From: a virus
Lineage: Duplodnaviria > Caudoviricetes
Length of the DNA: 60,355 nt
Reading direction: 5' to 3' (one strand)
Virus record (IMG/VR): IMGVR_UViG_3300028920_000077
Coordinates: 1 to 60,355 of that record
The position numbers and the translations under genes were made by a program. Each line of letters begins with the position of its first letter. Position 1 is the stretch's first letter. The notes below the pieces were generated by a model, which worked only from the letters and a program-made list of their open reading frames with translations, was not told where the DNA came from and searched no databases. This document shows positions 1 through 60,355 of the stretch, piece by piece.

Positions 1-418
1 TTGGTTAATTCATCACCCTCATACACATCACCGATGATCTGTATCGGTCTATCAGAAACATGCCAATATTTCCCTTCGGAGTCTATTTGGGTGCAAGAGA
101 CTCTGCTCTCCATTTTATTGCCAAATGCGATTAGTAGTGGTTCTATGGCAGGTGGGCTAGAATATACGTCTGTGTGTCTAAGTTTGATATTATCCATGAT
201 AGAAAATCTTCTTTCATAGATCCTAACCCATTCCATAGTGCCTATACTCAGATCAGAATAAAACTGACCTATTGAACCCACATCCTGATCAGCATAAAAC
301 TGTCCTATAGAGCCTATATCCTGATCTTGTGTTAAAGAATATGTAGAAAACGAGGATATTATTAGATTTTCTTGAAAATTATATGAAGTAAAAGAACCAA
401 TATTCAGGTCTGATGTCG
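1..418. repeat. Terminal direct repeat, copy 1 (circular overlap)
   Basis: Identical to 59938-60355 except at 98/60035 (A/G), 219/60156 (G/T) and 291/60228 (A/G). It falls inside a gene, so it is an assembly overlap of a circular or permuted genome. Confidence 0.95.
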
Positions 419-422
419 CCAT
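1..422 (-). CDS. 5' part of a tail-module protein that wraps across the junction (continues to 59565; about 264 aa)
   Basis: ATG at 422 overlaps the upstream stop (TAATG) and reads MATSDLNIGSFTSYNFQENLIISS. It is in frame with ORF 59565..60218 through the repeat. Confidence 0.8.
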   Translation of the reverse strand, partial: MATSDLNIGSFTSYNFQENLIISSFSTYSLTQDQDIGSIGQFYADQDVGSIGQFYSDLSIGTMEWVRIYERRFSIMDNIKLRHTDVYSSPPAIEPLLIAFGNKMESRVSCTQIDSEGKYWHVSDRPIQIIGDVYEGDELT

Positions 423-829
423 TATTCTCTCGGGATTTTCAGAAAGCTCACGTTTCCATTACTTTGTATAATGGTCATGAGTTTATATTTTTCATATACA
501 GCGACTAATTTACAATCTCTAGCTTTCATATTATGGTTACCAAAGTTACCCTCATAATTTACCCAATATTCAAAATCAATTGGTTTGTCTTTGTCGCCTT
601 CAGAGTGGGCATAGATGGGTTGGTCTCCCACCAAAACAAATAAATTCTTTAGTTCTTTATCTTTCTTTGCTTCTGAAAAGCTAGGATAATTTAATCCTGT
701 CATCAAAGCGTTATCTTTTGTGATAAGATTCCAGCCTTGTAAGGAAAAGTTTATCATATCCCAATTCCTTTCTAATGGAATTATATTTAATGGATTATGT
801 TGAGATATCAACGGAGAATCTAAGTGCAT
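422..829 (-). CDS. Hypothetical tail-module protein (start possibly 757)
   Basis: ORF track; position in a tightly packed tail operon. Confidence 0.6.
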   Translation of the reverse strand: MHLDSPLISQHNPLNIIPLERNWDMINFSLQGWNLITKDNALMTGLNYPSFSEAKKDKELKNLFVLVGDQPIYAHSEGDKDKPIDFEYWVNYEGNFGNHNMKARDCKLVAVYEKYKLMTIIQSNGNVSFLKIPRE

Positions 830-1430
830 TTGTAGCTCTTTCGGTGTCTAATTTTTTCAGAGATAATCCTAGATACCAATAATGGTTTACTTCTAGGCTT
901 AACTGGTCTGATAGAATACCTCTCGCTGCTGGTTCTATACCAGTCAACGAATCATCCCAAGATGAACTTAAAGGACCAGTTTCTCTTTGGTAATTAGCTG
1001 TATCTGTATCAGTTAGGTATTCAAACATCATCATTTTAAAAGCTGTTGCTGCTGTTAATGGATCTGTTTTATACAACCAAATTCTGCCATTTGCACATGA
1101 CGTTGCTGTTCCACCACCAGCATCATTCTGATACCAAATTCTTAAAGTAACAGCATTTTCATTAAACCCTAGTGGGCTTGCAATAAGTGAGTATTGAGTT
1201 CCATTGACATCTACTGTAGTGTTATTTATATATTTATTATTATTCATGTGGTTTGGGTCTACACATTGGTCTACTGTGAAGGTAGCATTGGATCTATGTG
1301 TGCTGTCTTGGTAAGTCCCAGGTGCTATACCAGTTCCGTATGCTGCCCCCAAAAACGCTAGTATATTAGTAATATCTACCCAAGCAACAGTGTCAGGGTC
1401 CCAAGCCTGAAATTTAAATACATCAGCCAT
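795..1430 (-). CDS. Putative tail/virion protein
   Basis: 211 aa, GGAG RBS, T/N/A/G-rich, downstream of the tape measure gene. Confidence 0.6.
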   Translation of the reverse strand: MADVFKFQAWDPDTVAWVDITNILAFLGAAYGTGIAPGTYQDSTHRSNATFTVDQCVDPNHMNNNKYINNTTVDVNGTQYSLIASPLGFNENAVTLRIWYQNDAGGGTATSCANGRIWLYKTDPLTAATAFKMMMFEYLTDTDTANYQRETGPLSSSWDDSLTGIEPAARGILSDQLSLEVNHYWYLGLSLKKLDTERATNALRFSVDIST

Positions 1431-1439
1431 TCTAATCTC

Positions 1440-1820
1440 CTATATGGTCGTATTGAAATCTATTGAATCTGGTGTTATGGTTAAATCAGATATAGAACCA
1501 CGCCAGTATTCAATAGTGTTATTATTTATATCTTTATATATTATGACCACTTTGTCAAGTGGATTTTCTAAATATATCTTTCTTGAAAAGTAATGGTATG
1601 GTTGCCCATTATCATACATTATTTTGTTTAGTATTTTAAATTGTGAACTTGAGAGTTCGTATGTTTTAGATATGGTGTTGAAACTTTCACGTATATCGCC
1701 ATAGTTGATTAATAAGTCCGATTCAGTATACTCTTCTGGTGTTGACCAATGTATTTTCACACGAGTTTTAATTGTAGCTGTCCGCAGGTTATTGATATCC
1801 CGAAATAATTCAATTATCAT
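1440..1820 (-). CDS. Hypothetical tail-module protein
   Basis: 126 aa ORF with ATGA overlap to the upstream gene. Confidence 0.6.
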   Translation of the reverse strand: MIIELFRDINNLRTATIKTRVKIHWSTPEEYTESDLLINYGDIRESFNTISKTYELSSSQFKILNKIMYDNGQPYHYFSRKIYLENPLDKVVIIYKDINNNTIEYWRGSISDLTITPDSIDFNTTI

Positions 1821-4800
1821 GCGATACTCTCAAGCTCAAATGTTACTGTATATAAACGGTATGCAGTCAGAGTGCTTTCACTTCTTCTTTGACCTACATT
1901 AATATTAGTATCTTTCATAAATACTCTTTTGCATACCAGTGGGCTGGCATTTTTGTTCGGTATAAAATAAAATGGTAAGTTATTTCTAGTTTTCAGGTAT
2001 ATAATCATTTCCCTTAATAAATTCCAATCAGCAGACCTGATATAAGAATCATGCTGGACATTATACCCTTCTTTCATAAAATTCATCAAATCAAATTCAC
2101 TATCTGCCTTAGCTTTACTTGTAGAAAAAGATAAAGTTGGTATTATCCTATCACTACCTAACTGAAGTTGCATCTTTTCACCTATAAACATATACCCGAT
2201 AGTTTGTGTTCCAGTAAATATAATTTTAACATATCTAGCATTATATTCATATAATTTGCAGAATGTTTCACCTGCTGTTAAAGCCACAGTATCAGTTCCA
2301 ACATCTACACCACCCATTGCCACATTACTGAATTGGATCGTAATATTGCCAGTGATTGAATGCTGATCTAATACAACGGCATCAATCTGTTGTGCTGATC
2401 CGAAATCTATTTCAATTGGACCAGTACCATTAAAAGCTAAAGAGTTATCAAGGCTAAAAGCATTTAGCATTTGATTAGACTGTAGTAAATATACATCCCA
2501 GTAATCACCAATCTCAAATGATGGTGCTACTCCAAACTGGAATAGAATACTGAGATCATATTCGAAATCTTGTATTGTTCTTTTTATGTATTTATCGCTA
2601 CTCCATTTACCTGTAACTGGGTCGGGGAATAATCTCCAAATACCACTCTCTACATAGAAAATGAATTTATCTCCTAAAGTAAAGGGTATCCCGCCCTCTG
2701 TGATGAGAAATTTCAGGCTATCGGTGTTATAGACCTCTGGTTCTGGTTTATACATAGAATAAGGTGGGAAGTCTGTGGTTTCACCTTGAACCTGAAATAA
2801 AATTGTATCATCTCCATCAATTCCACCTGTAGCATACAACGCTTGGTACGGAAATAAAGTGAATGTTATTCTATCTCCATCTGAATAGTTAGAATTATCA
2901 CCTTGAACATCAAAAGTAACAATAATAACATCACCATGTTCGAAACTTGCTGTTCCGCAATAATCCCATATCAAAATCGCAAACTCTTGTGTATTAAATA
3001 TTTCACCATTTGCATAGCAATTATGGGAATAATATGGAATATCAGTATACAAGTATGTGCAATATGGAGTTCCATTAACTTCAACTGTCCAATAACTATA
3101 TGCGTTTTCATCAATCTCATAACACTCAGTTCCCATACTATTTTTTTTTTGGTGATAAGTCATGTGATAAGTCATATACCACTCTACTAAAGTAGACCAT
3201 TTATCTGTATCATATTCTAACTGGTAATTAACGCCAGCTACATAAGCAGTATTGATATCTGGTGTCCACTTTATGCCATTCCACTGAAATATAGTATTGT
3301 TAGAATCTTCAAAATATAGTGAATTGATGATTTCCATATATAAATTCGCTATTGCAGTAATTCCATGAGGATCAGTCTCTTTTAATTTAAAGATTAACCT
3401 TGCCATCTTCATCATTTGCGTTCTTGTTTGTTCTGACAAGTTCACAAACCAGCTTTTTTCTTCAGCGTCAGTATCTTGGAAAGCTGCCATATTTTCAAAT
3501 TGTCTAGTAGTCCAAAAAGGTAAATCGGGACAAATGTAACCCACAGTGCCACCTCCTTCCTCTTCCAAACCCAAACATTCTTCATTAAAATCAAAATCTG
3601 GGGGGCAGTCGCAAGGCTGATTAATTTCAGTATATGTTAGCCTCACGGTTGTAACTTGATTTTGAGGGATATTTATACCTGCCCTAGCATAAACACAAAA
3701 TGAATCTATCCCTTCATAAGCCTCAACAGGTTGGTAAACCCAACTCCATGTATAGTTTAATGTATTAGTTAAATCATCTGTTATGTGTTGCATATTAGGG
3801 AGATCAAATGATATATATTCATTCTCAAATGATCCGCCAGATGGTTCAGTTGAAATAAGTTCTTCAGTAGCATAAATATACCATTGTCTTAGCTTATACT
3901 CTAATGCAAAGTTTAATACACCTGGAATAGCAAGGCTATTGTCTATAGATAAGTCTTGTAACCCACGCCATTCTTCATTCGGTGGGTCTAATACAGGTGC
4001 GGTATAATGTGCTACTGTTGTATAATTTAATTCTTTTATTGCGATCCCACCAGGCAACCTTTGAGTATCAACAACCAATTGAGCAGGGATCAAGTATCTA
4101 GGAGTATCATTAGGAGTTTCTAGTAGTGCCTGGTGGAAATCCAAAATAGTTTTTATATTTAGTAAAGTTCTTGCACCATCAGATTGATGGTTAGTCCATA
4201 TTTTTATTGTTCTGCCACCAGTTGCTTTATAGATAGGGTTAAACTTTGGTATATACCCTTTTATTGGTTCAGAAAAATAATATTTTAAATTCCCGTCAGC
4301 ATCCAATCCACGCCATTGTAAATATACGTTATAAGGATCTGCTTCAAAGAAAATTCTATGTAAACTACCGCCCTCTTCTTCACTTGGAGGGTCTAAAGTA
4401 TCACCCTCTATGAATTCGGTATTAATACCAAAATTCCAAATATCACTCTCTAGCTCTTCTGTGCCAATAGGGATATGTTCGGGAGTTACATATTGTGTTC
4501 CAGTTGCATCATTGTGTTCTGTGAATTCAGTTACTCTACCAATTTCTATATATATTTGATTACCCAGAGTTCCTTCTACATCTACTAAAAATTTCAAGCC
4601 ACCAATATTAATGGACGCTGTTTCTGTATCTTTACCCAAGTCTATACAGATTACTTCTATTTTTTGTGATGTTAGATTGCCCACATGTATTAAATCCATA
4701 GCACCAGTTCCAGCACCTTCAAAGGTTGGTTTAGAAAAACCTATATTATTCGGATCACCAGATTCATCATCAAAAACCCTAACTTGCATTTCTTTATCTT

Positions 4801-4972
4801 CATTTCCCGAATAATTACCATATAATTCTATTGTTCCATTACCACTGTTATTATCGCCTGGAACTATGATGGGTTTATTACTGCTATTAGAGACAGAATA
4901 ACCTGAAATTACTGTTGTGTCTTTATTTAAGTGATTATTCTTATCATATAAATATAGTTGTGAGCTTTCCAT
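1817..4972 (-). CDS. Large tail/baseplate-region protein
   Basis: 1051 aa, acidic and beta-rich, immediately after the tape measure gene. Confidence 0.65.
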   Translation of the reverse strand: MESSQLYLYDKNNHLNKDTTVISGYSVSNSSNKPIIVPGDNNSGNGTIELYGNYSGNEDKEMQVRVFDDESGDPNNIGFSKPTFEGAGTGAMDLIHVGNLTSQKIEVICIDLGKDTETASINIGGLKFLVDVEGTLGNQIYIEIGRVTEFTEHNDATGTQYVTPEHIPIGTEELESDIWNFGINTEFIEGDTLDPPSEEEGGSLHRIFFEADPYNVYLQWRGLDADGNLKYYFSEPIKGYIPKFNPIYKATGGRTIKIWTNHQSDGARTLLNIKTILDFHQALLETPNDTPRYLIPAQLVVDTQRLPGGIAIKELNYTTVAHYTAPVLDPPNEEWRGLQDLSIDNSLAIPGVLNFALEYKLRQWYIYATEELISTEPSGGSFENEYISFDLPNMQHITDDLTNTLNYTWSWVYQPVEAYEGIDSFCVYARAGINIPQNQVTTVRLTYTEINQPCDCPPDFDFNEECLGLEEEGGGTVGYICPDLPFWTTRQFENMAAFQDTDAEEKSWFVNLSEQTRTQMMKMARLIFKLKETDPHGITAIANLYMEIINSLYFEDSNNTIFQWNGIKWTPDINTAYVAGVNYQLEYDTDKWSTLVEWYMTYHMTYHQKKNSMGTECYEIDENAYSYWTVEVNGTPYCTYLYTDIPYYSHNCYANGEIFNTQEFAILIWDYCGTASFEHGDVIIVTFDVQGDNSNYSDGDRITFTLFPYQALYATGGIDGDDTILFQVQGETTDFPPYSMYKPEPEVYNTDSLKFLITEGGIPFTLGDKFIFYVESGIWRLFPDPVTGKWSSDKYIKRTIQDFEYDLSILFQFGVAPSFEIGDYWDVYLLQSNQMLNAFSLDNSLAFNGTGPIEIDFGSAQQIDAVVLDQHSITGNITIQFSNVAMGGVDVGTDTVALTAGETFCKLYEYNARYVKIIFTGTQTIGYMFIGEKMQLQLGSDRIIPTLSFSTSKAKADSEFDLMNFMKEGYNVQHDSYIRSADWNLLREMIIYLKTRNNLPFYFIPNKNASPLVCKRVFMKDTNINVGQRRSESTLTAYRLYTVTFELESIA

Positions 4973-7900
4973 TAGAAATTACCTCTATCCTTTTCTCTTT
5001 TTAATATTGGTATTAATGTGTTTCTAGCCCAAGTTTCAGTATGTTCTGGGTCCATACCTGTTATAGAAACATCAAATTTATTTTCTTGTGTTGAATCCAC
5101 ATTTACATTAGGTGCGAATGTAGCATCTCCAACATCAGAAAAACCTTGTAGACTTTGGTTTAAATTGTCTAAAAATCCAATAGTAGAAACACCGATAGAA
5201 TTAGCAGCATTATTGATACCAGAAGTTAGTTTGGGTAATACTGTATCAACTGCTTCTGTAACTGTATTTGCCCCTTCTATTGCCAAATTAGCCATAGTAT
5301 CATAATATCCTCTGGTTCTATCAAGTGATCCCTGATATTCTTCTTCTTCTCGCCTTGCTCTATCCTGTGCTTCTCTTTCTTCTGCATCTGCTAAGTCTTG
5401 CAAATAATTTTCTTTTTCTAATTTTAATAAGTTCTGGAATTTTGTTGTTGCTTGGGCTTCTTCAGAATATTGTTCCTTTAATGCAGCTACTCTTTCTTCG
5501 TATTGTCTTGTAACAGCATTGGTATATTCACCCTGTTGAGCTTCTGTTTGATCGGTTAATTGATTAACTCTCTCATCTATACTTTGCATTTCTTGAATAA
5601 GTGAATCTGCCCATTCTGCAAACTTTGTAGACCAGAAGTTTAATGAACCGAATACTTCTGATGTCAAGCCATCAAGAATCTCTTTACCAGCCTCTCCAAC
5701 GTCTCTAGTTAAGTCTATACCTAAACCTTTTAGTTTAGTTTTAACACCTTCTATAGATTGTTCTAATATTGGGAAACCTTCAATCCCAAGTGCATCCACA
5801 TTCGCTTTGAATAATTCAAATGTGGTATATGTCTGACCTAATATCTCATTAAAGATATCAGCTACACCTTGCATTTGTTCATTGGTAAGCAATAATAAAT
5901 CTTCAGTACCTTCTTTTCTAATATCTTGTTCTTCTTTGAAAGTTCTGAGCCTATCACTCGCACCTTGTTCTTCTAATTCAAATAAGGCATCTTGGTATTC
6001 TTGATAACTGAGAATTCCTTCATCATATAAGTCTTGTATTTTTTGCTGTTCTATTTCAACTTGTTCTTGAGATAGCTTGGTTCTTTCCTGCATTATTTGA
6101 TTATAACTTTGCAAGCCTTGTTCTCTAAGTTGTGTTAATTTAGCTTCATTCTCAGCTTCTAGCTTAGCCATGTCAGCATAATAGTCTTCTTCAAGGGCAA
6201 TCATTTCATCTATGATAGCTTCACTTTCAGCAGTCATTCTTCCATTTATATCTCTAGCTTTTTGTTCATCTGCAACTAATAATGCTAATTTTTCTGCATA
6301 GAAACTTCTAAGCCGATCCATTCTTCTATCTAATGCTTCTGCCTCTCCGATTTCACCAGATTGCACCGATAACTGATCTAGTTCTTCTTGCTGTGCATAA
6401 TAACTTTGTAATTCTTGTATTTTTTGTTGGTTTCTATTCCTGAATTCTTCTAATTCTTTTTCTCTTAAATCTTTAATTTTTTGTTGTGTTTCTTCTTCTA
6501 AAGTTTGTTTGTCTGTTTGAAATTGTATTTCTATTTGTTTCAATTCTTCTTTTAATTGCGTCTCTTCTGCAATTGTTTTTGCATTAATTTCTTTCCTATT
6601 TTTGATGAGATAATCTAATTCCGATTGGAGCAAATTTCTTCTAACTTCATATTCTTCTTGTATGACAGATAACCTTCTATTGCTGTTACCAATGATTTGC
6701 TGTAATTTTTGGTCTTCTATATCTTTGGTATCTTCTAAGAACTTTTTATTTTCTAGCTTTAGTGTTTTGAACTTAGATTTTTCTATAGATATCCATTCTT
6801 TACTACCCTCTTTTATTGTAGCTAATGCTTGTTTGTATTGTTTTTTAGTTTCTTCTGCAAGTTTTTTTTCTTCTTTTATTCTGACATCAGCAAAAAAACC
6901 AAAGGCATCAGTCCTTAATTTTAATATTTGTGCCTCAACTTTTGCTAATGCTTCCAGGTTATTAGCTGCTCTACCAAAATCGCCACTAGCCTGAAATGCT
7001 TCTGCCTGTTCTTTATATGCTTTAGCAGATTTTTCTAATATTGCTATTATTTTTTTCTGTGCCTTTTCTATAATAAAAGCTCTTTGTGCCTCTGTCTTGG
7101 CACTTTCTAATCCAGCATTAGTCATTAATATAAGTTTTTCTACTGCTGTTTCGTAGATTAAATTAAGCCTAGATATCCCATTAAATAATCTGTCATTTTC
7201 GTAGTTTACTCCCTTTGTAGATCCGATAATGCCCTTTAATACTTTAATATAATTTTGTTGGAATTTTATTTGATTTCTAATTTCTGTAACTTGTTTTTTA
7301 TCTCCAAACAAGCCAACCAAAACAGCTTTAGCATTTAGATATACCACTTTTAGATTTTCTATACTTTCTTCTAGTTTTGTAAACTCTTCTTTTATATTTT
7401 TGCCACTACTTTTTGCTCCTTTTTCATTTTTTTTAAACCAATCAGATATGATTAATGCTGCACCAACAAAAATAGCTATCAGTGCTGCAAATCCAGCAAC
7501 CAATAATGCTGTTGTTAAAGTTAAACTAGCTAATGCTGTAGAAGCTGCCCCAGCAGCAGCAACTAAACCAGTAGCTAACAAAACTACTACTTTAGAAAGG
7601 ATTACATACAATCCACCCATGACAGTACTTACTCCTATTATAGTTTTAGTCAATAAAAAAAAAGCACCACCAATAGTTGTTATGAATGTTAGAAAAGCAC
7701 CTAAAACTAATGTTGCCTTAGTCATTTGAATTATAAACGATGCTAATTGTTGTTTTGTAAAATCATCCATGGTGTCAATGGTTGTTTTAAACACGTCTAC
7801 TATAGCATTGAAGCCATTAACTGTTTTCTGTATTTCTGGCAACAATACATTACCTAATGTAATAGAAAGGTTCTTAGCTCTCTGTTGGAATATTTGTAAC

Positions 7901-8895
7901 TGGATAGAGGTTGTTAATGCTAATCTTTCATATCTTTGTGCTAAGGTTAAAGTAGAACTTTCTAAGTCTGCCTGGATTTCTTTTAATGAAGTTAAACCTG
8001 TGCCCAAAAATCTAGCAGTAGCACCAAAGGATCTGTAATCTTTGACTATTTTTCTAATCTCAGAAGCGTTACCTTTAGTTACTTCTTGTAATTGTTGTAA
8101 TAACTTAATCATACCATTTTCTTGAGACAATGTTTCATTAACATCTATACCAGCTTTTTTAAATCTTTCTTGGTCTTTAATTAAAGCAGTAAAGAATCTA
8201 TTCAGGAATGTTCCAGCCTTTGCCACAGAACCAATTGTTCTGGTTAATTGGATGAAAAGCACCTGTGTTGTTTCTAATGGGATATTAAGTAATTTCGCAC
8301 TTGAAATCGCATCATCAAAACTACTTGTTAAATCTTCTAATCTGGTTCTACCAATCCTGATTGTATCATTAAGGAAAGTACTGGCTTCAGCAGCGTTGTT
8401 TATCTCGCCCTTATATAATTGCATTAGGATAACCATTCTGTCTACAGCATTTTTTAAACTACCTTGTGCTACTCTAGCTAATAAGGTAGATTCTTTTAAT
8501 ACATCCATAGCAATAGCACTGTTTCTTAATCCTGATTCTATTTTATATAAACCCCCAGCAAGCTCTACAGCAGATACGCCAAATTCGTTGGAAAGTTCGA
8601 TAACTTCTTTACGATATTTTTCAACGAATTCTTCTTCGTCTAATAAAGTCTGAATATTAGCAATAGCCTTTTCGTATTCTACAGCATTTTTGACAGGGAA
8701 GTATAATGCTGTTGCCATAGCAACCCCTGTTGTGATTAACTGTTTACCAGCAGTGTTAATAGCCTGAAGAGATTTATTGTATTTATCTAAGCTATTGCTA
8801 GCACCATCTATCGCTTTTTGAAGTTGTTTTACTTTACCGATACCTCTACCTTGCACAGAGATCAGGAGTTTTAAAGTAGAATTAGTTATAGCCAT
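4972..8895 (-). CDS. Tail tape measure protein
   Basis: 1307 aa. TP901-like N-terminal core (YEKAIANIQTL...ELAGGLY), central hydrophobic stretch and long coiled coil. Follows the tail chaperones. Confidence 0.92.
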   Translation of the reverse strand: MAITNSTLKLLISVQGRGIGKVKQLQKAIDGASNSLDKYNKSLQAINTAGKQLITTGVAMATALYFPVKNAVEYEKAIANIQTLLDEEEFVEKYRKEVIELSNEFGVSAVELAGGLYKIESGLRNSAIAMDVLKESTLLARVAQGSLKNAVDRMVILMQLYKGEINNAAEASTFLNDTIRIGRTRLEDLTSSFDDAISSAKLLNIPLETTQVLFIQLTRTIGSVAKAGTFLNRFFTALIKDQERFKKAGIDVNETLSQENGMIKLLQQLQEVTKGNASEIRKIVKDYRSFGATARFLGTGLTSLKEIQADLESSTLTLAQRYERLALTTSIQLQIFQQRAKNLSITLGNVLLPEIQKTVNGFNAIVDVFKTTIDTMDDFTKQQLASFIIQMTKATLVLGAFLTFITTIGGAFFLLTKTIIGVSTVMGGLYVILSKVVVLLATGLVAAAGAASTALASLTLTTALLVAGFAALIAIFVGAALIISDWFKKNEKGAKSSGKNIKEEFTKLEESIENLKVVYLNAKAVLVGLFGDKKQVTEIRNQIKFQQNYIKVLKGIIGSTKGVNYENDRLFNGISRLNLIYETAVEKLILMTNAGLESAKTEAQRAFIIEKAQKKIIAILEKSAKAYKEQAEAFQASGDFGRAANNLEALAKVEAQILKLRTDAFGFFADVRIKEEKKLAEETKKQYKQALATIKEGSKEWISIEKSKFKTLKLENKKFLEDTKDIEDQKLQQIIGNSNRRLSVIQEEYEVRRNLLQSELDYLIKNRKEINAKTIAEETQLKEELKQIEIQFQTDKQTLEEETQQKIKDLREKELEEFRNRNQQKIQELQSYYAQQEELDQLSVQSGEIGEAEALDRRMDRLRSFYAEKLALLVADEQKARDINGRMTAESEAIIDEMIALEEDYYADMAKLEAENEAKLTQLREQGLQSYNQIMQERTKLSQEQVEIEQQKIQDLYDEGILSYQEYQDALFELEEQGASDRLRTFKEEQDIRKEGTEDLLLLTNEQMQGVADIFNEILGQTYTTFELFKANVDALGIEGFPILEQSIEGVKTKLKGLGIDLTRDVGEAGKEILDGLTSEVFGSLNFWSTKFAEWADSLIQEMQSIDERVNQLTDQTEAQQGEYTNAVTRQYEERVAALKEQYSEEAQATTKFQNLLKLEKENYLQDLADAEEREAQDRARREEEEYQGSLDRTRGYYDTMANLAIEGANTVTEAVDTVLPKLTSGINNAANSIGVSTIGFLDNLNQSLQGFSDVGDATFAPNVNVDSTQENKFDVSITGMDPEHTETWARNTLIPILKREKDRGNF

Positions 8896-8917
8896 TATGA
8901 GTATCCTTTAATTATGT

Positions 8918-8950
8918 AGAGAGAGGTGTTTAAACCCCTCTCTTCTTTTT
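8918..8950 (+). terminator. Hairpin between chaperone and tape measure genes, with T-tract on the + (antisense) side
   Basis: AGAGAGGtGTT-ta-AACcCCTCTCT followed by TCTTTTT. Confidence 0.5.
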
Positions 8951-9401
8951 ACAGTCCAGGTGGTAAGTTGATAGATGTCTTTGCACCCCTATATGAAGTA
9001 TCTATTTTGAAAGCATTACAAAAATCAGTTAAATCATGGACAGCTCTACCTCTGCCCCATATTTTACCATGATTCTGGTTTAATGCTTCTAGCTTCTTCT
9101 GTTCTTCCTCGCTTACAGGTGATCCATCAGCTTTATAGATTGTTCTGCTGGTGGCTTTATATCTCATCTTTCCAGTTTTACCTTTTCTTATATAAACCAT
9201 GTCATGTTTCCTTTTCCCTAATTCCAGGCTTTTTGTATAACTATCTAAAAATTTATCATCAGCCCTTGAGCCTGCGAATATTAATGTCAAAAGTCTTTCT
9301 TCTTCTATATATTTATTGTAAAGTATATGATCTACATATCTATTAACCTGCCTGATACCATATTTATTTACAGCTTCAGGCGTATGACCATTACTTATCA
9401 A
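8949..9401 (-). CDS. Tail assembly chaperone, C-terminal (gpT-like) frame reached by -1 frameshift
   Basis: Weak TTG start. The frame is open back to the slippery A-AAA-AAC in the upstream gene. Confidence 0.8.
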   Translation of the reverse strand: MISNGHTPEAVNKYGIRQVNRYVDHILYNKYIEEERLLTLIFAGSRADDKFLDSYTKSLELGKRKHDMVYIRKGKTGKMRYKATSRTIYKADGSPVSEEEQKKLEALNQNHGKIWGRGRAVHDLTDFCNAFKIDTSYRGAKTSINLPPGL

Positions 9402-9418
9402 TAGTTGTTTGGTGCTAG

Positions 9419-9943
9419 TTATGCAGAGTATAGCATCCCCAACATCTCTTTCCAGTTTTTTTTTGCTTCATCATCAATATTTTGCTTGATAACAATAGCT
9501 AATACCTTAGGAATCTCTTTTAATGTTAGGTAAAATAAATCATCACCAAGTGCGATATAAAGAATATGATTTACTGAATTTGCACATTTCCCCGTCATTT
9601 CTGGTATTTTTTTAATTAATCCATCAGCACTGAAAAGAATATCTAAATCCAACTGATCTTCTTCAACCTCTTTACCATCTTCAGCTATCATCTTTATTGG
9701 TTCTTTAAATAATTTTTGTAGTTCACTTAAACTAAATATATGAACTAATATGTTTGTAAAATGTTTTGTAAAATTTACAAAGTCTAGTGAATAATATGCA
9801 ATAGGCTTTACAACAAATTTATAACCAGAGAGAGTCGTAACACTCTCCCCAGTTAATTTATTTAATTCTTCTTGGATTTGTTGTAATTTCTCTTGAGTAA
9901 CACCTATTTCACGCATAAAATCGGTCTCTTTGAAATTAATCAT
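9419..9943 (-). CDS. Tail assembly chaperone (gpG-like)
   Basis: Lies between the major tail and tape measure genes and ends in a slippery sequence. Confidence 0.8.
   Translation of the reverse strand: MINFKETDFMREIGVTQEKLQQIQEELNKLTGESVTTLSGYKFVVKPIAYYSLDFVNFTKHFTNILVHIFSLSELQKLFKEPIKMIAEDGKEVEEDQLDLDILFSADGLIKKIPEMTGKCANSVNHILYIALGDDLFYLTLKEIPKVLAIVIKQNIDDEAKKNWKEMLGMLYSA
9455..9461 (-). promoter_or_regulatory. -1 programmed ribosomal frameshift slippery site A AAA AAC
   Basis: The 0 frame reads GCA AAA AAA AAC TGG. The -1 frame reads LERDVGDAILCITSTKQLLISNGH into ORF 8949..9401. This is the canonical lambda G/GT position. Confidence 0.85.
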
Positions 9944-9959
9944 AAATTCTCCTTAAAGA

Positions 9960-10739
9960 TTAAACTTCACCAAGATAAGTAATATCAAGTAAACCACCGT
10001 AATTGGCATGTTTGATAAAACTTAGGTCAAATGTCATGCTATTCCATTCTGTCATTGATTTCATTTGGAAATCACCAGAAGGTGTCATTGCATAATAACC
10101 TTCAAACATTAAATCTGGTCCTTTAGCAACTGCTGGTCTATACATAAAATGTGCTTTTAAAACACTGTCTACATCTGATGTAATCTTTGTAACAAGAGTT
10201 GTGTGATCATAAGTATATGTAACATCTATTGTATCACCATCAGCATAATTCGCACCACCAGCTATCAAGCTAATAACACCTGCATTTTTGCCATTGGTTT
10301 TCCATTCGTAATCAGTTCCCTCAACTAAGGCAACTGCACCTGGATTGGTTTGTATCGCAGTGATAGCAGAAACAAATTTGTATGCTAGCTTAATCTGTCC
10401 ACCGTCTCTAACTACAAATTGTTCTGGAACAGCAACAGTACCAGTTCCACCCTGAGCAGCATGAGTAGGAGTTGAGTTAAGCATAAATAAACCAATGTTC
10501 TCTAAATACATAGCATCAACAACTAATGAACCAGTCCTTAAAATTTCCAGATATGCAATATCATCTTGGAAAGCTAGTTTGTCATCATTATTCATGTGTG
10601 GCAAGGTTTCAATAGAACTACTGGTAACAATACTATTCGTATTCCCAAGGTATCTATAGTCATCATAAGAGCTTCCATCCAGCTTTATTGATAATGCACC
10701 ACCGCCAAGTTGATATATTTTTGTTTGTGAAGCAACCAT
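9960..10739 (-). CDS. Major tail tube protein
   Basis: 259 aa with LGGG, RYLGN and LVEGTDY motifs; synteny. Confidence 0.8.
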   Translation of the reverse strand: MVASQTKIYQLGGGALSIKLDGSSYDDYRYLGNTNSIVTSSSIETLPHMNNDDKLAFQDDIAYLEILRTGSLVVDAMYLENIGLFMLNSTPTHAAQGGTGTVAVPEQFVVRDGGQIKLAYKFVSAITAIQTNPGAVALVEGTDYEWKTNGKNAGVISLIAGGANYADGDTIDVTYTYDHTTLVTKITSDVDSVLKAHFMYRPAVAKGPDLMFEGYYAMTPSGDFQMKSMTEWNSMTFDLSFIKHANYGGLLDITYLGEV

Positions 10740-10753
10740 TGTTCTTCTCCTTA

Positions 10754-11197
10754 TTATTTGTGAATATCTATTTTGCCACTTTCTTCTATATATTGAAATC
10801 TATATTCTAAGATAGCAACTACCCAATCTTGCTCAGAAATTACACCCTGTCTAACCAATGAATAGTATGTAACTAAAGCATCTGGATTGAATTTTTTATA
10901 ATCCTCCATAGCATATACGATCCTGCTCATAATTCTATCAGCAGTGTATTCAGGATCTACATTCTCTTCTATTTTTTCCATAGAAGCTATTTGTATGTCC
11001 ATTTCCTTTCGATACATAGGTGGGGCTCTATCTATCCTACTTTCAACTTCTTCATATTCATCAGGAACTATCCTGGTGGTAGGGAAATGTTCGGGAGGGT
11101 ATTCTTGAACTTTACCTATACCAATCCACCTTTCAGATTCATTTAGTTCCGTGTCTAAATATGTCTTAATTCTTGTGAGTATCTGATATCTTTTCAT
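10754..11197 (-). CDS. Putative tail terminator/completion protein
   Basis: 147 aa, directly upstream of the major tail gene. Confidence 0.6.
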   Translation of the reverse strand: MKRYQILTRIKTYLDTELNESERWIGIGKVQEYPPEHFPTTRIVPDEYEEVESRIDRAPPMYRKEMDIQIASMEKIEENVDPEYTADRIMSRIVYAMEDYKKFNPDALVTYYSLVRQGVISEQDWVVAILEYRFQYIEESGKIDIHK

Positions 11198-11559
11198 TTT
11201 TTCAAAAAATATCCTATCGCTGTGCTAATAAGTGTTGTGAAAAAAGTTATAACTCCTGCCATATAAACAATAAAACGATAAGTAACAAACTTGTCTGCAA
11301 AATTTTTATTTTCATTACATAAATTCTCAAACTGTTTTTCTATGTTGACAATCTTAACCCTCTGGGTAATTGTCTCTTCATTTAACTTATCTATTTTCTT
11401 AGTTATTTCCTGTAAACTATTAATAACAGTCTTCTGGTCTTTTGTAATATTATCTTTAATATTGTTTAACTTAATTGTATTGGGGCATGTAGAATAATCA
11501 TGCCCCTTACCAAGTTGAGCTGTCACTAAAAGATCATCTAAAGCTGTTTGGTCTGCCAT
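11194..11559 (-). CDS. Coiled-coil protein with C-terminal TM helix (holin/XhlA-like)
   Basis: Heptad region followed by FIVYMAGVITFFTTLISTAIGYFLKK. Confidence 0.5.
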   Translation of the reverse strand: MADQTALDDLLVTAQLGKGHDYSTCPNTIKLNNIKDNITKDQKTVINSLQEITKKIDKLNEETITQRVKIVNIEKQFENLCNENKNFADKFVTYRFIVYMAGVITFFTTLISTAIGYFLKK

Positions 11560-11560
11560 T

Positions 11561-14500
11561 TTATGGTATCCTTACAACAATCTCATTAAGTTGACCAGTG
11601 TTAATAGTATATTCTATATAAATACCTTCCATCCTGTCTGTCAATGTAAATTGCTTTGCAACAACGCCTGTTACAGCCTGTGTGCTAACTAAAACAAGTG
11701 GAGATGTAGTATCATATACCTTTATAGTTATATCAGAGCCAGGTGAACAAGAAACAAAGATTGTTTTTGGTCTAGTTCTGAACCAAGTATTATTTAATCT
11801 GACTGTATTCCCAGACACAGTCTTAGGTATATCTATCATATTCCAGTATCTACCAGTCCAAGGTGTTTTAGTTAAGTAAGTTACATTCGGACTTATGGTC
11901 GGTGTATTGGTTATTGTAAACGTACTAGTAATAGTAGGTGTATTGGTTATTGTAAACGTACTAGTAATAGTAGGTGTATTGGTAAATGTATTTGTATAAG
12001 TGTTAGTTACTGTTTCAGTATTTGTAAAAGTTACTGTTTCAGTATGTGTAGGTGTATGTGTAAGTGTAAATGTATTTGTGATAGTAGGAGTGTTTGTGAT
12101 AGTAGGTGTATATGTGCAAGTTCCTATTCCATCATCAATCAACTCTATATAATCAAATCTCCAATACTTATCACCCATACTTTCTGATGCTCCCGTTAAT
12201 GTTAAACATAGAACATTATGAGTTGGATTGTAATTGGTTACAATTGTTTTTTGTTCCCATACATACTCTACAGAAGGTGTAATATTAATATCATTAATTT
12301 GAGAACAAGAACAATCATTCCAAGTTGCTTCATCTAATCTGGCATATAACCCACCAGCAAAAGAAGAATTAGAGGAGTCTTTCCTAACCCAAATCTTAAT
12401 AGTATACAACCTTGAAGGATCTACCAAGAATGTTTTAACAGCAGAATGTTGACCAGTTAGGTCTGAAGCTGTTATGAAACCTGCATAAGTTCCTTCATAT
12501 TTTGTTGTAGAATTACAACCCAAACTTCCATCACCACAATCTGTCCAATCAGTGCAAGTTCCAGTTTCGAAATCATCCAAAACTATTCCAGTACAACCAA
12601 ATAAAGTTGCTGTTGGATAGAGCGTCGGTGTATCAGTATTTGTCACTGTAAATGTATTTGTAGGAGTATTAGTAAATGTATGTGTGTTAGTTGAAGTATT
12701 TGTAAATGTATTTGTCGCTGTAAATGTATTTGTCGCTGTAAATGTATTTGTAGGAGTATTAGTAAATGTATTTGTGACAGTTGGAGTGCAAGTAATTCCT
12801 GTTAAATCTTGAACTTCTATTAAATCATATAATGCTACATATTGAGAACCAAATGAGTTATAGTTTGTATTAAGCGAAATACAAGTATCTGCACTTAAAG
12901 CTAAAAATCCGTTAGATATTGTCTTTTGTTCCCAGGTATCTAGTGTTGATGGAGTAATATTATTATTGAAATGTCTTAAATCATCTTGATCACAAGGACA
13001 ATCATTACATTCTCCATTATATACATTACCAAATAATTGAAGATTACTATTTGTTGAATACGCCCAAGCTGTTATTTTATAATTATGCCCTGGGATAGTT
13101 TTCAATTTTATTGTTGTAACATTATTCTTATTTGGTGATCCCGCAGGTGAATGGTATAAAACTCCTGAACCACTATATGCTAGTCCATCGAAATAACATT
13201 CATTAATAGGTGTGCCACCAGTATCTTGACAATATGTATAATCCCAACATTCTAACGAAGATTCAAAGTCAAAAACCTGCTTAATACAACCTACAAGTGG
13301 TGTAGCTGTTGATAAAAAGGTGCAAGTATATGTAGATGTATTAGTAGGTGTAGATGTATTTGTCACTGTAAATGTATTTGTCACAGTACTAGTTGGTGTA
13401 TTAGTAATTGTAAATGTTTCTGTAACAGTATTAGTAATTGTATTGGTAGGTGTATTAGTTGGTGTGCAAGTTCCAGAAGTTGGAGGATCTTCTGTTCCTG
13501 ATCCTGAATTATGCCTTTCTGTTACTTCACATTGTGATAATTCATAATCATAAATTACGAATTCATCTATTTGACCGATTAAATCTAATACACTAGACAT
13601 AAGAATGCCTATCTGGAAATTACTTGTATAAGATAATGTTTCAGTAAGAGAATCACTTAATACAGAAACATCTTCATTATTTCCATCTATATAAACATTT
13701 GTTCCACTTGCGTCGGTTGTATCATCACAGGTAATTACTAGATGATGGAAAGTATTGTTATTCCATCCGTCACTTACTGTAATTATACTTAATAGGTTGG
13801 AACCATTATAAAAACTAAATTGAATATTTCCGTTATTACTCAATAAACAATAATATCCATCACTACCTGAACTATAATTGCTAAATAATGTAACAGTAGT
13901 AGGTAACCCAGATTCAACCTTAAACCAACATTCTATAGAAAAGGCATCATCTGTTTGAAATCTTGCTATTGTTCCACAATCTATATATTCATTTGAATCA
14001 CCATCTAAATCTATACAATTATTTAATTTTCCTGAAACCCAATCTACATCTTCTATATTTGTTCCTGTAGCATTTCTACCATTACCAGAGCTATCAGCCA
14101 CAAAAGTTCCTGATGTTTCATTTAAATGATAATGAGCATATAATCCCCATTTAGGTGTATTTGTGGTGGTAGGTGTGTTTGTATTAGTAGGTGTGTTTGT
14201 AGTGGTAAAGGTATTTGTAATAGTGAAAGTATTGGTAGGTGCATTTGTGGACGTGGAAGTACTAGTTGGTGTGCAAGTGCTTAATCCTACTGGAATAACT
14301 TCTAAATTATCAAACCAATAAGAATTGCCAGGACTTTGACTATAAACCTCCAATTTCACACAAATCATAGAACCAGAAGGATCAAAATCAGTTGCCAAGA
14401 CTTTCCTTTGCCAAGTATCATTGGAATTTGGTTGGATTATAACACCAGCAATATCTTCGCATAAGCATCCATTACAACCATCATCTGAATCCTCCACCAA

Positions 14501-14878
14501 CCCTCTAACGGTAGTATTAGTTCCAGTTTGCCTATTCACCCAAATTGCTATATCATACGTCAGGTCGGGATCTACGTTTATACTTCTTACTGCCCTTCCA
14601 TAACTAAGTAATGTATTAACTGTAAGTTTTAATGAACTATCTCCCATATATGCCTTATCTGAAGATGGGCATGTCATATCAACTTCATCACAAGAACTCC
14701 ATTCAGAACAAGTTCCATTTTCGAAACCATCTTTATATTCACAGATCCATTCTGTTGAAGTTGGCACTACAGTGCAGGTTTTAGTTGACGTATTAGTAAC
14801 TGTAGGAGTATTAGTTTGGGCATTACAAAAACTATAAAATAATAATAATATAAATAAAATTTTTATTATCTTTTTCAT
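11561..14878 (-). CDS. Signal-peptide protein with Thr/Pro/Asn linkers, a LamG domain and three carbohydrate-binding-like repeats
   Basis: MKKIIKILFILLLFYSFCNA signal peptide; TNTPT/TNTFT tracts; LamG motifs (YHLNETSG..DSSGNG, FSIECWFK, HHLVIT, GQIDEFVIYDYELS); three D(G)FE..C..W...WEQKTI units. Confidence 0.8.
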   Translation of the reverse strand: MKKIIKILFILLLFYSFCNAQTNTPTVTNTSTKTCTVVPTSTEWICEYKDGFENGTCSEWSSCDEVDMTCPSSDKAYMGDSSLKLTVNTLLSYGRAVRSINVDPDLTYDIAIWVNRQTGTNTTVRGLVEDSDDGCNGCLCEDIAGVIIQPNSNDTWQRKVLATDFDPSGSMICVKLEVYSQSPGNSYWFDNLEVIPVGLSTCTPTSTSTSTNAPTNTFTITNTFTTTNTPTNTNTPTTTNTPKWGLYAHYHLNETSGTFVADSSGNGRNATGTNIEDVDWVSGKLNNCIDLDGDSNEYIDCGTIARFQTDDAFSIECWFKVESGLPTTVTLFSNYSSGSDGYYCLLSNNGNIQFSFYNGSNLLSIITVSDGWNNNTFHHLVITCDDTTDASGTNVYIDGNNEDVSVLSDSLTETLSYTSNFQIGILMSSVLDLIGQIDEFVIYDYELSQCEVTERHNSGSGTEDPPTSGTCTPTNTPTNTITNTVTETFTITNTPTSTVTNTFTVTNTSTPTNTSTYTCTFLSTATPLVGCIKQVFDFESSLECWDYTYCQDTGGTPINECYFDGLAYSGSGVLYHSPAGSPNKNNVTTIKLKTIPGHNYKITAWAYSTNSNLQLFGNVYNGECNDCPCDQDDLRHFNNNITPSTLDTWEQKTISNGFLALSADTCISLNTNYNSFGSQYVALYDLIEVQDLTGITCTPTVTNTFTNTPTNTFTATNTFTATNTFTNTSTNTHTFTNTPTNTFTVTNTDTPTLYPTATLFGCTGIVLDDFETGTCTDWTDCGDGSLGCNSTTKYEGTYAGFITASDLTGQHSAVKTFLVDPSRLYTIKIWVRKDSSNSSFAGGLYARLDEATWNDCSCSQINDINITPSVEYVWEQKTIVTNYNPTHNVLCLTLTGASESMGDKYWRFDYIELIDDGIGTCTYTPTITNTPTITNTFTLTHTPTHTETVTFTNTETVTNTYTNTFTNTPTITSTFTITNTPTITSTFTITNTPTISPNVTYLTKTPWTGRYWNMIDIPKTVSGNTVRLNNTWFRTRPKTIFVSCSPGSDITIKVYDTTSPLVLVSTQAVTGVVAKQFTLTDRMEGIYIEYTINTGQLNEIVVRIP

Positions 14879-15066
14879 TATTCACACTCCTTGCATTTTT
14901 TGATGTAAAAACTTCCATTTTTCCTTGTCTTAATTAACTTCTTCTTCTTTTTTTCTTCTTCAGCGTGTATTGCAGCTAACGCATTTTCACATTCTTTTTG
15001 CGTTTTATATACGCAGGGACCATTGCCTATTTTCCACTTTCCATTGCTACATTGAATACAAGGCAT
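14878..15066 (-). CDS. Small Cys-rich phage protein
   Basis: MPCIQCSNGKWKIGNGPC; GGAGG RBS. Confidence 0.65.
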   Translation of the reverse strand: MPCIQCSNGKWKIGNGPCVYKTQKECENALAAIHAEEEKKKKKLIKTRKNGSFYIKKCKECE

Positions 15067-15078
15067 GTGTAAAACCTC

Positions 15079-15804
15079 CTAAAGAATTTCTTTTAATAAA
15101 CCTTTTGTGTAATTATATTTTTTTATTTCATCATTATCTATGACTAAAAAATCAGAATGACCATTAACCCAACAGCCACTATTTGCAAGGACTTTTGTTT
15201 CACCTTCAATTACGCTATCTATCTCTTTTACGTAAGCATCATGAGTATGACCATAGATTAATTTTTCATATCTGTTTGTGTTAATAAATTTTCTTGCATT
15301 ACTGTCTATTTTATTATTTAATTTATCTAGCAAAATATTATCATCTATATTTTTTGCATTTAATATTTTTTCTATTTTCCCATAATAGTATATAGCTCTT
15401 TCAATCATTTTGTCAAATATTTTTGAACGAGTATAGAAACAAGGGTCAAATTGATGTCCATGATGAATAAAAATGTTGTTAATATTAATAAACAAGTAGA
15501 AACTTTGGCTAATTTTGAACTTTTCTGAAATGTTATTTAACAGCCCATAATCATCATGATTGCCCAGTATTTGTATTATTTTGTGTTTTTTAGAAACCTT
15601 AGATTTTAATTTAAAAAATCTTTCCCAGAATGTTATTATTCCATCTTTGTTATCTGTCTGTGTTGCTTCTAATTCATCACCATTTATGTATAATTCTACT
15701 CTCTCTTTAATTTGTAAAAGTTCATCATAAAAATCCATTATGAGTGGGTTAGTATCATCTGCCCAGTTATTTAAGTGAATGTCTGAAATAATTATTCTTT
15801 TCAT
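15079..15804 (-). CDS. Calcineurin-like metallophosphoesterase (LpxH-like)
   Basis: ISDIH, NGD, GNHD, HGH, GHTH and NSGCW motifs. Confidence 0.88.
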   Translation of the reverse strand: MKRIIISDIHLNNWADDTNPLIMDFYDELLQIKERVELYINGDELEATQTDNKDGIITFWERFFKLKSKVSKKHKIIQILGNHDDYGLLNNISEKFKISQSFYLFININNIFIHHGHQFDPCFYTRSKIFDKMIERAIYYYGKIEKILNAKNIDDNILLDKLNNKIDSNARKFINTNRYEKLIYGHTHDAYVKEIDSVIEGETKVLANSGCWVNGHSDFLVIDNDEIKKYNYTKGLLKEIL

Positions 15805-16475
15805 GTGCTCATCTCGTAAATTTTTATAATTCTTTTTGCTAATAGTTTGGCATAACCTGTGCTAGATTGTTTAACTGCTCTATCAAACCATTTTCTAGGT
15901 GGTAAAAATACCCTAGAAGCAAATAGAAACATCAATTTAATATCTCCACTTGCATGGTCTCTACTAGCTAAAGCGTAACCTGTTAGGATAGCATTTTTAG
16001 ATCTATATGGAGTAGATCTAAATTTAAAGCTAAATAACTCGCCTTTCTTGTAATCCTTAGCTTTTTTCTTTAATCTACCATGACTATCCTTAGCATCATC
16101 TGTTGGGATTATCATAAATTTCTTCTTCATGTTAATCCAAGAATGTCTGCCTGCTGGGTTAGCACCTTTGGTACCTAAATCTTGAATATTTGCATAAGGC
16201 ACACCAACAGAAATAAGATAAGTTCTAGATCTTTTAGATCTTCTTGAAACAGAATAAGTTGACCGCTTCCAAGCAGCAGCCAACTTACCTGTCCTTTTCT
16301 TTATAGATAGATTACTAAGATGCAAGCTACCTGCTGGTTTAAGATCCTCTTTGAACCAAGTTGGAAATACCTGTTCAACAACTGCACCGATATCTTTAAA
16401 TATTTCAGCATACACATCTATTTGTTTCTTTAAATCTTCAATATTAGTTGTTATAATTGGCACAGTACCATACAT
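15801..16475 (-). CDS. Neck/tail-completion protein
   Basis: Basic protein with RTGKL and VPYANIQDLGT motifs; position after the adaptor. Confidence 0.65.
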   Translation of the reverse strand: MYGTVPIITTNIEDLKKQIDVYAEIFKDIGAVVEQVFPTWFKEDLKPAGSLHLSNLSIKKRTGKLAAAWKRSTYSVSRRSKRSRTYLISVGVPYANIQDLGTKGANPAGRHSWINMKKKFMIIPTDDAKDSHGRLKKKAKDYKKGELFSFKFRSTPYRSKNAILTGYALASRDHASGDIKLMFLFASRVFLPPRKWFDRAVKQSSTGYAKLLAKRIIKIYEMST

Positions 16476-17047
16476 TAATAAGCCTCTTTTTCCAAATACA
16501 AATCTAACTCAAATTTAACTATGGGTAATAAATCAATTTTGTCTGCTTGCACAGAACTACCGAATTGACCTATGTAAGACTTCTTGCCAAAAACATCTTT
16601 GATATTATACCAAGCGATTAATTGCTTCTGAATAGCACCGAATAGGATCTCTGTCTCATCTAACGTATCTAGCCCACCGTCATATATTACTTCCGTCATT
16701 CTATTATTAGCAAGAGATTCTGTTATGATTATATCATTATCCAAACTGTAATTGTCTGCATCTATAGGATCTGTCTGTCCTAAATATCTCATGCTTGTAA
16801 TTGTATGAACAGGCTTTTCTCTTGGTAGCATAGTAACATTAGAATCCATTATCTCTGTATAGGTGTCTCGCATCCAACATCTACCTTTACAATAGGATTT
16901 GCAACTAATATATACTGTTTTTGCCCAAGACATTAAAACATCCCAGCCAGCACTGCCAGACACAATCAAAACACCATCTTTATCTTTTATGTTTCTAGCT
17001 TTTATTGTACTTGTTACAACTGGTTCAAGAAAATCTTCTAAAGCCAT
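16475..17047 (-). CDS. Head-tail adaptor protein
   Basis: 190 aa; EVIYDGG and LLPIVKFELDLY resemble adaptor motifs; synteny. Confidence 0.65.
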   Translation of the reverse strand: MALEDFLEPVVTSTIKARNIKDKDGVLIVSGSAGWDVLMSWAKTVYISCKSYCKGRCWMRDTYTEIMDSNVTMLPREKPVHTITSMRYLGQTDPIDADNYSLDNDIIITESLANNRMTEVIYDGGLDTLDETEILFGAIQKQLIAWYNIKDVFGKKSYIGQFGSSVQADKIDLLPIVKFELDLYLEKEAY

Positions 17048-17781
17048 TATTTTTTACCTTTAATCTGTTTCTTTAGTGTGTGAATTTCTTCTTTCATCTC
17101 TGTTATCATTGCAACTACACTTCCAAGTTGTAAGTTGTTTTTAGCTTGTTCTTTCATAACATTTACTAATTCATTAATATTTTTATTTGTTTCCATTTGA
17201 TATTTAACAGCATTAAGTTTAATATTTCTATTGAACTTGTTCGCCTCTCGCTCTATATTATTCGCTTCTGCTTCTATTTTCTGAAAATCAACTTCAACTA
17301 ATTTAGTTACTTCTATGCCTGGTGCAATATCAAAATTACCAAGCCTTGTGCAATGATTTCTGATTGTAGGGTATTCATCATTTGTATAGATAATTTCGCT
17401 TTCTTTAAATTTATAGTTCCTATAAAAGAAAGGTTTCATAACTTGATAGAATTTAAACCTTTTTGGTGGAATAAAATCTTTTTCAACCTTGAATGTTTCT
17501 GGAATAAAAGTATTTAATATCACCAAACACTCTACTTTATCCCTATGATTTATGAATTTTCTCCTAAAATCTTCCAAACTAAAAGCATTAAATCGCCTTG
17601 TGGCTGTATGATAAAAAAAGTCTTTGTGGGCAAAGACTATATCATTCTTCTTGAATTTTACGCCTCTGCCCATTCCAAAGAAATTTGTTAATATTTGATA
17701 TGCTTTATAATCTGGATGAGGGATAATTTCAAAGAGATCAATCTTGAATTTTTCAAATAATTGTTCTCTTGTTATGTTCAT
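17047..17781 (-). CDS. Hypothetical protein downstream of capsid
   Basis: 244 aa, GGAGG RBS, C-terminal coiled coil. Confidence 0.6.
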   Translation of the reverse strand: MNITREQLFEKFKIDLFEIIPHPDYKAYQILTNFFGMGRGVKFKKNDIVFAHKDFFYHTATRRFNAFSLEDFRRKFINHRDKVECLVILNTFIPETFKVEKDFIPPKRFKFYQVMKPFFYRNYKFKESEIIYTNDEYPTIRNHCTRLGNFDIAPGIEVTKLVEVDFQKIEAEANNIEREANKFNRNIKLNAVKYQMETNKNINELVNVMKEQAKNNLQLGSVVAMITEMKEEIHTLKKQIKGKK

Positions 17782-17797
17782 ATAACCTCCTAGATTA

Positions 17798-19021
17798 TTA
17801 TGCAGCAGCAGTTACTAATCTTGCCATTGTTTTATCAGGGAATACCTTCATGAGACCTTCTCTTCTGGTATATCTGATAACTGTTTCGTCAGTATCGAAG
17901 TAATGATGTTCACTAACATCCACTCTTAATCCGCCAGCTTCACCTAATACCACATATTGCCATGCACAATAAGCTAATGCAGCAGTGTCAGCAGCAGAAT
18001 CGCTTCTTGTAGGATATTGGTTGTGTAGAGTATATGGGTATCCCCACATTGTTCCACTAATACCACCATCAGCAGGATTCCTGAAGATATATTGTCCTGG
18101 AGTATCTGTAATTGCTTGAAGTATATTTAACATAGTTCTATGCATAATAAATCTACCTTCTTCATATACATCATCAACTACTTCTTCTGTCAATCTCAAT
18201 AAATCTTCAAAAGTAATATGTGTAAACAAAGTATTACCAGCACCGAGTGTATATTCATTTACATTGGCATCTACCATAACGCCATCAAAAGGATCGCCAT
18301 TCCCAACAATATCACCAAAATGAATTATTCTTTCTTCTTCTTTAGCAAAAGCCTCAGCAACTAACATTCCTAAATAATTTCCAATATTAGAAACGAAAGT
18401 ATCTTGAGCCCATTCAGAAGAATAAGGGATGAATAAATACATCTTAGCAGGAGAAACACTCATTGTTCCCCACTCAGGTTTCTGAGGTTGCATTACTCCA
18501 CCCTCAGCAATCCAGTTTGCTGTTAAGTTATTGGTGATTGTTCTCCAATGATGAACTAATGTGCTTAAAGGTACCACTTTAATATATTGCCTTACTCTAC
18601 TTATTTTAGGGATTATCCTTAAAATATCTGTAGAATATTCATCTATTAAAGCATACTTACCTTCAGCATCAACGCCTTCATTAATACCATGAACTGCTTT
18701 CCTTCTATAATTTGGATTGGCAGCGATTTCACCAAGGTATTTTACAAAGTTAGCAGCTTTTTTATTGGTTGAAAACACAGGGGTGTTGTTTGGTAACAAA
18801 CCATTGTTCCTTTTCATTTCCAAAGCATTAACCATGTTATTATGGGTAAACCACGCATCCATCAACCTATCTGTTTTTGCAGCATAACCTTTAACATGCT
18901 CAAGAACTTTTCTGAAATCCCTGATTATGTCTGTTTGCACCTGCACATCAGATAAAGTATTTGGATTCTTCTCCATGTCTTTCATCTTTGTTTCCATTTC
19001 ATTAATTAATTTCTCGCCCAT
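17798..19021 (-). CDS. Major capsid protein, HK97 fold
   Basis: ANWIAEG, FAKEEE..I.FGD, MWGYP and VIRYTRREG motifs; follows the protease. Confidence 0.93.
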   Translation of the reverse strand: MGEKLINEMETKMKDMEKNPNTLSDVQVQTDIIRDFRKVLEHVKGYAAKTDRLMDAWFTHNNMVNALEMKRNNGLLPNNTPVFSTNKKAANFVKYLGEIAANPNYRRKAVHGINEGVDAEGKYALIDEYSTDILRIIPKISRVRQYIKVVPLSTLVHHWRTITNNLTANWIAEGGVMQPQKPEWGTMSVSPAKMYLFIPYSSEWAQDTFVSNIGNYLGMLVAEAFAKEEERIIHFGDIVGNGDPFDGVMVDANVNEYTLGAGNTLFTHITFEDLLRLTEEVVDDVYEEGRFIMHRTMLNILQAITDTPGQYIFRNPADGGISGTMWGYPYTLHNQYPTRSDSAADTAALAYCAWQYVVLGEAGGLRVDVSEHHYFDTDETVIRYTRREGLMKVFPDKTMARLVTAAA

Positions 19022-19036
19022 TGTAACGACCTCCGA

Positions 19037-20320
19037 TTATAAGTCTTGTAGTTCTTGCTTTAATTTATTATATTCTCTGGCAACAGGGTCATATTCAGCC
19101 TGTGTCTTCTGGGGTTGTTTCTTGAAAGATTTAATAAATTTCTTATTTTCTGATTGAGCTAGCTCAACAGTATCTTCTAAAATTTTCAACCTTCTACTTA
19201 AATTTTGTTTCAGATTATCTATCTTAGAAATTAATTTATCAATATGCTTTTCTATTTTATTTTCATCAATATCTACTATAGCTTTTCCCATACTGATAAT
19301 TAACAACTCAGACTCATTATAGTCTTTCCTAAATTCTGGTAATGGTAAATTAAGCTCGTAATAGTGTTGTTTCAAATGTCTATAACCATCTTCAGCTTCT
19401 TTTTCAGAAATAGATAAATTAGTTAAATAGAATAACATTGATTTTATTACTTGAGATTTTTCTAATAGGATATTACCATCTTTATCTATATCATGATGTA
19501 AACCTCTATAGCCTTTGACGTTATTTAAATTATCCAAATCTCTTGTGGCAAAAAATTTAGAATAATTATCAAAATCTAGTTTATCTTCTTTAGAATAAAA
19601 CTTCATGATTGCTAACTTGATTTCATCTGTTTCTTTATTTGTAATACTGCCATGCATTGGCAAGTAATCACTACAATGTGGGATGCATGAGTTTTTATTT
19701 CTCTTTGCAACTTCACTTTCTGCCAAGTAAGTATTGTGTCTGAACCTACTTAAAATTTTCAACACCTCACCGTCTTTAGTTTGTAAAGCCTTTTCTAAAT
19801 AACTGTCATTGCTAAAAGGTAAAGATTTATGCCTCAATGCTCTTGGGTTCATACCCAATCCAAAACCAACAGACAACTCTAATATTTCCCATTCGTCTAT
19901 ATCCAAACCACCTTTTTTATTCACAATAACTTTATCTTCTAAACCCATAAAACCCATACTAATAGATTTTATAATGTTTCTTTCAACCTTTTCCATTAAA
20001 GCCTTTGCTTCTGGATCTGGTTCATCAAACCAGATTGTTGCAGCAACCTTAGTATTATCTTTATTATACCCGATTCTACTTGCTTGTCCTAAGACTTTAT
20101 TATTATCATGTGCAAATAATATGGGTGCATTTTCCTTGAAATGAGTAGTCCTTAGACCTTTTGGATTAACCCTATCATAGACATGATCATATTGATTGTC
20201 AGAAACAATGAAGGTAAATTCTTTATAACCCTCTGGTTTGGGAGATAATGCTGTCCAGAAGAAATCATCTTCTTTAAATTCTTTTTGATGCATGATAGCA
20301 TATAACTGTTCCATAGCCAT
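19037..20320 (-). CDS. HK97-family prohead protease with C-terminal extension
   Basis: PILFAHD, SISMGF and EILELSV catalytic-type motifs. Extra domain with LHHD..G and YRHLKQHY. Confidence 0.88.
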   Translation of the reverse strand: MAMEQLYAIMHQKEFKEDDFFWTALSPKPEGYKEFTFIVSDNQYDHVYDRVNPKGLRTTHFKENAPILFAHDNNKVLGQASRIGYNKDNTKVAATIWFDEPDPEAKALMEKVERNIIKSISMGFMGLEDKVIVNKKGGLDIDEWEILELSVGFGLGMNPRALRHKSLPFSNDSYLEKALQTKDGEVLKILSRFRHNTYLAESEVAKRNKNSCIPHCSDYLPMHGSITNKETDEIKLAIMKFYSKEDKLDFDNYSKFFATRDLDNLNNVKGYRGLHHDIDKDGNILLEKSQVIKSMLFYLTNLSISEKEAEDGYRHLKQHYYELNLPLPEFRKDYNESELLIISMGKAIVDIDENKIEKHIDKLISKIDNLKQNLSRRLKILEDTVELAQSENKKFIKSFKKQPQKTQAEYDPVAREYNKLKQELQDL

Positions 20321-20324
20321 CTCC

Positions 20325-22442
20325 TTATAAAAATCTTATATTTCCACGTATATTAATCTCTACAGCCACAAGCCAACATCTACAGTTCATTATTTGTTTA
20401 AGATCAGCAGTTGGGTCTAATGGAAATCTGCAATTAGTAATAGGAAATCTCTCTCCTAATTTTATTACATTTCCATGCTCCGCCACATGATCATCTCTAA
20501 CTACTTCATCTTCGCTAGAAGCCCAAGCACATCTAATTACACCATAATAATTAAATGAAATGAACCTGCCTGAATTAGAAGCCATACCGACTATCGCTCT
20601 AGCTGTTATTTCTGATTTCATAGTTTTGATTGTATCCATTTCACCTAACAACAACTTTTCAAATTGTTCTACTGGCATACCTTGAATAGATGTTTTACTT
20701 ACTAAGCCTTTTACATTTTCTATAACTCGTGTTATTATTCTCTGTGTTTTTTCATATATAACAGATAATAACCCACCAGCAGCCACTAGTAATTCTTCAG
20801 GTATTTTATCTATTAATTTTTGGATATTACTTTCTTGTTTGGTGTAGATATCGTAATTGAAAGTTTTCTTTAATTGCCTAAGTTCATCTTGAGAATTAAC
20901 AATGAACTTATATAGCATTTCTTTTACATCCATCTGGATGAAATCATTCAACCATGTGGTGTAATATTGTTCATAATCTATTTTGGCAACATTATCTTTA
21001 TACTTTTCAATAATATCTTCAGCAATATTATCCAATAATAACTCTATATTTTTTTTAGTCTTTTTTACGTTTTTATTTAATACATTCTTTGTATATTTAT
21101 CATTTAGCCTATAAAGTTCTCTTGAAGAAATCTTGACATGAACTTTATCAATGTGCTTGCTAACATAGATCTTTTCTTCTTCTAAATCTATGTCTATATC
21201 ATCATCATCAAACTGTTCAGCACCCTCTTCTTCTTTTGGTTCAGCCATCTCTAATCCAACATTGAAATAATCTATGCCCATTTTCCACCATATAGCTGCT
21301 GTTTCAGCTTTGATTTTTTGAGTCTGCATGTCTTTATGCTCGTCAGTAGACCAGAAACTGCTCCAATCAAAATCAATAACTATATCAGGGAAGTGTTTGT
21401 CTAGGATTTGAGTTTGCCAAATGTCTCTGAAATAAATCATCTTAGGTGCTAGCATATTTTCTTTAGCAAACAATCTCTGTGCATCCGAATTTGCATAATT
21501 AGAATATTCAAATATTCCAGCAATAGCAGGTGGAACTCTTCCAGAAGATAACATCTCTTCTCTAACTTTGTTCATACCAACTTGGAAATCAATATCCTTG
21601 CCTTCAAATAATCTTTTAATATCTACAGAATGATCTAATATAGCAAAGCCTCTACCTGAAAATAGGCTCATTAAACTATCTATCATACCTTTTTTAGCTT
21701 TTTCTGTTATGTTCCTATCAGATTTAAGAACAAATTTAGGTATGAAACTACCACCAAAGAACTTGGTGTTGTAAATAGCCATATTAATCCACTGTTCTAT
21801 GGAAAGACCAGCAACAGTAACAAAACTTAAACCAACATCTTGATCATAAGGGTTATAAACCATCGGGTGGATAAGTTTATCATTAACAGGATATTTGACA
21901 GTTCCATCACCTACATTTCTATACCAAGCCTTAACCCTATTTGTTTTCTGGTCACGTTCTGTTTGCATACCATAAGAGGGTATCAATTCTAAACCTTCCA
22001 AATCATTTCCGACGATTTGTTTTTTATAGAATGTCTGCCCGAATATGATATAATTAATCATAGATACATAATTAAAATAAGATAAAGACGGTATTCTATC
22101 TTCATTCTTCTTGTCAGGTGGATTGATAACATCATAAAATGGATCTGAAGCTGTAATGAGTGGGTAATCTGTTAAGTTTGGAACATAATGAAATTTTCTA
22201 TGTCTTTGCATATCATTCTTTTGTGTATGCAAATTTTTAAGGATCATTTCCTTTTGCCTTCTATTTTGAACTCTATAGAAGAGCATGTTCTCACGCATAA
22301 AGTTTTCTGCGATTATATTCCCTACTGCATTAACCCATGGGACATCCCTAAATGAATTATTATAATCATAATATGAAGTGTCCCAACCAAATCTCTTACT
22401 CAGTCTTAATACTTTAGAATAAATCTTGTGTGCTGTTCCCAT
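20325..22442 (-). CDS. Portal protein fused to a C-terminal MuF (gp7-like) head morphogenesis domain
   Basis: HK97-like portal motifs (GLS, RVPPAIAG, SNYANS) followed by WASSEDEVVRDDH...FPLDP...NCRC. Confidence 0.88.
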   Translation of the reverse strand: MGTAHKIYSKVLRLSKRFGWDTSYYDYNNSFRDVPWVNAVGNIIAENFMRENMLFYRVQNRRQKEMILKNLHTQKNDMQRHRKFHYVPNLTDYPLITASDPFYDVINPPDKKNEDRIPSLSYFNYVSMINYIIFGQTFYKKQIVGNDLEGLELIPSYGMQTERDQKTNRVKAWYRNVGDGTVKYPVNDKLIHPMVYNPYDQDVGLSFVTVAGLSIEQWINMAIYNTKFFGGSFIPKFVLKSDRNITEKAKKGMIDSLMSLFSGRGFAILDHSVDIKRLFEGKDIDFQVGMNKVREEMLSSGRVPPAIAGIFEYSNYANSDAQRLFAKENMLAPKMIYFRDIWQTQILDKHFPDIVIDFDWSSFWSTDEHKDMQTQKIKAETAAIWWKMGIDYFNVGLEMAEPKEEEGAEQFDDDDIDIDLEEEKIYVSKHIDKVHVKISSRELYRLNDKYTKNVLNKNVKKTKKNIELLLDNIAEDIIEKYKDNVAKIDYEQYYTTWLNDFIQMDVKEMLYKFIVNSQDELRQLKKTFNYDIYTKQESNIQKLIDKIPEELLVAAGGLLSVIYEKTQRIITRVIENVKGLVSKTSIQGMPVEQFEKLLLGEMDTIKTMKSEITARAIVGMASNSGRFISFNYYGVIRCAWASSEDEVVRDDHVAEHGNVIKLGERFPITNCRFPLDPTADLKQIMNCRCWLVAVEINIRGNIRFL

Positions 22443-23983
22443 TAAGCTAACCTTTTCCAGTAATATTCATCATCATATCCATCAAACCTAACGTGAGTAT
22501 CAGAATTTATATGTTGTATCTCTTGGAAATCAATTCCTGAACCAGTATCAGGGTTATATAAATCTTTAACTGTATCTGCTAAGTCAGGGCTTCTTCCTAT
22601 TCTACTCTTTAAATCTTTCTTTTTCTCTAATTGTATCCTGCCATTATTAGATACAAAATATCTAATTGACAATTCTTCTTTCAAATCTCTTATTAATTTC
22701 TTATGATGTGGTTTGTAAAAATAAGGGTATAAATCTACATTACTTTTCTCAGCTAAAGTTCTTAAATTCCAATAATAATGAGCCCTGCGATTTATAAACT
22801 CTTCGTTATATGGTTTGATCGCAGTTCTGTTTGCTATCATTGGAATCACATTATAGCCTTCGTGTAATAAATTATCATAACAGCCCTTACCTTCATGCCT
22901 AGCATCACAAAAATTAATTAAATCTTTCGGGTTTGCTATCCTCAGTCTCCTGGCATATTCCCGAGTTTTTTCTATAGTTAATTGTGTTGCTTTGTGGGTA
23001 TCTACCCTACCAGCATAAATATCTATATCCATTAACCTTGACCCTGCTCTACTTGCCCATGCATTGCAGTCCAAACCTTCACCAGCAAAATCTGTTGCCA
23101 TGAAGGGATAATCAAAGTCTGGATCAGCAATTCCCTTAAACATACTGTTTATTAAGGCATTACTCAACACAATCATTTCACCACTATCTACAAATTTAGC
23201 AAGTATCATCATTTGATACATAGGATCTTTCGGGTTCCACAATTCCATTTTTTCTTTATACCATTCATAACTTAATAGACCTGGAATTACTTCTCTTTTA
23301 AGTTTAACATTAGGAACATCTTTGGCAGTAATCTTTATAGTATTCCATTTCCCAAAATCTGTTTTTCTGTCAGGAAGAACTATATTGGCAAATTCACTAC
23401 CAATTTCATAAGGGTTGCTACATGCTATCATTCTGGTTTTGCCAGAAGTCATAATACCCTCTACAGATTCCCAAGTTTCCCTTGTTAATCCAGAAGCCTG
23501 ATCCATTATGATTAAGATATATTTATTGTGGTAACCAGTTCCTTTTGATTGAGTTGAAGTTCCTTTCTGTTCTCTAGCTACATAACCCACTCCGAAATGT
23601 TTTGGACTAATTTGTAATTTTGGGATAGAGAGAGGTTGACCAAGTAGTTTGACAGTAGCATTGCGATATATCTCTCTTATCTCTGCCCAAACTTGTTCAT
23701 TAACCTGCCTCATAACATTTGAAGTTGTTATGACAGTTGAAGGGAAAAAACTGTTTATAAACCAACAAAATAATAAACCTAATAAAAATGTTTTGCCAGT
23801 ATCATTAACAGATATAACAGCAGTACGCTTGTTATACCTGACTGATTTGACAATCTCTCGTTGCTTGGCATAAAGTCTATATGGTGTATGAGTATGTATC
23901 CACCAGATAGGATTATTCCTACAAGCATGAATATACTTTAAATATTTTTGCTTATTGCGAATATATCCCATTTCTTCATACAT
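22442..23983 (-). CDS. terL: Terminase large subunit
   Basis: Walker A variant NDTGKT, IIMDQA, CSNP, nuclease TDFA and GRSPDLAD motifs. Confidence 0.92.
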   Translation of the reverse strand: MYEEMGYIRNKQKYLKYIHACRNNPIWWIHTHTPYRLYAKQREIVKSVRYNKRTAVISVNDTGKTFLLGLLFCWFINSFFPSTVITTSNVMRQVNEQVWAEIREIYRNATVKLLGQPLSIPKLQISPKHFGVGYVAREQKGTSTQSKGTGYHNKYILIIMDQASGLTRETWESVEGIMTSGKTRMIACSNPYEIGSEFANIVLPDRKTDFGKWNTIKITAKDVPNVKLKREVIPGLLSYEWYKEKMELWNPKDPMYQMMILAKFVDSGEMIVLSNALINSMFKGIADPDFDYPFMATDFAGEGLDCNAWASRAGSRLMDIDIYAGRVDTHKATQLTIEKTREYARRLRIANPKDLINFCDARHEGKGCYDNLLHEGYNVIPMIANRTAIKPYNEEFINRRAHYYWNLRTLAEKSNVDLYPYFYKPHHKKLIRDLKEELSIRYFVSNNGRIQLEKKKDLKSRIGRSPDLADTVKDLYNPDTGSGIDFQEIQHINSDTHVRFDGYDDEYYWKRLA

Positions 23984-24585
23984 TAAAAATCAAAACTCTC
24001 CTCAGATAAGTCATCATCAAACTCTATATTGCCAATAGATTCTATTATGCCTTGTAAAGTTGAGTTGACAACTTGTTCTTCACGTTTTTGTTCATCACCA
24101 CATTCAACCCTGGCTTGTTTAATTAATTCTACAATTTCCATGTTTGCCTTTGCTGCAACTCTCAAGTCAGGTGGTTTTACGTTTTCTATAACTTTTATTC
24201 TACCTATTTTTTTCTTTAAAGCAGCAGGACTAGATGCAACCATCACAGTCATCTTCTCTTTACTTGGCTTCAATGCTGCTGATCTGATTTGTTTATGCTC
24301 TTTTATACTTGTTTCTATTTCATCCATTCTGTGATAAGAATTAGCATACTTAAAGAACTTGCCAAGGTTTTTATTTGTCTTTTCTCTAATTTTCAATATT
24401 TGTTCTTTCACTTCGGGATCTTTATATTTTTTTCTAACTGTTTTTACATCAAATAAAATTCCGAAGTTGTCATCAATATAAGATATTATATCCTCATCTT
24501 CATAGAATTTCGCCTTCAAATACATCAGTGTTTCCAATACTTCGCCTCTAAGTAGCTTTTGGTTCTTCTTTTTATAACTTGACAT
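23983..24585 (-). CDS. Terminase small subunit (putative)
   Basis: 200 aa, directly upstream of terL, first gene after a promoter. Confidence 0.65.
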   Translation of the reverse strand: MSSYKKKNQKLLRGEVLETLMYLKAKFYEDEDIISYIDDNFGILFDVKTVRKKYKDPEVKEQILKIREKTNKNLGKFFKYANSYHRMDEIETSIKEHKQIRSAALKPSKEKMTVMVASSPAALKKKIGRIKVIENVKPPDLRVAAKANMEIVELIKQARVECGDEQKREEQVVNSTLQGIIESIGNIEFDDDLSEESFDF

Positions 24586-24599
24586 AATACCTCCATTTT

Positions 24600-24631
24600 A
24601 TATATATAGATAACTTATTAAAAAAGTCAAG
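24600..24631 (-). promoter_or_regulatory. Sigma70-type promoter for the packaging/virion operon
   Basis: TTGACT-N16-TATATA, followed by the GGAGG RBS of the terS candidate. Confidence 0.7.
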
Positions 24632-24642
24632 TAAAAAATGTA

Positions 24643-24682
24643 AAAAAAAAGGGCAACCAAAATTTAAGTTGCCCCAGTTTTT
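24643..24682. terminator. Bidirectional intrinsic terminator
   Basis: A-tract, GGGCAAC...GTTGCCC stem, T-tract. Confidence 0.75.
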
Positions 24683-24707
24683 ATTATCGCTATTTAATTA
24701 GTTATTT

Positions 24708-25244
24708 TTATGTATTTGTTTTAAGTTCATTGAGTAAAATAATCGAGAGTGCTAAAAGCTCAATTAATTTGTCTTTATTGGGCATATTATTAGATTTTCT
24801 GTTAGATATACTATACAGTATTTCGTCTATATATCCCAATAATTCATCATGTTTTGATTTATCGTGTCTTAACCACCTCCTGAAAAAGTGAATGTTTCCA
24901 GGCAAATAATATTCATATTCAAGTTTAATCCCTTGATGATGAATTTCTTTACCCACCTTTAGTTTAAAACTGTCTATAAATTTATCTATAGTCTTATTTT
25001 GTCTATAGAAAAAATATGCCAAAATATAACTTATCAACTTTTTTATATACTCAGAATTTAAAAAAATTCTACCATAAACAGACTGGTCTGGACAGTTAAT
25101 TAGCTTATATAATATCCTATCCATTTTATATAATAACCCGTTGATAGAGTATCTTTTCTTAAAGAAAATTTGGCAAAAATCTGTGTGCTTATCTATAAGG
25201 CATATAAAGTCATCAAAACAGTCATTAATCATTTTCGGCAACAT
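24708..25244 (-). CDS. Hypothetical protein
   Basis: 178 aa ORF in operon. Confidence 0.6.
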   Translation of the reverse strand: MLPKMINDCFDDFICLIDKHTDFCQIFFKKRYSINGLLYKMDRILYKLINCPDQSVYGRIFLNSEYIKKLISYILAYFFYRQNKTIDKFIDSFKLKVGKEIHHQGIKLEYEYYLPGNIHFFRRWLRHDKSKHDELLGYIDEILYSISNRKSNNMPNKDKLIELLALSIILLNELKTNT

Positions 25245-25246
25245 TT

Positions 25247-25465
25247 TTAAACCATATACCCATAATAAGTTGTTGTTATGTTTAAAATAGCATCTTGTTC
25301 AAAACTTTTTAATTTGCCATCATAGATCTCTATTTGTTTAAATATTCTTTCATCCATTACATTAATTATTTTCTCCTTTTGTTTAGATAATTCTAATATT
25401 TCTTCTTGAAATTTTTTAATTAATTCTGATTTACAATCATTTATATCTAGCCAGTCAAATATCAT
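25247..25465 (-). CDS. Hypothetical protein
   Basis: 72 aa, ATGA overlap with upstream gene. Confidence 0.55.
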   Translation of the reverse strand: MIFDWLDINDCKSELIKKFQEEILELSKQKEKIINVMDERIFKQIEIYDGKLKSFEQDAILNITTTYYGYMV

Positions 25466-25974
25466 TTATCACCTATTTTAAATTTAGTTGTTTCATAAGC
25501 TATTACATTAAACATAATCGCAGCAGCATGGTCTTCGCCATCTTCATAATCACACATCCACTTCATAAAATGTCTAAAAGCAGAAGCCTTCATCCTATCC
25601 ATCTCTTCTTTTCCATTTGCCTTTTCCCAGTTTCTATCTGAATATTTCTTCGCACCTTGCTGTAATAATTTTGCAAGCCTAGTCAACATTTGTTCTTTAT
25701 AGGGGATGCCTTCAGGTAATATTAAATCAAATCTTGGCTTCCCCTCCGCTGTATCTCTTTTCATTCCTGATGGGTATTCCATGCGATCTCCTTTGTCTTC
25801 TATTGTGTATTTTTTTTCTTCTTCTACTAGTAAATTGATTGTTTCTTTAATGTCTTTCACCCACATTGGTTCTTTTTCATGTCTGCTAGAACTTGGCTTA
25901 AATATCTTGCCAACACTAGCTAATTTGTCTAATCTTTTTTGGTCCATACAGTTCTCCTTTGTTCTGTTATCCAT
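25462..25974 (-). CDS. dATP/dGTP diphosphohydrolase-like protein (DUF5664 type)
   Basis: RDTAEGKPRFDLI, GAKKYSDRNWEK, SAFRH and EDHAAAIMFN motifs. Confidence 0.8.
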   Translation of the reverse strand: MDNRTKENCMDQKRLDKLASVGKIFKPSSSRHEKEPMWVKDIKETINLLVEEEKKYTIEDKGDRMEYPSGMKRDTAEGKPRFDLILPEGIPYKEQMLTRLAKLLQQGAKKYSDRNWEKANGKEEMDRMKASAFRHFMKWMCDYEDGEDHAAAIMFNVIAYETTKFKIGDK

Positions 25975-26225
25975 CCTCTTGATTTTTTTATTCTATTTCT
26001 TATATTATTCCATTGTGGTAATTTCCTGCCACATTGTGGACAGAATCTAAACTTATGTAACATATATTTGTAGTTATTATTTAAATGCCTAGGCTCTAAC
26101 ATCGGACAGCCCTCAGCAGAATTAAAAGAATATAACTTTACAAAACCATAATGTAGGAATAATATACAAGCATTACCTCTCTTGCCACAACTCATATTTT
26201 TAACTTCTTTCTTATCCAGTTCCAT
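25929..26225 (-). CDS. Small Cys-rich protein
   Basis: FCPQCG zinc-ribbon motif. Confidence 0.5.
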   Translation of the reverse strand: MELDKKEVKNMSCGKRGNACILFLHYGFVKLYSFNSAEGCPMLEPRHLNNNYKYMLHKFRFCPQCGRKLPQWNNIRNRIKKSRGWITEQRRTVWTKKD

Positions 26226-27310
26226 ATAGCTTTTATAATTGTTTCTTTTATGGAAGTTTTTGTTTCTGACTCTTCTGTTTCTTTTTCTATTATGTATATA
26301 GGCTTAAGCTGTGTTGGCTCTGTGGCACAATCCCAAACTTCGTCTATATGAATATTATAATAATGCTCATAAGCTAACCATAAACCACCATTAAAACCGA
26401 CTATATCACAGTATGAATATTCTGCAACTTCACTTTCAAATTCTTTATTATCATCTTTTAGCTCATCAACTATTTTATGTAACTTTATTTTCTTGCCAGA
26501 GTTGGTGGTAAATGCAACAAATACAGTCTCTTCACCATCAACATAAATTCTAGCCCAACTATCTATACCCTTAACTACATAATTTACAGCATCTAATTCA
26601 AGAGTACGTGCTTGTTTAGTTTCTATATCATAAGTGAATAGATATTGTGTATGATCTTTCTTATCATCTCTAAATGTTACAATAAAAGCATGGTATAATA
26701 TTCCATTTTTAAATACCATAGAACCTTCTGAAACAGTATAGGTGTCATCTGTTGGTTTTGGTATTATTACAGCATAATTATCTAAGAAATTTTTAATCAT
26801 ACCAGCCTCATTTGCACATCTATAGCTAACAAACATTTGGCTGATATCATTTATTTGCCATTCTTTTGGGCCTTCGTATATGGTTTGTTTCTGTTTTTTT
26901 ATACAATCAAAAATTTCTATTTTATAGTGTTTCTTTTTAGACCAACAGGCATAAGCACACATAGGTGCATCAAATCCCGAATCTATCCTGACAGTGTTAA
27001 TTATATAACCACCAGCATGGATTTGAGTTTCTTCTATAATATCATCTTGGTCTATATCAAATACTATCAATGCCAACTGTTCACAATTATAAAAATCAGG
27101 ATTACCATATACTATGTAAATTTTATTACTATAATTATCAAAGGCACATTGTGGTCTGTTAAACCTGTTATCAACAGGTCTTGAAATAAAAACCTTTTCC
27201 GTTACTATCTTCTTTTCTTTATTCCAGACTTTTAGTGATAATTTGTTATGAGTTAAATAGCATAAAGCTAAATATTTATCATTTGCTGCTAAACTTGGAT
27301 GTGTCTCCAT
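26192..27310 (-). CDS. Hypothetical protein, possibly beta-propeller
   Basis: 372 aa, AGGAG RBS, repeated beta-strand units (KIYIVY, ILYHAF, VFVAF, LWLAY). Confidence 0.6.
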   Translation of the reverse strand: METHPSLAANDKYLALCYLTHNKLSLKVWNKEKKIVTEKVFISRPVDNRFNRPQCAFDNYSNKIYIVYGNPDFYNCEQLALIVFDIDQDDIIEETQIHAGGYIINTVRIDSGFDAPMCAYACWSKKKHYKIEIFDCIKKQKQTIYEGPKEWQINDISQMFVSYRCANEAGMIKNFLDNYAVIIPKPTDDTYTVSEGSMVFKNGILYHAFIVTFRDDKKDHTQYLFTYDIETKQARTLELDAVNYVVKGIDSWARIYVDGEETVFVAFTTNSGKKIKLHKIVDELKDDNKEFESEVAEYSYCDIVGFNGGLWLAYEHYYNIHIDEVWDCATEPTQLKPIYIIEKETEESETKTSIKETIIKAIWNWIRKKLKI

Positions 27311-27376
27311 TTTTTCTCCTTAATCTTAATGCAGAAAATAAGGCATAAATTAAAAAAAATATCCCCAACATTTCTA

Positions 27377-27733
27377 TCATAATTGTTTCCTTTGTTCTAT
27401 AGTTAAATCTAATATTTCAGCCAAAGCATTTAATTTTTGGCTTTTCCAAATATCTTTTTTTATTTTCCGTTTTGGGATCTTCATTACACATGAATTTCTG
27501 AATACTTCATAAACAAGAAATTCTTTAACAGGATATTGGACATATTGCTGTTCATTAGGTATAAATCCAATCTCATATTGCTGTCTCATTCTTTTATAAT
27601 ATTTGTCTCTTATATAAATAAGACATTCGGTATAGGTAGTGAAATATCGCATGGAACATTCTCTAATAAAACCATTGCATTTTCTACAAACAATGTAATG
27701 TCTATTAGCAAATATTTCATTTTCGTCTTGCAT
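27377..27733 (-). CDS. Hypothetical protein (CxxC)
   Basis: 118 aa with RBS. Confidence 0.55.
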   Translation of the reverse strand: MQDENEIFANRHYIVCRKCNGFIRECSMRYFTTYTECLIYIRDKYYKRMRQQYEIGFIPNEQQYVQYPVKEFLVYEVFRNSCVMKIPKRKIKKDIWKSQKLNALAEILDLTIEQRKQL

Positions 27734-27902
27734 TTAATTCTCCTTTTTGTTTCCTTTTCAATCTACACCAATCAGGTGTTTCGGGATAATTTTTTATAAT
27801 CCTTTCTGTGAAGCCACTATAAAAATTATCGCAAGTATGTGTTATATCATCAAAAAAATCATATTCATGATGATGTTTACAGCTTTTGCAGGTCAATAGC
27901 AT
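27717..27902 (-). CDS. Small Cys4 protein (CxxC...C...PxWCxL)
   Basis: Same cysteine pattern as 40643..40828 and 44479..44685. Confidence 0.6.
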   Translation of the reverse strand: MLLTCKSCKHHHEYDFFDDITHTCDNFYSGFTERIIKNYPETPDWCRLKRKQKGELNARRK

Positions 27903-27933
27903 ATTTTTTTCTCAGAGGGAACATTTTTTCATC

Positions 27934-28221
27934 CTAATTCTTTTTACTCTCAAATAATAAATCTCTTACTTGATCCAATTCGGGCATTGGTTTGTGCCAT
28001 TTATCCCAAACCTCGCACATTCTCTTTTCTAATTCTTTTGGATCATATTTGGCTTCATACATATAATTAGCATCTTCGTTAAGTTCATCAAGAAATTTAT
28101 CTGGCTCACAAACCTGTGGTTTAGTTAAGATATCAAGTTCATTCATTATTTTTTTATTCCTTAAAAGTTTCCTTTTTTTCTTTTTATCCCTTTTCCTGCT
28201 CTTTTTCTTTCTTTTACCCAT
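27934..28221 (-). CDS. Hypothetical protein with basic N-terminus
   Basis: 95 aa ORF in operon. Confidence 0.5.
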   Translation of the reverse strand: MGKRKKKSRKRDKKKKRKLLRNKKIMNELDILTKPQVCEPDKFLDELNEDANYMYEAKYDPKELEKRMCEVWDKWHKPMPELDQVRDLLFESKKN

Positions 28222-28280
28222 TGGACATCACCCTACACTTTCTTTTTGATAAAAGATTAAAAGATATAATACAGAAAAGT

Positions 28281-31200
28281 TTATATTTCATTATTAACTC
28301 CATAGTATTTATTTGTTTTTGTTATCTTTTCATTATTTTTTCTCTTCACCTTTTGTATCAATGCATTGATGTAGTTCTCTGCAATTCCAACTTTGCTAGA
28401 AACTGCACTTGCAGTATCAAATCTTTTTTCTATGCTAAAACATCTAGTTTGTTTATTATCAATTTCCTTTGTTTTCTGTTTTGTTTCTACGACTAAATTA
28501 ACTAATTGCGAGAGCTTTGTTTTTGTTAGCGGGAAGTCTGGTTTATTTTCAAGAAAATAATCCATCATATCATTTGGGTTGTATTCATCCTTATCGGCTA
28601 TATATTCCCTAATCTCTTCTAATAACCTATATTCATAGAATGAAATATCAACAGCGATATAGCTTAAATCTACCTTTTCCATTATATTCCTATTAACAAA
28701 ATGTTTAATTATTTTAAGTTTGTTATTGACTTTGCGTGTACTTTCTTGAGCTAATTTCAATAAATCCTTTTCATTTTGTTCATCTATGCAACTCTTCATT
28801 TTATGTAACTTAACATAGTTTTTTAACATTTTCAAGTCAATTATATGATTATTATTTTTATAATATTCTTCTAATGTATTGGTAGGAATCATACTATGTT
28901 TTGGCTTTTGTGAGTATTTTTTATACTCAAAGGTGGCTAAAATAAGATTTTTTTCTGCATGAATACCATCATTTACCTTTACATATTCATTTTTATCTAT
29001 TTTTTCAGCTAATTCCTTGTTATAATTTTTGATTTTCTTTTTATTAGTTGCCCTTTTTTCTTTCAGTTCTTTTGTGATTTCTTCTTCTATGTTAATAGAA
29101 TTAATCTTTTGTTCACCCACACTCCAAGATTTATACATATCAGATAGAAAGAAAGGATTATTATAAATCTTTCTATAATATTTTCTCATAATATCTAGTC
29201 TAATCTGGAACTGATTCGGAATATATTTATACCCATCCCAAATAATATACTTATTTAGTATATTAATTTTTTTGAGTGCGATTAGATATTCTTCTTTGTA
29301 TTGATCAACTTCAAATTTTATGTTAGATACTAATTCTGCTTCCATTTTGTGTCTTGATAATAGGTTGCAATATTTTTTAATCTTTTTAATTCTATCCTTT
29401 ACCATTAATGTATAGTTATCTAAATCATTCAGTTCTTTATTATTTCTATATAACACATATATTTTATCACAGCCATGCCTAAATCTACTCAGAAATTGCT
29501 TTTGTAAATGTGGTAAATCTTGAGATAGCATAACTATGTTATATCCTTTATCATTAATTGAAATACCTTCTGCTATAACTTGTGTTGTAAAAAGGATATC
29601 AAGGTTTTCTGGTAAACAATTATGTTTAATGATATGTTTATAAATATCAGTATGTTTCAGATCTCTGTTCAATTTTCCAACAGATTTATTTATTTTTTTT
29701 CTAATCAAATCTGTTAGCATATTGATATCATTCCTGTTATTAAGTAATACTATAGTTTTATTTTTGCTCTGCTTTACTATTTGATATATTGCTTCTAGCT
29801 TCTTTTCATAAGCAATGACATTCACTTCAGTATTTTCAAATGGATTATGTTCTCTTTCTATTTCTATAACTGGATCATCTCCGAAAACACCATAATGAGT
29901 TCCAGTTAAGTAAACAAAGTTTGGGAATTTTTCTTTACATTCCATTATGAATTTAAGTGCTTTAAACCTGTAATCATTAGATGTTAGTAGATTATGTGCC
30001 TCATCCATAATCACAATCCAATTGTTAAAGTCTATGTCACATTTGGTTACTTTTTTTAAGCCCTCGTAGGTGGTAGTGATAACTTTATTACCATTATTGA
30101 TCATTGTTTTGACTTCATTTTCACAAACAAATCCGTCTATGTATGGTATTTCATATTGGTTGGATGTTTGTGAATTGGTTGCCATTAAACTTTGTAATAC
30201 TAATATTCTTTTATCAGTATATTCTGGCAAGTCTTTGATAACCAGCTTTGTTTTACCAACACCCGTAGGTGCAACGATAATTGTATGTTTATGTCCTAGT
30301 ATATGGTTACATATTTCTTCTTTCTTCTCGCTCAACCATTTATTAACTTTTATCTTTGTTGTTTTTTTATTGAAGATTTGTTTAAAATATTCTTTATTTT
30401 TTGTAAGGGTGTAATGGTACAGAACTGGATCTTTTTGTTTTAATACTTGGCTTAATGTATATATTGTCTGATCATGATGGTCAGTAGCCAAGTAAGAATT
30501 TTTATATAAACACATTGAATAATTTAAATCAGGTGCATGAAAGGGGCAACCAATACTCAGGTAACTAGGGTATTCTTTATATTTAATCTTAAACTTCATT
30601 AAAAGGTTGTGGATTGAGTCTTTTTTAAGGAGGGATTTTGTTGATTTGAGGGTTTTTTTATCATACTTACTTATGTAATTACCCTTACGTATTAGTTGCC
30701 TCAGAACGTGTTTCTTTTTATGTTTATTTTTTCTTTTAATATTTTTTAATTTCAAATTTAATTTTGGTGGGATATATTTAATCACAGGATCATTTAATAT
30801 CTTTTCAATGAAGCTAGTTATTAATTCGCTATCTATTACAGGTGCAAAATCAATATCTCCGTATAGTTTATATTCTTTTATTTCACCTAATTTATTTATA
30901 ACTTTAGAAGGTGAAACTGCTAAAAGAGAATTTTGCCCTCTTAGTTCAACCTTAAAAGGTTCTATTATTTTTCTTAGGAACACTTCTTCATTCTTAATTT
31001 TGTTCTTTGATATTACTAATATGTCATCTTTAATGGATGGTTTAAAGTCCAAGAGATCAAATATTTTACTTTCTATAAATGAATTAAATTTTTTATTTGT
31101 TTTAATTATATAACAATCATCCATCTCAGTAACTTCTTTAACTGGACAGGTGCAATTTGCTATGATTGTTTTATAATTCTCTGTGCAAGCAAATAAAATA

Positions 31201-31484
31201 TGTTTGCCACCACTGGGTGATTCTTGATAAACTAAGTTATCTTTACCAGTATGTTTTTTGAAAAGTTCAAATATATATTCCTTAACCACTGGATCATAAA
31301 TATCTATATCTATTGCATATAATTTTTCTATTTCACCCTCTCCAAGCCTAATAGACCTGTTCCCAGTATAAGTTTTAGGGAGTTTTCTGCTTGTTGGTAT
31401 GTATCTAGGGTCTAATTTACTATTCCAAATTTCAATAGGGATTTTCTTATTATTTGTTTTGATTTCTGTATATACTATGCTCAT
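28281..31484 (-). CDS. Primase-polymerase / Zn-finger / SF2 helicase fusion
   Basis: IDID and ESPSGGKH (prim-pol), CPFH, APTGVGKT, MDEAH, LTGT, EGISI and QFLSRFR motifs. Confidence 0.85.
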   Translation of the reverse strand: MSIVYTEIKTNNKKIPIEIWNSKLDPRYIPTSRKLPKTYTGNRSIRLGEGEIEKLYAIDIDIYDPVVKEYIFELFKKHTGKDNLVYQESPSGGKHILFACTENYKTIIANCTCPVKEVTEMDDCYIIKTNKKFNSFIESKIFDLLDFKPSIKDDILVISKNKIKNEEVFLRKIIEPFKVELRGQNSLLAVSPSKVINKLGEIKEYKLYGDIDFAPVIDSELITSFIEKILNDPVIKYIPPKLNLKLKNIKRKNKHKKKHVLRQLIRKGNYISKYDKKTLKSTKSLLKKDSIHNLLMKFKIKYKEYPSYLSIGCPFHAPDLNYSMCLYKNSYLATDHHDQTIYTLSQVLKQKDPVLYHYTLTKNKEYFKQIFNKKTTKIKVNKWLSEKKEEICNHILGHKHTIIVAPTGVGKTKLVIKDLPEYTDKRILVLQSLMATNSQTSNQYEIPYIDGFVCENEVKTMINNGNKVITTTYEGLKKVTKCDIDFNNWIVIMDEAHNLLTSNDYRFKALKFIMECKEKFPNFVYLTGTHYGVFGDDPVIEIEREHNPFENTEVNVIAYEKKLEAIYQIVKQSKNKTIVLLNNRNDINMLTDLIRKKINKSVGKLNRDLKHTDIYKHIIKHNCLPENLDILFTTQVIAEGISINDKGYNIVMLSQDLPHLQKQFLSRFRHGCDKIYVLYRNNKELNDLDNYTLMVKDRIKKIKKYCNLLSRHKMEAELVSNIKFEVDQYKEEYLIALKKINILNKYIIWDGYKYIPNQFQIRLDIMRKYYRKIYNNPFFLSDMYKSWSVGEQKINSINIEEEITKELKEKRATNKKKIKNYNKELAEKIDKNEYVKVNDGIHAEKNLILATFEYKKYSQKPKHSMIPTNTLEEYYKNNNHIIDLKMLKNYVKLHKMKSCIDEQNEKDLLKLAQESTRKVNNKLKIIKHFVNRNIMEKVDLSYIAVDISFYEYRLLEEIREYIADKDEYNPNDMMDYFLENKPDFPLTKTKLSQLVNLVVETKQKTKEIDNKQTRCFSIEKRFDTASAVSSKVGIAENYINALIQKVKRKNNEKITKTNKYYGVNNEI

Positions 31485-31511
31485 TTTCCACGTTTCCTTT
31501 CATGTTGTTCT

Positions 31512-31547
31512 TAATATATATATAAGTTTTTTTTTAAAAAAAGCAAG
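31512..31547 (-). promoter_or_regulatory. Sigma70-type promoter for the primase-helicase operon
   Basis: TTGCTT followed by TATATA at promoter spacing, upstream of 31484. Confidence 0.55.
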
Positions 31548-31576
31548 TAAAAAAAAATATATTTTTTAAATTAAAC

Positions 31577-31605
31577 TTGACATTTTATAGGAAATGGATT
31601 ATATA
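31577..31605 (+). promoter_or_regulatory. Sigma70-type promoter with no downstream ORF
   Basis: TTGACA-ttttataggaaatggat-TATATA, nearly identical to the promoter at 38405-38433. Confidence 0.8.
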
Positions 31606-31610
31606 TATAG

Positions 31611-31685
31611 TAATCCTTTGTTTGTTAGATTTTAATGGTTGATTTTAAAAAGCCCCTAGAGAAGAAACTTTAGGGGCTTTTGGTT
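31611..31685 (+). ncRNA. Candidate small RNA antisense to the AACAAAGGA RBS motif
   Basis: Bounded by the 31577 promoter and the 31647-31688 terminator. Its 5' end is TAATCCTTTGTTTGTTAGATT. Confidence 0.55.
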
Positions 31686-31688
31686 TTT
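31647..31688. terminator. Bidirectional intrinsic terminator
   Basis: AAAAAGCCCCTAGA...TTTAGGGGCTTTT. Confidence 0.8.
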
Positions 31689-31691
31689 ATA

Positions 31692-31943
31692 CTATTTATT
31701 AACAGTCTTAGTATCAAATATTAAATCCAAATTCTTTTCTATTTTGTTTAGTGTGCTTTCATTTTTAATCTCAAATGTAAACATTAACAATCCTGTTTTA
31801 CTGTCTTTGTTTTTCATATTGGTAACTATCATTATAGAACATTTATCCCTTTCTTTAAGTGGAGTAAATGCTTTGATACAATCTATAGCTACATTGGTTC
31901 TTCTACCATCTTTATCTATAAATTTAATGAATTTCGGTTTCAT
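31692..31943 (-). CDS. Hypothetical protein
   Basis: 83 aa, last gene before the terminator. Confidence 0.55.
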   Translation of the reverse strand: MKPKFIKFIDKDGRRTNVAIDCIKAFTPLKERDKCSIMIVTNMKNKDSKTGLLMFTFEIKNESTLNKIEKNLDLIFDTKTVNK

Positions 31944-32472
31944 TACCTGTCCTTCCTATAAAATTTTTGATTATATTAAATATATTCTTGGGTTGTGCCT
32001 GATAAACTTTCCAGCCTTCTCTTTGTGCTAAGTTAAACTTTTCCATATCCTTTAGGTAGCCACTAACTGATTGATGCCAGCCACCCTGATAAACTCCACC
32101 CTGAACCTCAATAGATTCCATTATCTCAACATAAGCTATGTCTAATCTGAATTGTCTATTTCTTATAAACTTCAATTCAAACACTGGACTTGGTAAACCA
32201 TGTTCTAGGGAATATTGGATTATTAAGTTTGGATTATACCATTTTGAAGGTTTTACTTTAATATAATAATCCTGGTTAATGCTCTTGATATGGTTAGATT
32301 TTATATATTTTTTCCTTCCTTCCTTTATTAGATATTTGCTATCCTTTAACCACTTCAAGATAGTATTCCTGCCTAACAAATAGGCATCTTCTATTTCTTT
32401 GATGTTTGCCAACTTATCGGTTTCATTTTGCATTTCGATGAATAGTTCTTTTTGTTTCATGTTTTTCACCAA
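31924..32472 (-). CDS. PD-(D/E)XK endonuclease with N-terminal HTH-like region
   Basis: FRLDIAY..IEVQGG...DMEKFNLAQREGWKV motif. Confidence 0.75.
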   Translation of the reverse strand: MVKNMKQKELFIEMQNETDKLANIKEIEDAYLLGRNTILKWLKDSKYLIKEGRKKYIKSNHIKSINQDYYIKVKPSKWYNPNLIIQYSLEHGLPSPVFELKFIRNRQFRLDIAYVEIMESIEVQGGVYQGGWHQSVSGYLKDMEKFNLAQREGWKVYQAQPKNIFNIIKNFIGRTGNETEIH

Positions 32473-32651
32473 CCATAACCATCACCAGAACCATCACCAT
32501 AACCATAACCAGCCCCATCACCAGAACCATCACCATAACTAAAACTAGAACCATAACCATAACCATAACCAGAATCATCACCAGCCCCAGAACTAGAACT
32601 AGAACCATAACCATAACCATTGTAGATCATATTGTTTATTATTTTTTCCAT
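32466..32651 (-). CDS. Gly-rich repeat peptide 1 (leader MEKIINNMIYNGYG)
   Basis: GAGG RBS; GGT-NNT hexamer repeats; overlaps the end of its partner gene. Confidence 0.7.
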   Translation of the reverse strand: MEKIINNMIYNGYGYGSSSSSGAGDDSGYGYGYGSSFSYGDGSGDGAGYGYGDGSGDGYGW

Positions 32652-33001
32652 TGTTTCACCTCGCTTATAGATTTTATCGCTTGAGATGTACAGGGGATAA
32701 CTTCTATTGCATCCAATATAATAATCTTTGGAATCCATACGCTAAACTTACAATTTTCAGGTTTTATTGTTCCTTCTAATGCTAATTGATGCAAAGAGAA
32801 AGCACCATCCCAATACCAAATTCGCCTAGAAGTTAGTAATGTTACTTCTCTATTTTTTCTATTATCTATTTGCCCAAAAAAAACCCCAGACCTATCTCCT
32901 CTAATCAATACAAACTTATCATCTACCTCAACCTTTTTCAAAGTAGATTTCTTGACATAAACTTCGTTATTAATAGTTATTTCATCTAAATTTACTTCCA
33001 T
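32639..33001 (-). CDS. Conserved phage protein, copy A (DUF6948-like, recalled rather than searched)
   Basis: IRGDRSGVFFG...RRIWYWDGAFSLHQLALEG...LDAIEVIPCT. Confidence 0.75.
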   Translation of the reverse strand: MEVNLDEITINNEVYVKKSTLKKVEVDDKFVLIRGDRSGVFFGQIDNRKNREVTLLTSRRIWYWDGAFSLHQLALEGTIKPENCKFSVWIPKIIILDAIEVIPCTSQAIKSISEVKQWKK

Positions 33002-33018
33002 TATATTTTTCTCCTATT

Positions 33019-33204
33019 CTAATGACCCATAAATTCTGGTAGTTCTTCATATTCTTTTTCGCTCATCTCCAACATTGTGAAAGATAAAGTTATTGATTCT
33101 CCAACTTGGAGATCGCACAATTCACCGTCTATTGCATCTTGGATTGTGTTTAATGGTTGGATGTAATTCCCACCACCTTTTAATTTAATATTTACTACTC
33201 TCAT
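33019..33204 (-). CDS. Hypothetical protein
   Basis: 61 aa ending LPEFMGH. Confidence 0.6.
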   Translation of the reverse strand: MRVVNIKLKGGGNYIQPLNTIQDAIDGELCDLQVGESITLSFTMLEMSEKEYEELPEFMGH

Positions 33205-33848
33205 AACGCCCCCTCAAAAAAACCAAATGGAACTTCGTTGCCCCAATAATCCCATCCATCACTTTCAAATGGTGGTCTGGCAAATAGTTCTATTCTGGGA
33301 ACATCACCAAATAAAGTTACTATTCTTTCCTTAACTTCTTTTGGTTTCTCACTGTGTCTCCCTATGGGAGTTATTATAAGGTTTCTAACAGCTTTACTTT
33401 CTCTAGGTAATGGTTTCCCCTTACCAAAAAGCAAACAAATTTCTGGATTAGCTCGACTGTAATGACCCATCCCGATCTTAAATAGTCTTTCTATGCTACT
33501 GGTATCAGCCAACAGATAGGATAATCTTTTTTCATAGTGTTTTAACATTTTAACCCAAGTAAACAAACAAGTCTTATACTTGAGCATATCTTTTTTATAT
33601 TTGACCTGTTTATTCCATGCATTTATATACTGAAAATACAGATTTAGATGAGGGTAGGTAGCCCAAGAGATTAATACAGAATCTTGATCCATAATACTGT
33701 GCATTTGAAAAGCCTTAATTGCTTTATCTAACATAGTATTATAATGGTGTTTGGCTGTTCTACCTTCACCTTTCTGACTCCAACATTTATAGTCTACTGG
33801 AAAATCACAGTAGACTATTTTGTATTTTTTGTTTGGTAGTGGTATCAT
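33201..33848 (-). CDS. MT-A70 family adenine methyltransferase
   Basis: HYNTM, FTWVK, GMGHYSRANPEICL, HSEKP and RIELFAR motifs. The catalytic DPPW appears as DFPV. Confidence 0.88.
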   Translation of the reverse strand: MIPLPNKKYKIVYCDFPVDYKCWSQKGEGRTAKHHYNTMLDKAIKAFQMHSIMDQDSVLISWATYPHLNLYFQYINAWNKQVKYKKDMLKYKTCLFTWVKMLKHYEKRLSYLLADTSSIERLFKIGMGHYSRANPEICLLFGKGKPLPRESKAVRNLIITPIGRHSEKPKEVKERIVTLFGDVPRIELFARPPFESDGWDYWGNEVPFGFFEGAL

Positions 33849-34270
33849 TGTTTCGCATCCAATTCTTGTATCAGGAGATTTATCATGCCAGTTAATTCTG
33901 TGCTAGCAAATAAGTTTAATAATTTAGCAACCAACTGCGAATCTAATTTCGCATCTCCGACAAATTCACTAGCATGGATATAATCTGTTGTTACTGAATA
34001 ATCTTCACCATCTAAATCGCTGTTTCCAAAAGAACAAACCAACCAATTATCATGTGGATCACCAGTAACGGATTTATATTTCATTCCATAGTATGGTCTA
34101 AATTCGTTAAGCTCTTCCAATCTCTTATGTAATTTCTTAATCCTAGCTTTGTTGTGGCATTTATCACTACAGAACACCTTTGTTTTGTGTTCTTTATTTC
34201 CTGTGCTACCACATTCTGGGCAAAATAACATGCTTGTCATAGTAACCTCCTTGTTAGAATGGGATGTCAT
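33845..34270 (-). CDS. Zn-finger hypothetical protein
   Basis: CPECG...FCSDKC. Confidence 0.6.
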   Translation of the reverse strand: MTSHSNKEVTMTSMLFCPECGSTGNKEHKTKVFCSDKCHNKARIKKLHKRLEELNEFRPYYGMKYKSVTGDPHDNWLVCSFGNSDLDGEDYSVTTDYIHASEFVGDAKLDSQLVAKLLNLFASTELTGMINLLIQELDAKQ

Positions 34271-34595
34271 CTTCAGTTACGTTGTTATATTCCATTCCTT
34301 CTTTTTGAAGGGAAAGTATCACTGATGGGATTATGTTTGTATATAATCCTTTATCTGTCTTTCTGTAGTTAATTTTTGCTATCATAAAAATCTGTTCACC
34401 ATCATTGATTGCTAATGCTTGAGACCACAAAATACCAGCATTTTTATATGCATCTGTTTTTGGCTTAAAAACTGTTATTTTGTGGTAACATTTATTCTTG
34501 TATGCATCTTCTTGGAATAGTGTGAAAGTTATCATGCTTGTACCTGCTTTATAATTCATTACTTCGCCTGTTGCTTGAAATTGATTTAAATACAT
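34254..34595 (-). CDS. ssb: Single-stranded DNA-binding protein (OB fold)
   Basis: MYLNQFQATG start, acidic C-terminal EDDIPF tail, same operon as ERF. Confidence 0.75.
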   Translation of the reverse strand: MYLNQFQATGEVMNYKAGTSMITFTLFQEDAYKNKCYHKITVFKPKTDAYKNAGILWSQALAINDGEQIFMIAKINYRKTDKGLYTNIIPSVILSLQKEGMEYNNVTEDDIPF

Positions 34596-34597
34596 AA

Positions 34598-35602
34598 TTA
34601 TCTCCTTATTATTATTTGTCCGTCTTCTTTGATTCTACCCCCACAATTATTTATTGTGAGAACAAACTGTTCTGGCAACCATTTAAATAGGAATTGCAAT
34701 GTATTCCAACTATGGCTAATATCTAAATAGCCATCTTTATCTAAATCTATAAAATGTCTGCCAACGAAAATGTTGCACTCTAAGTTCTCTGCAAAATTAC
34801 CTGCTAATATCCTTACAGTATCAGTCCTTTTCTTTACATTCCTGATTATGAAATGAGGATATAATATTTTACCATCTTTCGGTACTTTTTCTACCAAATA
34901 TCTGCCCTGGATTATATATGATTTTTTGCTACGCCAACGTCTAGGTGGCTCTAATGTCACGAACTCAAAAAAGGTATCAGCGTCATCATATATATATCCT
35001 TTGCCTAGTGCAGATTTGCTTGTATAAACGATTCTATTAATCACCATCTGTCTCAATTCTTTTCTCCTTGTATAAATACGTCTGGGATATCGTGGTTTTA
35101 CCTTGCCCTTCTCATCAAATAATACTTTCTTCGGAACAAGTTTATTCCAAATATCCTTCGTAGATATTCCTTGTTTCTTTACCCAAGCTGTATTGTATTT
35201 TATAATGAATTTGGTGTCATCAAACTCACCAGACATGAACTTCTTTATTATATCCACAATCTCTTCTTTTTGAATTAGCCTGTGAGTTCCGCAACATGAG
35301 CCTAATCCTTTATAACTGGAAACATATATTTCTTTGTCTCCTGTGAAATTTAGTTTTTCTATTCTCCTTATTCGGGTATATTCTTTACTGAACTTGTTCT
35401 TTTTACTTTTTGCTAAAGGTGAGATCTCCTGGTATATTAATATAGGGCTAAAAGATTCTGCAACACTAAGGTGCATCCCCATGCCTTCCTCTAAGATTTT
35501 AACCTCTTCGGAAAGCACAGAAGAATAACCCCAATAAGGATATTGTCTATACTTAAACCAACCAGGAGGTGGTTTATATCTCTTTTTTCTTTTCTTGTTC
35601 AT
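34598..35602 (-). CDS. Hypothetical basic protein
   Basis: 334 aa ORF. Confidence 0.6.
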   Translation of the reverse strand: MNKKRKKRYKPPPGWFKYRQYPYWGYSSVLSEEVKILEEGMGMHLSVAESFSPILIYQEISPLAKSKKNKFSKEYTRIRRIEKLNFTGDKEIYVSSYKGLGSCCGTHRLIQKEEIVDIIKKFMSGEFDDTKFIIKYNTAWVKKQGISTKDIWNKLVPKKVLFDEKGKVKPRYPRRIYTRRKELRQMVINRIVYTSKSALGKGYIYDDADTFFEFVTLEPPRRWRSKKSYIIQGRYLVEKVPKDGKILYPHFIIRNVKKRTDTVRILAGNFAENLECNIFVGRHFIDLDKDGYLDISHSWNTLQFLFKWLPEQFVLTINNCGGRIKEDGQIIIRR

Positions 35603-35978
35603 TTGCTAAATATTTCCTTACAGATTCCCACGAGATAAAATGTATTGGTCTACCTTTACGCTCTCGCCTGAAACTTTTCACTTCGAATACATTCTCCTTT
35701 TTTAGCCTGTATAAAGTTTTATAACCAATTCCAAGGGATTCTTTAACTTCTTTGATTGTAGCATAACCCTTCGGTGGTTCTTGACATTCTTTTATATCTA
35801 TATATTGCGATTCTGGAACATTAAACTTATCAAACTCTTCCTGAGTGTAATAAGTTTTATTGCCTATAGTTTTACCTTTAATAAGCCTAGCAAGGCTTAG
35901 ATACCTTTGCTTATTAATTTTGTAGTGTTTCATGATGTCTTTCTTATCATAAAATTCTTGTCCTAGAATATTTATCAT
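35574..35978 (-). CDS. Tandem HTH (excisionase/MerR-like) DNA-binding protein
   Basis: TIKEVKESLGIGYKTLYRL, plus a second N-terminal HTH-like unit. Confidence 0.65.
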   Translation of the reverse strand: MINILGQEFYDKKDIMKHYKINKQRYLSLARLIKGKTIGNKTYYTQEEFDKFNVPESQYIDIKECQEPPKGYATIKEVKESLGIGYKTLYRLKKENVFEVKSFRRERKGRPIHFISWESVRKYLANEQEKKKEI

Positions 35979-36027
35979 CTTTTAAAACCTCCATAGTTAT
36001 ATTTTTTGTTTTTTTGTATATTGTTTT

Positions 36028-36284
<257 letters not shown>

Positions 36285-36297
<13 letters not shown>

Positions 36298-36647
36298 GGT
36301 TCTATCCCAGAGATAGAATCTATAGCTTTTTTGGTGCAAGGGATTACTTCTATTGCATCTAAGATAAAGATTTTAGGTAGCCAAACAGTAAATTTACAGT
36401 TTTCTGGTTTAGATGTCCCTTCTAATGCTAATTGATGCAAAGAGAAAGCACCATCCCAATACCATAGCCTTCTTGAATTTAGTAAGATTACTTCTCTATC
36501 TTTTCTTTGATCTAATTTACCAAAGAAAACACCAGATCTATCACCTCTAATAATGACATAATTCTCATCTATTTCTGGTTTCTTCAAACTTGTTTTCTTT
36601 ACATAAACTTCGTTGTTAATTGTAATTTCATTTAATGTTGCTTCCAT
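36285..36647 (-). CDS. Conserved phage protein, copy B (DUF6948-like)
   Basis: True start MEATLNEITINNEVYVKK after an AGGAG RBS; close paralog of 32639..33001. Confidence 0.75.
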
Positions 36648-36687
36648 TGTTTTTCTCCTTATTAGTTTTTTTGTATATTGTTTCTTA

Positions 36688-37032
36688 CTAACCCGAACCC
36701 GAACCATTTTGTGATCCAGAAAAACTGACACCCGAACCCGAACCATAACCGTTACCTCCACCATCACCATAACCTCCACCATAACCTCCACCATCACCAT
36801 AACCTCCACCATAACCTCCACCATCACCAGAACCATCACCATCACCAGAACCATCACCATCACCATGACCCCAATTACCACCGCAACCATCACCATTATC
36901 ATAACCCGAACCCCCCCAACTAGAACCATCACCACATCCATTACCATAACCAGAACTAAAACTAGAACCATAACCACAATATTCACCCCAACCATAACCA
37001 TTATAGATTATATTTGCTATTATTTTTTCCAT
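36688..37032 (-). CDS. Gly-rich repeat peptide 3 (leader MEKIIANIIYNGYG)
   Basis: GAGG RBS; contains Cys and Trp in the Gly-rich core. Confidence 0.7.
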   Translation of the reverse strand: MEKIIANIIYNGYGWGEYCGYGSSFSSGYGNGCGDGSSWGGSGYDNGDGCGGNWGHGDGDGSGDGDGSGDGGGYGGGYGDGGGYGGGYGDGGGNGYGSGSGVSFSGSQNGSGSG

Positions 37033-37040
37033 TATCTACC

Positions 37041-38075
37041 TCAACTTTTCTTTATATAATTGAGTTTCTTTTTACCTTTCAATTCGTTATTCCACATGTC
37101 TGTCCAGTTTTTTAACATTAGTTTCGCTGTGTTGTCTTCTAATGTTTTAAATCCCATTTTCTTTAGTTGTCCTAATACATTATATAACCAATGTAATTGT
37201 TGATCTGTCAACTTAGAGTATCTTTCGTTGCCAAACAAAACACCAGCAGTGTCATACTTGAGCTGTTCGGGTAAATTTATAGAAGTTATAACTTCTGCAC
37301 ATTCTTCTTGGCTCAAACTCAAGACAACTTCTGGATAATTTTTAGATTTTCTAGCTTCCAATTCAGTAACTAATTGAGATTGTTGCTGCTGTGTCATTTC
37401 ATTCCAAGCATAAGTCTCATTGAATATTTTTTTCATAACTTGCTTAACATAATCTTTATTCAATCCTTCTGCTAAAAGTTTATTCATTTTTTGAAGGTTA
37501 TTCAGTTGAATTGGTTGCTGTGTTTCAGTTGGTTTATAGTTTTGTGGTTTTTGTTGCTCTTGTTGCCCTTTTTTCTTATCTTCTGGATAGTTACCATCAC
37601 CATCAAATTCGTCTTCAGTAGCAATATTGAAGGCATGGATTAACCCATATTTTCTTCCATAGGTTGCTGCAATTTGGACAGATTTTTCATTGAGTGTATT
37701 TTTGAATTGATGTCTTGCAACGCCCTTACATATAGTAACTATTTCTATTGGTGAGCCATCTTCTTTTTTATTAAAACCATCTACTACATGAACAGCCATT
37801 TTTGTTTCTTTGAAAGTTTTTGTTTCATCCAACCCATCGTCAACAATCTCTGCATAACAATAAATCCCCAATATACCACAAGCCTTGTTCACTTCTTTAA
37901 TTACATCTTCAACCTTCACGAATTTGTAATTTTTATCACTGTTATACTTGTCTTTGTATTCTCCTTTTTTTTGTATCATTGGGATAAGTGTTTGTGCCAA
38001 AGAAAGCCTACTTTCAAAACTTTCCTTCTTGAGTGTTTCTCTTATTTCCAATAGTTCTTTCAACCTTTCTAACAT
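37041..38075 (-). CDS. ERF-family single-strand annealing protein
   Basis: NYKF and AATYGRKYGLIHAFNIATEDEFDG signature. Confidence 0.85.
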   Translation of the reverse strand: MLERLKELLEIRETLKKESFESRLSLAQTLIPMIQKKGEYKDKYNSDKNYKFVKVEDVIKEVNKACGILGIYCYAEIVDDGLDETKTFKETKMAVHVVDGFNKKEDGSPIEIVTICKGVARHQFKNTLNEKSVQIAATYGRKYGLIHAFNIATEDEFDGDGNYPEDKKKGQQEQQKPQNYKPTETQQPIQLNNLQKMNKLLAEGLNKDYVKQVMKKIFNETYAWNEMTQQQQSQLVTELEARKSKNYPEVVLSLSQEECAEVITSINLPEQLKYDTAGVLFGNERYSKLTDQQLHWLYNVLGQLKKMGFKTLEDNTAKLMLKNWTDMWNNELKGKKKLNYIKKS

Positions 38076-38076
38076 T

Positions 38077-38313
38077 TTAACCTCCTATAAGTTTTGTTAT
38101 AATTTTGGTTGATTCTTTTCCAAACCGTTTCTCTAAAAATTTTGTTATCTCTTGACCTGTGCAATTTAATAAATTATACAACTCTAAGAACTTGTATTCG
38201 TTGAAGCCCAGTCTCAAATTGACAAAATCGTTTATCTCTAAACCGAATACATTTTTAAAATCCTTTCTACATTGTTCTCTTATGTCGTATATACTTACTT
38301 TAGCAAAAATCAT
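38077..38313 (-). CDS. Hypothetical protein
   Basis: First gene of the leftward arm; GGAGG RBS. Confidence 0.6.
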   Translation of the reverse strand: MIFAKVSIYDIREQCRKDFKNVFGLEINDFVNLRLGFNEYKFLELYNLLNCTGQEITKFLEKRFGKESTKIITKLIGG

Positions 38314-38344
38314 TTTTTGCCTCCTTGCTATGATTTTTTATCCT

Positions 38345-38433
38345 ATTATATATATAAAACATCATTTTGAATTTGTCAAGGGTTAAAAAAAATATTTTTA
38401 TCCCTTGACATTTTATTAAAAATGTATTATATA
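38345..38433. promoter_or_regulatory. Divergent sigma70-type promoter pair
   Basis: Minus strand: TTGACA (38374-38379)-N17-TATATA. Plus strand: TTGACA (38405-38410)-N17-TATATA (38428-38433). Confidence 0.85.
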
Positions 38434-38473
38434 AATAATAACACTAACCAATAAACAACAAAGGAGATTTAAA

Positions 38474-38650
38474 ATGGATACAGCCATAAGTTATTTAACT
38501 GGAAGAAGAGACGCAATGAAAAATTATATCAATGAACTAGAAGAAATTATATCTGAATTGAATGTAAAAAATGACATGATAATTAAACTAATCAAAAGCA
38601 ATAGAAAACTTTTAATATTTATAGAAGAAGAAATTAGGAGGTTGTCATGA
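38474..38650 (+). CDS. Small coiled-coil protein (58 aa, not in ORF track)
   Basis: AAGGAG RBS; MDTAISYLTGRRDAM; ATGA overlap with the next gene. Confidence 0.7.
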   Translation: MDTAISYLTGRRDAMKNYINELEEIISELNVKNDMIIKLIKSNRKLLIFIEEEIRRLS

Positions 38651-38865
38651 GTTATATGTTAGAACATTGTAGAAATCAAAAAGAAAGATTACAGGAATTA
38701 TTGACAATTAAAAATGCTCAGATTGTAAAAGCAAAACAAATAATAGTAGAAGAAGAAGAAGGTATACAAGAAAATAGAAAAATGATTTTAGATATAATAG
38801 AAGTTATAAAATGGTTAGATGAAAAAATTAAGTATGAACTGGATGCACTGAAGGGGCAAGGATAA
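38647..38865 (+). CDS. Small coiled-coil protein
   Basis: 72 aa, GGAGG RBS. Confidence 0.65.
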   Translation: MSYMLEHCRNQKERLQELLTIKNAQIVKAKQIIVEEEEGIQENRKMILDIIEVIKWLDEKIKYELDALKGQG

Positions 38866-38867
38866 AA

Positions 38868-39080
38868 ATGGATGCATTAGAATATCTTAATGGCAAGATT
38901 AATGAATTAGAATCTAAAATTTGCAAAGCAAAAAAGGTTATAAATTCATTAGAACAAATCTCAAAAACAGATAATGCTGGACAGATTAAGTGTCTTAGAT
39001 CTTTAATTAATGACCAAGAAAAATACTTGGCTTTTTTCAAAAAAGGTTTACAAATGGAATTGGAGAATTTAAATGATTAA
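38868..39080 (+). CDS. Small coiled-coil protein
   Basis: 70 aa; N-terminus MDALEYLNG resembles that of 38474. Confidence 0.65.
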   Translation: MDALEYLNGKINELESKICKAKKVINSLEQISKTDNAGQIKCLRSLINDQEKYLAFFKKGLQMELENLND

Positions 39081-40272
39081 GTTAGGAACACATGATATAG
39101 GTTCTTGTCAACATCAATTATATTATAAAAATAAAAAGAGGGGTTACCGCCCCTCTGATAGATTTGAAGATGAGATTAGGTTGAAAAAAATATTTGAACT
39201 AGGGCATGAAGGTGAAGAAGATGCAAAGAAAATATTAAGGCATAGAGGTTATTATATTTTTGGTGAACAAAAAGAAATAGAAATAGAAGTTATCCCTGGT
39301 GAATTAAAAATTATTGGACATATAGACGGGTTAATAGAAAATCCACAAATTTTTGATATGTTTGAAACATTGCTTTGGGAACATAAAACAGTGTCTCCTA
39401 TGTCTAAAGCGACTACAGTTTATGATAGTTGGTATGCTCAGGTGCAAATTTATATGTATGGGTTACAACTTCAGGGACATCCTATTACAAAATGTTTATT
39501 CACCAAACTAGATAGGGACTGGAGACTAAAAGACCCTATTGTAATCAATTATAACGAAAAATTCCTTGAAGAGTTTTTGGAAAATAAAGTTAAAGGTTTA
39601 TACAAATGTATTATAGAAGATACACTTCCTGATGATCCGATCCCAAAAGAAGACTGGAAATGTAACGGTTGTAGGTATAATGAGTCATGCGAAGCATTAC
39701 AGTTAAACGTAGCATTAACAGAATATGAAAGGGAAAAAAAGGCAGAAGAAAATATTGCTAAAACAATGTTACTACATAAATGTTATGATAAAGGTATCAA
39801 AATCTGTGAAAAGAAAATTAAAAAACTAAGTAACCAAATCATTAAGAAAATAAGAGCAATAGAAAAAGTTAAAAAGTTAAATAAAATGACAAACGCAGAA
39901 TTGAAAAAACAGACAGTTGCAGAGATGGATAATGAATTAACAGACATGGTCTCTCAAAAGAACCAATCACAATTAGATTTAGAAGCATTTAAAAGCTATA
40001 AGAAGCTCGCTACTGAAAAAATAGAGAAAGAGATGGAGTATGTTAAGACTAGACGCATTGTATCGCCTGAGCTAGGCTTACAGGCTTATATTTCCACAAA
40101 ATTAGTAGTAGACGGAAATATAGAACGTATTCCAGACCATATTAGGAAAATGATTGAGGTCAACCAGATAAAAACAACTTATGATTTAGACAGGTTACCA
40201 GAACATCTTAAAGAAAAATATTGTAAAACTATACCTGTCAGGTCTCTAACAGTTAAGGAATATAAGGGATGA
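39073..40272 (+). CDS. Cas4-like PD-(D/E)XK exonuclease with C-terminal extension
   Basis: N-terminal Cys, GHIDG, EHKT, QVQIYM and CNGCRYNESC (Fe-S ligands). Confidence 0.85.
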   Translation: MIKLGTHDIGSCQHQLYYKNKKRGYRPSDRFEDEIRLKKIFELGHEGEEDAKKILRHRGYYIFGEQKEIEIEVIPGELKIIGHIDGLIENPQIFDMFETLLWEHKTVSPMSKATTVYDSWYAQVQIYMYGLQLQGHPITKCLFTKLDRDWRLKDPIVINYNEKFLEEFLENKVKGLYKCIIEDTLPDDPIPKEDWKCNGCRYNESCEALQLNVALTEYEREKKAEENIAKTMLLHKCYDKGIKICEKKIKKLSNQIIKKIRAIEKVKKLNKMTNAELKKQTVAEMDNELTDMVSQKNQSQLDLEAFKSYKKLATEKIEKEMEYVKTRRIVSPELGLQAYISTKLVVDGNIERIPDHIRKMIEVNQIKTTYDLDRLPEHLKEKYCKTIPVRSLTVKEYKG

Positions 40273-40646
40273 CGGATGAACTTAAAACAAAAGAACTGAA
40301 TAAATTATCAAGTGATATACTAGATGAATTATGTAAATATTCACACGTATTAGAAAATTATATGATTGTGAATTATGCAAAACCGAGTAAAGAAGAAATA
40401 CATAATATTATTTTTTCTATAGCTTCACACCAAATTAATAATTGTAATAAATTTTTAAATGAATTCTTTTTGGATACTATCACAGAAAGGGAATATGCAA
40501 GTCAGAATGATTTATGTTATTTCAAAGTTAGAGTATGTGGTGGTGTTATTGTCCCACTAAAACTAATTATTGTTTTTAGATATGCTAATGATGATAGAAA
40601 ATTTTATTCCTGTTATTCCACTAATTATTGCGGGATGACACAATGA
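40269..40646 (+). CDS. Hypothetical protein
   Basis: 125 aa, ATGA overlaps. Confidence 0.55.
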   Translation: MTDELKTKELNKLSSDILDELCKYSHVLENYMIVNYAKPSKEEIHNIIFSIASHQINNCNKFLNEFFLDTITEREYASQNDLCYFKVRVCGGVIVPLKLIIVFRYANDDRKFYSCYSTNYCGMTQ

Positions 40647-40828
40647 TAGTAAAACAAATAATTAAAAAAATAACACGATGTGGTGATTGTCCACATTTTG
40701 CAGATACACAAGAACATAAAACATTAAAATATTTTTCAGTTTGCAAACTTGGAAACTTTCTAATTGATATAAACTTTCAAAAAGAAATTGATGAAAGATG
40801 TCCTCTTGATGATTATAATGAAAAATAA
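40643..40828 (+). CDS. Small Cys4 protein
   Basis: CGDCPHF...C...ERCPLDDY; paralog of 44479..44685. Confidence 0.65.
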   Translation: MIVKQIIKKITRCGDCPHFADTQEHKTLKYFSVCKLGNFLIDINFQKEIDERCPLDDYNEK

Positions 40829-40865
40829 ACAAAATATTAACATTTAATGAAAAAATAGAGAGGAG

Positions 40866-41048
40866 GTGATATTTATGACACAAATGATTTCTAGTTATTT
40901 AGTAAAGTTTAAAAAGGGCGTATCTGAAATTACAGTAGTATGTGATGATATTAAAACTGCTATGGATAACGCTTGCACATATAGGGCGACTACTGAAGAT
41001 AACGTCAAATCAGTAGAATATCAAAGAAAACTTTTGGTAGTTAGTTAA
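40866..41048 (+). CDS. Hypothetical protein
   Basis: Strong GGAGGTG RBS. Confidence 0.6.
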   Translation: MIFMTQMISSYLVKFKKGVSEITVVCDDIKTAMDNACTYRATTEDNVKSVEYQRKLLVVS

Positions 41049-41108
41049 ATAGAAACACACAAGTAATGGTAGGAGATTTTCTCTTACTGTTACTTGTATA
41101 ACAAAGGA

Positions 41109-42830
41109 ATGAAAATGGGATTTTTAGATAATTGGTTCATTCAAAAAGAAAAAAAAGAAAAGAAAGGAACAATTCAAGCATATACTACGGATACACATAT
41201 TATAGCTAAGAACTTGTGTATCTCACACATAAGGATGCTAACACATAATTTCCCGCATGTGTGGCAGGACAATGCTTATTATATCCATAGAGACTGGGCT
41301 AATTATTTCAATTCTATTTTCGGGACTGATTTCACTCCTATTCCTAAAGAAAAGATTAATACAGATAACTTAGTCTTTCATCCATTAGCAAAACCACATC
41401 AGATTGAATTAACAAAAAAATGTATTCAAGACAAAAGACATTCACCTAACCTAGATACTGGTGGTGGCAAGACTCTACTGGGATTAATGATAATTGATAA
41501 TCTATTTAAGATGGGCAGGATAAAAAAACCATTGGTAATTTGCCCTCTATATTTGATTGAAACTAGCTGGTCAGATGATCTAAAAAAGTTTAGTTATGAT
41601 AAAGATTATGAAATAATAAACCTACATAAACTATATTACAGATCTGCTAAGGGTAAAAGGGAAGTCGTAGAGAAATTAAATTCTGATAAAAAATATATAT
41701 TCATGCTGAATTATGAAAGTATAGGCAATCTTAAATTATTATTAATGCCATACATAGACCTTGTCATATTTGATGAGGCAGACTATCTTCAAAACTGGTA
41801 CACCCAAAATACTAAAAATTCTATAGAAATAGCTTGGTATCCTAATGTAGAATTTTGCTATACCATGTCTGGAACACCTTACCCAAATGGTTTTCAAAAC
41901 TGTTGGGGACAGATGGAATGTATTAATAAAGGGTTATTGGGTTCTTATACAGCAGATTTTGAACCTCTGTTTTTTAATAAAACGTATGGATTTAAGTTTA
42001 AGGATAAACGGAGAGAAATATTACTCAGGAAAATATTACATAAACATGCTACATATAAGAAAAAAGAAGAGATACTCCCCGATCTTCCAAAGCACAGCAA
42101 AGTTAAATTATATTGTGAAATGACAAAGAGACAACAGCAGTTGTATAATAAAGTTAAGAAATCTTTGTATAAGATATATAAAGAAATAGAATTTGATGGT
42201 GATACTGTTAAGATTTCTAACTTTTTCGTGCAACTATTAAAGCTCCGACAAATTACTTCTGGGTTCTTAATCATGGATAATGACCATAAAAAAATTAAGC
42301 AAAATCCTAAAAAATTATTACTTGAAAACTTTTTAAAATCTAATTATGATAGACAATTACTTATTTGGACAAATTATGTAATGGAAATGTCTATTGTAAA
42401 AGATTTGGTTGGTAGAACAAACGCTGGTTATATCTGGGGTGGTGCTTCACAAGAATCCAGACAAGAAGCTGCCGAGAAATTTGCTAATAATAAAATCCAG
42501 TATTTAGTAATAAATATCAAGGCGGGGCAGTATGGTTACAATTTCCAGGCATATTGTTATCAAAATTTTTTCTTTTCATTACTAGATAGCTATAAAGATT
42601 TCCACCAAGCTAGTAGTAGAGTAGATAGATTTGGGCAGACAAAACCAGTTGTATCCTATTTCCCATACATCAAAGGAACAGTTGATGATTTACTCTGGGG
42701 CATAATGCAACGTAAAAAAAGAATAAGAGACCTCAGCTTTGAAGAAATAGTAGCAAGTTTAGAGTTTGAAAAAATAATCAAAAGACCAAAAAAAAGGAGA
42801 AAAAATAATGTTTGTAATTACAAAAGATAA
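41109..42830 (+). CDS. SNF2-family helicase
   Basis: DTGGGKT, VICP, NYE, FDEAD, MSGTP, GYNFQ and QASSRVDRFGQ motifs. Confidence 0.9.
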   Translation: MKMGFLDNWFIQKEKKEKKGTIQAYTTDTHIIAKNLCISHIRMLTHNFPHVWQDNAYYIHRDWANYFNSIFGTDFTPIPKEKINTDNLVFHPLAKPHQIELTKKCIQDKRHSPNLDTGGGKTLLGLMIIDNLFKMGRIKKPLVICPLYLIETSWSDDLKKFSYDKDYEIINLHKLYYRSAKGKREVVEKLNSDKKYIFMLNYESIGNLKLLLMPYIDLVIFDEADYLQNWYTQNTKNSIEIAWYPNVEFCYTMSGTPYPNGFQNCWGQMECINKGLLGSYTADFEPLFFNKTYGFKFKDKRREILLRKILHKHATYKKKEEILPDLPKHSKVKLYCEMTKRQQQLYNKVKKSLYKIYKEIEFDGDTVKISNFFVQLLKLRQITSGFLIMDNDHKKIKQNPKKLLLENFLKSNYDRQLLIWTNYVMEMSIVKDLVGRTNAGYIWGGASQESRQEAAEKFANNKIQYLVINIKAGQYGYNFQAYCYQNFFFSLLDSYKDFHQASSRVDRFGQTKPVVSYFPYIKGTVDDLLWGIMQRKKRIRDLSFEEIVASLEFEKIIKRPKKRRKNNVCNYKR

Positions 42831-43122
42831 ATTAGGTTTTTTAGAGGAGAATAAGATGAATTTAAAAGAAGAATTACAAAAGCTAACAAGAGCAGCTAAA
42901 GTAAATAAAAAATGGGAAGGCTGGAAGAAAGACGCAATAAAGAAAATGAAAGCCTTTGCCAAAGAAGGACACACAAGTTGTGCGTTAGTTCTCCCCCCAA
43001 AAATAGGAGAATTAATATTTGCAGCACAAATAATGGATTGGGAAAAAGAGATAGGAATGACTTTAAAATTTGATAAAGATTTATTAGCAGGCAAAAAATA
43101 TATTGTTGATTGGAGCGAATAA
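42808..43122 (+). CDS. Hypothetical protein
   Basis: 104 aa; similar in pattern to the next ORF (A.EG/ARRG...V.W). Confidence 0.55.
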   Translation: MFVITKDKLGFLEENKMNLKEELQKLTRAAKVNKKWEGWKKDAIKKMKAFAKEGHTSCALVLPPKIGELIFAAQIMDWEKEIGMTLKFDKDLLAGKKYIVDWSE

Positions 43123-43412
43123 AGATGAAATTGGTAGAAGAATTAAGAATTTATTCTAATCTAAAAAAAAATGAAGATGAAGCTAATATCAAAAGAAAAA
43201 AAATCTCACCAATGGATATAGTTAATGATTTACTACGAGAAAGAGCTAGACGAGGGTACGCTGATGCCATTTTAATTTCTTATGCTGGAAGATACTTCCC
43301 ATGTGTCCCCTCTGCATCAGAAATAGCAGATTATTTAAATTCAGAAGGGCTACAAACATTTGTAAGTTATCCAGATGAGGATAAAGTCTATGTTAAATGG
43401 GATGAAGAATAA
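43110..43412 (+). CDS. Hypothetical protein
   Basis: 100 aa. Confidence 0.55.
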   Translation: MERIKMKLVEELRIYSNLKKNEDEANIKRKKISPMDIVNDLLRERARRGYADAILISYAGRYFPCVPSASEIADYLNSEGLQTFVSYPDEDKVYVKWDEE

Positions 43413-44179
43413 TGCCGAAGTTTAATGATATAACAAAGGAAAACTGGAAGGAACAAGCAGACATAATTACTGATAGTCTATGGATATTCAATAAAAGGGA
43501 TAACTCAGGTAAACATGATGGTAGTTATCATGGTAACTTTATCCCTCAAATCCCTAGACAGTTGATTAAAAGATATACTAAACCAGGTGATATTGTATTA
43601 GACCCCTTTATGGGGTCTGGTACAACTGCATTTGTTTGTGAAGAGTTGGATCGTAAATTTATTGGTATAGATATTCAACCCAAGATGGTGGATCATGTCA
43701 GGAATAAACTAGATAGAGAAGATTACATTCTCTATATAGAAGATAGCCAGGTAGATAGTTGGATTTGGGATTTTAAAAAACAAGTACAACTAGCAATACT
43801 CCACCCACCGTATTGGGATATAATTAAATTCAGTAATGATATCGGAGACTTGTCAAATAATGGTATCTATTCAAACTTCAAACTATCTTTTGATTTGGTT
43901 ATGGAGAATGTTCTGTATACTGTAAAAGAAGGTGGTTATATAGCTTTAGTGGCTGGTGATGCTTATAGAGATAAACAAGTATACCCTATTGGTTTTGACC
44001 TCTGCAAAATCATTACAGACAACGAAGACATCAAGCTAAAAGGCATAATAATCAAGAACATGGCAGGTAATAGAGCGAAGCAGAGTCAACAAGGGCTTTG
44101 GCGATACAGAGCTTTAATGTCAGATTATTATATATTTAAACATGAATACATCTTTGTTTTTAAAAAGGAGATGCAATAA
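43412..44179 (+). CDS. DNA amino-methyltransferase (N6A/N4C)
   Basis: DPFMGSGTT (motif I) precedes HPPY (motif IV); HEYIFVFKK. Confidence 0.9.
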   Translation: MPKFNDITKENWKEQADIITDSLWIFNKRDNSGKHDGSYHGNFIPQIPRQLIKRYTKPGDIVLDPFMGSGTTAFVCEELDRKFIGIDIQPKMVDHVRNKLDREDYILYIEDSQVDSWIWDFKKQVQLAILHPPYWDIIKFSNDIGDLSNNGIYSNFKLSFDLVMENVLYTVKEGGYIALVAGDAYRDKQVYPIGFDLCKIITDNEDIKLKGIIIKNMAGNRAKQSQQGLWRYRALMSDYYIFKHEYIFVFKKEMQ

Positions 44180-44225
44180 ATAACTTCAAATTAAAATATC
44201 AAAATAATTGGAATGGAGTATTTAA

Positions 44226-44498
44226 ATGAAAATTAGACGTGGTGGTTGAAAGAAGTTTGACTGTAGCGGTGCTACGAACAAGGAACATTGTGGGAACTGT
44301 GTATTTAAGTTAAGTAAATCAAAGAAAATTCATTACTGCCAAAACCCAATGAACGCCTATTCGTATGATGAAGGTAAAGACCTGTCTAAAGAAACTTATG
44401 ATAGGTTTATATTCAGACGTGGTAGTCTTGTTAGGCTTGGTAGATTTTTTAAATGCAATTTTTATAGGAGAAACCAGAATGACACAAAGAAAACTTAA
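44226..44498 (+). CDS. Cys-rich ORF with in-frame TGA at codon 8 (candidate selenoprotein or pseudogene)
   Basis: GGAG RBS at 44215. Reads MKIRRGG*KKFDCSGATNKEHCGNCVFK and stays open 82 codons past the TGA (44247-44249). Hairpin at 44262-44276. Confidence 0.55.
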
Positions 44499-44685
44499 AC
44501 AGATAAGAAAAACAACGATAATACGAACCTGCTCAGATTGTCCTTTTTATATAGAAAATGCTGAAAGTAAAGGCGGTTCACTTTACGATATCTGTTGTTA
44601 TAAAGATGATTATTTATTTGAGATAAGGGATGCCGATATTGCAATCCCTGATCAATGCAAGTTGGAGGATTATGAAAGTGCATGA
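44479..44685 (+). CDS. Small Cys4 protein
   Basis: AGGAG RBS at 44466; CSDCPFY...CC...IPDQCKLEDY. Confidence 0.65.
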   Translation: MTQRKLKQIRKTTIIRTCSDCPFYIENAESKGGSLYDICCYKDDYLFEIRDADIAIPDQCKLEDYESA

Positions 44686-45586
44686 AATTAAAGAACATAT
44701 AGATAGGTTATGTAAAGGTAAGAGAATATTAATATGCCATCATGATGATCTTGATGGCTATTTCTCTTGCTGGTTGTTTCTAAAGTATTTTGAAATGAAT
44801 GATATCGAAGTAGAGGGTAACTTGCCAGTCAACTATAAACATAAATGGTATGAGAAAAAAAAGTTTCCAAAGAATACTGTTGTGATATTCCTAGACATAC
44901 ATTGTAATCCATTAACTAAATATTACATCCATATAGACCATCATTCAAATAAAGATGAGATTCAAATCCATAAGAACGTCATAGTGATTAATACTAAACA
45001 AGAGGTATGCACTACTATGGCTACTTGGCTCATACTCTTCTTTTATCATTCTACTAATCTTGTTTTTTTTGATAATTTTATGGGATTAATTACAAACAAT
45101 ATAGATTATATGGTTAGAGTGGTGAACTGTTATGATACTGGAATGAAAGATGCTATAGAAAAAGAATATAAATATATACATATTTTCTTGGGACAAATTT
45201 ACAAAATAATCAAAGAAGACATGCTCATACCTGAGAAATACCCCCCGTATCAAATTCCAACAAATATAAAACCTTCCATTTTTGAGGATGCCATCCTATT
45301 CAAAATTGAAGATGAACACGAACCGTTTCTTGATCTGTATAAATCATATTTCTGCCATTGGACATATAATAGGGATTGGTATAAAGGGCAGGCTATTGTT
45401 TTTCACCATGACCAAAAAGATAAAATCCGTTTGTCTGTCAGATGTCATAAACCACTCAAACCGTTTCTCCAAAAGTATAGGTTGGAGCTTTCAGGGCATA
45501 GCCATTCTCAAGGTGGATATCTGGAAATTCAGAAATTTCTTGATTTCCTGATAGAACTGGAAATAGGAGTTGAAGATGAAACTTAA
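44672..45586 (+). CDS. DHH-family phosphoesterase
   Basis: HHDDLDG, FLD, IDHH, LSVR and SGH..G motifs. Confidence 0.8.
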   Translation: MKVHEIKEHIDRLCKGKRILICHHDDLDGYFSCWLFLKYFEMNDIEVEGNLPVNYKHKWYEKKKFPKNTVVIFLDIHCNPLTKYYIHIDHHSNKDEIQIHKNVIVINTKQEVCTTMATWLILFFYHSTNLVFFDNFMGLITNNIDYMVRVVNCYDTGMKDAIEKEYKYIHIFLGQIYKIIKEDMLIPEKYPPYQIPTNIKPSIFEDAILFKIEDEHEPFLDLYKSYFCHWTYNRDWYKGQAIVFHHDQKDKIRLSVRCHKPLKPFLQKYRLELSGHSHSQGGYLEIQKFLDFLIELEIGVEDET

Positions 45587-46001
45587 ATTTATAATGGAAA
45601 AGCTAAGAAAATATAGACAATTCTTAGATATTGAAAAAGCACCTGTAAAATATAAAAAGAAATGTTCCAGGTGTTTATCATTCTTTGAAAATGTATATCT
45701 ATTTGATGAAGAAAGTGATATCGTAGATATATCTGCTTTCCTCAGAACTGAATATCATAGCTTAAATCTGAAGTATAAAGAGACAAATAATAAAAAACAT
45801 TTAGAAAAGGCAAGGGAAATTAAACTAAATTTGAAGTATATCTCTGAAAGATTTGCAATTGATTTAGTTCAGGATTTACTGAAAATTAGGGATCATTGTA
45901 ATTACAGAAATAGAAATATTCCTAAACATAAAAGATATAACTTTCAATCCAGGAACAAATCACAGGTGAAGTCTAAAGCAACTTGGAAACAAATAGACTA
46001 A
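45570..46001 (+). CDS. Hypothetical protein (CxxC)
   Basis: Last gene of the rightward arm. Confidence 0.55.
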   Translation: MKMKLKFIMEKLRKYRQFLDIEKAPVKYKKKCSRCLSFFENVYLFDEESDIVDISAFLRTEYHSLNLKYKETNNKKHLEKAREIKLNLKYISERFAIDLVQDLLKIRDHCNYRNRNIPKHKRYNFQSRNKSQVKSKATWKQID

Positions 46002-46115
46002 ACCGTTTCTTTACATGTCTCCATGGGTTAATTTTAAAAATTTAATTTCTGTAACTACATATCCATATAATGATTTTCTTATATAAGGAACTACTTATAT
46101 AATGGAGTGGATATT
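46000..46115 (+). repeat. Composite non-coding repeat, copy 1
   Basis: AACCGTTTCTTTACATGTCTCCATG...ATATCCATATAA...CTTATATAAG boxes. Confidence 0.85.
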
Positions 46116-46185
46116 ACTTTACTCTATTTATAAGGTATTTTTCAAATTTACATACAATTCTCCTATTAAGGTTTTTGGTAGAAAT

Positions 46186-46222
46186 AAAAAAAAAGGACTT
46201 AACTTATTTAGCTAAGTCCTTT
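46186..46222 (-). terminator. Intrinsic terminator of the inverted cassette
   Basis: AAAGGACTTA...TAAGTCCTTT with a long T-tract on the minus strand. Confidence 0.8.
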
Positions 46223-46236
46223 AATGTTTTTATAAT

Positions 46237-46404
46237 TTAAATATTTGTTTTTAATCTTTCGATTAATTTTACTCTTAAAACCGCCCATACTGGACACCCT
46301 TCACTTTTACAAACCATGTCTATTGCAATATCTGAATTCCTTGCAATAACTATTATATTGAATTCTCCAGAATCGCTCTGTAATATTACTTTAAACTTTC
46401 TCAT
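46237..46404 (-). CDS. Hypothetical protein (55 aa, not in ORF track)
   Basis: AAGGAG RBS; MRKFKVILQSDSGEFNIIV. Confidence 0.65.
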   Translation of the reverse strand: MRKFKVILQSDSGEFNIIVIARNSDIAIDMVCKSEGCPVWAVLRVKLIERLKTNI

Positions 46405-46760
46405 TATATTCTCCTTATTTTTGTAGGGTTGATAATCATTATTTCTTTTTTTGTTTGGATAGTTCTTTTATTAAATCTATTATTCCCTAATATACTACAA
46501 TCTACAATCTCTGAAATACTTGAATTAATATGTGTTATTTTTTTTCTTTGAATTCTTCTTTCATAAATAAATCTGTTATTTATTTTAGAATTATAATCAT
46601 ATCCAATACCAATACTTTTATGATTGAACTTTCCAAATGTTTTTGCAAATTGATCAACTTCATTGTCTTTAAACCAAATAATTATTCCACTTCCAAATTT
46701 TTCATAATGGAAGCCATACTTTTTACATTTTTTTACAATACTTCTTTGTAATTTATTCAT
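46404..46760 (-). CDS. Hypothetical protein
   Basis: Start MNKLQ after the CACTAACAAAGGAG RBS. Confidence 0.7.
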   Translation of the reverse strand: MNKLQRSIVKKCKKYGFHYEKFGSGIIIWFKDNEVDQFAKTFGKFNHKSIGIGYDYNSKINNRFIYERRIQRKKITHINSSISEIVDCSILGNNRFNKRTIQTKKEIMIINPTKIRRI

Positions 46761-46799
46761 TTTTTTTTCTCCTTTGTTAGTGTTTTTTAATACACCTTG

Positions 46800-46945
46800 A
46801 AACCGTTTCTCCAAACCGTTTCTCCAAACCGTTTCTTTACATGTCTCCATGAAAGTGTATTTTTTTTGTTATTTTTCTAATTAGATATCCATATAAGGAT
46901 TTTCTTATATAAGCAAGTCCTTATATAAGGATTTACTTATATATT
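46800..46945 (+). repeat. Composite non-coding repeat, copy 2
   Basis: Three tandem AAACCGTTTCT units, ACATGTCTCCATG, TTTTTTTGTTATTTTTCTAATTAGATATCCA and CTTATATAAG boxes. Confidence 0.85.
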
Positions 46946-47153
46946 GGATTGTTTTTTTATTCTTCCTTTTTTTTGTTTTTTTTTCTTTTTTTTCAACTTC
47001 AATTATAATTGAAGTATATTTTTTGATATATCCTATAACTTATTGATTTTTAATGATTTTTCTAATGAAATTTAATTAAATCTAAATTTCATTCTTACTT
47101 GTATAAATGCAAGTTAAAAACCTATTTTTTTAATATCTAAAATGATATTAAAA

Positions 47154-47221
47154 TGTGATATTTTAATCACAAGTGATATTTTAATCATTATATTTTTATC
47201 ACATGTAACAATTTAATCACA
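47154..47221. promoter_or_regulatory. Array of four TGTGAT-N6-ATCACA-like palindromes (candidate enhancer)
   Basis: Copies at 47154, 47172, 47186 and 47204, about 100-170 bp upstream of the sigma54 start. Confidence 0.7.
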
Positions 47222-47296
47222 TATTAGAAAATTATAAATAATTTATAATTGCTTGAATTTAAACCTTTTTCTTAAAAAATCAATAATTATAATTTT

Positions 47297-47313
47297 TGGG
47301 CATGTGAATTGCA
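47297..47313 (+). promoter_or_regulatory. Sigma54 (-24/-12) promoter 1
   Basis: TGGGCATG-TGAA-TTGCA; GG at 47299-47300 and GC at 47311-47312 are at canonical spacing. Confidence 0.72.
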
Positions 47314-47356
47314 TTTAGAAAGTAACCAAAAAAACACTAACAAAGGAGATAAAAAA

Positions 47357-47545
47357 ATGAGAAAAAAAAGAAGAAAACAAAGTAAGATATTTAATCATTC
47401 TAAAAAAAATGATATTTCAAGAAAAAAAATCCTTGAAAATATCAAATTATTTGAAAAAAGATTAAATCAAAGTACTGGACTTCTTTTCGATCTGTACTTT
47501 GAAAAATATGTATATTTTATTAACCTTTTGGAGGAGATATCATAA
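47357..47545 (+). CDS. Hypothetical protein
   Basis: CACTAACAAAGGAG RBS. Confidence 0.65.
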   Translation: MRKKRRKQSKIFNHSKKNDISRKKILENIKLFEKRLNQSTGLLFDLYFEKYVYFINLLEEIS

Positions 47546-47589
47546 AATTATCTATTGAAGAAAAAAAAGAATTAACAAAGGAGAAAAAT

Positions 47590-48057
47590 ATGAGTATAAA
47601 ACACTTAAAAGAATTAACAAAGGAGAAAAATATTTCAATTAATAAAATTCCAGATTCTTTTAAAATAGGATTTTTATTAATTGAAGAAAAAACAGACAAA
47701 GAAAATTTTCTTTATTGCATAAAAGAATTTAAAGAAAAAAGAAAAGATTCTTATCTGTTTAATATGTTTAACTTATTAATTAGAGGAAACATGCACTTAA
47801 AACATAATTTTATTAAAAGCAAGTTGAATAGAATAATTATTAAAAAGGACTTACTTAAAAAATTTTGTATTTTTCATTTTAAATTGATATGTTTAAAAAA
47901 CTGTAGAATAGAAGGAGATAAAACTTTAAATTATAGTTTTATTAGTAGAACTATAGACAAACAATTAAATAATAATGATATATCAATTTTAATGAATGAA
48001 ACAGACGATTTATATTATGAAATATACTTCGATTTAAGAGAAATTTTAAATGACTAA
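47590..48057 (+). CDS. Hypothetical protein
   Basis: TTAACAAAGGAG RBS, which is duplicated again inside the gene at about 47614. Confidence 0.65.
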   Translation: MSIKHLKELTKEKNISINKIPDSFKIGFLLIEEKTDKENFLYCIKEFKEKRKDSYLFNMFNLLIRGNMHLKHNFIKSKLNRIIIKKDLLKKFCIFHFKLICLKNCRIEGDKTLNYSFISRTIDKQLNNNDISILMNETDDLYYEIYFDLREILND

Positions 48058-48071
48058 CAAAGGAGAAAAAA

Positions 48072-48251
48072 ATGATAAGATTAGAAAATAAATTTGATAT
48101 TATAGAACTAAGTGAAGATTGTTTTACAAAATCTGAATTATTAGACATGTTTATTTTTTGGTTAGATCTCGGAGAAGTTGAAAGATGTTTTGAGGATTTT
48201 TTAAAAGAGCATGATCTAAAATTGAATCAAGAAAAATATATTATAGAATAA
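48072..48251 (+). CDS. Hypothetical protein (59 aa, not in ORF track)
   Basis: CTAACAAAGGAG RBS; MIRLENKFDIIELSED. Confidence 0.7.
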   Translation: MIRLENKFDIIELSEDCFTKSELLDMFIFWLDLGEVERCFEDFLKEHDLKLNQEKYIIE

Positions 48252-48281
48252 AAAAAACTAACACTAACAAAGGAGAAAAAA

Positions 48282-48476
48282 ATGAAAGTAGAATTTAATT
48301 TAAAAAATGTAAAAATTGTTAAATTTATAAAAATTAACCTAATCGAAGTAATTTTTTTGAACGGTGATACAACTTATTTAAAAAAAGGGAATTTTAAAAT
48401 AAGTTCATTTGTAATTTTTTATTTTAATTTATTGCAATCGATAGGAAGAAATTATTTTATCATTTGGTATAATTAA
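48282..48476 (+). CDS. Hypothetical protein
   Basis: CTAACAAAGGAG RBS. Confidence 0.65.
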   Translation: MKVEFNLKNVKIVKFIKINLIEVIFLNGDTTYLKKGNFKISSFVIFYFNLLQSIGRNYFIIWYN

Positions 48477-48501
48477 AAATAATCTAACAAAGGAGATCAA
48501 A

Positions 48502-48672
48502 ATGGATATAATTAAAAAAATCAATTTAGCTTTAAAAAGACTTGAAAAAAAAGGATATAAACATCATAAAAGTTATAAAAGACTTGAATTAAAAAAAGAA
48601 TTAATAAGAAAAGGATATCCTTTTAAACTAATTGAAATAAAAAAAGATTTTTTAAAAAATTTAGAAATTTAA
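48502..48672 (+). CDS. Basic hypothetical protein (56 aa, not in ORF track)
   Basis: CTAACAAAGGAG RBS; MDIIKKINLALKRLEKKGY. Confidence 0.65.
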   Translation: MDIIKKINLALKRLEKKGYKHHKSYKRLELKKELIRKGYPFKLIEIKKDFLKNLEI

Positions 48673-48698
48673 CTAACAAACAAACAAAGGAGAAAAAA

Positions 48699-49880
48699 AT
48701 GGAAAATCAAAATTTAACACTTAATGTTAATACTCAAGATTTAAAAGAAAGTTTAAACTATTTATCAAAATTTGAATTATATAAAAATCCTGTTTTATAC
48801 CTAAAAACTACTAAACATGGTATTGATTTAAGTATTTATTCAGTAAATTATAATATCCTAACATGTGAAATAATTTCAGATGTAATAAATGAAAATATAG
48901 AAGTTGAATTAAATTTTAAAAATTTTAAAAAACTTTTAAGTAAAATTAAACCTAAAGACTTTAAATTTATACAAAGTTTTTACATTCAAGAAAATTTTTT
49001 AATCCTTGAAATAACAAATAATATTAAGAAAAAAATTAAATGTAAAATTTCAACAAGACAAGTTGAAAAAGTTAATTATAATAAATTTGTGACCATTCCC
49101 ATTTCTTTATTTAATGATATCTTTGATCATTATAAATTATTGTTACAAGATTCTGAATATCTATTTTTTAAAAACTTACTTTTAAGAATTGAAAATAATA
49201 AATTAAATCTTGTTTTAACAAATGGATCTTTATTAACTTTAATTGAATATGAACATGAACATAATGAGAATATAGATCTTTTTTTACCTATAGAAGTGAT
49301 CAAAGTTCTTGAAAGTGTCAAACCTTTTAAACAATTTTTACTTAGTATGAAATATATAAAAGTAGAAAATGAAATATTTATTAATTTAAATTATGTAAAT
49401 GATAATATTACTTTAAACTTTCAAGTTAAAGTTGAAAAGTTCGATTATCCAGAATATCAAAAAGTTATCCCCCAAAAATACAATCATATTAATATTGAGA
49501 TAAATAAAAAGAATCTTTTAAAATATTTATCTGTTATAGATACAACTAAAGACAATGAAGGAATAACTTTAAATTTACTTAAAGATAAAATCATTATTAA
49601 AAATGATATTGATATGGAATATAAAACTGAAGTCATTATTGATAAAAATGATTTTAAATATTTTGATAGTTCAGGAGAAATACAAGATCAAAAAGGTATA
49701 AATGAATTTTTTGCATTAAATAAAAACTTATTTGAATTTTATTTAAAAACCTTAGAACTTGAAAAAGTTTTTATTAAATATTATGGTCATAGTTCCCCTC
49801 TTGTAATAAATGAAAATTTAGAAGAGGAGTTTTATAAGACTAAAAAATTAGTAATCATGCCCATGAGAGTAAATCACTAA
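48699..49880 (+). CDS. dnaN: DNA polymerase III beta sliding clamp-like protein
   Basis: 393 aa. LVLTNGSLL resembles VATDGHRL, DYPEYQKVIP resembles FPDY.RVIP, and it has SSPLVI and C-terminal VIMPMR. Confidence 0.8.
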   Translation: MENQNLTLNVNTQDLKESLNYLSKFELYKNPVLYLKTTKHGIDLSIYSVNYNILTCEIISDVINENIEVELNFKNFKKLLSKIKPKDFKFIQSFYIQENFLILEITNNIKKKIKCKISTRQVEKVNYNKFVTIPISLFNDIFDHYKLLLQDSEYLFFKNLLLRIENNKLNLVLTNGSLLTLIEYEHEHNENIDLFLPIEVIKVLESVKPFKQFLLSMKYIKVENEIFINLNYVNDNITLNFQVKVEKFDYPEYQKVIPQKYNHINIEINKKNLLKYLSVIDTTKDNEGITLNLLKDKIIIKNDIDMEYKTEVIIDKNDFKYFDSSGEIQDQKGINEFFALNKNLFEFYLKTLELEKVFIKYYGHSSPLVINENLEEEFYKTKKLVIMPMRVNH

Positions 49881-49890
49881 AATAAACACT

Positions 49891-49927
49891 AAAAAAAAGG
49901 GGGGCAACCCCTTAGGGGTGTCCTTTT
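49891..49927. terminator. GC-rich hairpin after the clamp gene
   Basis: AAGGGG-G-GCAA-CCCCTT preceded by an A-tract. An alternative stem ends in CCTTTT. Confidence 0.6.
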
Positions 49928-49963
49928 AAATTGATTTAAACCTTTTAGAAAGGATTTTAAAAA

Positions 49964-50209
49964 ATGTATAAATACAATCAGGAAGAAAAAAGAATGTTAG
50001 AAAAAAGAATTAAAGAAATTTTTGGAGATGAAATTTTTTTTTCAATAGAAAAAGGATTCATTAAATTAAATGTATCTGAACATGAAACAAATAAACAATT
50101 TAGCTTGAATTTAGGAAAATTAACCAAAAATCAATACTATGGATTATTAGATTTTCTAATAATGCTAATTGATTTTTATAAAATTATTGAAGTAAAGGAA
50201 GGTAAATAA
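49964..50209 (+). CDS. Hypothetical protein
   Basis: 81 aa with RBS. Confidence 0.6.
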   Translation: MYKYNQEEKRMLEKRIKEIFGDEIFFSIEKGFIKLNVSEHETNKQFSLNLGKLTKNQYYGLLDFLIMLIDFYKIIEVKEGK

Positions 50210-50472
50210 TGAGAAAAAACAGAATCAAAAGTAATGAAATATATAATAGAAAAAAGGATTATAAAATAAAAGAATATTCTAAAAATTATTTCAAAGGACC
50301 GACTAGATCCTTTGCATTTAATATTCCCGTTACTCATTCCACCACCACTTTAGAAGAATGGAATGAGTTTAAAAAATTAGTTAAAAAACAGTACGGGACA
50401 CAATGGAAGATCTTTGCAAGAAAATTAATTGAAAAAGTTCTGGAGGAAGGGGGAGTTAACTTTTTAGATTAA
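50209..50472 (+). CDS. Hypothetical protein, possibly ribbon-helix-helix-like
   Basis: 87 aa; EEWNEFKKL...FARKLIEKVLE. Confidence 0.55.
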   Translation: MRKNRIKSNEIYNRKKDYKIKEYSKNYFKGPTRSFAFNIPVTHSTTTLEEWNEFKKLVKKQYGTQWKIFARKLIEKVLEEGGVNFLD

Positions 50473-50500
50473 TTTTTTTTCATCTTTTTTCTTCTCAATT

Positions 50501-50534
50501 AAAGACTAGATTTTTTATCTAGTCTTTTTTTTTT
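50501..50534 (+). terminator. Intrinsic terminator of cassette 1
   Basis: AAAGACTAGA...TCTAGTCTTT followed by a long T-tract. Confidence 0.85.
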
Positions 50535-50664
50535 GTACTTTTTTATTTTTTTTTCAGATAAAATTTTTATTTTTCTTTTTTCTCCAATATAGATATATCT
50601 TTTTTTTTGGAAGGTATTTTGGGAAGTGTTTTTTTTGGAAGGTATTTTTAAGAAAGTTTTATAT

Positions 50665-50885
50665 CCGTTTCTCCGAACCGTTTCTCCATGTGGATACATG
50701 GGAACGATTTTTTTTTGTTATTTTTCTAATTAGATATCCAAAAATTTTAATTTGATATGTATAGAATTAGATTGTGAATTTTTATATTGATACTTATCAA
50801 ATCAAAATCCTGTTTCATTCATAAGTAATTTCTTATATAAGTTATAACTTATATTGATATATAAGAAATTTCTTATATAAGGAAA
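50665..50885 (+). repeat. Composite non-coding repeat, copy 3
   Basis: Two CCGTTTCTCC units, CCATG..CATGG, the same TTGTTATTTTTCTAATTAGATATCCA block and CTTATATAAG boxes. Confidence 0.8.
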
Positions 50886-51007
50886 AGCTAATATAGATAC
50901 AAACATGGCAGGGGATCTATGCAATTTTCAATCCATGAAAATAGGATTATTTCATATATTTATATATTTATATATTATATTGTGCAATTTTAATACCAGT
51001 TTAAAAA

Positions 51008-51170
51008 GTTACATTTTTTGTAAAAACTCTCATTTTGTTAACAAATTTTGTAAACTCAAAATTAAAGCCTTTGAAATGCAACTATTTTGATGTATGCTTT
51101 TAGGAATTAAACTTGCATATCAACTATATTTTTATGTCATTTCATTATATCACGTTACAAATTTTGTAAC
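51008..51170. promoter_or_regulatory. Three GTTACA-N5-TGTAAC-like palindromes (candidate enhancer)
   Basis: Copies at 51008-51024, 51037-51055 and a perfect copy at 51154-51170. Confidence 0.7.
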
Positions 51171-51247
51171 TTTTGTAATATCGGTATAATTTAGCTAAAA
51201 TATAGGAAATGGTATATAACACAATGTATTATGGAACAATTATAATT

Positions 51248-51264
51248 TTGGCATGGTTATTGCT
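51248..51264 (+). promoter_or_regulatory. Sigma54 (-24/-12) promoter 2
   Basis: TTGGCATG-GTTA-TTGCT, a near-consensus match to YTGGCACG-N4-TTGCW. Confidence 0.8.
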
Positions 51265-51301
51265 ATATGGAAAGTAACAAATCAAATAAAGGAGAAATAA
51301 A

Positions 51302-51424
51302 ATGAAATTGAAGCTATATCCAAAAACATTAAAAGCATTAAAGGCATTGGAAGAGCAATTGAAGCAAGAAAACGCAAGAATGAAAATAAAAATCGAAGAA
51401 ATGAAAAAAAGGTGGGGAGTATAA
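51302..51424 (+). CDS. Small coiled-coil protein (40 aa, not in ORF track)
   Basis: AAAGGAG RBS; MKLKLYPKTLKALKALEEQLKQE. Confidence 0.65.
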   Translation: MKLKLYPKTLKALKALEEQLKQENARMKIKIEEMKKRWGV

Positions 51425-51425
51425 A

Positions 51426-51650
51426 ATGAATTTACAAAAGACAAAAATAAGACTTGAAAAAAAAATAAGAATGTTAAAAGTGGCGGCAGACAACTGGAGT
51501 CAAATCCAGTTGGAAGCATGCAGGGAAAACAATGGATCTAAAGTTATAAGATCCATTATAGAAATAGATGAATTGATAGAAAAAAAAGACAAATTAATAG
51601 ACCAACTTATAAGGGTCTTAACAATTCAAGAAAAAATAAACCAAATCTAA
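51426..51650 (+). CDS. Hypothetical protein
   Basis: 74 aa, GGAG RBS. Confidence 0.65.
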   Translation: MNLQKTKIRLEKKIRMLKVAADNWSQIQLEACRENNGSKVIRSIIEIDELIEKKDKLIDQLIRVLTIQEKINQI

Positions 51651-51670
51651 CAAAAAAAGGAGAAAAAAAA

Positions 51671-52087
51671 ATGACAAAAAAAGAAAAAATCAAAAAAATA
51701 ATATCAGATGAAGCAAAAAGAATCGTAGAAATCGGAACAAAAAATCTAAAGGATCTTAGATATGAATACAATTCACTTGCAATAATCTTAGATCCTAAGT
51801 TCCCTGTTATTTTAGAAAACTTATTATTTATACTGGATTCTCATTTTGAATATAGAGGAGATATCCTCTATATAGATGTAGAAAATAGAGATTATCTCTC
51901 AATTCAATTATATGATGAAAATATCATAGAAGTTCAAAGTGATGAAATAGAGTTTTTACAACCTTTAGGAAACACTAATAGAATAGGAGAAATATTAGAA
52001 GAATTAAAAACAATATCTGAAATAATAGAAGAAGAAAAAAAACAACTAAAAGCAAAAATTAAACAATTAAAAAACAGGAGACAATAA
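51671..52087 (+). CDS. Hypothetical protein
   Basis: 138 aa, AAGGAG RBS. Confidence 0.65.
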   Translation: MTKKEKIKKIISDEAKRIVEIGTKNLKDLRYEYNSLAIILDPKFPVILENLLFILDSHFEYRGDILYIDVENRDYLSIQLYDENIIEVQSDEIEFLQPLGNTNRIGEILEELKTISEIIEEEKKQLKAKIKQLKNRRQ

Positions 52088-52088
52088 A

Positions 52089-52382
52089 ATGACAAAAGAA
52101 AATAAAATAAATTACCTGTTAGAAAGTACAGACAAATATCTTTCTCTTTTCAATCATTTTCTATTGAAAGAAGAAGATTTTAAAAATAATATCTTTGAAA
52201 ATATTGAATTTTCAGAGATTAATGAAAAGACTGTTCTAATTTCTAATGTGAATGGTTCATTAGTGGGAACAGAGGATAAAGAAGATTTTGAAATTGTTGC
52301 TAATGGAAAAGAAGAGATCCATAATAGAATAGATGAACTATATGAAGAGCTTGTAAAGTGGGAAGAAGCTACATATAACTAA
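52089..52382 (+). CDS. Acidic hypothetical protein
   Basis: 97 aa, AGGAG RBS. Confidence 0.65.
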   Translation: MTKENKINYLLESTDKYLSLFNHFLLKEEDFKNNIFENIEFSEINEKTVLISNVNGSLVGTEDKEDFEIVANGKEEIHNRIDELYEELVKWEEATYN

Positions 52383-52420
52383 AAAAAAAAAGGAGATAAA
52401 AAAATAGCAAAAAATAAATT

Positions 52421-52503
52421 AAAGACTACTTGAAATATAGTAGTCTTTTTTTTTGTACTTTTTACAACTCAAGGAATAGATTTTTATCTATTCTTTTTTT
52501 TTG
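52421..52503 (+). terminator. Tandem intrinsic terminators of cassette 2
   Basis: AAAGACTACT...AGTAGTCTTT plus T-tract, then GGAATAGA...TCTATTCT plus T-tract. Homologous to 50501. Confidence 0.85.
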
Positions 52504-53377
52504 TACCTCATCATTGTCATACTATATACATATTATATCATTGTCTTATTGTGATATCATTATATATATTGAAATAGAAGATAAGAAGATAAGATATATA
52601 AGGTATATAAGAGATATAGAAGAATAGAAGAAAATTAGAAGATATATAGAAGATATATAGAAGAATTGAATTAACTTTGTTTCTCTGTCAACTCCAAATT
52701 TCAATCTTAGATACTTATCAATATCTAATAATAATTATCAGATGAAGTTGATATTATACTATCACATCAGATTTATTTTATCATCATTATCATATATACA
52801 CTTATACTTACTAATAAGATTCTTTTATAGTAGGGGAAACCTACACTTTTACGATTTTCAGTAATTATAATTGAGGTATGTTTGTGTTGTTTTACAACGA
52901 GATAGCAAAAAAAACGTGCCTATAAAACGGCAATATTTGCAAGAAAGTAGCAAGAAGCAGGAAAAAAAGTTTTATGAAGTTTTCTGAATATACTATCATA
53001 TATATCATTATTATATCATATTATATTGTCATATACATATTATTGTATATGGGCTTCATAGTTGCATTATATTTATTATATACTTGTTTTAGTTCCTGAA
53101 TTTAATTTGATTGATTACAGTTGATTATATGAGATTTGTATTGTATTAGTTATAGAATCATAGATTGATTGTAATGATATATATTTTTTTTATTGTTATA
53201 CTATATTGAATTGATATACTATTGATCTAATAGTATAGGGAATGAGTCGGGATTGGAAATCACTAAAAATTTAATATATCTTAAGTTTAACAATATCAAA
53301 CAGTTGTGATTTTTTTAATTTTATGAGGTATGCTTATAATGGCGATTATAAGACAAATTCAGAAAAAGTTTGCATTA

Positions 53378-53413
53378 GAAAGTGTAAACCAAAGTGTAAA
53401 CCAAAGTGTAAAC
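53378..53413 (+). repeat. Triple 12-bp tandem repeat AAAGTGTAAACC
   Basis: gaaagtgtaaacc-aaagtgtaaacc-aaagtgtaaac. Confidence 0.85.
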
Positions 53414-53481
53414 TAATTTTTTTTTACTATTTTTTTTATTATTTTTATTTTTTCCAATTATAATTAGAATTATAATTATGA

Positions 53482-54492
53482 TTATAATAATTTCAGTCTT
53501 ATATTTGTTATGTTATGGTAGTTCGCATTTATTTCTGAGCCGATGTAATTTATATTTAGTTGTTTAGCTGCGATGAGTGTAGAGCCTGAGCCTGCGAATG
53601 GGTCGTATATAATTGGTTCAAATTGATTAGGAGGTGTAATGAGTTTAATCAGGTATTGCAGTAATTTAATTGGTTTAACGGTTGGGTGGTTATTTACAGG
53701 GGTTCTTTCTTTTTTAGATGTTTTTGGGCAGTAGAAGAAGCGTGCAGCCGAGCCTTGTTCTTTTCCTCTCAGTTCATTTTGTGAATTAACTCCTCCCATA
53801 TTAAAGATAGAGTTTTCTGTTTTTTTATCTTTTGAATTTTTCCCCCATGGTCCTTTAACGTTTGGGAATAGGTTTAGTACTAATTGCGATCCGTCGTGTA
53901 TGAAGTTAGCGGGGAATCTGCCTTGTTTATATCCACCTTCATTACCTAATAATCCTTTACCGAAAGAGTTACTTTTACATTCTTTGCTATTTTTTCTACC
54001 TTGTTCTACAATTTCATTCCCAACTCTACAGCCGTTGATATTCAGTCCTCCAGTTCCGTATTTGAGGCAGTTTTTAGCAATTGTTTTTTCTGTCAGTGGT
54101 TTTCTAGCTAGGGTAATAAGTTCCATAGCGGGTTTTAAGTTTGATCCATAGCCTTTAAAGTCTTGGTTTTTTTTGCCTATATTATGTGATTTTGGGAAGC
54201 CTTCTCCGTACACCCATGCGATTATATCTCTAATTTCGTAACCAGCGTCTTCTATGTTCACAGCCATTCTATGTTGTGTTCTGGTACCGCAGAATACGAG
54301 GATATGTCCGCCAGGTTTCAGAATTCTCAGACATTCTTTCCAAATTTCAATGGATGGTATATTATAGTCCCATTTTTTGTTCATGAATGAGATTCCGTAT
54401 GGTGGGTCTGTTATGATGGCAGATATGAAGTTATCTGGCATTTGTTTCATGGTAATCAAGCAGTCTTCGTTATAGCAGGTATTAAGTTTCAT
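53482..54492 (-). CDS. Beta-class DNA methyltransferase (N6A/N4C)
   Basis: TDPPY, GFPKS, HPTVKP and DPFAGSG motifs; likely start MKLNTCYNEDC. Confidence 0.9.
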   Translation of the reverse strand: MKLNTCYNEDCLITMKQMPDNFISAIITDPPYGISFMNKKWDYNIPSIEIWKECLRILKPGGHILVFCGTRTQHRMAVNIEDAGYEIRDIIAWVYGEGFPKSHNIGKKNQDFKGYGSNLKPAMELITLARKPLTEKTIAKNCLKYGTGGLNINGCRVGNEIVEQGRKNSKECKSNSFGKGLLGNEGGYKQGRFPANFIHDGSQLVLNLFPNVKGPWGKNSKDKKTENSIFNMGGVNSQNELRGKEQGSAARFFYCPKTSKKERTPVNNHPTVKPIKLLQYLIKLITPPNQFEPIIYDPFAGSGSTLIAAKQLNINYIGSEINANYHNITNIRLKLL

Positions 54493-54766
54493 CTTTTTTT
54501 TCTCTTCCCCATGCTTGTATGAATGCGACTTCTTGCCAGTCTGGGTCGCATATTTCGTCATTGGCGTCCCATTCGAATATGGATGCTTGTTCAATTACCC
54601 ATCCATCTCTTTTAGAATCGTAGCTAATTCTTATTTCGTCTGATGCTCTTACGCTACACATCCCTAGAATTATATGTGATTTTTGTTCATTTTGATAGAT
54701 ATTTGGGTATAGCCAGTCTATGTAAGTGTCTATTGCTTTTCCGTCTTTATTCCCTTTAATTTTCAT
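54482..54766 (-). CDS. Hypothetical phage protein
   Basis: 94 aa; IRISYDSKRDGWVIEQ..DWQEVAFI. Confidence 0.65.
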   Translation of the reverse strand: MKIKGNKDGKAIDTYIDWLYPNIYQNEQKSHIILGMCSVRASDEIRISYDSKRDGWVIEQASIFEWDANDEICDPDWQEVAFIQAWGREKKDET

Positions 54767-55715
54767 TTAGTCTTTCCTTTGCTATGTTAATGTATTCTGG
54801 GTTTATTTCTATTCCGATGTAATTTCGGTCAAGTTGTTTAGCTATGTATGCGGTGGTACCTGATCCCATGAATGGGTCTAGTATTGTCTGATTTTTATTT
54901 GATCCTGCTTTGATACAGGTTTCTACTAATTTAGGTGGGAATGTAGCGAAGTGAGCTTTCATGAAGGGTTTAGTATTGATTGTCCACGTAGTTCTTTTAT
55001 TTCTACCTAGTGGGTTAATAGATTTAAATATGCTATTTCTAACATAAACGGGGTCTTGAGCTAGGTGCTTTTCATATCCCTTTTTCATTTGTTTAGTGTT
55101 CTGAAGTTTTCCGTATTTCTTCACGAATTGTATTCTTTTATCATTGAGTGTAGCTTTTGAAAGGGGTTCGTATTGTTGATTGAAGTTATATTTTTTAGAT
55201 TTAGTAAGGAAGAGTATGTATTCAAAATCAACGGTGAAGCGGTCTTTAGCCGAGCTTGGCATAGCATTTTTCTTATGCCAGATTATGGTATTCCTTAAAA
55301 GCCAGCCTTGGTTAATGAGTGTTATTGCTAGTCTGAATGGTATTCCACATAGAGATTTTGGTTTAACTGATTGTTTAAAATCTGATGGTTCGTCAAAGTC
55401 TATATTTCTGCCTTTTTTATATTTAGGATCGTGGTAGCCTTTATGTCTTGAAGCTCCCCCAGATGAACAGTAAGTGTCCCCGATAACAATGAAGCATGTT
55501 CCGTCATTGGTAAGTGTTCTTTTACATTCTTGGAATATGAGAGTTAGGTTTTGGATATATTGTTCTATGGTAGGTTCTAGTCCTATTTGATTTTCGTGTT
55601 GGTAGTTTCTGAGCGACCAGTATGGTGGAGATGTTACGATACAGTTAATTGAGTTATCTGGAAAAGTTTTGAGAGTTGTTAGTGCATCGCCCTGATATAT
55701 TTTATTTATTTGCAT
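54756..55715 (-). CDS. Beta-class DNA methyltransferase (SPPY, probably N4C)
   Basis: TSPPY, IIWHK, HFATFP and DPFMGSGTT motifs. Confidence 0.92.
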   Translation of the reverse strand: MQINKIYQGDALTTLKTFPDNSINCIVTSPPYWSLRNYQHENQIGLEPTIEQYIQNLTLIFQECKRTLTNDGTCFIVIGDTYCSSGGASRHKGYHDPKYKKGRNIDFDEPSDFKQSVKPKSLCGIPFRLAITLINQGWLLRNTIIWHKKNAMPSSAKDRFTVDFEYILFLTKSKKYNFNQQYEPLSKATLNDKRIQFVKKYGKLQNTKQMKKGYEKHLAQDPVYVRNSIFKSINPLGRNKRTTWTINTKPFMKAHFATFPPKLVETCIKAGSNKNQTILDPFMGSGTTAYIAKQLDRNYIGIEINPEYINIAKERLNEN

Positions 55716-55844
55716 AGACTTGTGTCTCCTCTGAAGTTATTGTAACCCAGTTTGCCTTTGCATTTTGGGCATTTAAATGGTAGACAAGGAATGTTACCCT
55801 TGACGTTTTCTATACTTTCCAGCTTAATTGTAATTGGTGTTGTC

Positions 55845-56116
55845 ATCATAAGTCTAACTCTTCACAGATTTCTTCAATGATAATATATACTATAACCATA
55901 CTTGCCCCACCGAGGTAGAATATTAAATTGATAAAGTCAGTTGAAAATTCTGATTGTTGAAAGCCATGATATAGTAGGGGATACATTGCAACAGTACAAA
56001 ATGTTAGAATGATTTTTTTCATTTCACCCTCCCAGGTAGTATCCGATTAGGAAGCCTAGGGTGAAGAATATAGCCATGCCGATTAGTATATATATATTTA
56101 GGTTAGCTATTTCCAT
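55845..56116 (-). CDS. Two tiny membrane-protein ORFs (MEIANLNIYILIGMAIFF..., MKKIILTFCTVAM...)
   Basis: RBS-led short hydrophobic ORFs filling the gap; boundaries approximate. Confidence 0.45.
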
Positions 56117-56118
56117 GT

Positions 56119-56370
56119 TTATTCTCCTTTGAGTGTTTTAGCTTCTTTAATTACGTTTTCTTTCTTTGCGATTATTTCTTTAGCTTTCTTTGCCATTTTT
56201 TTTGTTATTTTAATTGGTTGAAGTTTAGTTATTGAGTAGTTTTTGATGTTACACACAGCGTCTATATATGCTTTTATATCTTCTTCTTCACCTATATAGA
56301 AGCGATTTTTGAGATTACAGTAATCTTTTTCTATTTCATAAATATCTGGCATGTTCATTTCTCTTTCCAT
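56119..56370 (-). CDS. Hypothetical protein
   Basis: 83 aa. Confidence 0.55.
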   Translation of the reverse strand: MEREMNMPDIYEIEKDYCNLKNRFYIGEEEDIKAYIDAVCNIKNYSITKLQPIKITKKMAKKAKEIIAKKENVIKEAKTLKGE

Positions 56371-57011
56371 TTAGGGTGTTTAACATTTGATGCTAGGATA
56401 AATTTTGTATCGTCTTGAACTTGTTTATTTCCTTCATATTTTATAAAGTCTAGGAATTTTTCTATTTTATGTTTATTTTCAAATGCAATTTGCAGGATGC
56501 AGTATTGTGGGTCACCTGGGATATTATTTTCTTCTGGATTTTCTACTTTATTGGTATTAATTTCTTCATTATCTTTTTCCAAGATTTCTTCTAGGTCTTC
56601 TGCCGTAAAGCCTGTAATATCCGAGAAGAATTCTTCTGAGATTTCCATGTCTGCCATGATTTCATTTATTTCTGATTCTAGGATTTCCACGTCAAATCCA
56701 GTATTCATATTTATTTTATTATGTGCTAGTCTATACATTTTCTGTTGGTTTTTATTCATGTGTCCTAGCTTAATGACTGGAATTTTCTTATATTCCAGTT
56801 CTTCGCAGGCAATTAATCTCCCGTGACCTTCTATGATTACCTTTGTTTTTTCATCAATAGCGATTGGGTCATTCATCCCGAATTCTTTTATGGATGCTTT
56901 TATTTCTTCTATTTGTTGGTATGTATGTATTTTAGCATTGAGTGGGTATTCTTTTAATTTAGAAATGTCAAGGTAATTTATTTTTAATCTTAATTTCTTT
57001 AGGTCTGTCAT
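56355..57011 (-). CDS. ParB/Srx N-terminal domain protein
   Basis: YPLNAKIH, SIKEFG..PI.ID, IIEGHGRL.A and RLAHNK motifs. Confidence 0.88.
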   Translation of the reverse strand: MTDLKKLRLKINYLDISKLKEYPLNAKIHTYQQIEEIKASIKEFGMNDPIAIDEKTKVIIEGHGRLIACEELEYKKIPVIKLGHMNKNQQKMYRLAHNKINMNTGFDVEILESEINEIMADMEISEEFFSDITGFTAEDLEEILEKDNEEINTNKVENPEENNIPGDPQYCILQIAFENKHKIEKFLDFIKYEGNKQVQDDTKFILASNVKHPKWKEK

Positions 57012-57014
57012 ATA

Positions 57015-57275
57015 TTAATCCTCTAGTGCCTGGAATTTTTGTAATGTTTCTTTGAAAAGATATTTTGCAAAGCAAGCTGTAACCGAAAACGGAACAAAGC
57101 AAATGAATATAAACCCGATTTTATAATTTTTTATAGCCCCAAAACTAAAATCATCAATAATTTCTCTGGCTTCATATTTATCTCCTGCTGAAAAAAATAG
57201 AATAAAAATAAATATTGCTTTGATTGAATACCATATTATTAGTATCCCCAGAATAAATTTTGTTACTTCTATCAT
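57015..57275 (-). CDS. Small two-TM membrane protein
   Basis: Two hydrophobic segments. Confidence 0.6.
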   Translation of the reverse strand: MIEVTKFILGILIIWYSIKAIFIFILFFSAGDKYEAREIIDDFSFGAIKNYKIGFIFICFVPFSVTACFAKYLFKETLQKFQALED

Positions 57276-57284
57276 ATTTTTCCC

Positions 57285-58163
57285 TTATCTATAATCAATG
57301 TTTAAATAATCCAATGGTAATTTCAAATTAAGTTTATTTAAACAATATTCGTATAATTTCGGGTGTGTTTTTTTCATAAGTTTTATTTTTCTATTGCCAT
57401 TTTTTCTATGAACTCCGAACAAACAAAACATACACCCTGTATTTTTATATCCCATATCATATATTTTGGAATATGGAACATTAAATTTATGTATATAATC
57501 CCAGATATCTTTTTCTGTCCAAAATGATATTGGGCAAGATCTAGGTCTCTTGCCATTCCATATATTGCATCCAAAACGCATATAGACTTGTTTTCTTAAT
57601 GACGAGTCCGAACACATAGTACCAATTATTGGTTTATTGCCACTTTCTTTTTCATAATTTTTTGATGGATATTTTTTGATTATATTACAGCAATGGTCTG
57701 ATATTTTAAACGGTGCATCAATCATCTTATACCATTTTTTAGGTAATTTGCCATAGCCTTTTTCATCTCCGTATAATCTTTTATTTAATAAATTTTTACT
57801 TTTTGTATTCCGTATTTGGTATATTTTTTGAGAATTTTCTTTTGAAATAATTGGGTATCCCCATTTATCTATAATTTGTTTAAATGTTAGTTTTGGTTTT
57901 AGAAAAGTGACATTATCTGTATTTTTTACAAATTCTACTATTTCAGGGAATTCCAATCCACTATTGCAAAATACTGCTGGTATATTTTTGTCTATACTTC
58001 TAGCTATATGTAATAATACTGTAGAATCTTTACCACCAGAAAAAGCGATATAAATTTTACCGTGCCATTTTTTATACCATTCTTTAATTCTTTTTTTAGT
58101 ATATTGTATTTTTATTTCTAAAGGCAATGCTTGTCTGAATAACAAAGTTTCTATTGGTATCAT
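57285..58163 (-). CDS. PAPS reductase-family (PP-loop) protein
   Basis: FSGGKDS, GLEFPE, CC..KK and TGCMFC motifs. Confidence 0.9.
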   Translation of the reverse strand: MIPIETLLFRQALPLEIKIQYTKKRIKEWYKKWHGKIYIAFSGGKDSTVLLHIARSIDKNIPAVFCNSGLEFPEIVEFVKNTDNVTFLKPKLTFKQIIDKWGYPIISKENSQKIYQIRNTKSKNLLNKRLYGDEKGYGKLPKKWYKMIDAPFKISDHCCNIIKKYPSKNYEKESGNKPIIGTMCSDSSLRKQVYMRFGCNIWNGKRPRSCPISFWTEKDIWDYIHKFNVPYSKIYDMGYKNTGCMFCLFGVHRKNGNRKIKLMKKTHPKLYEYCLNKLNLKLPLDYLNIDYR

Positions 58164-58346
58164 ATTTTCCCCTTGTAATAAAAATTAGCCCCCTAGTATA
58201 TTAATGGGCAGCTAGGGGTCTGTCCCACACCCAATTTACAGAACTTTTTTAGTTGCGGTTAAAAAGATTATTCCTGCGTCAAAAAAACCTATGGGCTTTT
58301 TAAATACAGGGAGGCATGATTTACATGCACCCACTGCAAAAAATTA

Positions 58347-58428
58347 TACGGATGGAGGGATTTGAACCCCCACGATTTTACTCGCCAGATCCTAAGTCTG
58401 GTGTGTCTGCCAATTGGGCTACACTCGC
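58347..58428 (-). tRNA. tRNA-Leu(TAG)
   Basis: CCAGA-CTTAGGA-TCTGG anticodon arm, long variable arm, GTTCAAATC T-loop. One acceptor mismatch; no encoded CCA. Confidence 0.85.
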
Positions 58429-58483
58429 TAAATTTACCTCAAGTTTGAACCTCTTCCCACGTGCCACCACCTTGAGGTGTAAG

Positions 58484-58556
58484 CGTATCAGACAGGAGTT
58501 GAACCTGTAACCATCGGATTAAACATCCACTACTCTACCAGTTGAGCTACTGATAC
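58484..58556 (-). tRNA. tRNA-Asn duplicate with remodelled anticodon arm (loop TGTTTAA; TTT if read canonically)
   Basis: Same as 58669-58741 outside the anticodon arm except for two stem changes that keep pairing. Confidence 0.65.
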
Positions 58557-58668
58557 GGATTATTAATTAAGCCCCGAATTCCACCGATTAGGTTGAAGAC
58601 GGGATTTTGCAGGCGTCCCATAGGTCGGTATTCTTTAACTTAGTTCATCCTGCACTCTTTTATTTAAG

Positions 58669-58741
58669 CGTATCAGACAGGAGTTGAACCTGTAACCAAC
58701 GGATTAACAGCCCGCTGCTCTACCAGTTGAGCTACCGATAC
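58669..58741 (-). tRNA. tRNA-Asn(GTT)
   Basis: GCGGG-CTGTTAA-TCCGT anticodon arm, G73 discriminator, full cloverleaf. Confidence 0.9.
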
Positions 58742-58770
58742 GTATTATTTAACAGCCAAGTTAGGATCAA

Positions 58771-58919
58771 TGCAGGCAGTGGGATTTGAACCCACGAAAG
58801 TATGTACTAGTAGCGGTAGTTTGTTATTCTTGCATACAGTGACAATACTACATCATACTTCAGGCGTAATAAATGTTGTTATTACGGGTCTGTCACTTTA
58901 TCCTCTCGTGCATACCTGC
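58771..58919 (-). ncRNA. 149-nt tRNA-like RNA with extended anticodon and variable arms
   Basis: GCAGGTA/TGCCTGC-A acceptor, CAC/GTG D-stem and GTGGG-TTCAAAT-CCCAC T-arm, with two inserted helical regions. Confidence 0.75.
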
Positions 58920-58927
58920 TATTTATT

Positions 58928-59572
58928 TTATCTTCTGTCTAGTGTTATTAGAATATCGTATTGTATTTCTCTTTGTCTTTGGCTTCTCTTGGCAATCACT
59001 ATTCCTTTTTGTTCTGTCCAACCAAACATGCCAACCCCAGCCAAATGCGAAATAGCCACTTCATCTCCGATTGTTACATACATAGATCTGAAATCATGTG
59101 TTATAGTAACAAGAAACTTACGCTTTGTCAAGTCTTCTCTGATTAATTTTTCTATAGTTTCAGCAACTCTTTTATCCTGTAAATAGTCGCATTTCAACAT
59201 CATTTTTTTATTGTCAGGGAGTTCAGGGCTATTATCTTTTGTAGATTCTTTGTATTTTCCTGAATAATAATCCTTAGCATAATGGATTACGATGTCCTTT
59301 TTTTGTATATATGGCTTGATAATAATATCATTTCCTATTTCTCTTTGGGTGAAGTGATAGACTGGTTTGTCGGGGATTTCTGCGAAGCTACCGATTGAAA
59401 TGTCTGAGTAGAATTGTCCTATAGAGCCTACGTTTTGGTCAGCATAGAACTGACCTATTGAGCCTATATTCAATTCAGGTGTCTCGGTGTATGTTGAGAA
59501 GGAAGATATGATTAGATTTTCTTGAAAATTATATGAAGTAAAAGATCCTATGGAAATGTCTGCATTAGCCAT
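58928..59572 (-). CDS. Tail-module protein with N-terminal IGS repeats
   Basis: 214 aa, last gene of the virion operon; TIGDEVAISH resembles tail-protein OB/hub segments. Confidence 0.7.
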   Translation of the reverse strand: MANADISIGSFTSYNFQENLIISSFSTYTETPELNIGSIGQFYADQNVGSIGQFYSDISIGSFAEIPDKPVYHFTQREIGNDIIIKPYIQKKDIVIHYAKDYYSGKYKESTKDNSPELPDNKKMMLKCDYLQDKRVAETIEKLIREDLTKRKFLVTITHDFRSMYVTIGDEVAISHLAGVGMFGWTEQKGIVIAKRSQRQREIQYDILITLDRR

Positions 59573-60355
59573 ATAATAACCTCATTAAAAATTTGCCATC
59601 TGTAATATTCCAGAGTGCATATATGTTCTCTGCCATTTTGTCAAGGAATTGTTTAATTGTAATATATTCAAACATACCTGCTAGTTTTATGTCATAGTTC
59701 ATTGTAGCATGGAGTAAAAGTTGATAACTTTTATAGTTTATTGTGTCATTTTCATAACCTTGAATATTAAAGAATAAATATCTGATCAACTTTGCTGGAT
59801 TTTCTATCAAATAACCATCATCATCTACTACACCTTTACACGCACAGGATACATTCTCAGCTTTTTCTTGAAATTCTATCACTGCTATTGAGTTTCCTGT
59901 TTCATCTTTATAAGCATTGAATTTATTATGTGCCTTTTTGGTTAATTCATCACCCTCATACACATCACCGATGATCTGTATCGGTCTATCAGAAACATGC
60001 CAATATTTCCCTTCGGAGTCTATTTGGGTGCAAGGGACTCTGCTCTCCATTTTATTGCCAAATGCGATTAGTAGTGGTTCTATGGCAGGTGGGCTAGAAT
60101 ATACGTCTGTGTGTCTAAGTTTGATATTATCCATGATAGAAAATCTTCTTTCATATATCCTAACCCATTCCATAGTGCCTATACTCAGATCAGAATAAAA
60201 CTGACCTATTGAACCCACATCCTGATCGGCATAAAACTGTCCTATAGAGCCTATATCCTGATCTTGTGTTAAAGAATATGTAGAAAACGAGGATATTATT
60301 AGATTTTCTTGAAAATTATATGAAGTAAAAGAACCAATATTCAGGTCTGATGTCG
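59565..60355 (-). CDS. Tail-module protein, 3' part (start at window position 422 via the circular overlap)
   Basis: Frame is open to the window end; contains LIENPA..IRYL. Confidence 0.75.
   Translation of the reverse strand, partial: TSDLNIGSFTSYNFQENLIISSFSTYSLTQDQDIGSIGQFYADQDVGSIGQFYSDLSIGTMEWVRIYERRFSIMDNIKLRHTDVYSSPPAIEPLLIAFGNKMESRVPCTQIDSEGKYWHVSDRPIQIIGDVYEGDELTKKAHNKFNAYKDETGNSIAVIEFQEKAENVSCACKGVVDDDGYLIENPAKLIRYLFFNIQGYENDTINYKSYQLLLHATMNYDIKLAGMFEYITIKQFLDKMAENIYALWNITDGKFLMRLLYG
59938..60355. repeat. Terminal direct repeat, copy 2
   Basis: Matches 1-418 with 3 substitutions. Confidence 0.95.

Follow-up and report, generated by a model that had tools for sequence, protein, structure and literature searches.

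An orphan promoter-terminator unit carrying an inverted translation-initiation leader in an uncultured marine-sediment phage: a candidate base-pairing small RNA

Results

Genomic setting

The window, that is, the whole stretch of DNA analysed, was an IMG/VR virus record of 60,355 bases with a CheckV completeness of about 53%, from an uncultured phage of marine sediment; its GC content was 31%. The sequence occurred in two marine-sediment metagenome runs, both of DNA, with no RNA run listed among those that contain it: contigs of one run were identical to the window over 26000-32502, and the second run gave small contig pieces only within the examined stretch, with doubtful cover of 31485-31691. 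The phage genome was densely packed, with few gaps longer than 100 nt. Leftward genes (38313 to 422) encoded recombination and replication functions, then terminase, portal, head and tail, and a rightward run of genes began at 38474.

The candidate unit sat in a gap of 207 nt (31485-31691) between a gene of 1067 aa with SF2 helicase domains (28281-31484, minus strand) and an ORF of 83 aa (31692-31943, minus strand). The gene coordinates bore out the geometry described by the sequence-only reading, an earlier inspection of this DNA, in which the unit and the helicase-domain gene are transcribed divergently; all of its sequence statements were correct on re-check. The boundary at 31.6 kb retained approximately 100 nt more than the boundary at 24.6 kb, where about 10 nt separated the terminator from the next promoter, and the retention of some 100 nt despite dense packing was counted in favor of a small RNA (sRNA) being encoded at 31.6 kb.

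To the right of the gap, two ORFs (32466-32738 and 36285-37001, minus strand) were low in complexity and rich in Gly, Ser and Tyr. Contig depth over 36146-37213 was 264 to 805, compared with about 45 elsewhere, which points to similar repeats in other contigs of the same samples.

Promoters at the operon boundaries

By sequence match, the orphan promoter consisted of a -35 hexamer TTGACA (31577-31582, plus strand) and, after a spacer of 17 nt, TATATA (31600-31605) inside a (TA)5 run forming the -10 region (31600-31609), a layout also present at 24630 and 38379 on the minus strand and at 38405 on the plus strand. The distance from the -10 region predicted a transcription start at 31610-31613, with an uncertainty of about 3 nt. 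On the minus strand, the likely promoter of the helicase-domain gene (31514-31546; TTGCTT at 31546-31541, 16 nt, TATATA at 31524-31519) was an approximate mirror image of the orphan promoter, the inverted repeat 31511-31541/31583-31613 being 74% complementary. A tract of A and T only, AAAAAAAAATATATTTTTT (31547-31576), separated these two back-to-back promoters and resembled the tract between the 38379 (minus) and 38405 (plus) promoters.

The claim of near identity with the 38405 promoter held: both hexamers were identical, the spacers agreed at 13 of 17 positions, and BLAST aligned 31552-31613 to 38385-38441 with 77% identity. This paralogous promoter of the rightward operon (38404-38441, plus strand) is followed by a leader that carries AACAAAGGAG in sense orientation. 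The pattern CTTGAC-N17/18-TATATA occurred five times in the window (0.01 expected). Three copies headed operons (24630 and 38379 on the minus strand, 38405 on the plus strand), and the remaining two, 31577 and 24578, were on the plus strand and pointed at terminators. In silico, the candidate therefore had a promoter of its own. The -10 element TATATA lacks the final T usual in -10 hexamers, which counted against the sRNA reading.

The 24578 promoter (plus strand; CTTGACA-N16-TATATA), which the sequence-only reading had not mentioned, overlapped the first codons of a gene of 200 aa (23983-24585, minus strand) and shared one palindromic (TA)5 with the promoter of that gene (24631-24603, minus strand), the one that heads the packaging and structural genes. 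The 24578 promoter pointed at the terminator at 24650-24675, the two forming a unit at 24578-24690 (plus strand) with a predicted RNA of approximately 75 to 80 nt that has an A-rich arm and no anti-leader. Because this promoter faces a terminator without an anti-leader, such promoters may exist for another reason, which argues against the sRNA reading; antisense promoters at operon boundaries may have a role in cis in this phage, for example in competition, interference or insulation.

An operator-like palindrome, ACATTTT-N4-AAAATGT, was perfect at 38408-38425 in the spacer of the 38405 promoter and present with two mismatches in the orphan promoter (31580-31597). It was discarded as a candidate, its count in the window (4, against 2.6 expected) not being above chance.

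Consensus sigma-70-type promoters did not exceed chance between 44 and 53.6 kb. Intergenic arrays of the palindrome CTTATATAAG with 16-nt spacing were found at 46045-46116, 46869-46944 and 50813-50896, and a module of about 76 nt (CCGTTTCTCC ... TTTTTTTTGTTATTTTTCTAATTAGATATCCA) recurred at 45990, 46816 and 50665; arrays and module are possibly phage-specific promoter or regulator sites.

Hairpin, predicted transcript and reading frames

The strong terminator that had been proposed to close the unit was found as a hairpin of 14 pairs (31648-31681, plus strand) running into TTTTGGTTTTT, which consists of the closing TTTT of the hairpin and the first eight tail bases GGTTTTTA (31682-31689), the predicted 3' end of the RNA. 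The unit therefore ended in an intrinsic terminator on its own strand. The folding energy of the hairpin was -20.7 kcal/mol for plus-strand RNA and -17.4 kcal/mol for minus-strand RNA, its single non-Watson-Crick position being G-U in the former and C-A in the latter, and the tail was TTTTGGTTTTT on the plus strand versus TTTTTAAAAT on the minus strand, with the longer U-run on the plus strand. The terminator at 24.65 kb was opposite in bias (-10.7 kcal/mol on the plus strand, -14.8 kcal/mol on the minus strand). That hairpin and tail were better on the plus strand at 31.65 kb, unlike at 24.65 kb, suggests that plus-strand transcription arrives at 31.65 kb and stops there. From its position 10 nt past the stop codon of the 83-aa ORF, the same hairpin is clearly also predicted to terminate the upstream minus-strand operon, a second role that the sequence-only reading had overlooked.

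For the predicted RNA, of approximately 72 to 79 nt, the fold of 31612-31688 (-21.8 kcal/mol; z -2.6) left 36 nt unpaired, followed by the hairpin and the U tail. As had been stated, no ORF followed the promoter: none of at least 25 aa was present on the plus strand within 31612-31688, and the sole ATG opened 12 codons without an upstream ribosome-binding site, so the transcript would be non-coding. A small protein was discarded for the same two reasons (12 codons, ribosome-binding site absent), and a minus-strand gene with an unusual start was discarded because all frames stop within 13 codons.

The 24.6- and 31.6-kb boundaries were alike in their order of elements, a terminator, a plus-strand CTTGACA promoter facing it and the next minus-strand promoter, which favors a cis-acting boundary element in which the plus-strand promoter has its effect as a DNA element or because transcription takes place, the anti-leader content being incidental. 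Such an element might compete with or stimulate the helicase-gene promoter, cause collision with read-through from upstream, or direct OOP-like cleavage of read-through RNA. At 24.6 kb a single palindromic (TA)5 serves both promoters, whose use must be mutually exclusive; at 31.5 kb, 30 nt separate the two -35 hexamers, which lie back to back with arms that are mirror images, and the RNA would be fully complementary to any read-through transcript. The phage RNAs OOP of lambda (77 nt) and sar of P22 (68/69 nt) provide precedents of this size (PMC12197685). A boundary element leaves unexplained why the arm copies a leader whose best match is 20 kb away; moreover, no coding part of the upstream gene, whose ORF ends at 31692, lies within the RNA, and the weaker plus-strand hairpin of the 24578 unit makes the parallel imperfect. 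On balance, a cis-acting element is rather improbable.

The position directly upstream of a helicase-domain replication gene and beside 30 nt of pure A/T is also what might be expected of an origin-linked transcript, in which DNA replication would be primed or activated by the short RNA itself or by melting of the A/T tract; a primer role was once proposed for OOP, whose promoter has an effect on replication (PMC12197685). The locus has neither iterons or other repeats nor a skew turn, however, the terminator would halt the RNA ahead of any long template, and repeat-rich, origin-like DNA lies instead at 46.85-47.3 kb. A replication origin at 31.5 kb was accordingly rejected for want of iterons and a skew turn, and an origin-linked transcript is hardly credible. 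The intergenic region 46851-47308 is a better candidate for an origin or control region than the 31.5-kb locus; within this gap of 458 nt, three ATGTGATATTTTAATCACA-like 19-mers at 47153-47221 were operator- or iteron-like.

A shared leader motif and its genes

The RNA had been proposed to begin with the reverse complement of the phage leader AATCTAACAAACAAAGGATTA, and the sequence agreed (31611-31631). The core AACAAAGGA of this leader was present 15 times in the window (1.31 expected; shuffle maximum 4), and its occurrence as a common ribosome-binding motif was confirmed at the starts named earlier. Motif search placed ten of the 15 copies 6 to 9 nt upstream of the ATG with which an ORF begins (38457, 41100, 47339, 47574, 48056, 48266, 48486 and 48683 on the plus strand; 46778 and 25963 on the minus strand), four within ORFs or without a called gene, and one, an orphan, on the minus strand of the unit at 31622-31614. 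A repeat finder independently recovered the same leaders, including one 23-nt identical pair.

No paralogy was detected among the leader-sharing genes (14 proteins; best blastp E value 0.013 over 30 residues), and as these proteins are unrelated, gene duplication does not account for the common leader, whose retention for some other reason counted in favor of the sRNA reading. Most of the genes lay in a block of 20-24% GC at 46-52 kb. One product was a clamp-like protein (gene 48699-49880) that matched the PHROG family 'DNA polymerase processivity factor' (E 6e-8), and the others were small proteins that had no family match. GC content was 30-35% outside that block (46000-52000), which was dense in small ORFs without family matches and held most of the common AACAAAGGAG leaders. 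At 47563-47641, the leader AAAAGAATTAACAAAGGAGAAAAATAT of gene 47590 was repeated 42 nt downstream, within the first codons of the ORF.

Complementarity of the 5' arm

By fold and alignment, the unpaired 5' arm of the predicted RNA (31614-31646, plus strand) was an inverted leader copy, the minus strand reading AAAATCAACCATTAAAATCTAACAAACAAAGGA. The three homology blocks, 31552-31613 (copied promoter), 31614-31646 (leader in inverted orientation) and the hairpin, which begins at 31648, abutted with at most one spare base, a fit that counted in favor of the sRNA reading, so that the predicted RNA consists of seed and terminator and nothing else.

Read on the minus strand (31646-31614), the arm aligned to 51633-51661 (plus strand) at 27 of 29 bases with one 4-nt gap. 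This was its best non-self match in the whole window on both strands (score 37), and the score was attained by none of 300 shuffles against the start-site set and none of 40 against the whole window (maxima 35). The matched stretch contains the last codons and stop of a gene of 74 aa (51426-51650) and the ribosome-binding site of gene 51671 (138 aa), where the predicted pairing covers the GGA of GGAG. The best predicted target is thus the leader of gene 51671 and not the clamp gene, a complement that the sequence-only reading had missed. Around this junction, the plus strand carried small genes with good signals, at 51303 and at 51426-51650, running into 51671, and the long minus-strand ORF 51229-51519 was probably spurious.

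The 13-nt perfect match reported at the ribosome-binding site of the clamp-like gene was confirmed (48679-48691, plus strand). Contiguous Watson-Crick matches of at least 9 nt were found at 12 of 90 start sites, the longest being 13 nt at 48699, 12 nt at 51671 and 11 nt at 48502. In silico the arm is thus unpaired and complementary to start sites, as an accessible seed would be. Its sequence indicates a copy of a specific leader type and not a generic anti-Shine-Dalgarno string. Of the anti-Shine-Dalgarno sRNA proposed earlier, the anatomy stood (promoter, free arm, terminator, no ORF), and the generic character proved too broad, the arm leaving the last G of GGAG uncovered. The uncertainty of about 3 nt in the predicted start, with the anti-Shine-Dalgarno bases at nt 3-5, also counted against the sRNA reading.

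Pairing was ranked over 91 start sites with RNAcofold, as binding energy net of self-structure. The 51671 site ranked first (-25.0 kcal/mol) and the 48699 site gave -17.8 kcal/mol. The ten AACAAAGGA sites ranked 3, 4, 5, 6, 7, 8, 10, 11, 16 and 75 (Mann-Whitney P 3e-5), a ranking that is circular because the class was defined by a motif that the arm contains; the lowest of them was the site at 41115 (75 of 91). The class mean was -17.7 kcal/mol, compared with -8.9 ± 2.0 kcal/mol for single-base-shuffled arms, none of 60 being as good, and the best value was likewise reached by none of the 60. The arm bound weakly (-4.7 to -14.7 kcal/mol) to ten hand-picked control start sites, ordinary AAGGAG sites of structural genes.

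An RNAduplex-type test over 90 start sites showed no excess over dinucleotide shuffles: 44 of the 90 sites were at -12 or below, versus 40 ± 7 in shuffles, and the best energy was attained by 18 of 300 dinucleotide shuffles. The expectation that the AACAAAGGA genes would rank top against shuffled controls was borne out with RNAcofold and single-base shuffles; the enrichment test by duplex energy, over all 90 start sites, was negative against dinucleotide shuffles. In addition, 1,640 of 120,638 36-nt windows of the genome (1.36%, in 64 clusters) had 9-nt matches to no fewer start sites than the arm; judging by position, most of these are taken to be antisense to other ribosome-binding sites or T-runs. 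The 9-nt A/U-rich pairing was weak for most class members. Given the circular ranking, the null duplex test and the matching genome windows, complementarity alone cannot separate an sRNA from a leftover leader.

A leftover leader is the premise of the reading of the unit as a relic or by-product, in which the bidirectional promoter module at 38.4 kb was copied to a place beside a 33-nt piece of an intercistronic junction (the 3' end of one gene and the ribosome-binding site of its successor) whose gene has been lost. The plus-strand promoter may still fire in that case, with an RNA that has no selected function in trans. The strand opposite the unit carries the leader-like AAAGGA without a start codon or ORF: it follows an ordinary leader as far as GGA, where the promoter interrupts it. 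The complementarity is exactly that expected of a leftover minus-strand leader, and the arm aligns with a real gene junction, including a coding 3' end and stop codon. The resemblance of 31511-31613 to 38344-38441 suggests duplication, and the phage is mosaic-looking, with its distinct block of 20-24% GC at 46-52 kb. A relic would nevertheless require two clean joints, one exactly at the predicted start and one at the hairpin base, and it leaves the better plus-strand hairpin and U-tract unexplained; an abundant RNA with 27 nt of start-site complementarity would also probably act, 'intended' or not. A relic is judged somewhat unlikely.

Searches for relatives and RNA families

Searching 31000-32500 against phage records with blastn returned nothing, and tblastn with the helicase-domain protein matched only three Clostridioides phage helicases, at 25-29% identity. 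Scans of IMG/VR with the helicase-domain, major head, large terminase and SNF2-type helicase proteins, with the nearest protein relative and with a two-protein alignment detected no relatives, and no record there contained an exact copy of the 21-mer from the arm. Metagenome contigs yielded nothing with the helicase-domain protein or the shared promoter pattern, and GTDB genome contigs nothing with the two-protein alignment. A search of 5.8 billion proteins with the helicase-domain protein returned only the query itself, and the best match among 1.84 billion representative proteins was 31% identical. One contig of the second sediment run had a 3-nt insertion (GCA) at 31447, in the N-terminal part of the helicase gene, which indicates a near-identical phage variant in another sample.

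In the whole window, Rfam 15 detected three tRNAs and no other family at the gathering score. A permissive Rfam scan of 31400-31800 gave at best 25 bits, against a cut-off of 49 bits, all matches being terminator-like. Three consecutive tRNA genes were located at 58347-58741 (minus strand).

Discussion

Proposed mode of action

The unit is real as a sequence and far from chance, its motifs, fold and complementarity being directly visible in the DNA. The reading put forward, tentatively and short of even confidence, is that it encodes a new base-pairing sRNA with the 51671 start as main target and with the clamp gene and the AACAAAGGA class as more weakly bound ones. The near copy of the 38405 promoter, which is of host type (TTGACA-17-TATATA), would start transcription at about 31610-31613, and the bidirectional hairpin at 31648-31681 with its U-tract would stop it, giving the RNA of about 72 to 79 nt. 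Its first 36 nt would be unpaired, nt 3-35 being the inverted translation-initiation leader. If the promoter fires from this start point and the RNA accumulates, it would be expected to pair with mRNA leaders, cover AAAGGA of the ribosome-binding site, hinder 30S loading and so repress translation by canonical sRNA occlusion; this canonical mode would make the novelty of the proposed RNA modest.

Three tiers of targets are predicted. The strongest would be the junction ahead of gene 51671, where three helices give 27 pairs, followed by the clamp-like gene 48699 (13 contiguous pairs), and the weakest would comprise eight AACAAAGGA sites (47357, 47590, 48072, 48282, 48502, 38474 and, on the minus strand, 46760 and 25947). 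The RNA has the promoter type of the 38405 operon, whose first gene, 38474, is a proposed target, and this common promoter type is a poor fit to a simple timed shut-off. If real, the sRNA would act in trans on several genes of the very phage that encodes it, regulating them by way of a common start-site leader, and the three abutting blocks would show unusually clearly how an sRNA gene arises from existing parts.

A stronger version holds that the unit is a newborn sRNA gene made by modular assembly, in which a duplicated early promoter, an inverted start-site junction and a pre-existing operon terminator were joined, with later tuning of the terminator for the plus strand, the product being a class-wide RNA brake on AT-rich small early genes and the clamp gene. 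This version is decidedly doubtful; if true, the RNA would be a counterpart of T4 RegA/RegB in a lineage without known relatives. Should the unit prove to be a relic or a boundary element, it still defines a promoter family and antisense promoters that face terminators at both internal boundaries.

Comparison with known systems

Among bacterial multi-target sRNAs, RybB, OmrA/B and RsaE/RoxS direct a 5' or loop seed against ribosome-binding sites. The candidate would share with them an unstructured seed, a U-tailed intrinsic terminator and targets with a common start-site motif; however, sRNAs of that kind are encoded by hosts, show conservation between species and often depend on a chaperone, whereas candidate and targets are phage-encoded and no homologues were found. 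In phage T4, the repressor RegA and the nuclease RegB are proteins that act on early-gene start sites. Their class-wide action through ribosome-binding regions offers a functional analogy only, since the effectors are proteins.

The sar RNA of P22 is encoded opposite its target, and the c4 RNA of P1 and P7 is released by processing of the operon transcript that also carries its target, and it regulates a single operon. The candidate differs from sar in that its opposite strand carries no gene and its proposed targets are several, 7-20 kb away, and from c4 in being a separate promoter-terminator unit directed at a multi-gene leader class. It would resemble sar as a small phage RNA of similar size with its own promoter that prevents translation by pairing at a ribosome-binding region (that of ant for sar), sar being listed as trans in the table of PMC12197685, and c4 in using short segments that pair around the ribosome-binding site, to the same effect and off its own antisense strand (PMC12197685).

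With lambda OOP the candidate would have in common a short length, a constitutive-looking promoter, an orientation against operon flow beside replication genes, and a terminator end (PMC12197685). OOP extends across the 3' end of cII and works in cis via RNase III, whereas the candidate overlaps only terminator and spacer; the gene overlap typical of cis-antisense RNAs of the OOP or sar type is absent, the nearest gene ending at 31692, beyond the RNA. Many phage ncRNA candidates have been described (PMC10914365), and the passages considered in PMC12197685 and PMC10914365 describe no phage RNA that acts on a class of the phage's own leaders. By analogy, the closest known systems would be sar and c4 in mechanism, and lambda OOP in position and size.

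Follow-up and report, generated by a model that had tools for sequence, protein, structure and literature searches.

In SECIS elements of the Escherichia coli fdhF type, nt 15–31 form a stem-loop with G23 and U24 in its apical loop, and a bulged U17 contacts SelB; when U17 is mutated, readthrough is lost in E. coli (passages of PMC8659212). The bSECIS consensus of Zhang and Gladyshev is summarised in PMC13188914, where the legend of Fig. 2 gives (i) a loop of 3–9 nt and an upper stem of 4–16 bp, (ii) a G within the first two loop positions, mostly as N1-G-[G/U]-N-N2, (iii) a UGA-to-loop distance of 16–37 nt and (iv) a minimum free energy (MFE) of −7.5 kcal/mol or lower. According to passages of the deep-Sep paper (PMC12013277), Cys homologues exist for almost all selenoproteins, and predictions based on SECIS elements include many false positives. 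For viruses, passages of PMC8310308 name the glutathione peroxidases of the poxviruses molluscum contagiosum and fowlpox as genes whose UGA is known to encode Sec, the fowlpox SECIS being located inside the coding region. No bacteriophage selenoprotein was found in print in the literature searched, and the word 'phage' occurs 0 times in the passages of the reviews PMC13188914 and PMC13326102. Here we describe a small Cys-rich open reading frame of a tailed phage that is interrupted by TGA at codon 8 and followed by a SECIS-like hairpin. In our assessment, this TGA acts as an ordinary stop codon somewhat more probably than as the Sec codon of a phage selenoprotein.

The window analysed spans 60,355 bp and corresponds to an entire IMG/VR virus record, which is linear, has 30.9% GC and is approximately 53% complete according to CheckV. 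The DNA originates from marine-sediment metagenomes and the habitat is anoxic marine sediment. The virus is a tailed phage, with TerL, a portal protein fused to a MuF-like part and a major head protein encoded on the minus strand. The plus strand carries an early/replication operon with a PD-(D/E)XK nuclease, an SNF2 helicase, an N6/N4 methyltransferase and a DHH phosphoesterase-like protein (Pfam/PHROG). The phage encodes two DNA methyltransferases of the N6/N4 type, at 43412–44179 (+) and 53482–54594 (−). Two ORFs of 1067 aa (28281–31484, −) and 372 aa (26192–27310, −) had no PHROG match at E ≤ 0.001. A tRNA cluster at 58347–58741 (−) comprises Leu(TAG), Lys(TTT) and Asn(GTT), all confirmed by Rfam; a 96-nt 'tRNA-Asn(att)' predicted by ARAGORN at 13782–13877 (−), inside a 1105-aa gene, was not confirmed by Rfam. 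The features of the interrupted ORF and its surroundings are as follows:

43412–44179, plus strand: upstream neighbour, N6/N4 DNA methyltransferase (Pfam PF01555, E = 1.2e-27; PHROG methyltransferase families match too)
44215–44218, plus strand: Shine–Dalgarno (SD)-like GGAG, 7 nt 5′ of the ATG
44226–44246, plus strand: ATG and six codons, encoding MKIRRGG; an in-frame TAA at 44223–44225 directly precedes, so that the frame opens at the ATG
44247–44249, plus strand: in-frame TGA, codon 8, next base A
44250–44348, plus strand: 33 open codons with four of the five Cys codons, non-coding in appearance by codon statistics
44256–44282, plus strand: SECIS-like stem-loop with a lower stem of 4 bp (44256–44259/44279–44282), an upper stem of 6 bp (44262–44267/44271–44276) and the loop GGT (44268–44270)
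44349–44498, plus strand: 49-codon ORF from an ATG, 3′ part of the same frame with the TAA at its end, coding in appearance by codon statistics
44479–44685, plus strand: downstream neighbour, a 68-aa four-Cys protein with an AGGAG SD and two paralogues in the window

The initial annotation had proposed a GGAG, an ATG at 44226, the peptide MKIRRGG, the TGA at 44247–44249 and 82 further open codons, and all of these were found in the sequence. The codons after the TGA (KKFDCSGATNKEHCGNC...KCNFYRRNQNDTKKT) run to the TAA at 44496–44498. The read-through frame contains five Cys, four of which are C13, C22, C25 and C38 in read-through numbering, and includes a CxxC motif. The stretch from the TGA to the ATG at 44349 lacks in-frame ATG, GTG and TTG codons, which led us to reject an internal non-canonical start for the Cys-rich part, and the remaining two forward frames are closed within 24 codons. 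Thus, the Cys-rich part could be obtained only by decoding of the UGA. The 49-codon ORF has no SD, its ATG lies 170 nt past the previous stop codon and it overlaps the next gene, which starts with the ATG at 44479, by 20 nt; the missing SD and the long distance speak against simple termination at codon 8. The exact 49-codon product was absent from a collection of 15 billion proteins. No promoter- or terminator-like sites were seen in the gap, and the AlphaFold2 model of the single read-through sequence was uninformative (pLDDT 41.2).

The gap had also been described as empty. This holds for 44180–44397, in which no gene caller placed a protein, an observation in favour of an ordinary stop, with a caveat for 44398–44478, which is entered by one public call, P0010 (95 aa), an upstream extension of the next gene in a frame different from that of the candidate. 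The segment 44365–44498 is open in two frames, that of the candidate 3′ end and that of the upstream extension of the 68-aa gene, and public calls comprise both the 95-aa P0010 and the 68-aa version. A variant contig suggested by a cluster look-up proved to be only another gene call on the identical sequence. In addition, the region contains a 30-nt direct repeat with 70% identity, one copy in the SD/start region (44201–44230) and one inside the Cys-rich part (44284–44313), and a 12-nt repeat, AGACGTGGTGGT and AGACGTGGTAGT, which encodes RRGG and RRGS in frame. Both repeats are probably due to chance.

Contigs from two sequencing runs were compared with the record to check for a sequencing error at the TGA. 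In the probable source run (X1), a contig of approximately 49-fold coverage was identical over 42800–46000, and a 266-nt contig from a run of another study (X2) covered 44063–44328 with 0 differences. For neither contig did the comparison list a variant letter or an indel, but rare variants are hidden in contigs. No RNA data set was listed as carrying the stretch. X1 and X2 are both marine-sediment runs from 2019, possibly from one campaign, and since they contain the same phage they do not represent independent lineages. The agreement of the two contigs shows that the TGA is real, and a sequencing or assembly error was rejected on these grounds.

To establish what TGA means in this phage, 56 genes were chosen by hand from the lists of ORFs, taking the first start codon of non-nested ORFs on the dominant strand. 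TAA terminates 38 of them, TGA 15 and TAG three; six gene pairs overlap by ATGA, and among 16,312 codons there are 0 in-frame stops, TGA included. These data bear out the earlier statement that TGA is a normal stop elsewhere in the genome and that there is no genome-wide recoding. They argue for an ordinary stop at codon 8, and the lack of any further in-frame TGA in the 56 genes counts against Sec insertion. The MuF-like gene, too, is free of in-frame TGA codons. The context TGA-A is the commonest among the genuine TGA stops (6 of 15) and is shared by codon 8, which likewise favours termination. When TGA was read as sense, genes were lengthened by a few codons only, and the gaps that seemed to be filled contain ordinary small ORFs. 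Genome-wide reassignment of TGA (codes 4/25) was therefore rejected, given 0 in-frame TGA in 16,312 codons, six ATGA overlaps and no gap ORF in need of a sense TGA. Searches for a tRNA-Sec or a suppressor tRNA and for SelB-wing_3 and SelA gave no match in the 60-kb record, which is approximately 53% complete; this, too, supports an ordinary stop. The TGA is thus real and a stop codon elsewhere in the phage, whereas we infer that no recoding takes place at 44247–44249.

Folding gave TGTAGC-GGT-GCTACG (44262–44276) as the MFE structure, its loop located at nt 22–24 counted from the U of the UGA. The hairpin UGUAGC-GGU-GCUACG postulated by the initial annotation, with GGU at nt 22–24, is therefore the predicted fold. 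The claim that G23 and U24 occur at the fdhF offset also proved correct by the definition in passages of PMC8659212, with the loop formed by G22, G23 and U24 and the hairpin by nt 16–30. On the other hand, the bulged U17 required by E. coli SelB (passages of PMC8659212) is absent: position 17 is a G that pairs with C29 in a stem free of bulges, which speaks against Sec insertion. A 6-bp upper stem, a GGU loop and a spacing of 18 nt agree with rules (i)–(iii) of the bSECIS model as given in the legend of PMC13188914, and C-GGU-G matches the commonest published loop pattern given there. The loop has 3 nt, the minimum allowed by the model in that legend, which weakens the case for a SECIS. The energy is borderline compared with the −7.5 kcal/mol of the model: the element alone (UGA plus 42 nt) reached −6.5 kcal/mol, and a 60-nt segment reached −9.7 kcal/mol only with a second, unrelated hairpin. 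No Rfam SECIS or other family matched the site at E ≤ 10, which counts against a SECIS.

We implemented the bSECIS rules on MFE folds and measured pass rates for 45 nt at −6.5 kcal/mol and for 60 nt at −7.5 kcal/mol. At the first setting 39 of 2152 TGA triplets of the window passed and at the second 115 of 2150 (1.8–5.3%), with 0 and 1, respectively, of the 15 genuine TGA stops. Synonymous recodings of the same peptide passed in 129/3000 and 258/3000 cases, respectively. A strict test (G23/U24 in the loop and 6 bp or more in the stem) was passed by 10 of 2150 TGA triplets and by 138 of 5000 recodings, so that synonymous recodings passed at 2.8–8.6% overall, whereas a cruder test of the stem only was passed by 247/2150 triplets. 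The rarity of passing hairpins among TGA triplets, genuine stops and recodings alike supports Sec insertion and is unfavourable to an ordinary stop. However, the stability of the element was matched by 636/5000 synonymous recodings, and the 60-nt fold was unexceptional (z = −0.25; 77 of 200 shuffles were as stable), which favours an ordinary stop.

Shuffled sequences, start-site motifs and codon statistics were used to examine whether the frame looks like a gene. Dinucleotide shuffles of the 299-nt gap contained a forward-frame open run of 76 codons or more in 38 of 5000 cases, and in 453 of 5000 when all six frames were considered. An SD-like tetramer 4–11 nt 5′ of the ATG was present at 29 of 57 curated gene starts compared with 147 of 2300 ATG triplets, and at least four Cys codons, as in the 33 codons past the TGA, were found in 36 of 942 off-frame windows. 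The frame is split by its codon usage. The 49 codons from the ATG at 44349 had a codon log-likelihood ratio (LLR) of 11.7; 42 of 303 real windows were as low and 11 of 606 off-frame windows as high. In contrast, the 33 codons past the TGA had a codon LLR of −1.1, as low as only 4/470 real-gene windows, and codons 13–33 past the TGA one of −3.2 (3/749 real-gene windows as low). A synonymous-only score of −0.147 for the 33 codons is very low for real genes, being reached in 6 of 471 real windows and in one of 57 gene 5′ windows. This split argues for termination at the TGA, and the non-coding look of codons 13–33, which lie beyond the element, is a difficulty for Sec insertion.

In the 12 hairpin-forming codons, amino acids are encoded by unusually rare synonyms (9/1338 real-gene windows score as low), and these codons constitute an island of 44% GC; ACG accounts for 2% of Thr codons and AGC for 10% of Ser codons. 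Rare codons and GC island could stem from a selected RNA element, and their coincidence with the hairpin is a point in favour of Sec and against an ordinary stop. By our reading, however, pairing is improved by just two of the element's seven rare codons, AGC and AAC.

Homologues of the ORF were sought in several collections. With tblastn against phages, the best hits (E = 0.2) were tail-fibre genes, and no homologue was detected in IMG/VR, JGI metagenomes or GTDB genomes, by a word search of 5.8 billion clusters or by an exhaustive phmmer search of 1.84 billion representatives. The 82-residue product had no match in Pfam, PHROGs, NCBIfam or PDB. None of the collections searched thus supplied a homologue with Cys or Trp to compare at codon 8. 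For Sec insertion this means that there is no Cys/Sec pair to align; in view of the statement in passages of PMC12013277 that almost all selenoproteins have Cys homologues, it favours an ordinary stop. The phage lineage is very isolated in general, as the candidate ORF, the DHH protein, the helicase, TerL and the major head protein all lack a close relative in the collections searched for each. The DHH neighbour and the helicase had no close relatives in IMG/VR or JGI, and the best relatives of the helicase are 25–30% identical and located in non-syntenic loci. Loci L002–L005, reached via P0002, were rejected as syntenic relatives; only a primase-helicase zinc-finger stretch matches the neighbouring 68-aa protein. 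In the nearest cultured phages, TerL is 28% identical (Arthrobacter phages) and the head protein 25% (Oceanotoga phage). No prophage relative that would point to a host was found, GTDB genomes included, which is a further point against Sec insertion.

The window encodes three small four-Cys paralogues of 61–68 aa (40643–40828, +; 44479–44685, +; 27717–27902, −) with the pattern CxxC...C...(I/T)PxxC(K/P/R)L, two of which match each other with E = 2e-6. All three have normal codon scores (15–24). A profile search of 5.8 billion clusters retrieved only the copies of the window itself, and the 68-aa copy weakly resembles the primase-helicase zinc-finger stretch in loci L002 and L004. The candidate resembles this family in its size, its basic N-terminus and a CxxC knuckle with two further Cys; it is encoded by the same phage and adjoins one of the members. 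It differs from the family in that BLASTP gave no alignment at E ≤ 100 and hhalign aligned only 8–11 columns around the CxxC with a probability below 1%. A second small Cys ORF interrupted by TGA is located at 27932–27717 (−). Its ATG lies one base past the TAG of the previous gene and opens the sequence MKKCSL; within 27932–27900 (−), the in-frame TGA at 27914–27912 is followed by three codons and then by the ATG of the gene itself, and readthrough would create a CxxU-like motif. No SECIS-like hairpin follows this TGA (MFE −4.9, loop without a leading G).

If the TGA at codon 8 is an ordinary stop, ribosomes loading at the SD and the ATG at 44226 would synthesize the heptapeptide MKIRRGG and then be released, and the Cys-rich continuation would not be produced in meaningful amounts. 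Two variants can be distinguished, and under both the hairpin would be incidental. In the first, which we put forward tentatively, only the 49-codon ORF at 44349–44498 is or was coding, and the 33 codons before it would be a leader that is open by chance. This leader reading explains the codon split. It requires the SD and ATG, the Cys codons and the hairpin to be coincidences, and an SD and ATG followed by an 82-codon open frame with four Cys codons and a CxxC rather suggest a real Cys-rich 5′ coding region. In the second variant, which appears unlikely, the whole 90-codon frame would be a small orphan Cys-rich early gene with a nonsense allele fixed at codon 8. A nonsense allele explains the gene-like layout; on the other hand, the hairpin, the rare codons beside it and a hit within the first tenth of the gene would all have to be coincidences. 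Under the competing Sec reading, which we consider rather doubtful, host SelB and Sec-tRNA would be bound to the hairpin at 44262–44276 while the UGA at 44247–44249 is in the A site, by way of a minimal E. coli-like SECIS with a GGU tri-loop and no U bulge. The host would have to be Sec-competent, and the product would be a phage selenoprotein of an orphan family, a Cys-rich early protein of 90 residues (MKIRRGG-U-KKFDC...) with Sec at residue 8, four residues ahead of Cys13. Sec insertion accounts for the hairpin, for the rare codons and for the Cys-rich surroundings, and it makes use of a real in-frame UGA that lies behind a good start and is followed by 82 open codons. The anoxic marine-sediment habitat points in the same direction, Sec use being common there. 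It leaves the poor codon statistics beyond the element unexplained, and its prior from the literature is low because no phage selenoprotein was found in the literature searched, which in turn favours an ordinary stop. A rough likelihood comparison, which is our own and sensitive to the priors, puts the leader, the nonsense allele and Sec insertion within one order of magnitude.

The remaining routes across the UGA carry less weight. Leaky readthrough, programmed or tolerated, would let a near-cognate Trp or Cys tRNA decode the UGA and yield small amounts of the 90-residue protein in addition to the heptapeptide, for which the A1 protein of Qbeta is a precedent. The 82 open codons and the lack of another route to the Cys-rich part are in line with this. 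Nevertheless, we regard it as improbable: the TGA-A context is common among genuine stops, no readthrough-promoting context was shown, the codon statistics past the UGA are poor and there are no relatives showing a conserved stop. Sequencing or assembly error, reassignment of TGA, frameshifting and a hop as in T4 gene 60 are very improbable even when taken jointly. Code 25 would turn GGT GGT TGA into Gly-Gly-Gly, and matching GGT codons flank the stop, at 44244–44246 and, in frame and within the hairpin loop, at 44268–44270, from one of which to the other a ribosome might hop. However, the T4 gene 60 hop requires a longer nascent-peptide signal and the nascent chain here has just 7 residues, so this route was rejected, as was a frameshift, since both other frames are shut within 24 codons.

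The locus is a weak candidate that cannot carry the claim of a phage selenoprotein, because comparative and host support are absent and its sole support is one hairpin and some statistics. If the claim were true, phages would exploit the Sec recoding of their hosts, an orphan selenoprotein family would be added and the synthesis of the protein would follow the selenium supply of the sediment bacterium under infection. As it stands, the locus shows both the reach and the limits of a SECIS-like hairpin as the sole basis of a Sec call, and its practical value is that of a cheap candidate for a reporter assay.

Compared with known systems, the candidate shares with nonsense alleles and pseudogenes in phage accessory genes a single stop in a frame that is open otherwise, an intact SD and start and the use of TGA as a stop elsewhere. 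It is unlike plain nonsense alleles in that no intact relative shows the hit codon and that a SECIS-like hairpin, rare in this genome, comes after the stop. The poxvirus glutathione peroxidases described in passages of PMC8310308 belong to eukaryotic viruses and have SECIS elements of the eukaryote type and clear cellular homologues, whereas the candidate is an orphan ORF of a tailed phage. It also differs from selenoproteins with a CxxU or UxxC motif, since Sec would be residue 8 in a UxxxxC spacing. From SelB/SECIS genes of the E. coli fdhF type it is set apart by the lack of Cys/Sec homologues and of a bulged U17, by a loop of 3 nt and by an energy of −6.5 kcal/mol. With these same genes it has in common an in-frame UGA, a stem-loop within the ORF whose loop starts 18 nt past the UGA, an apical G-G-U loop with G23 and U24 at the fdhF offset and a Cys-rich context.
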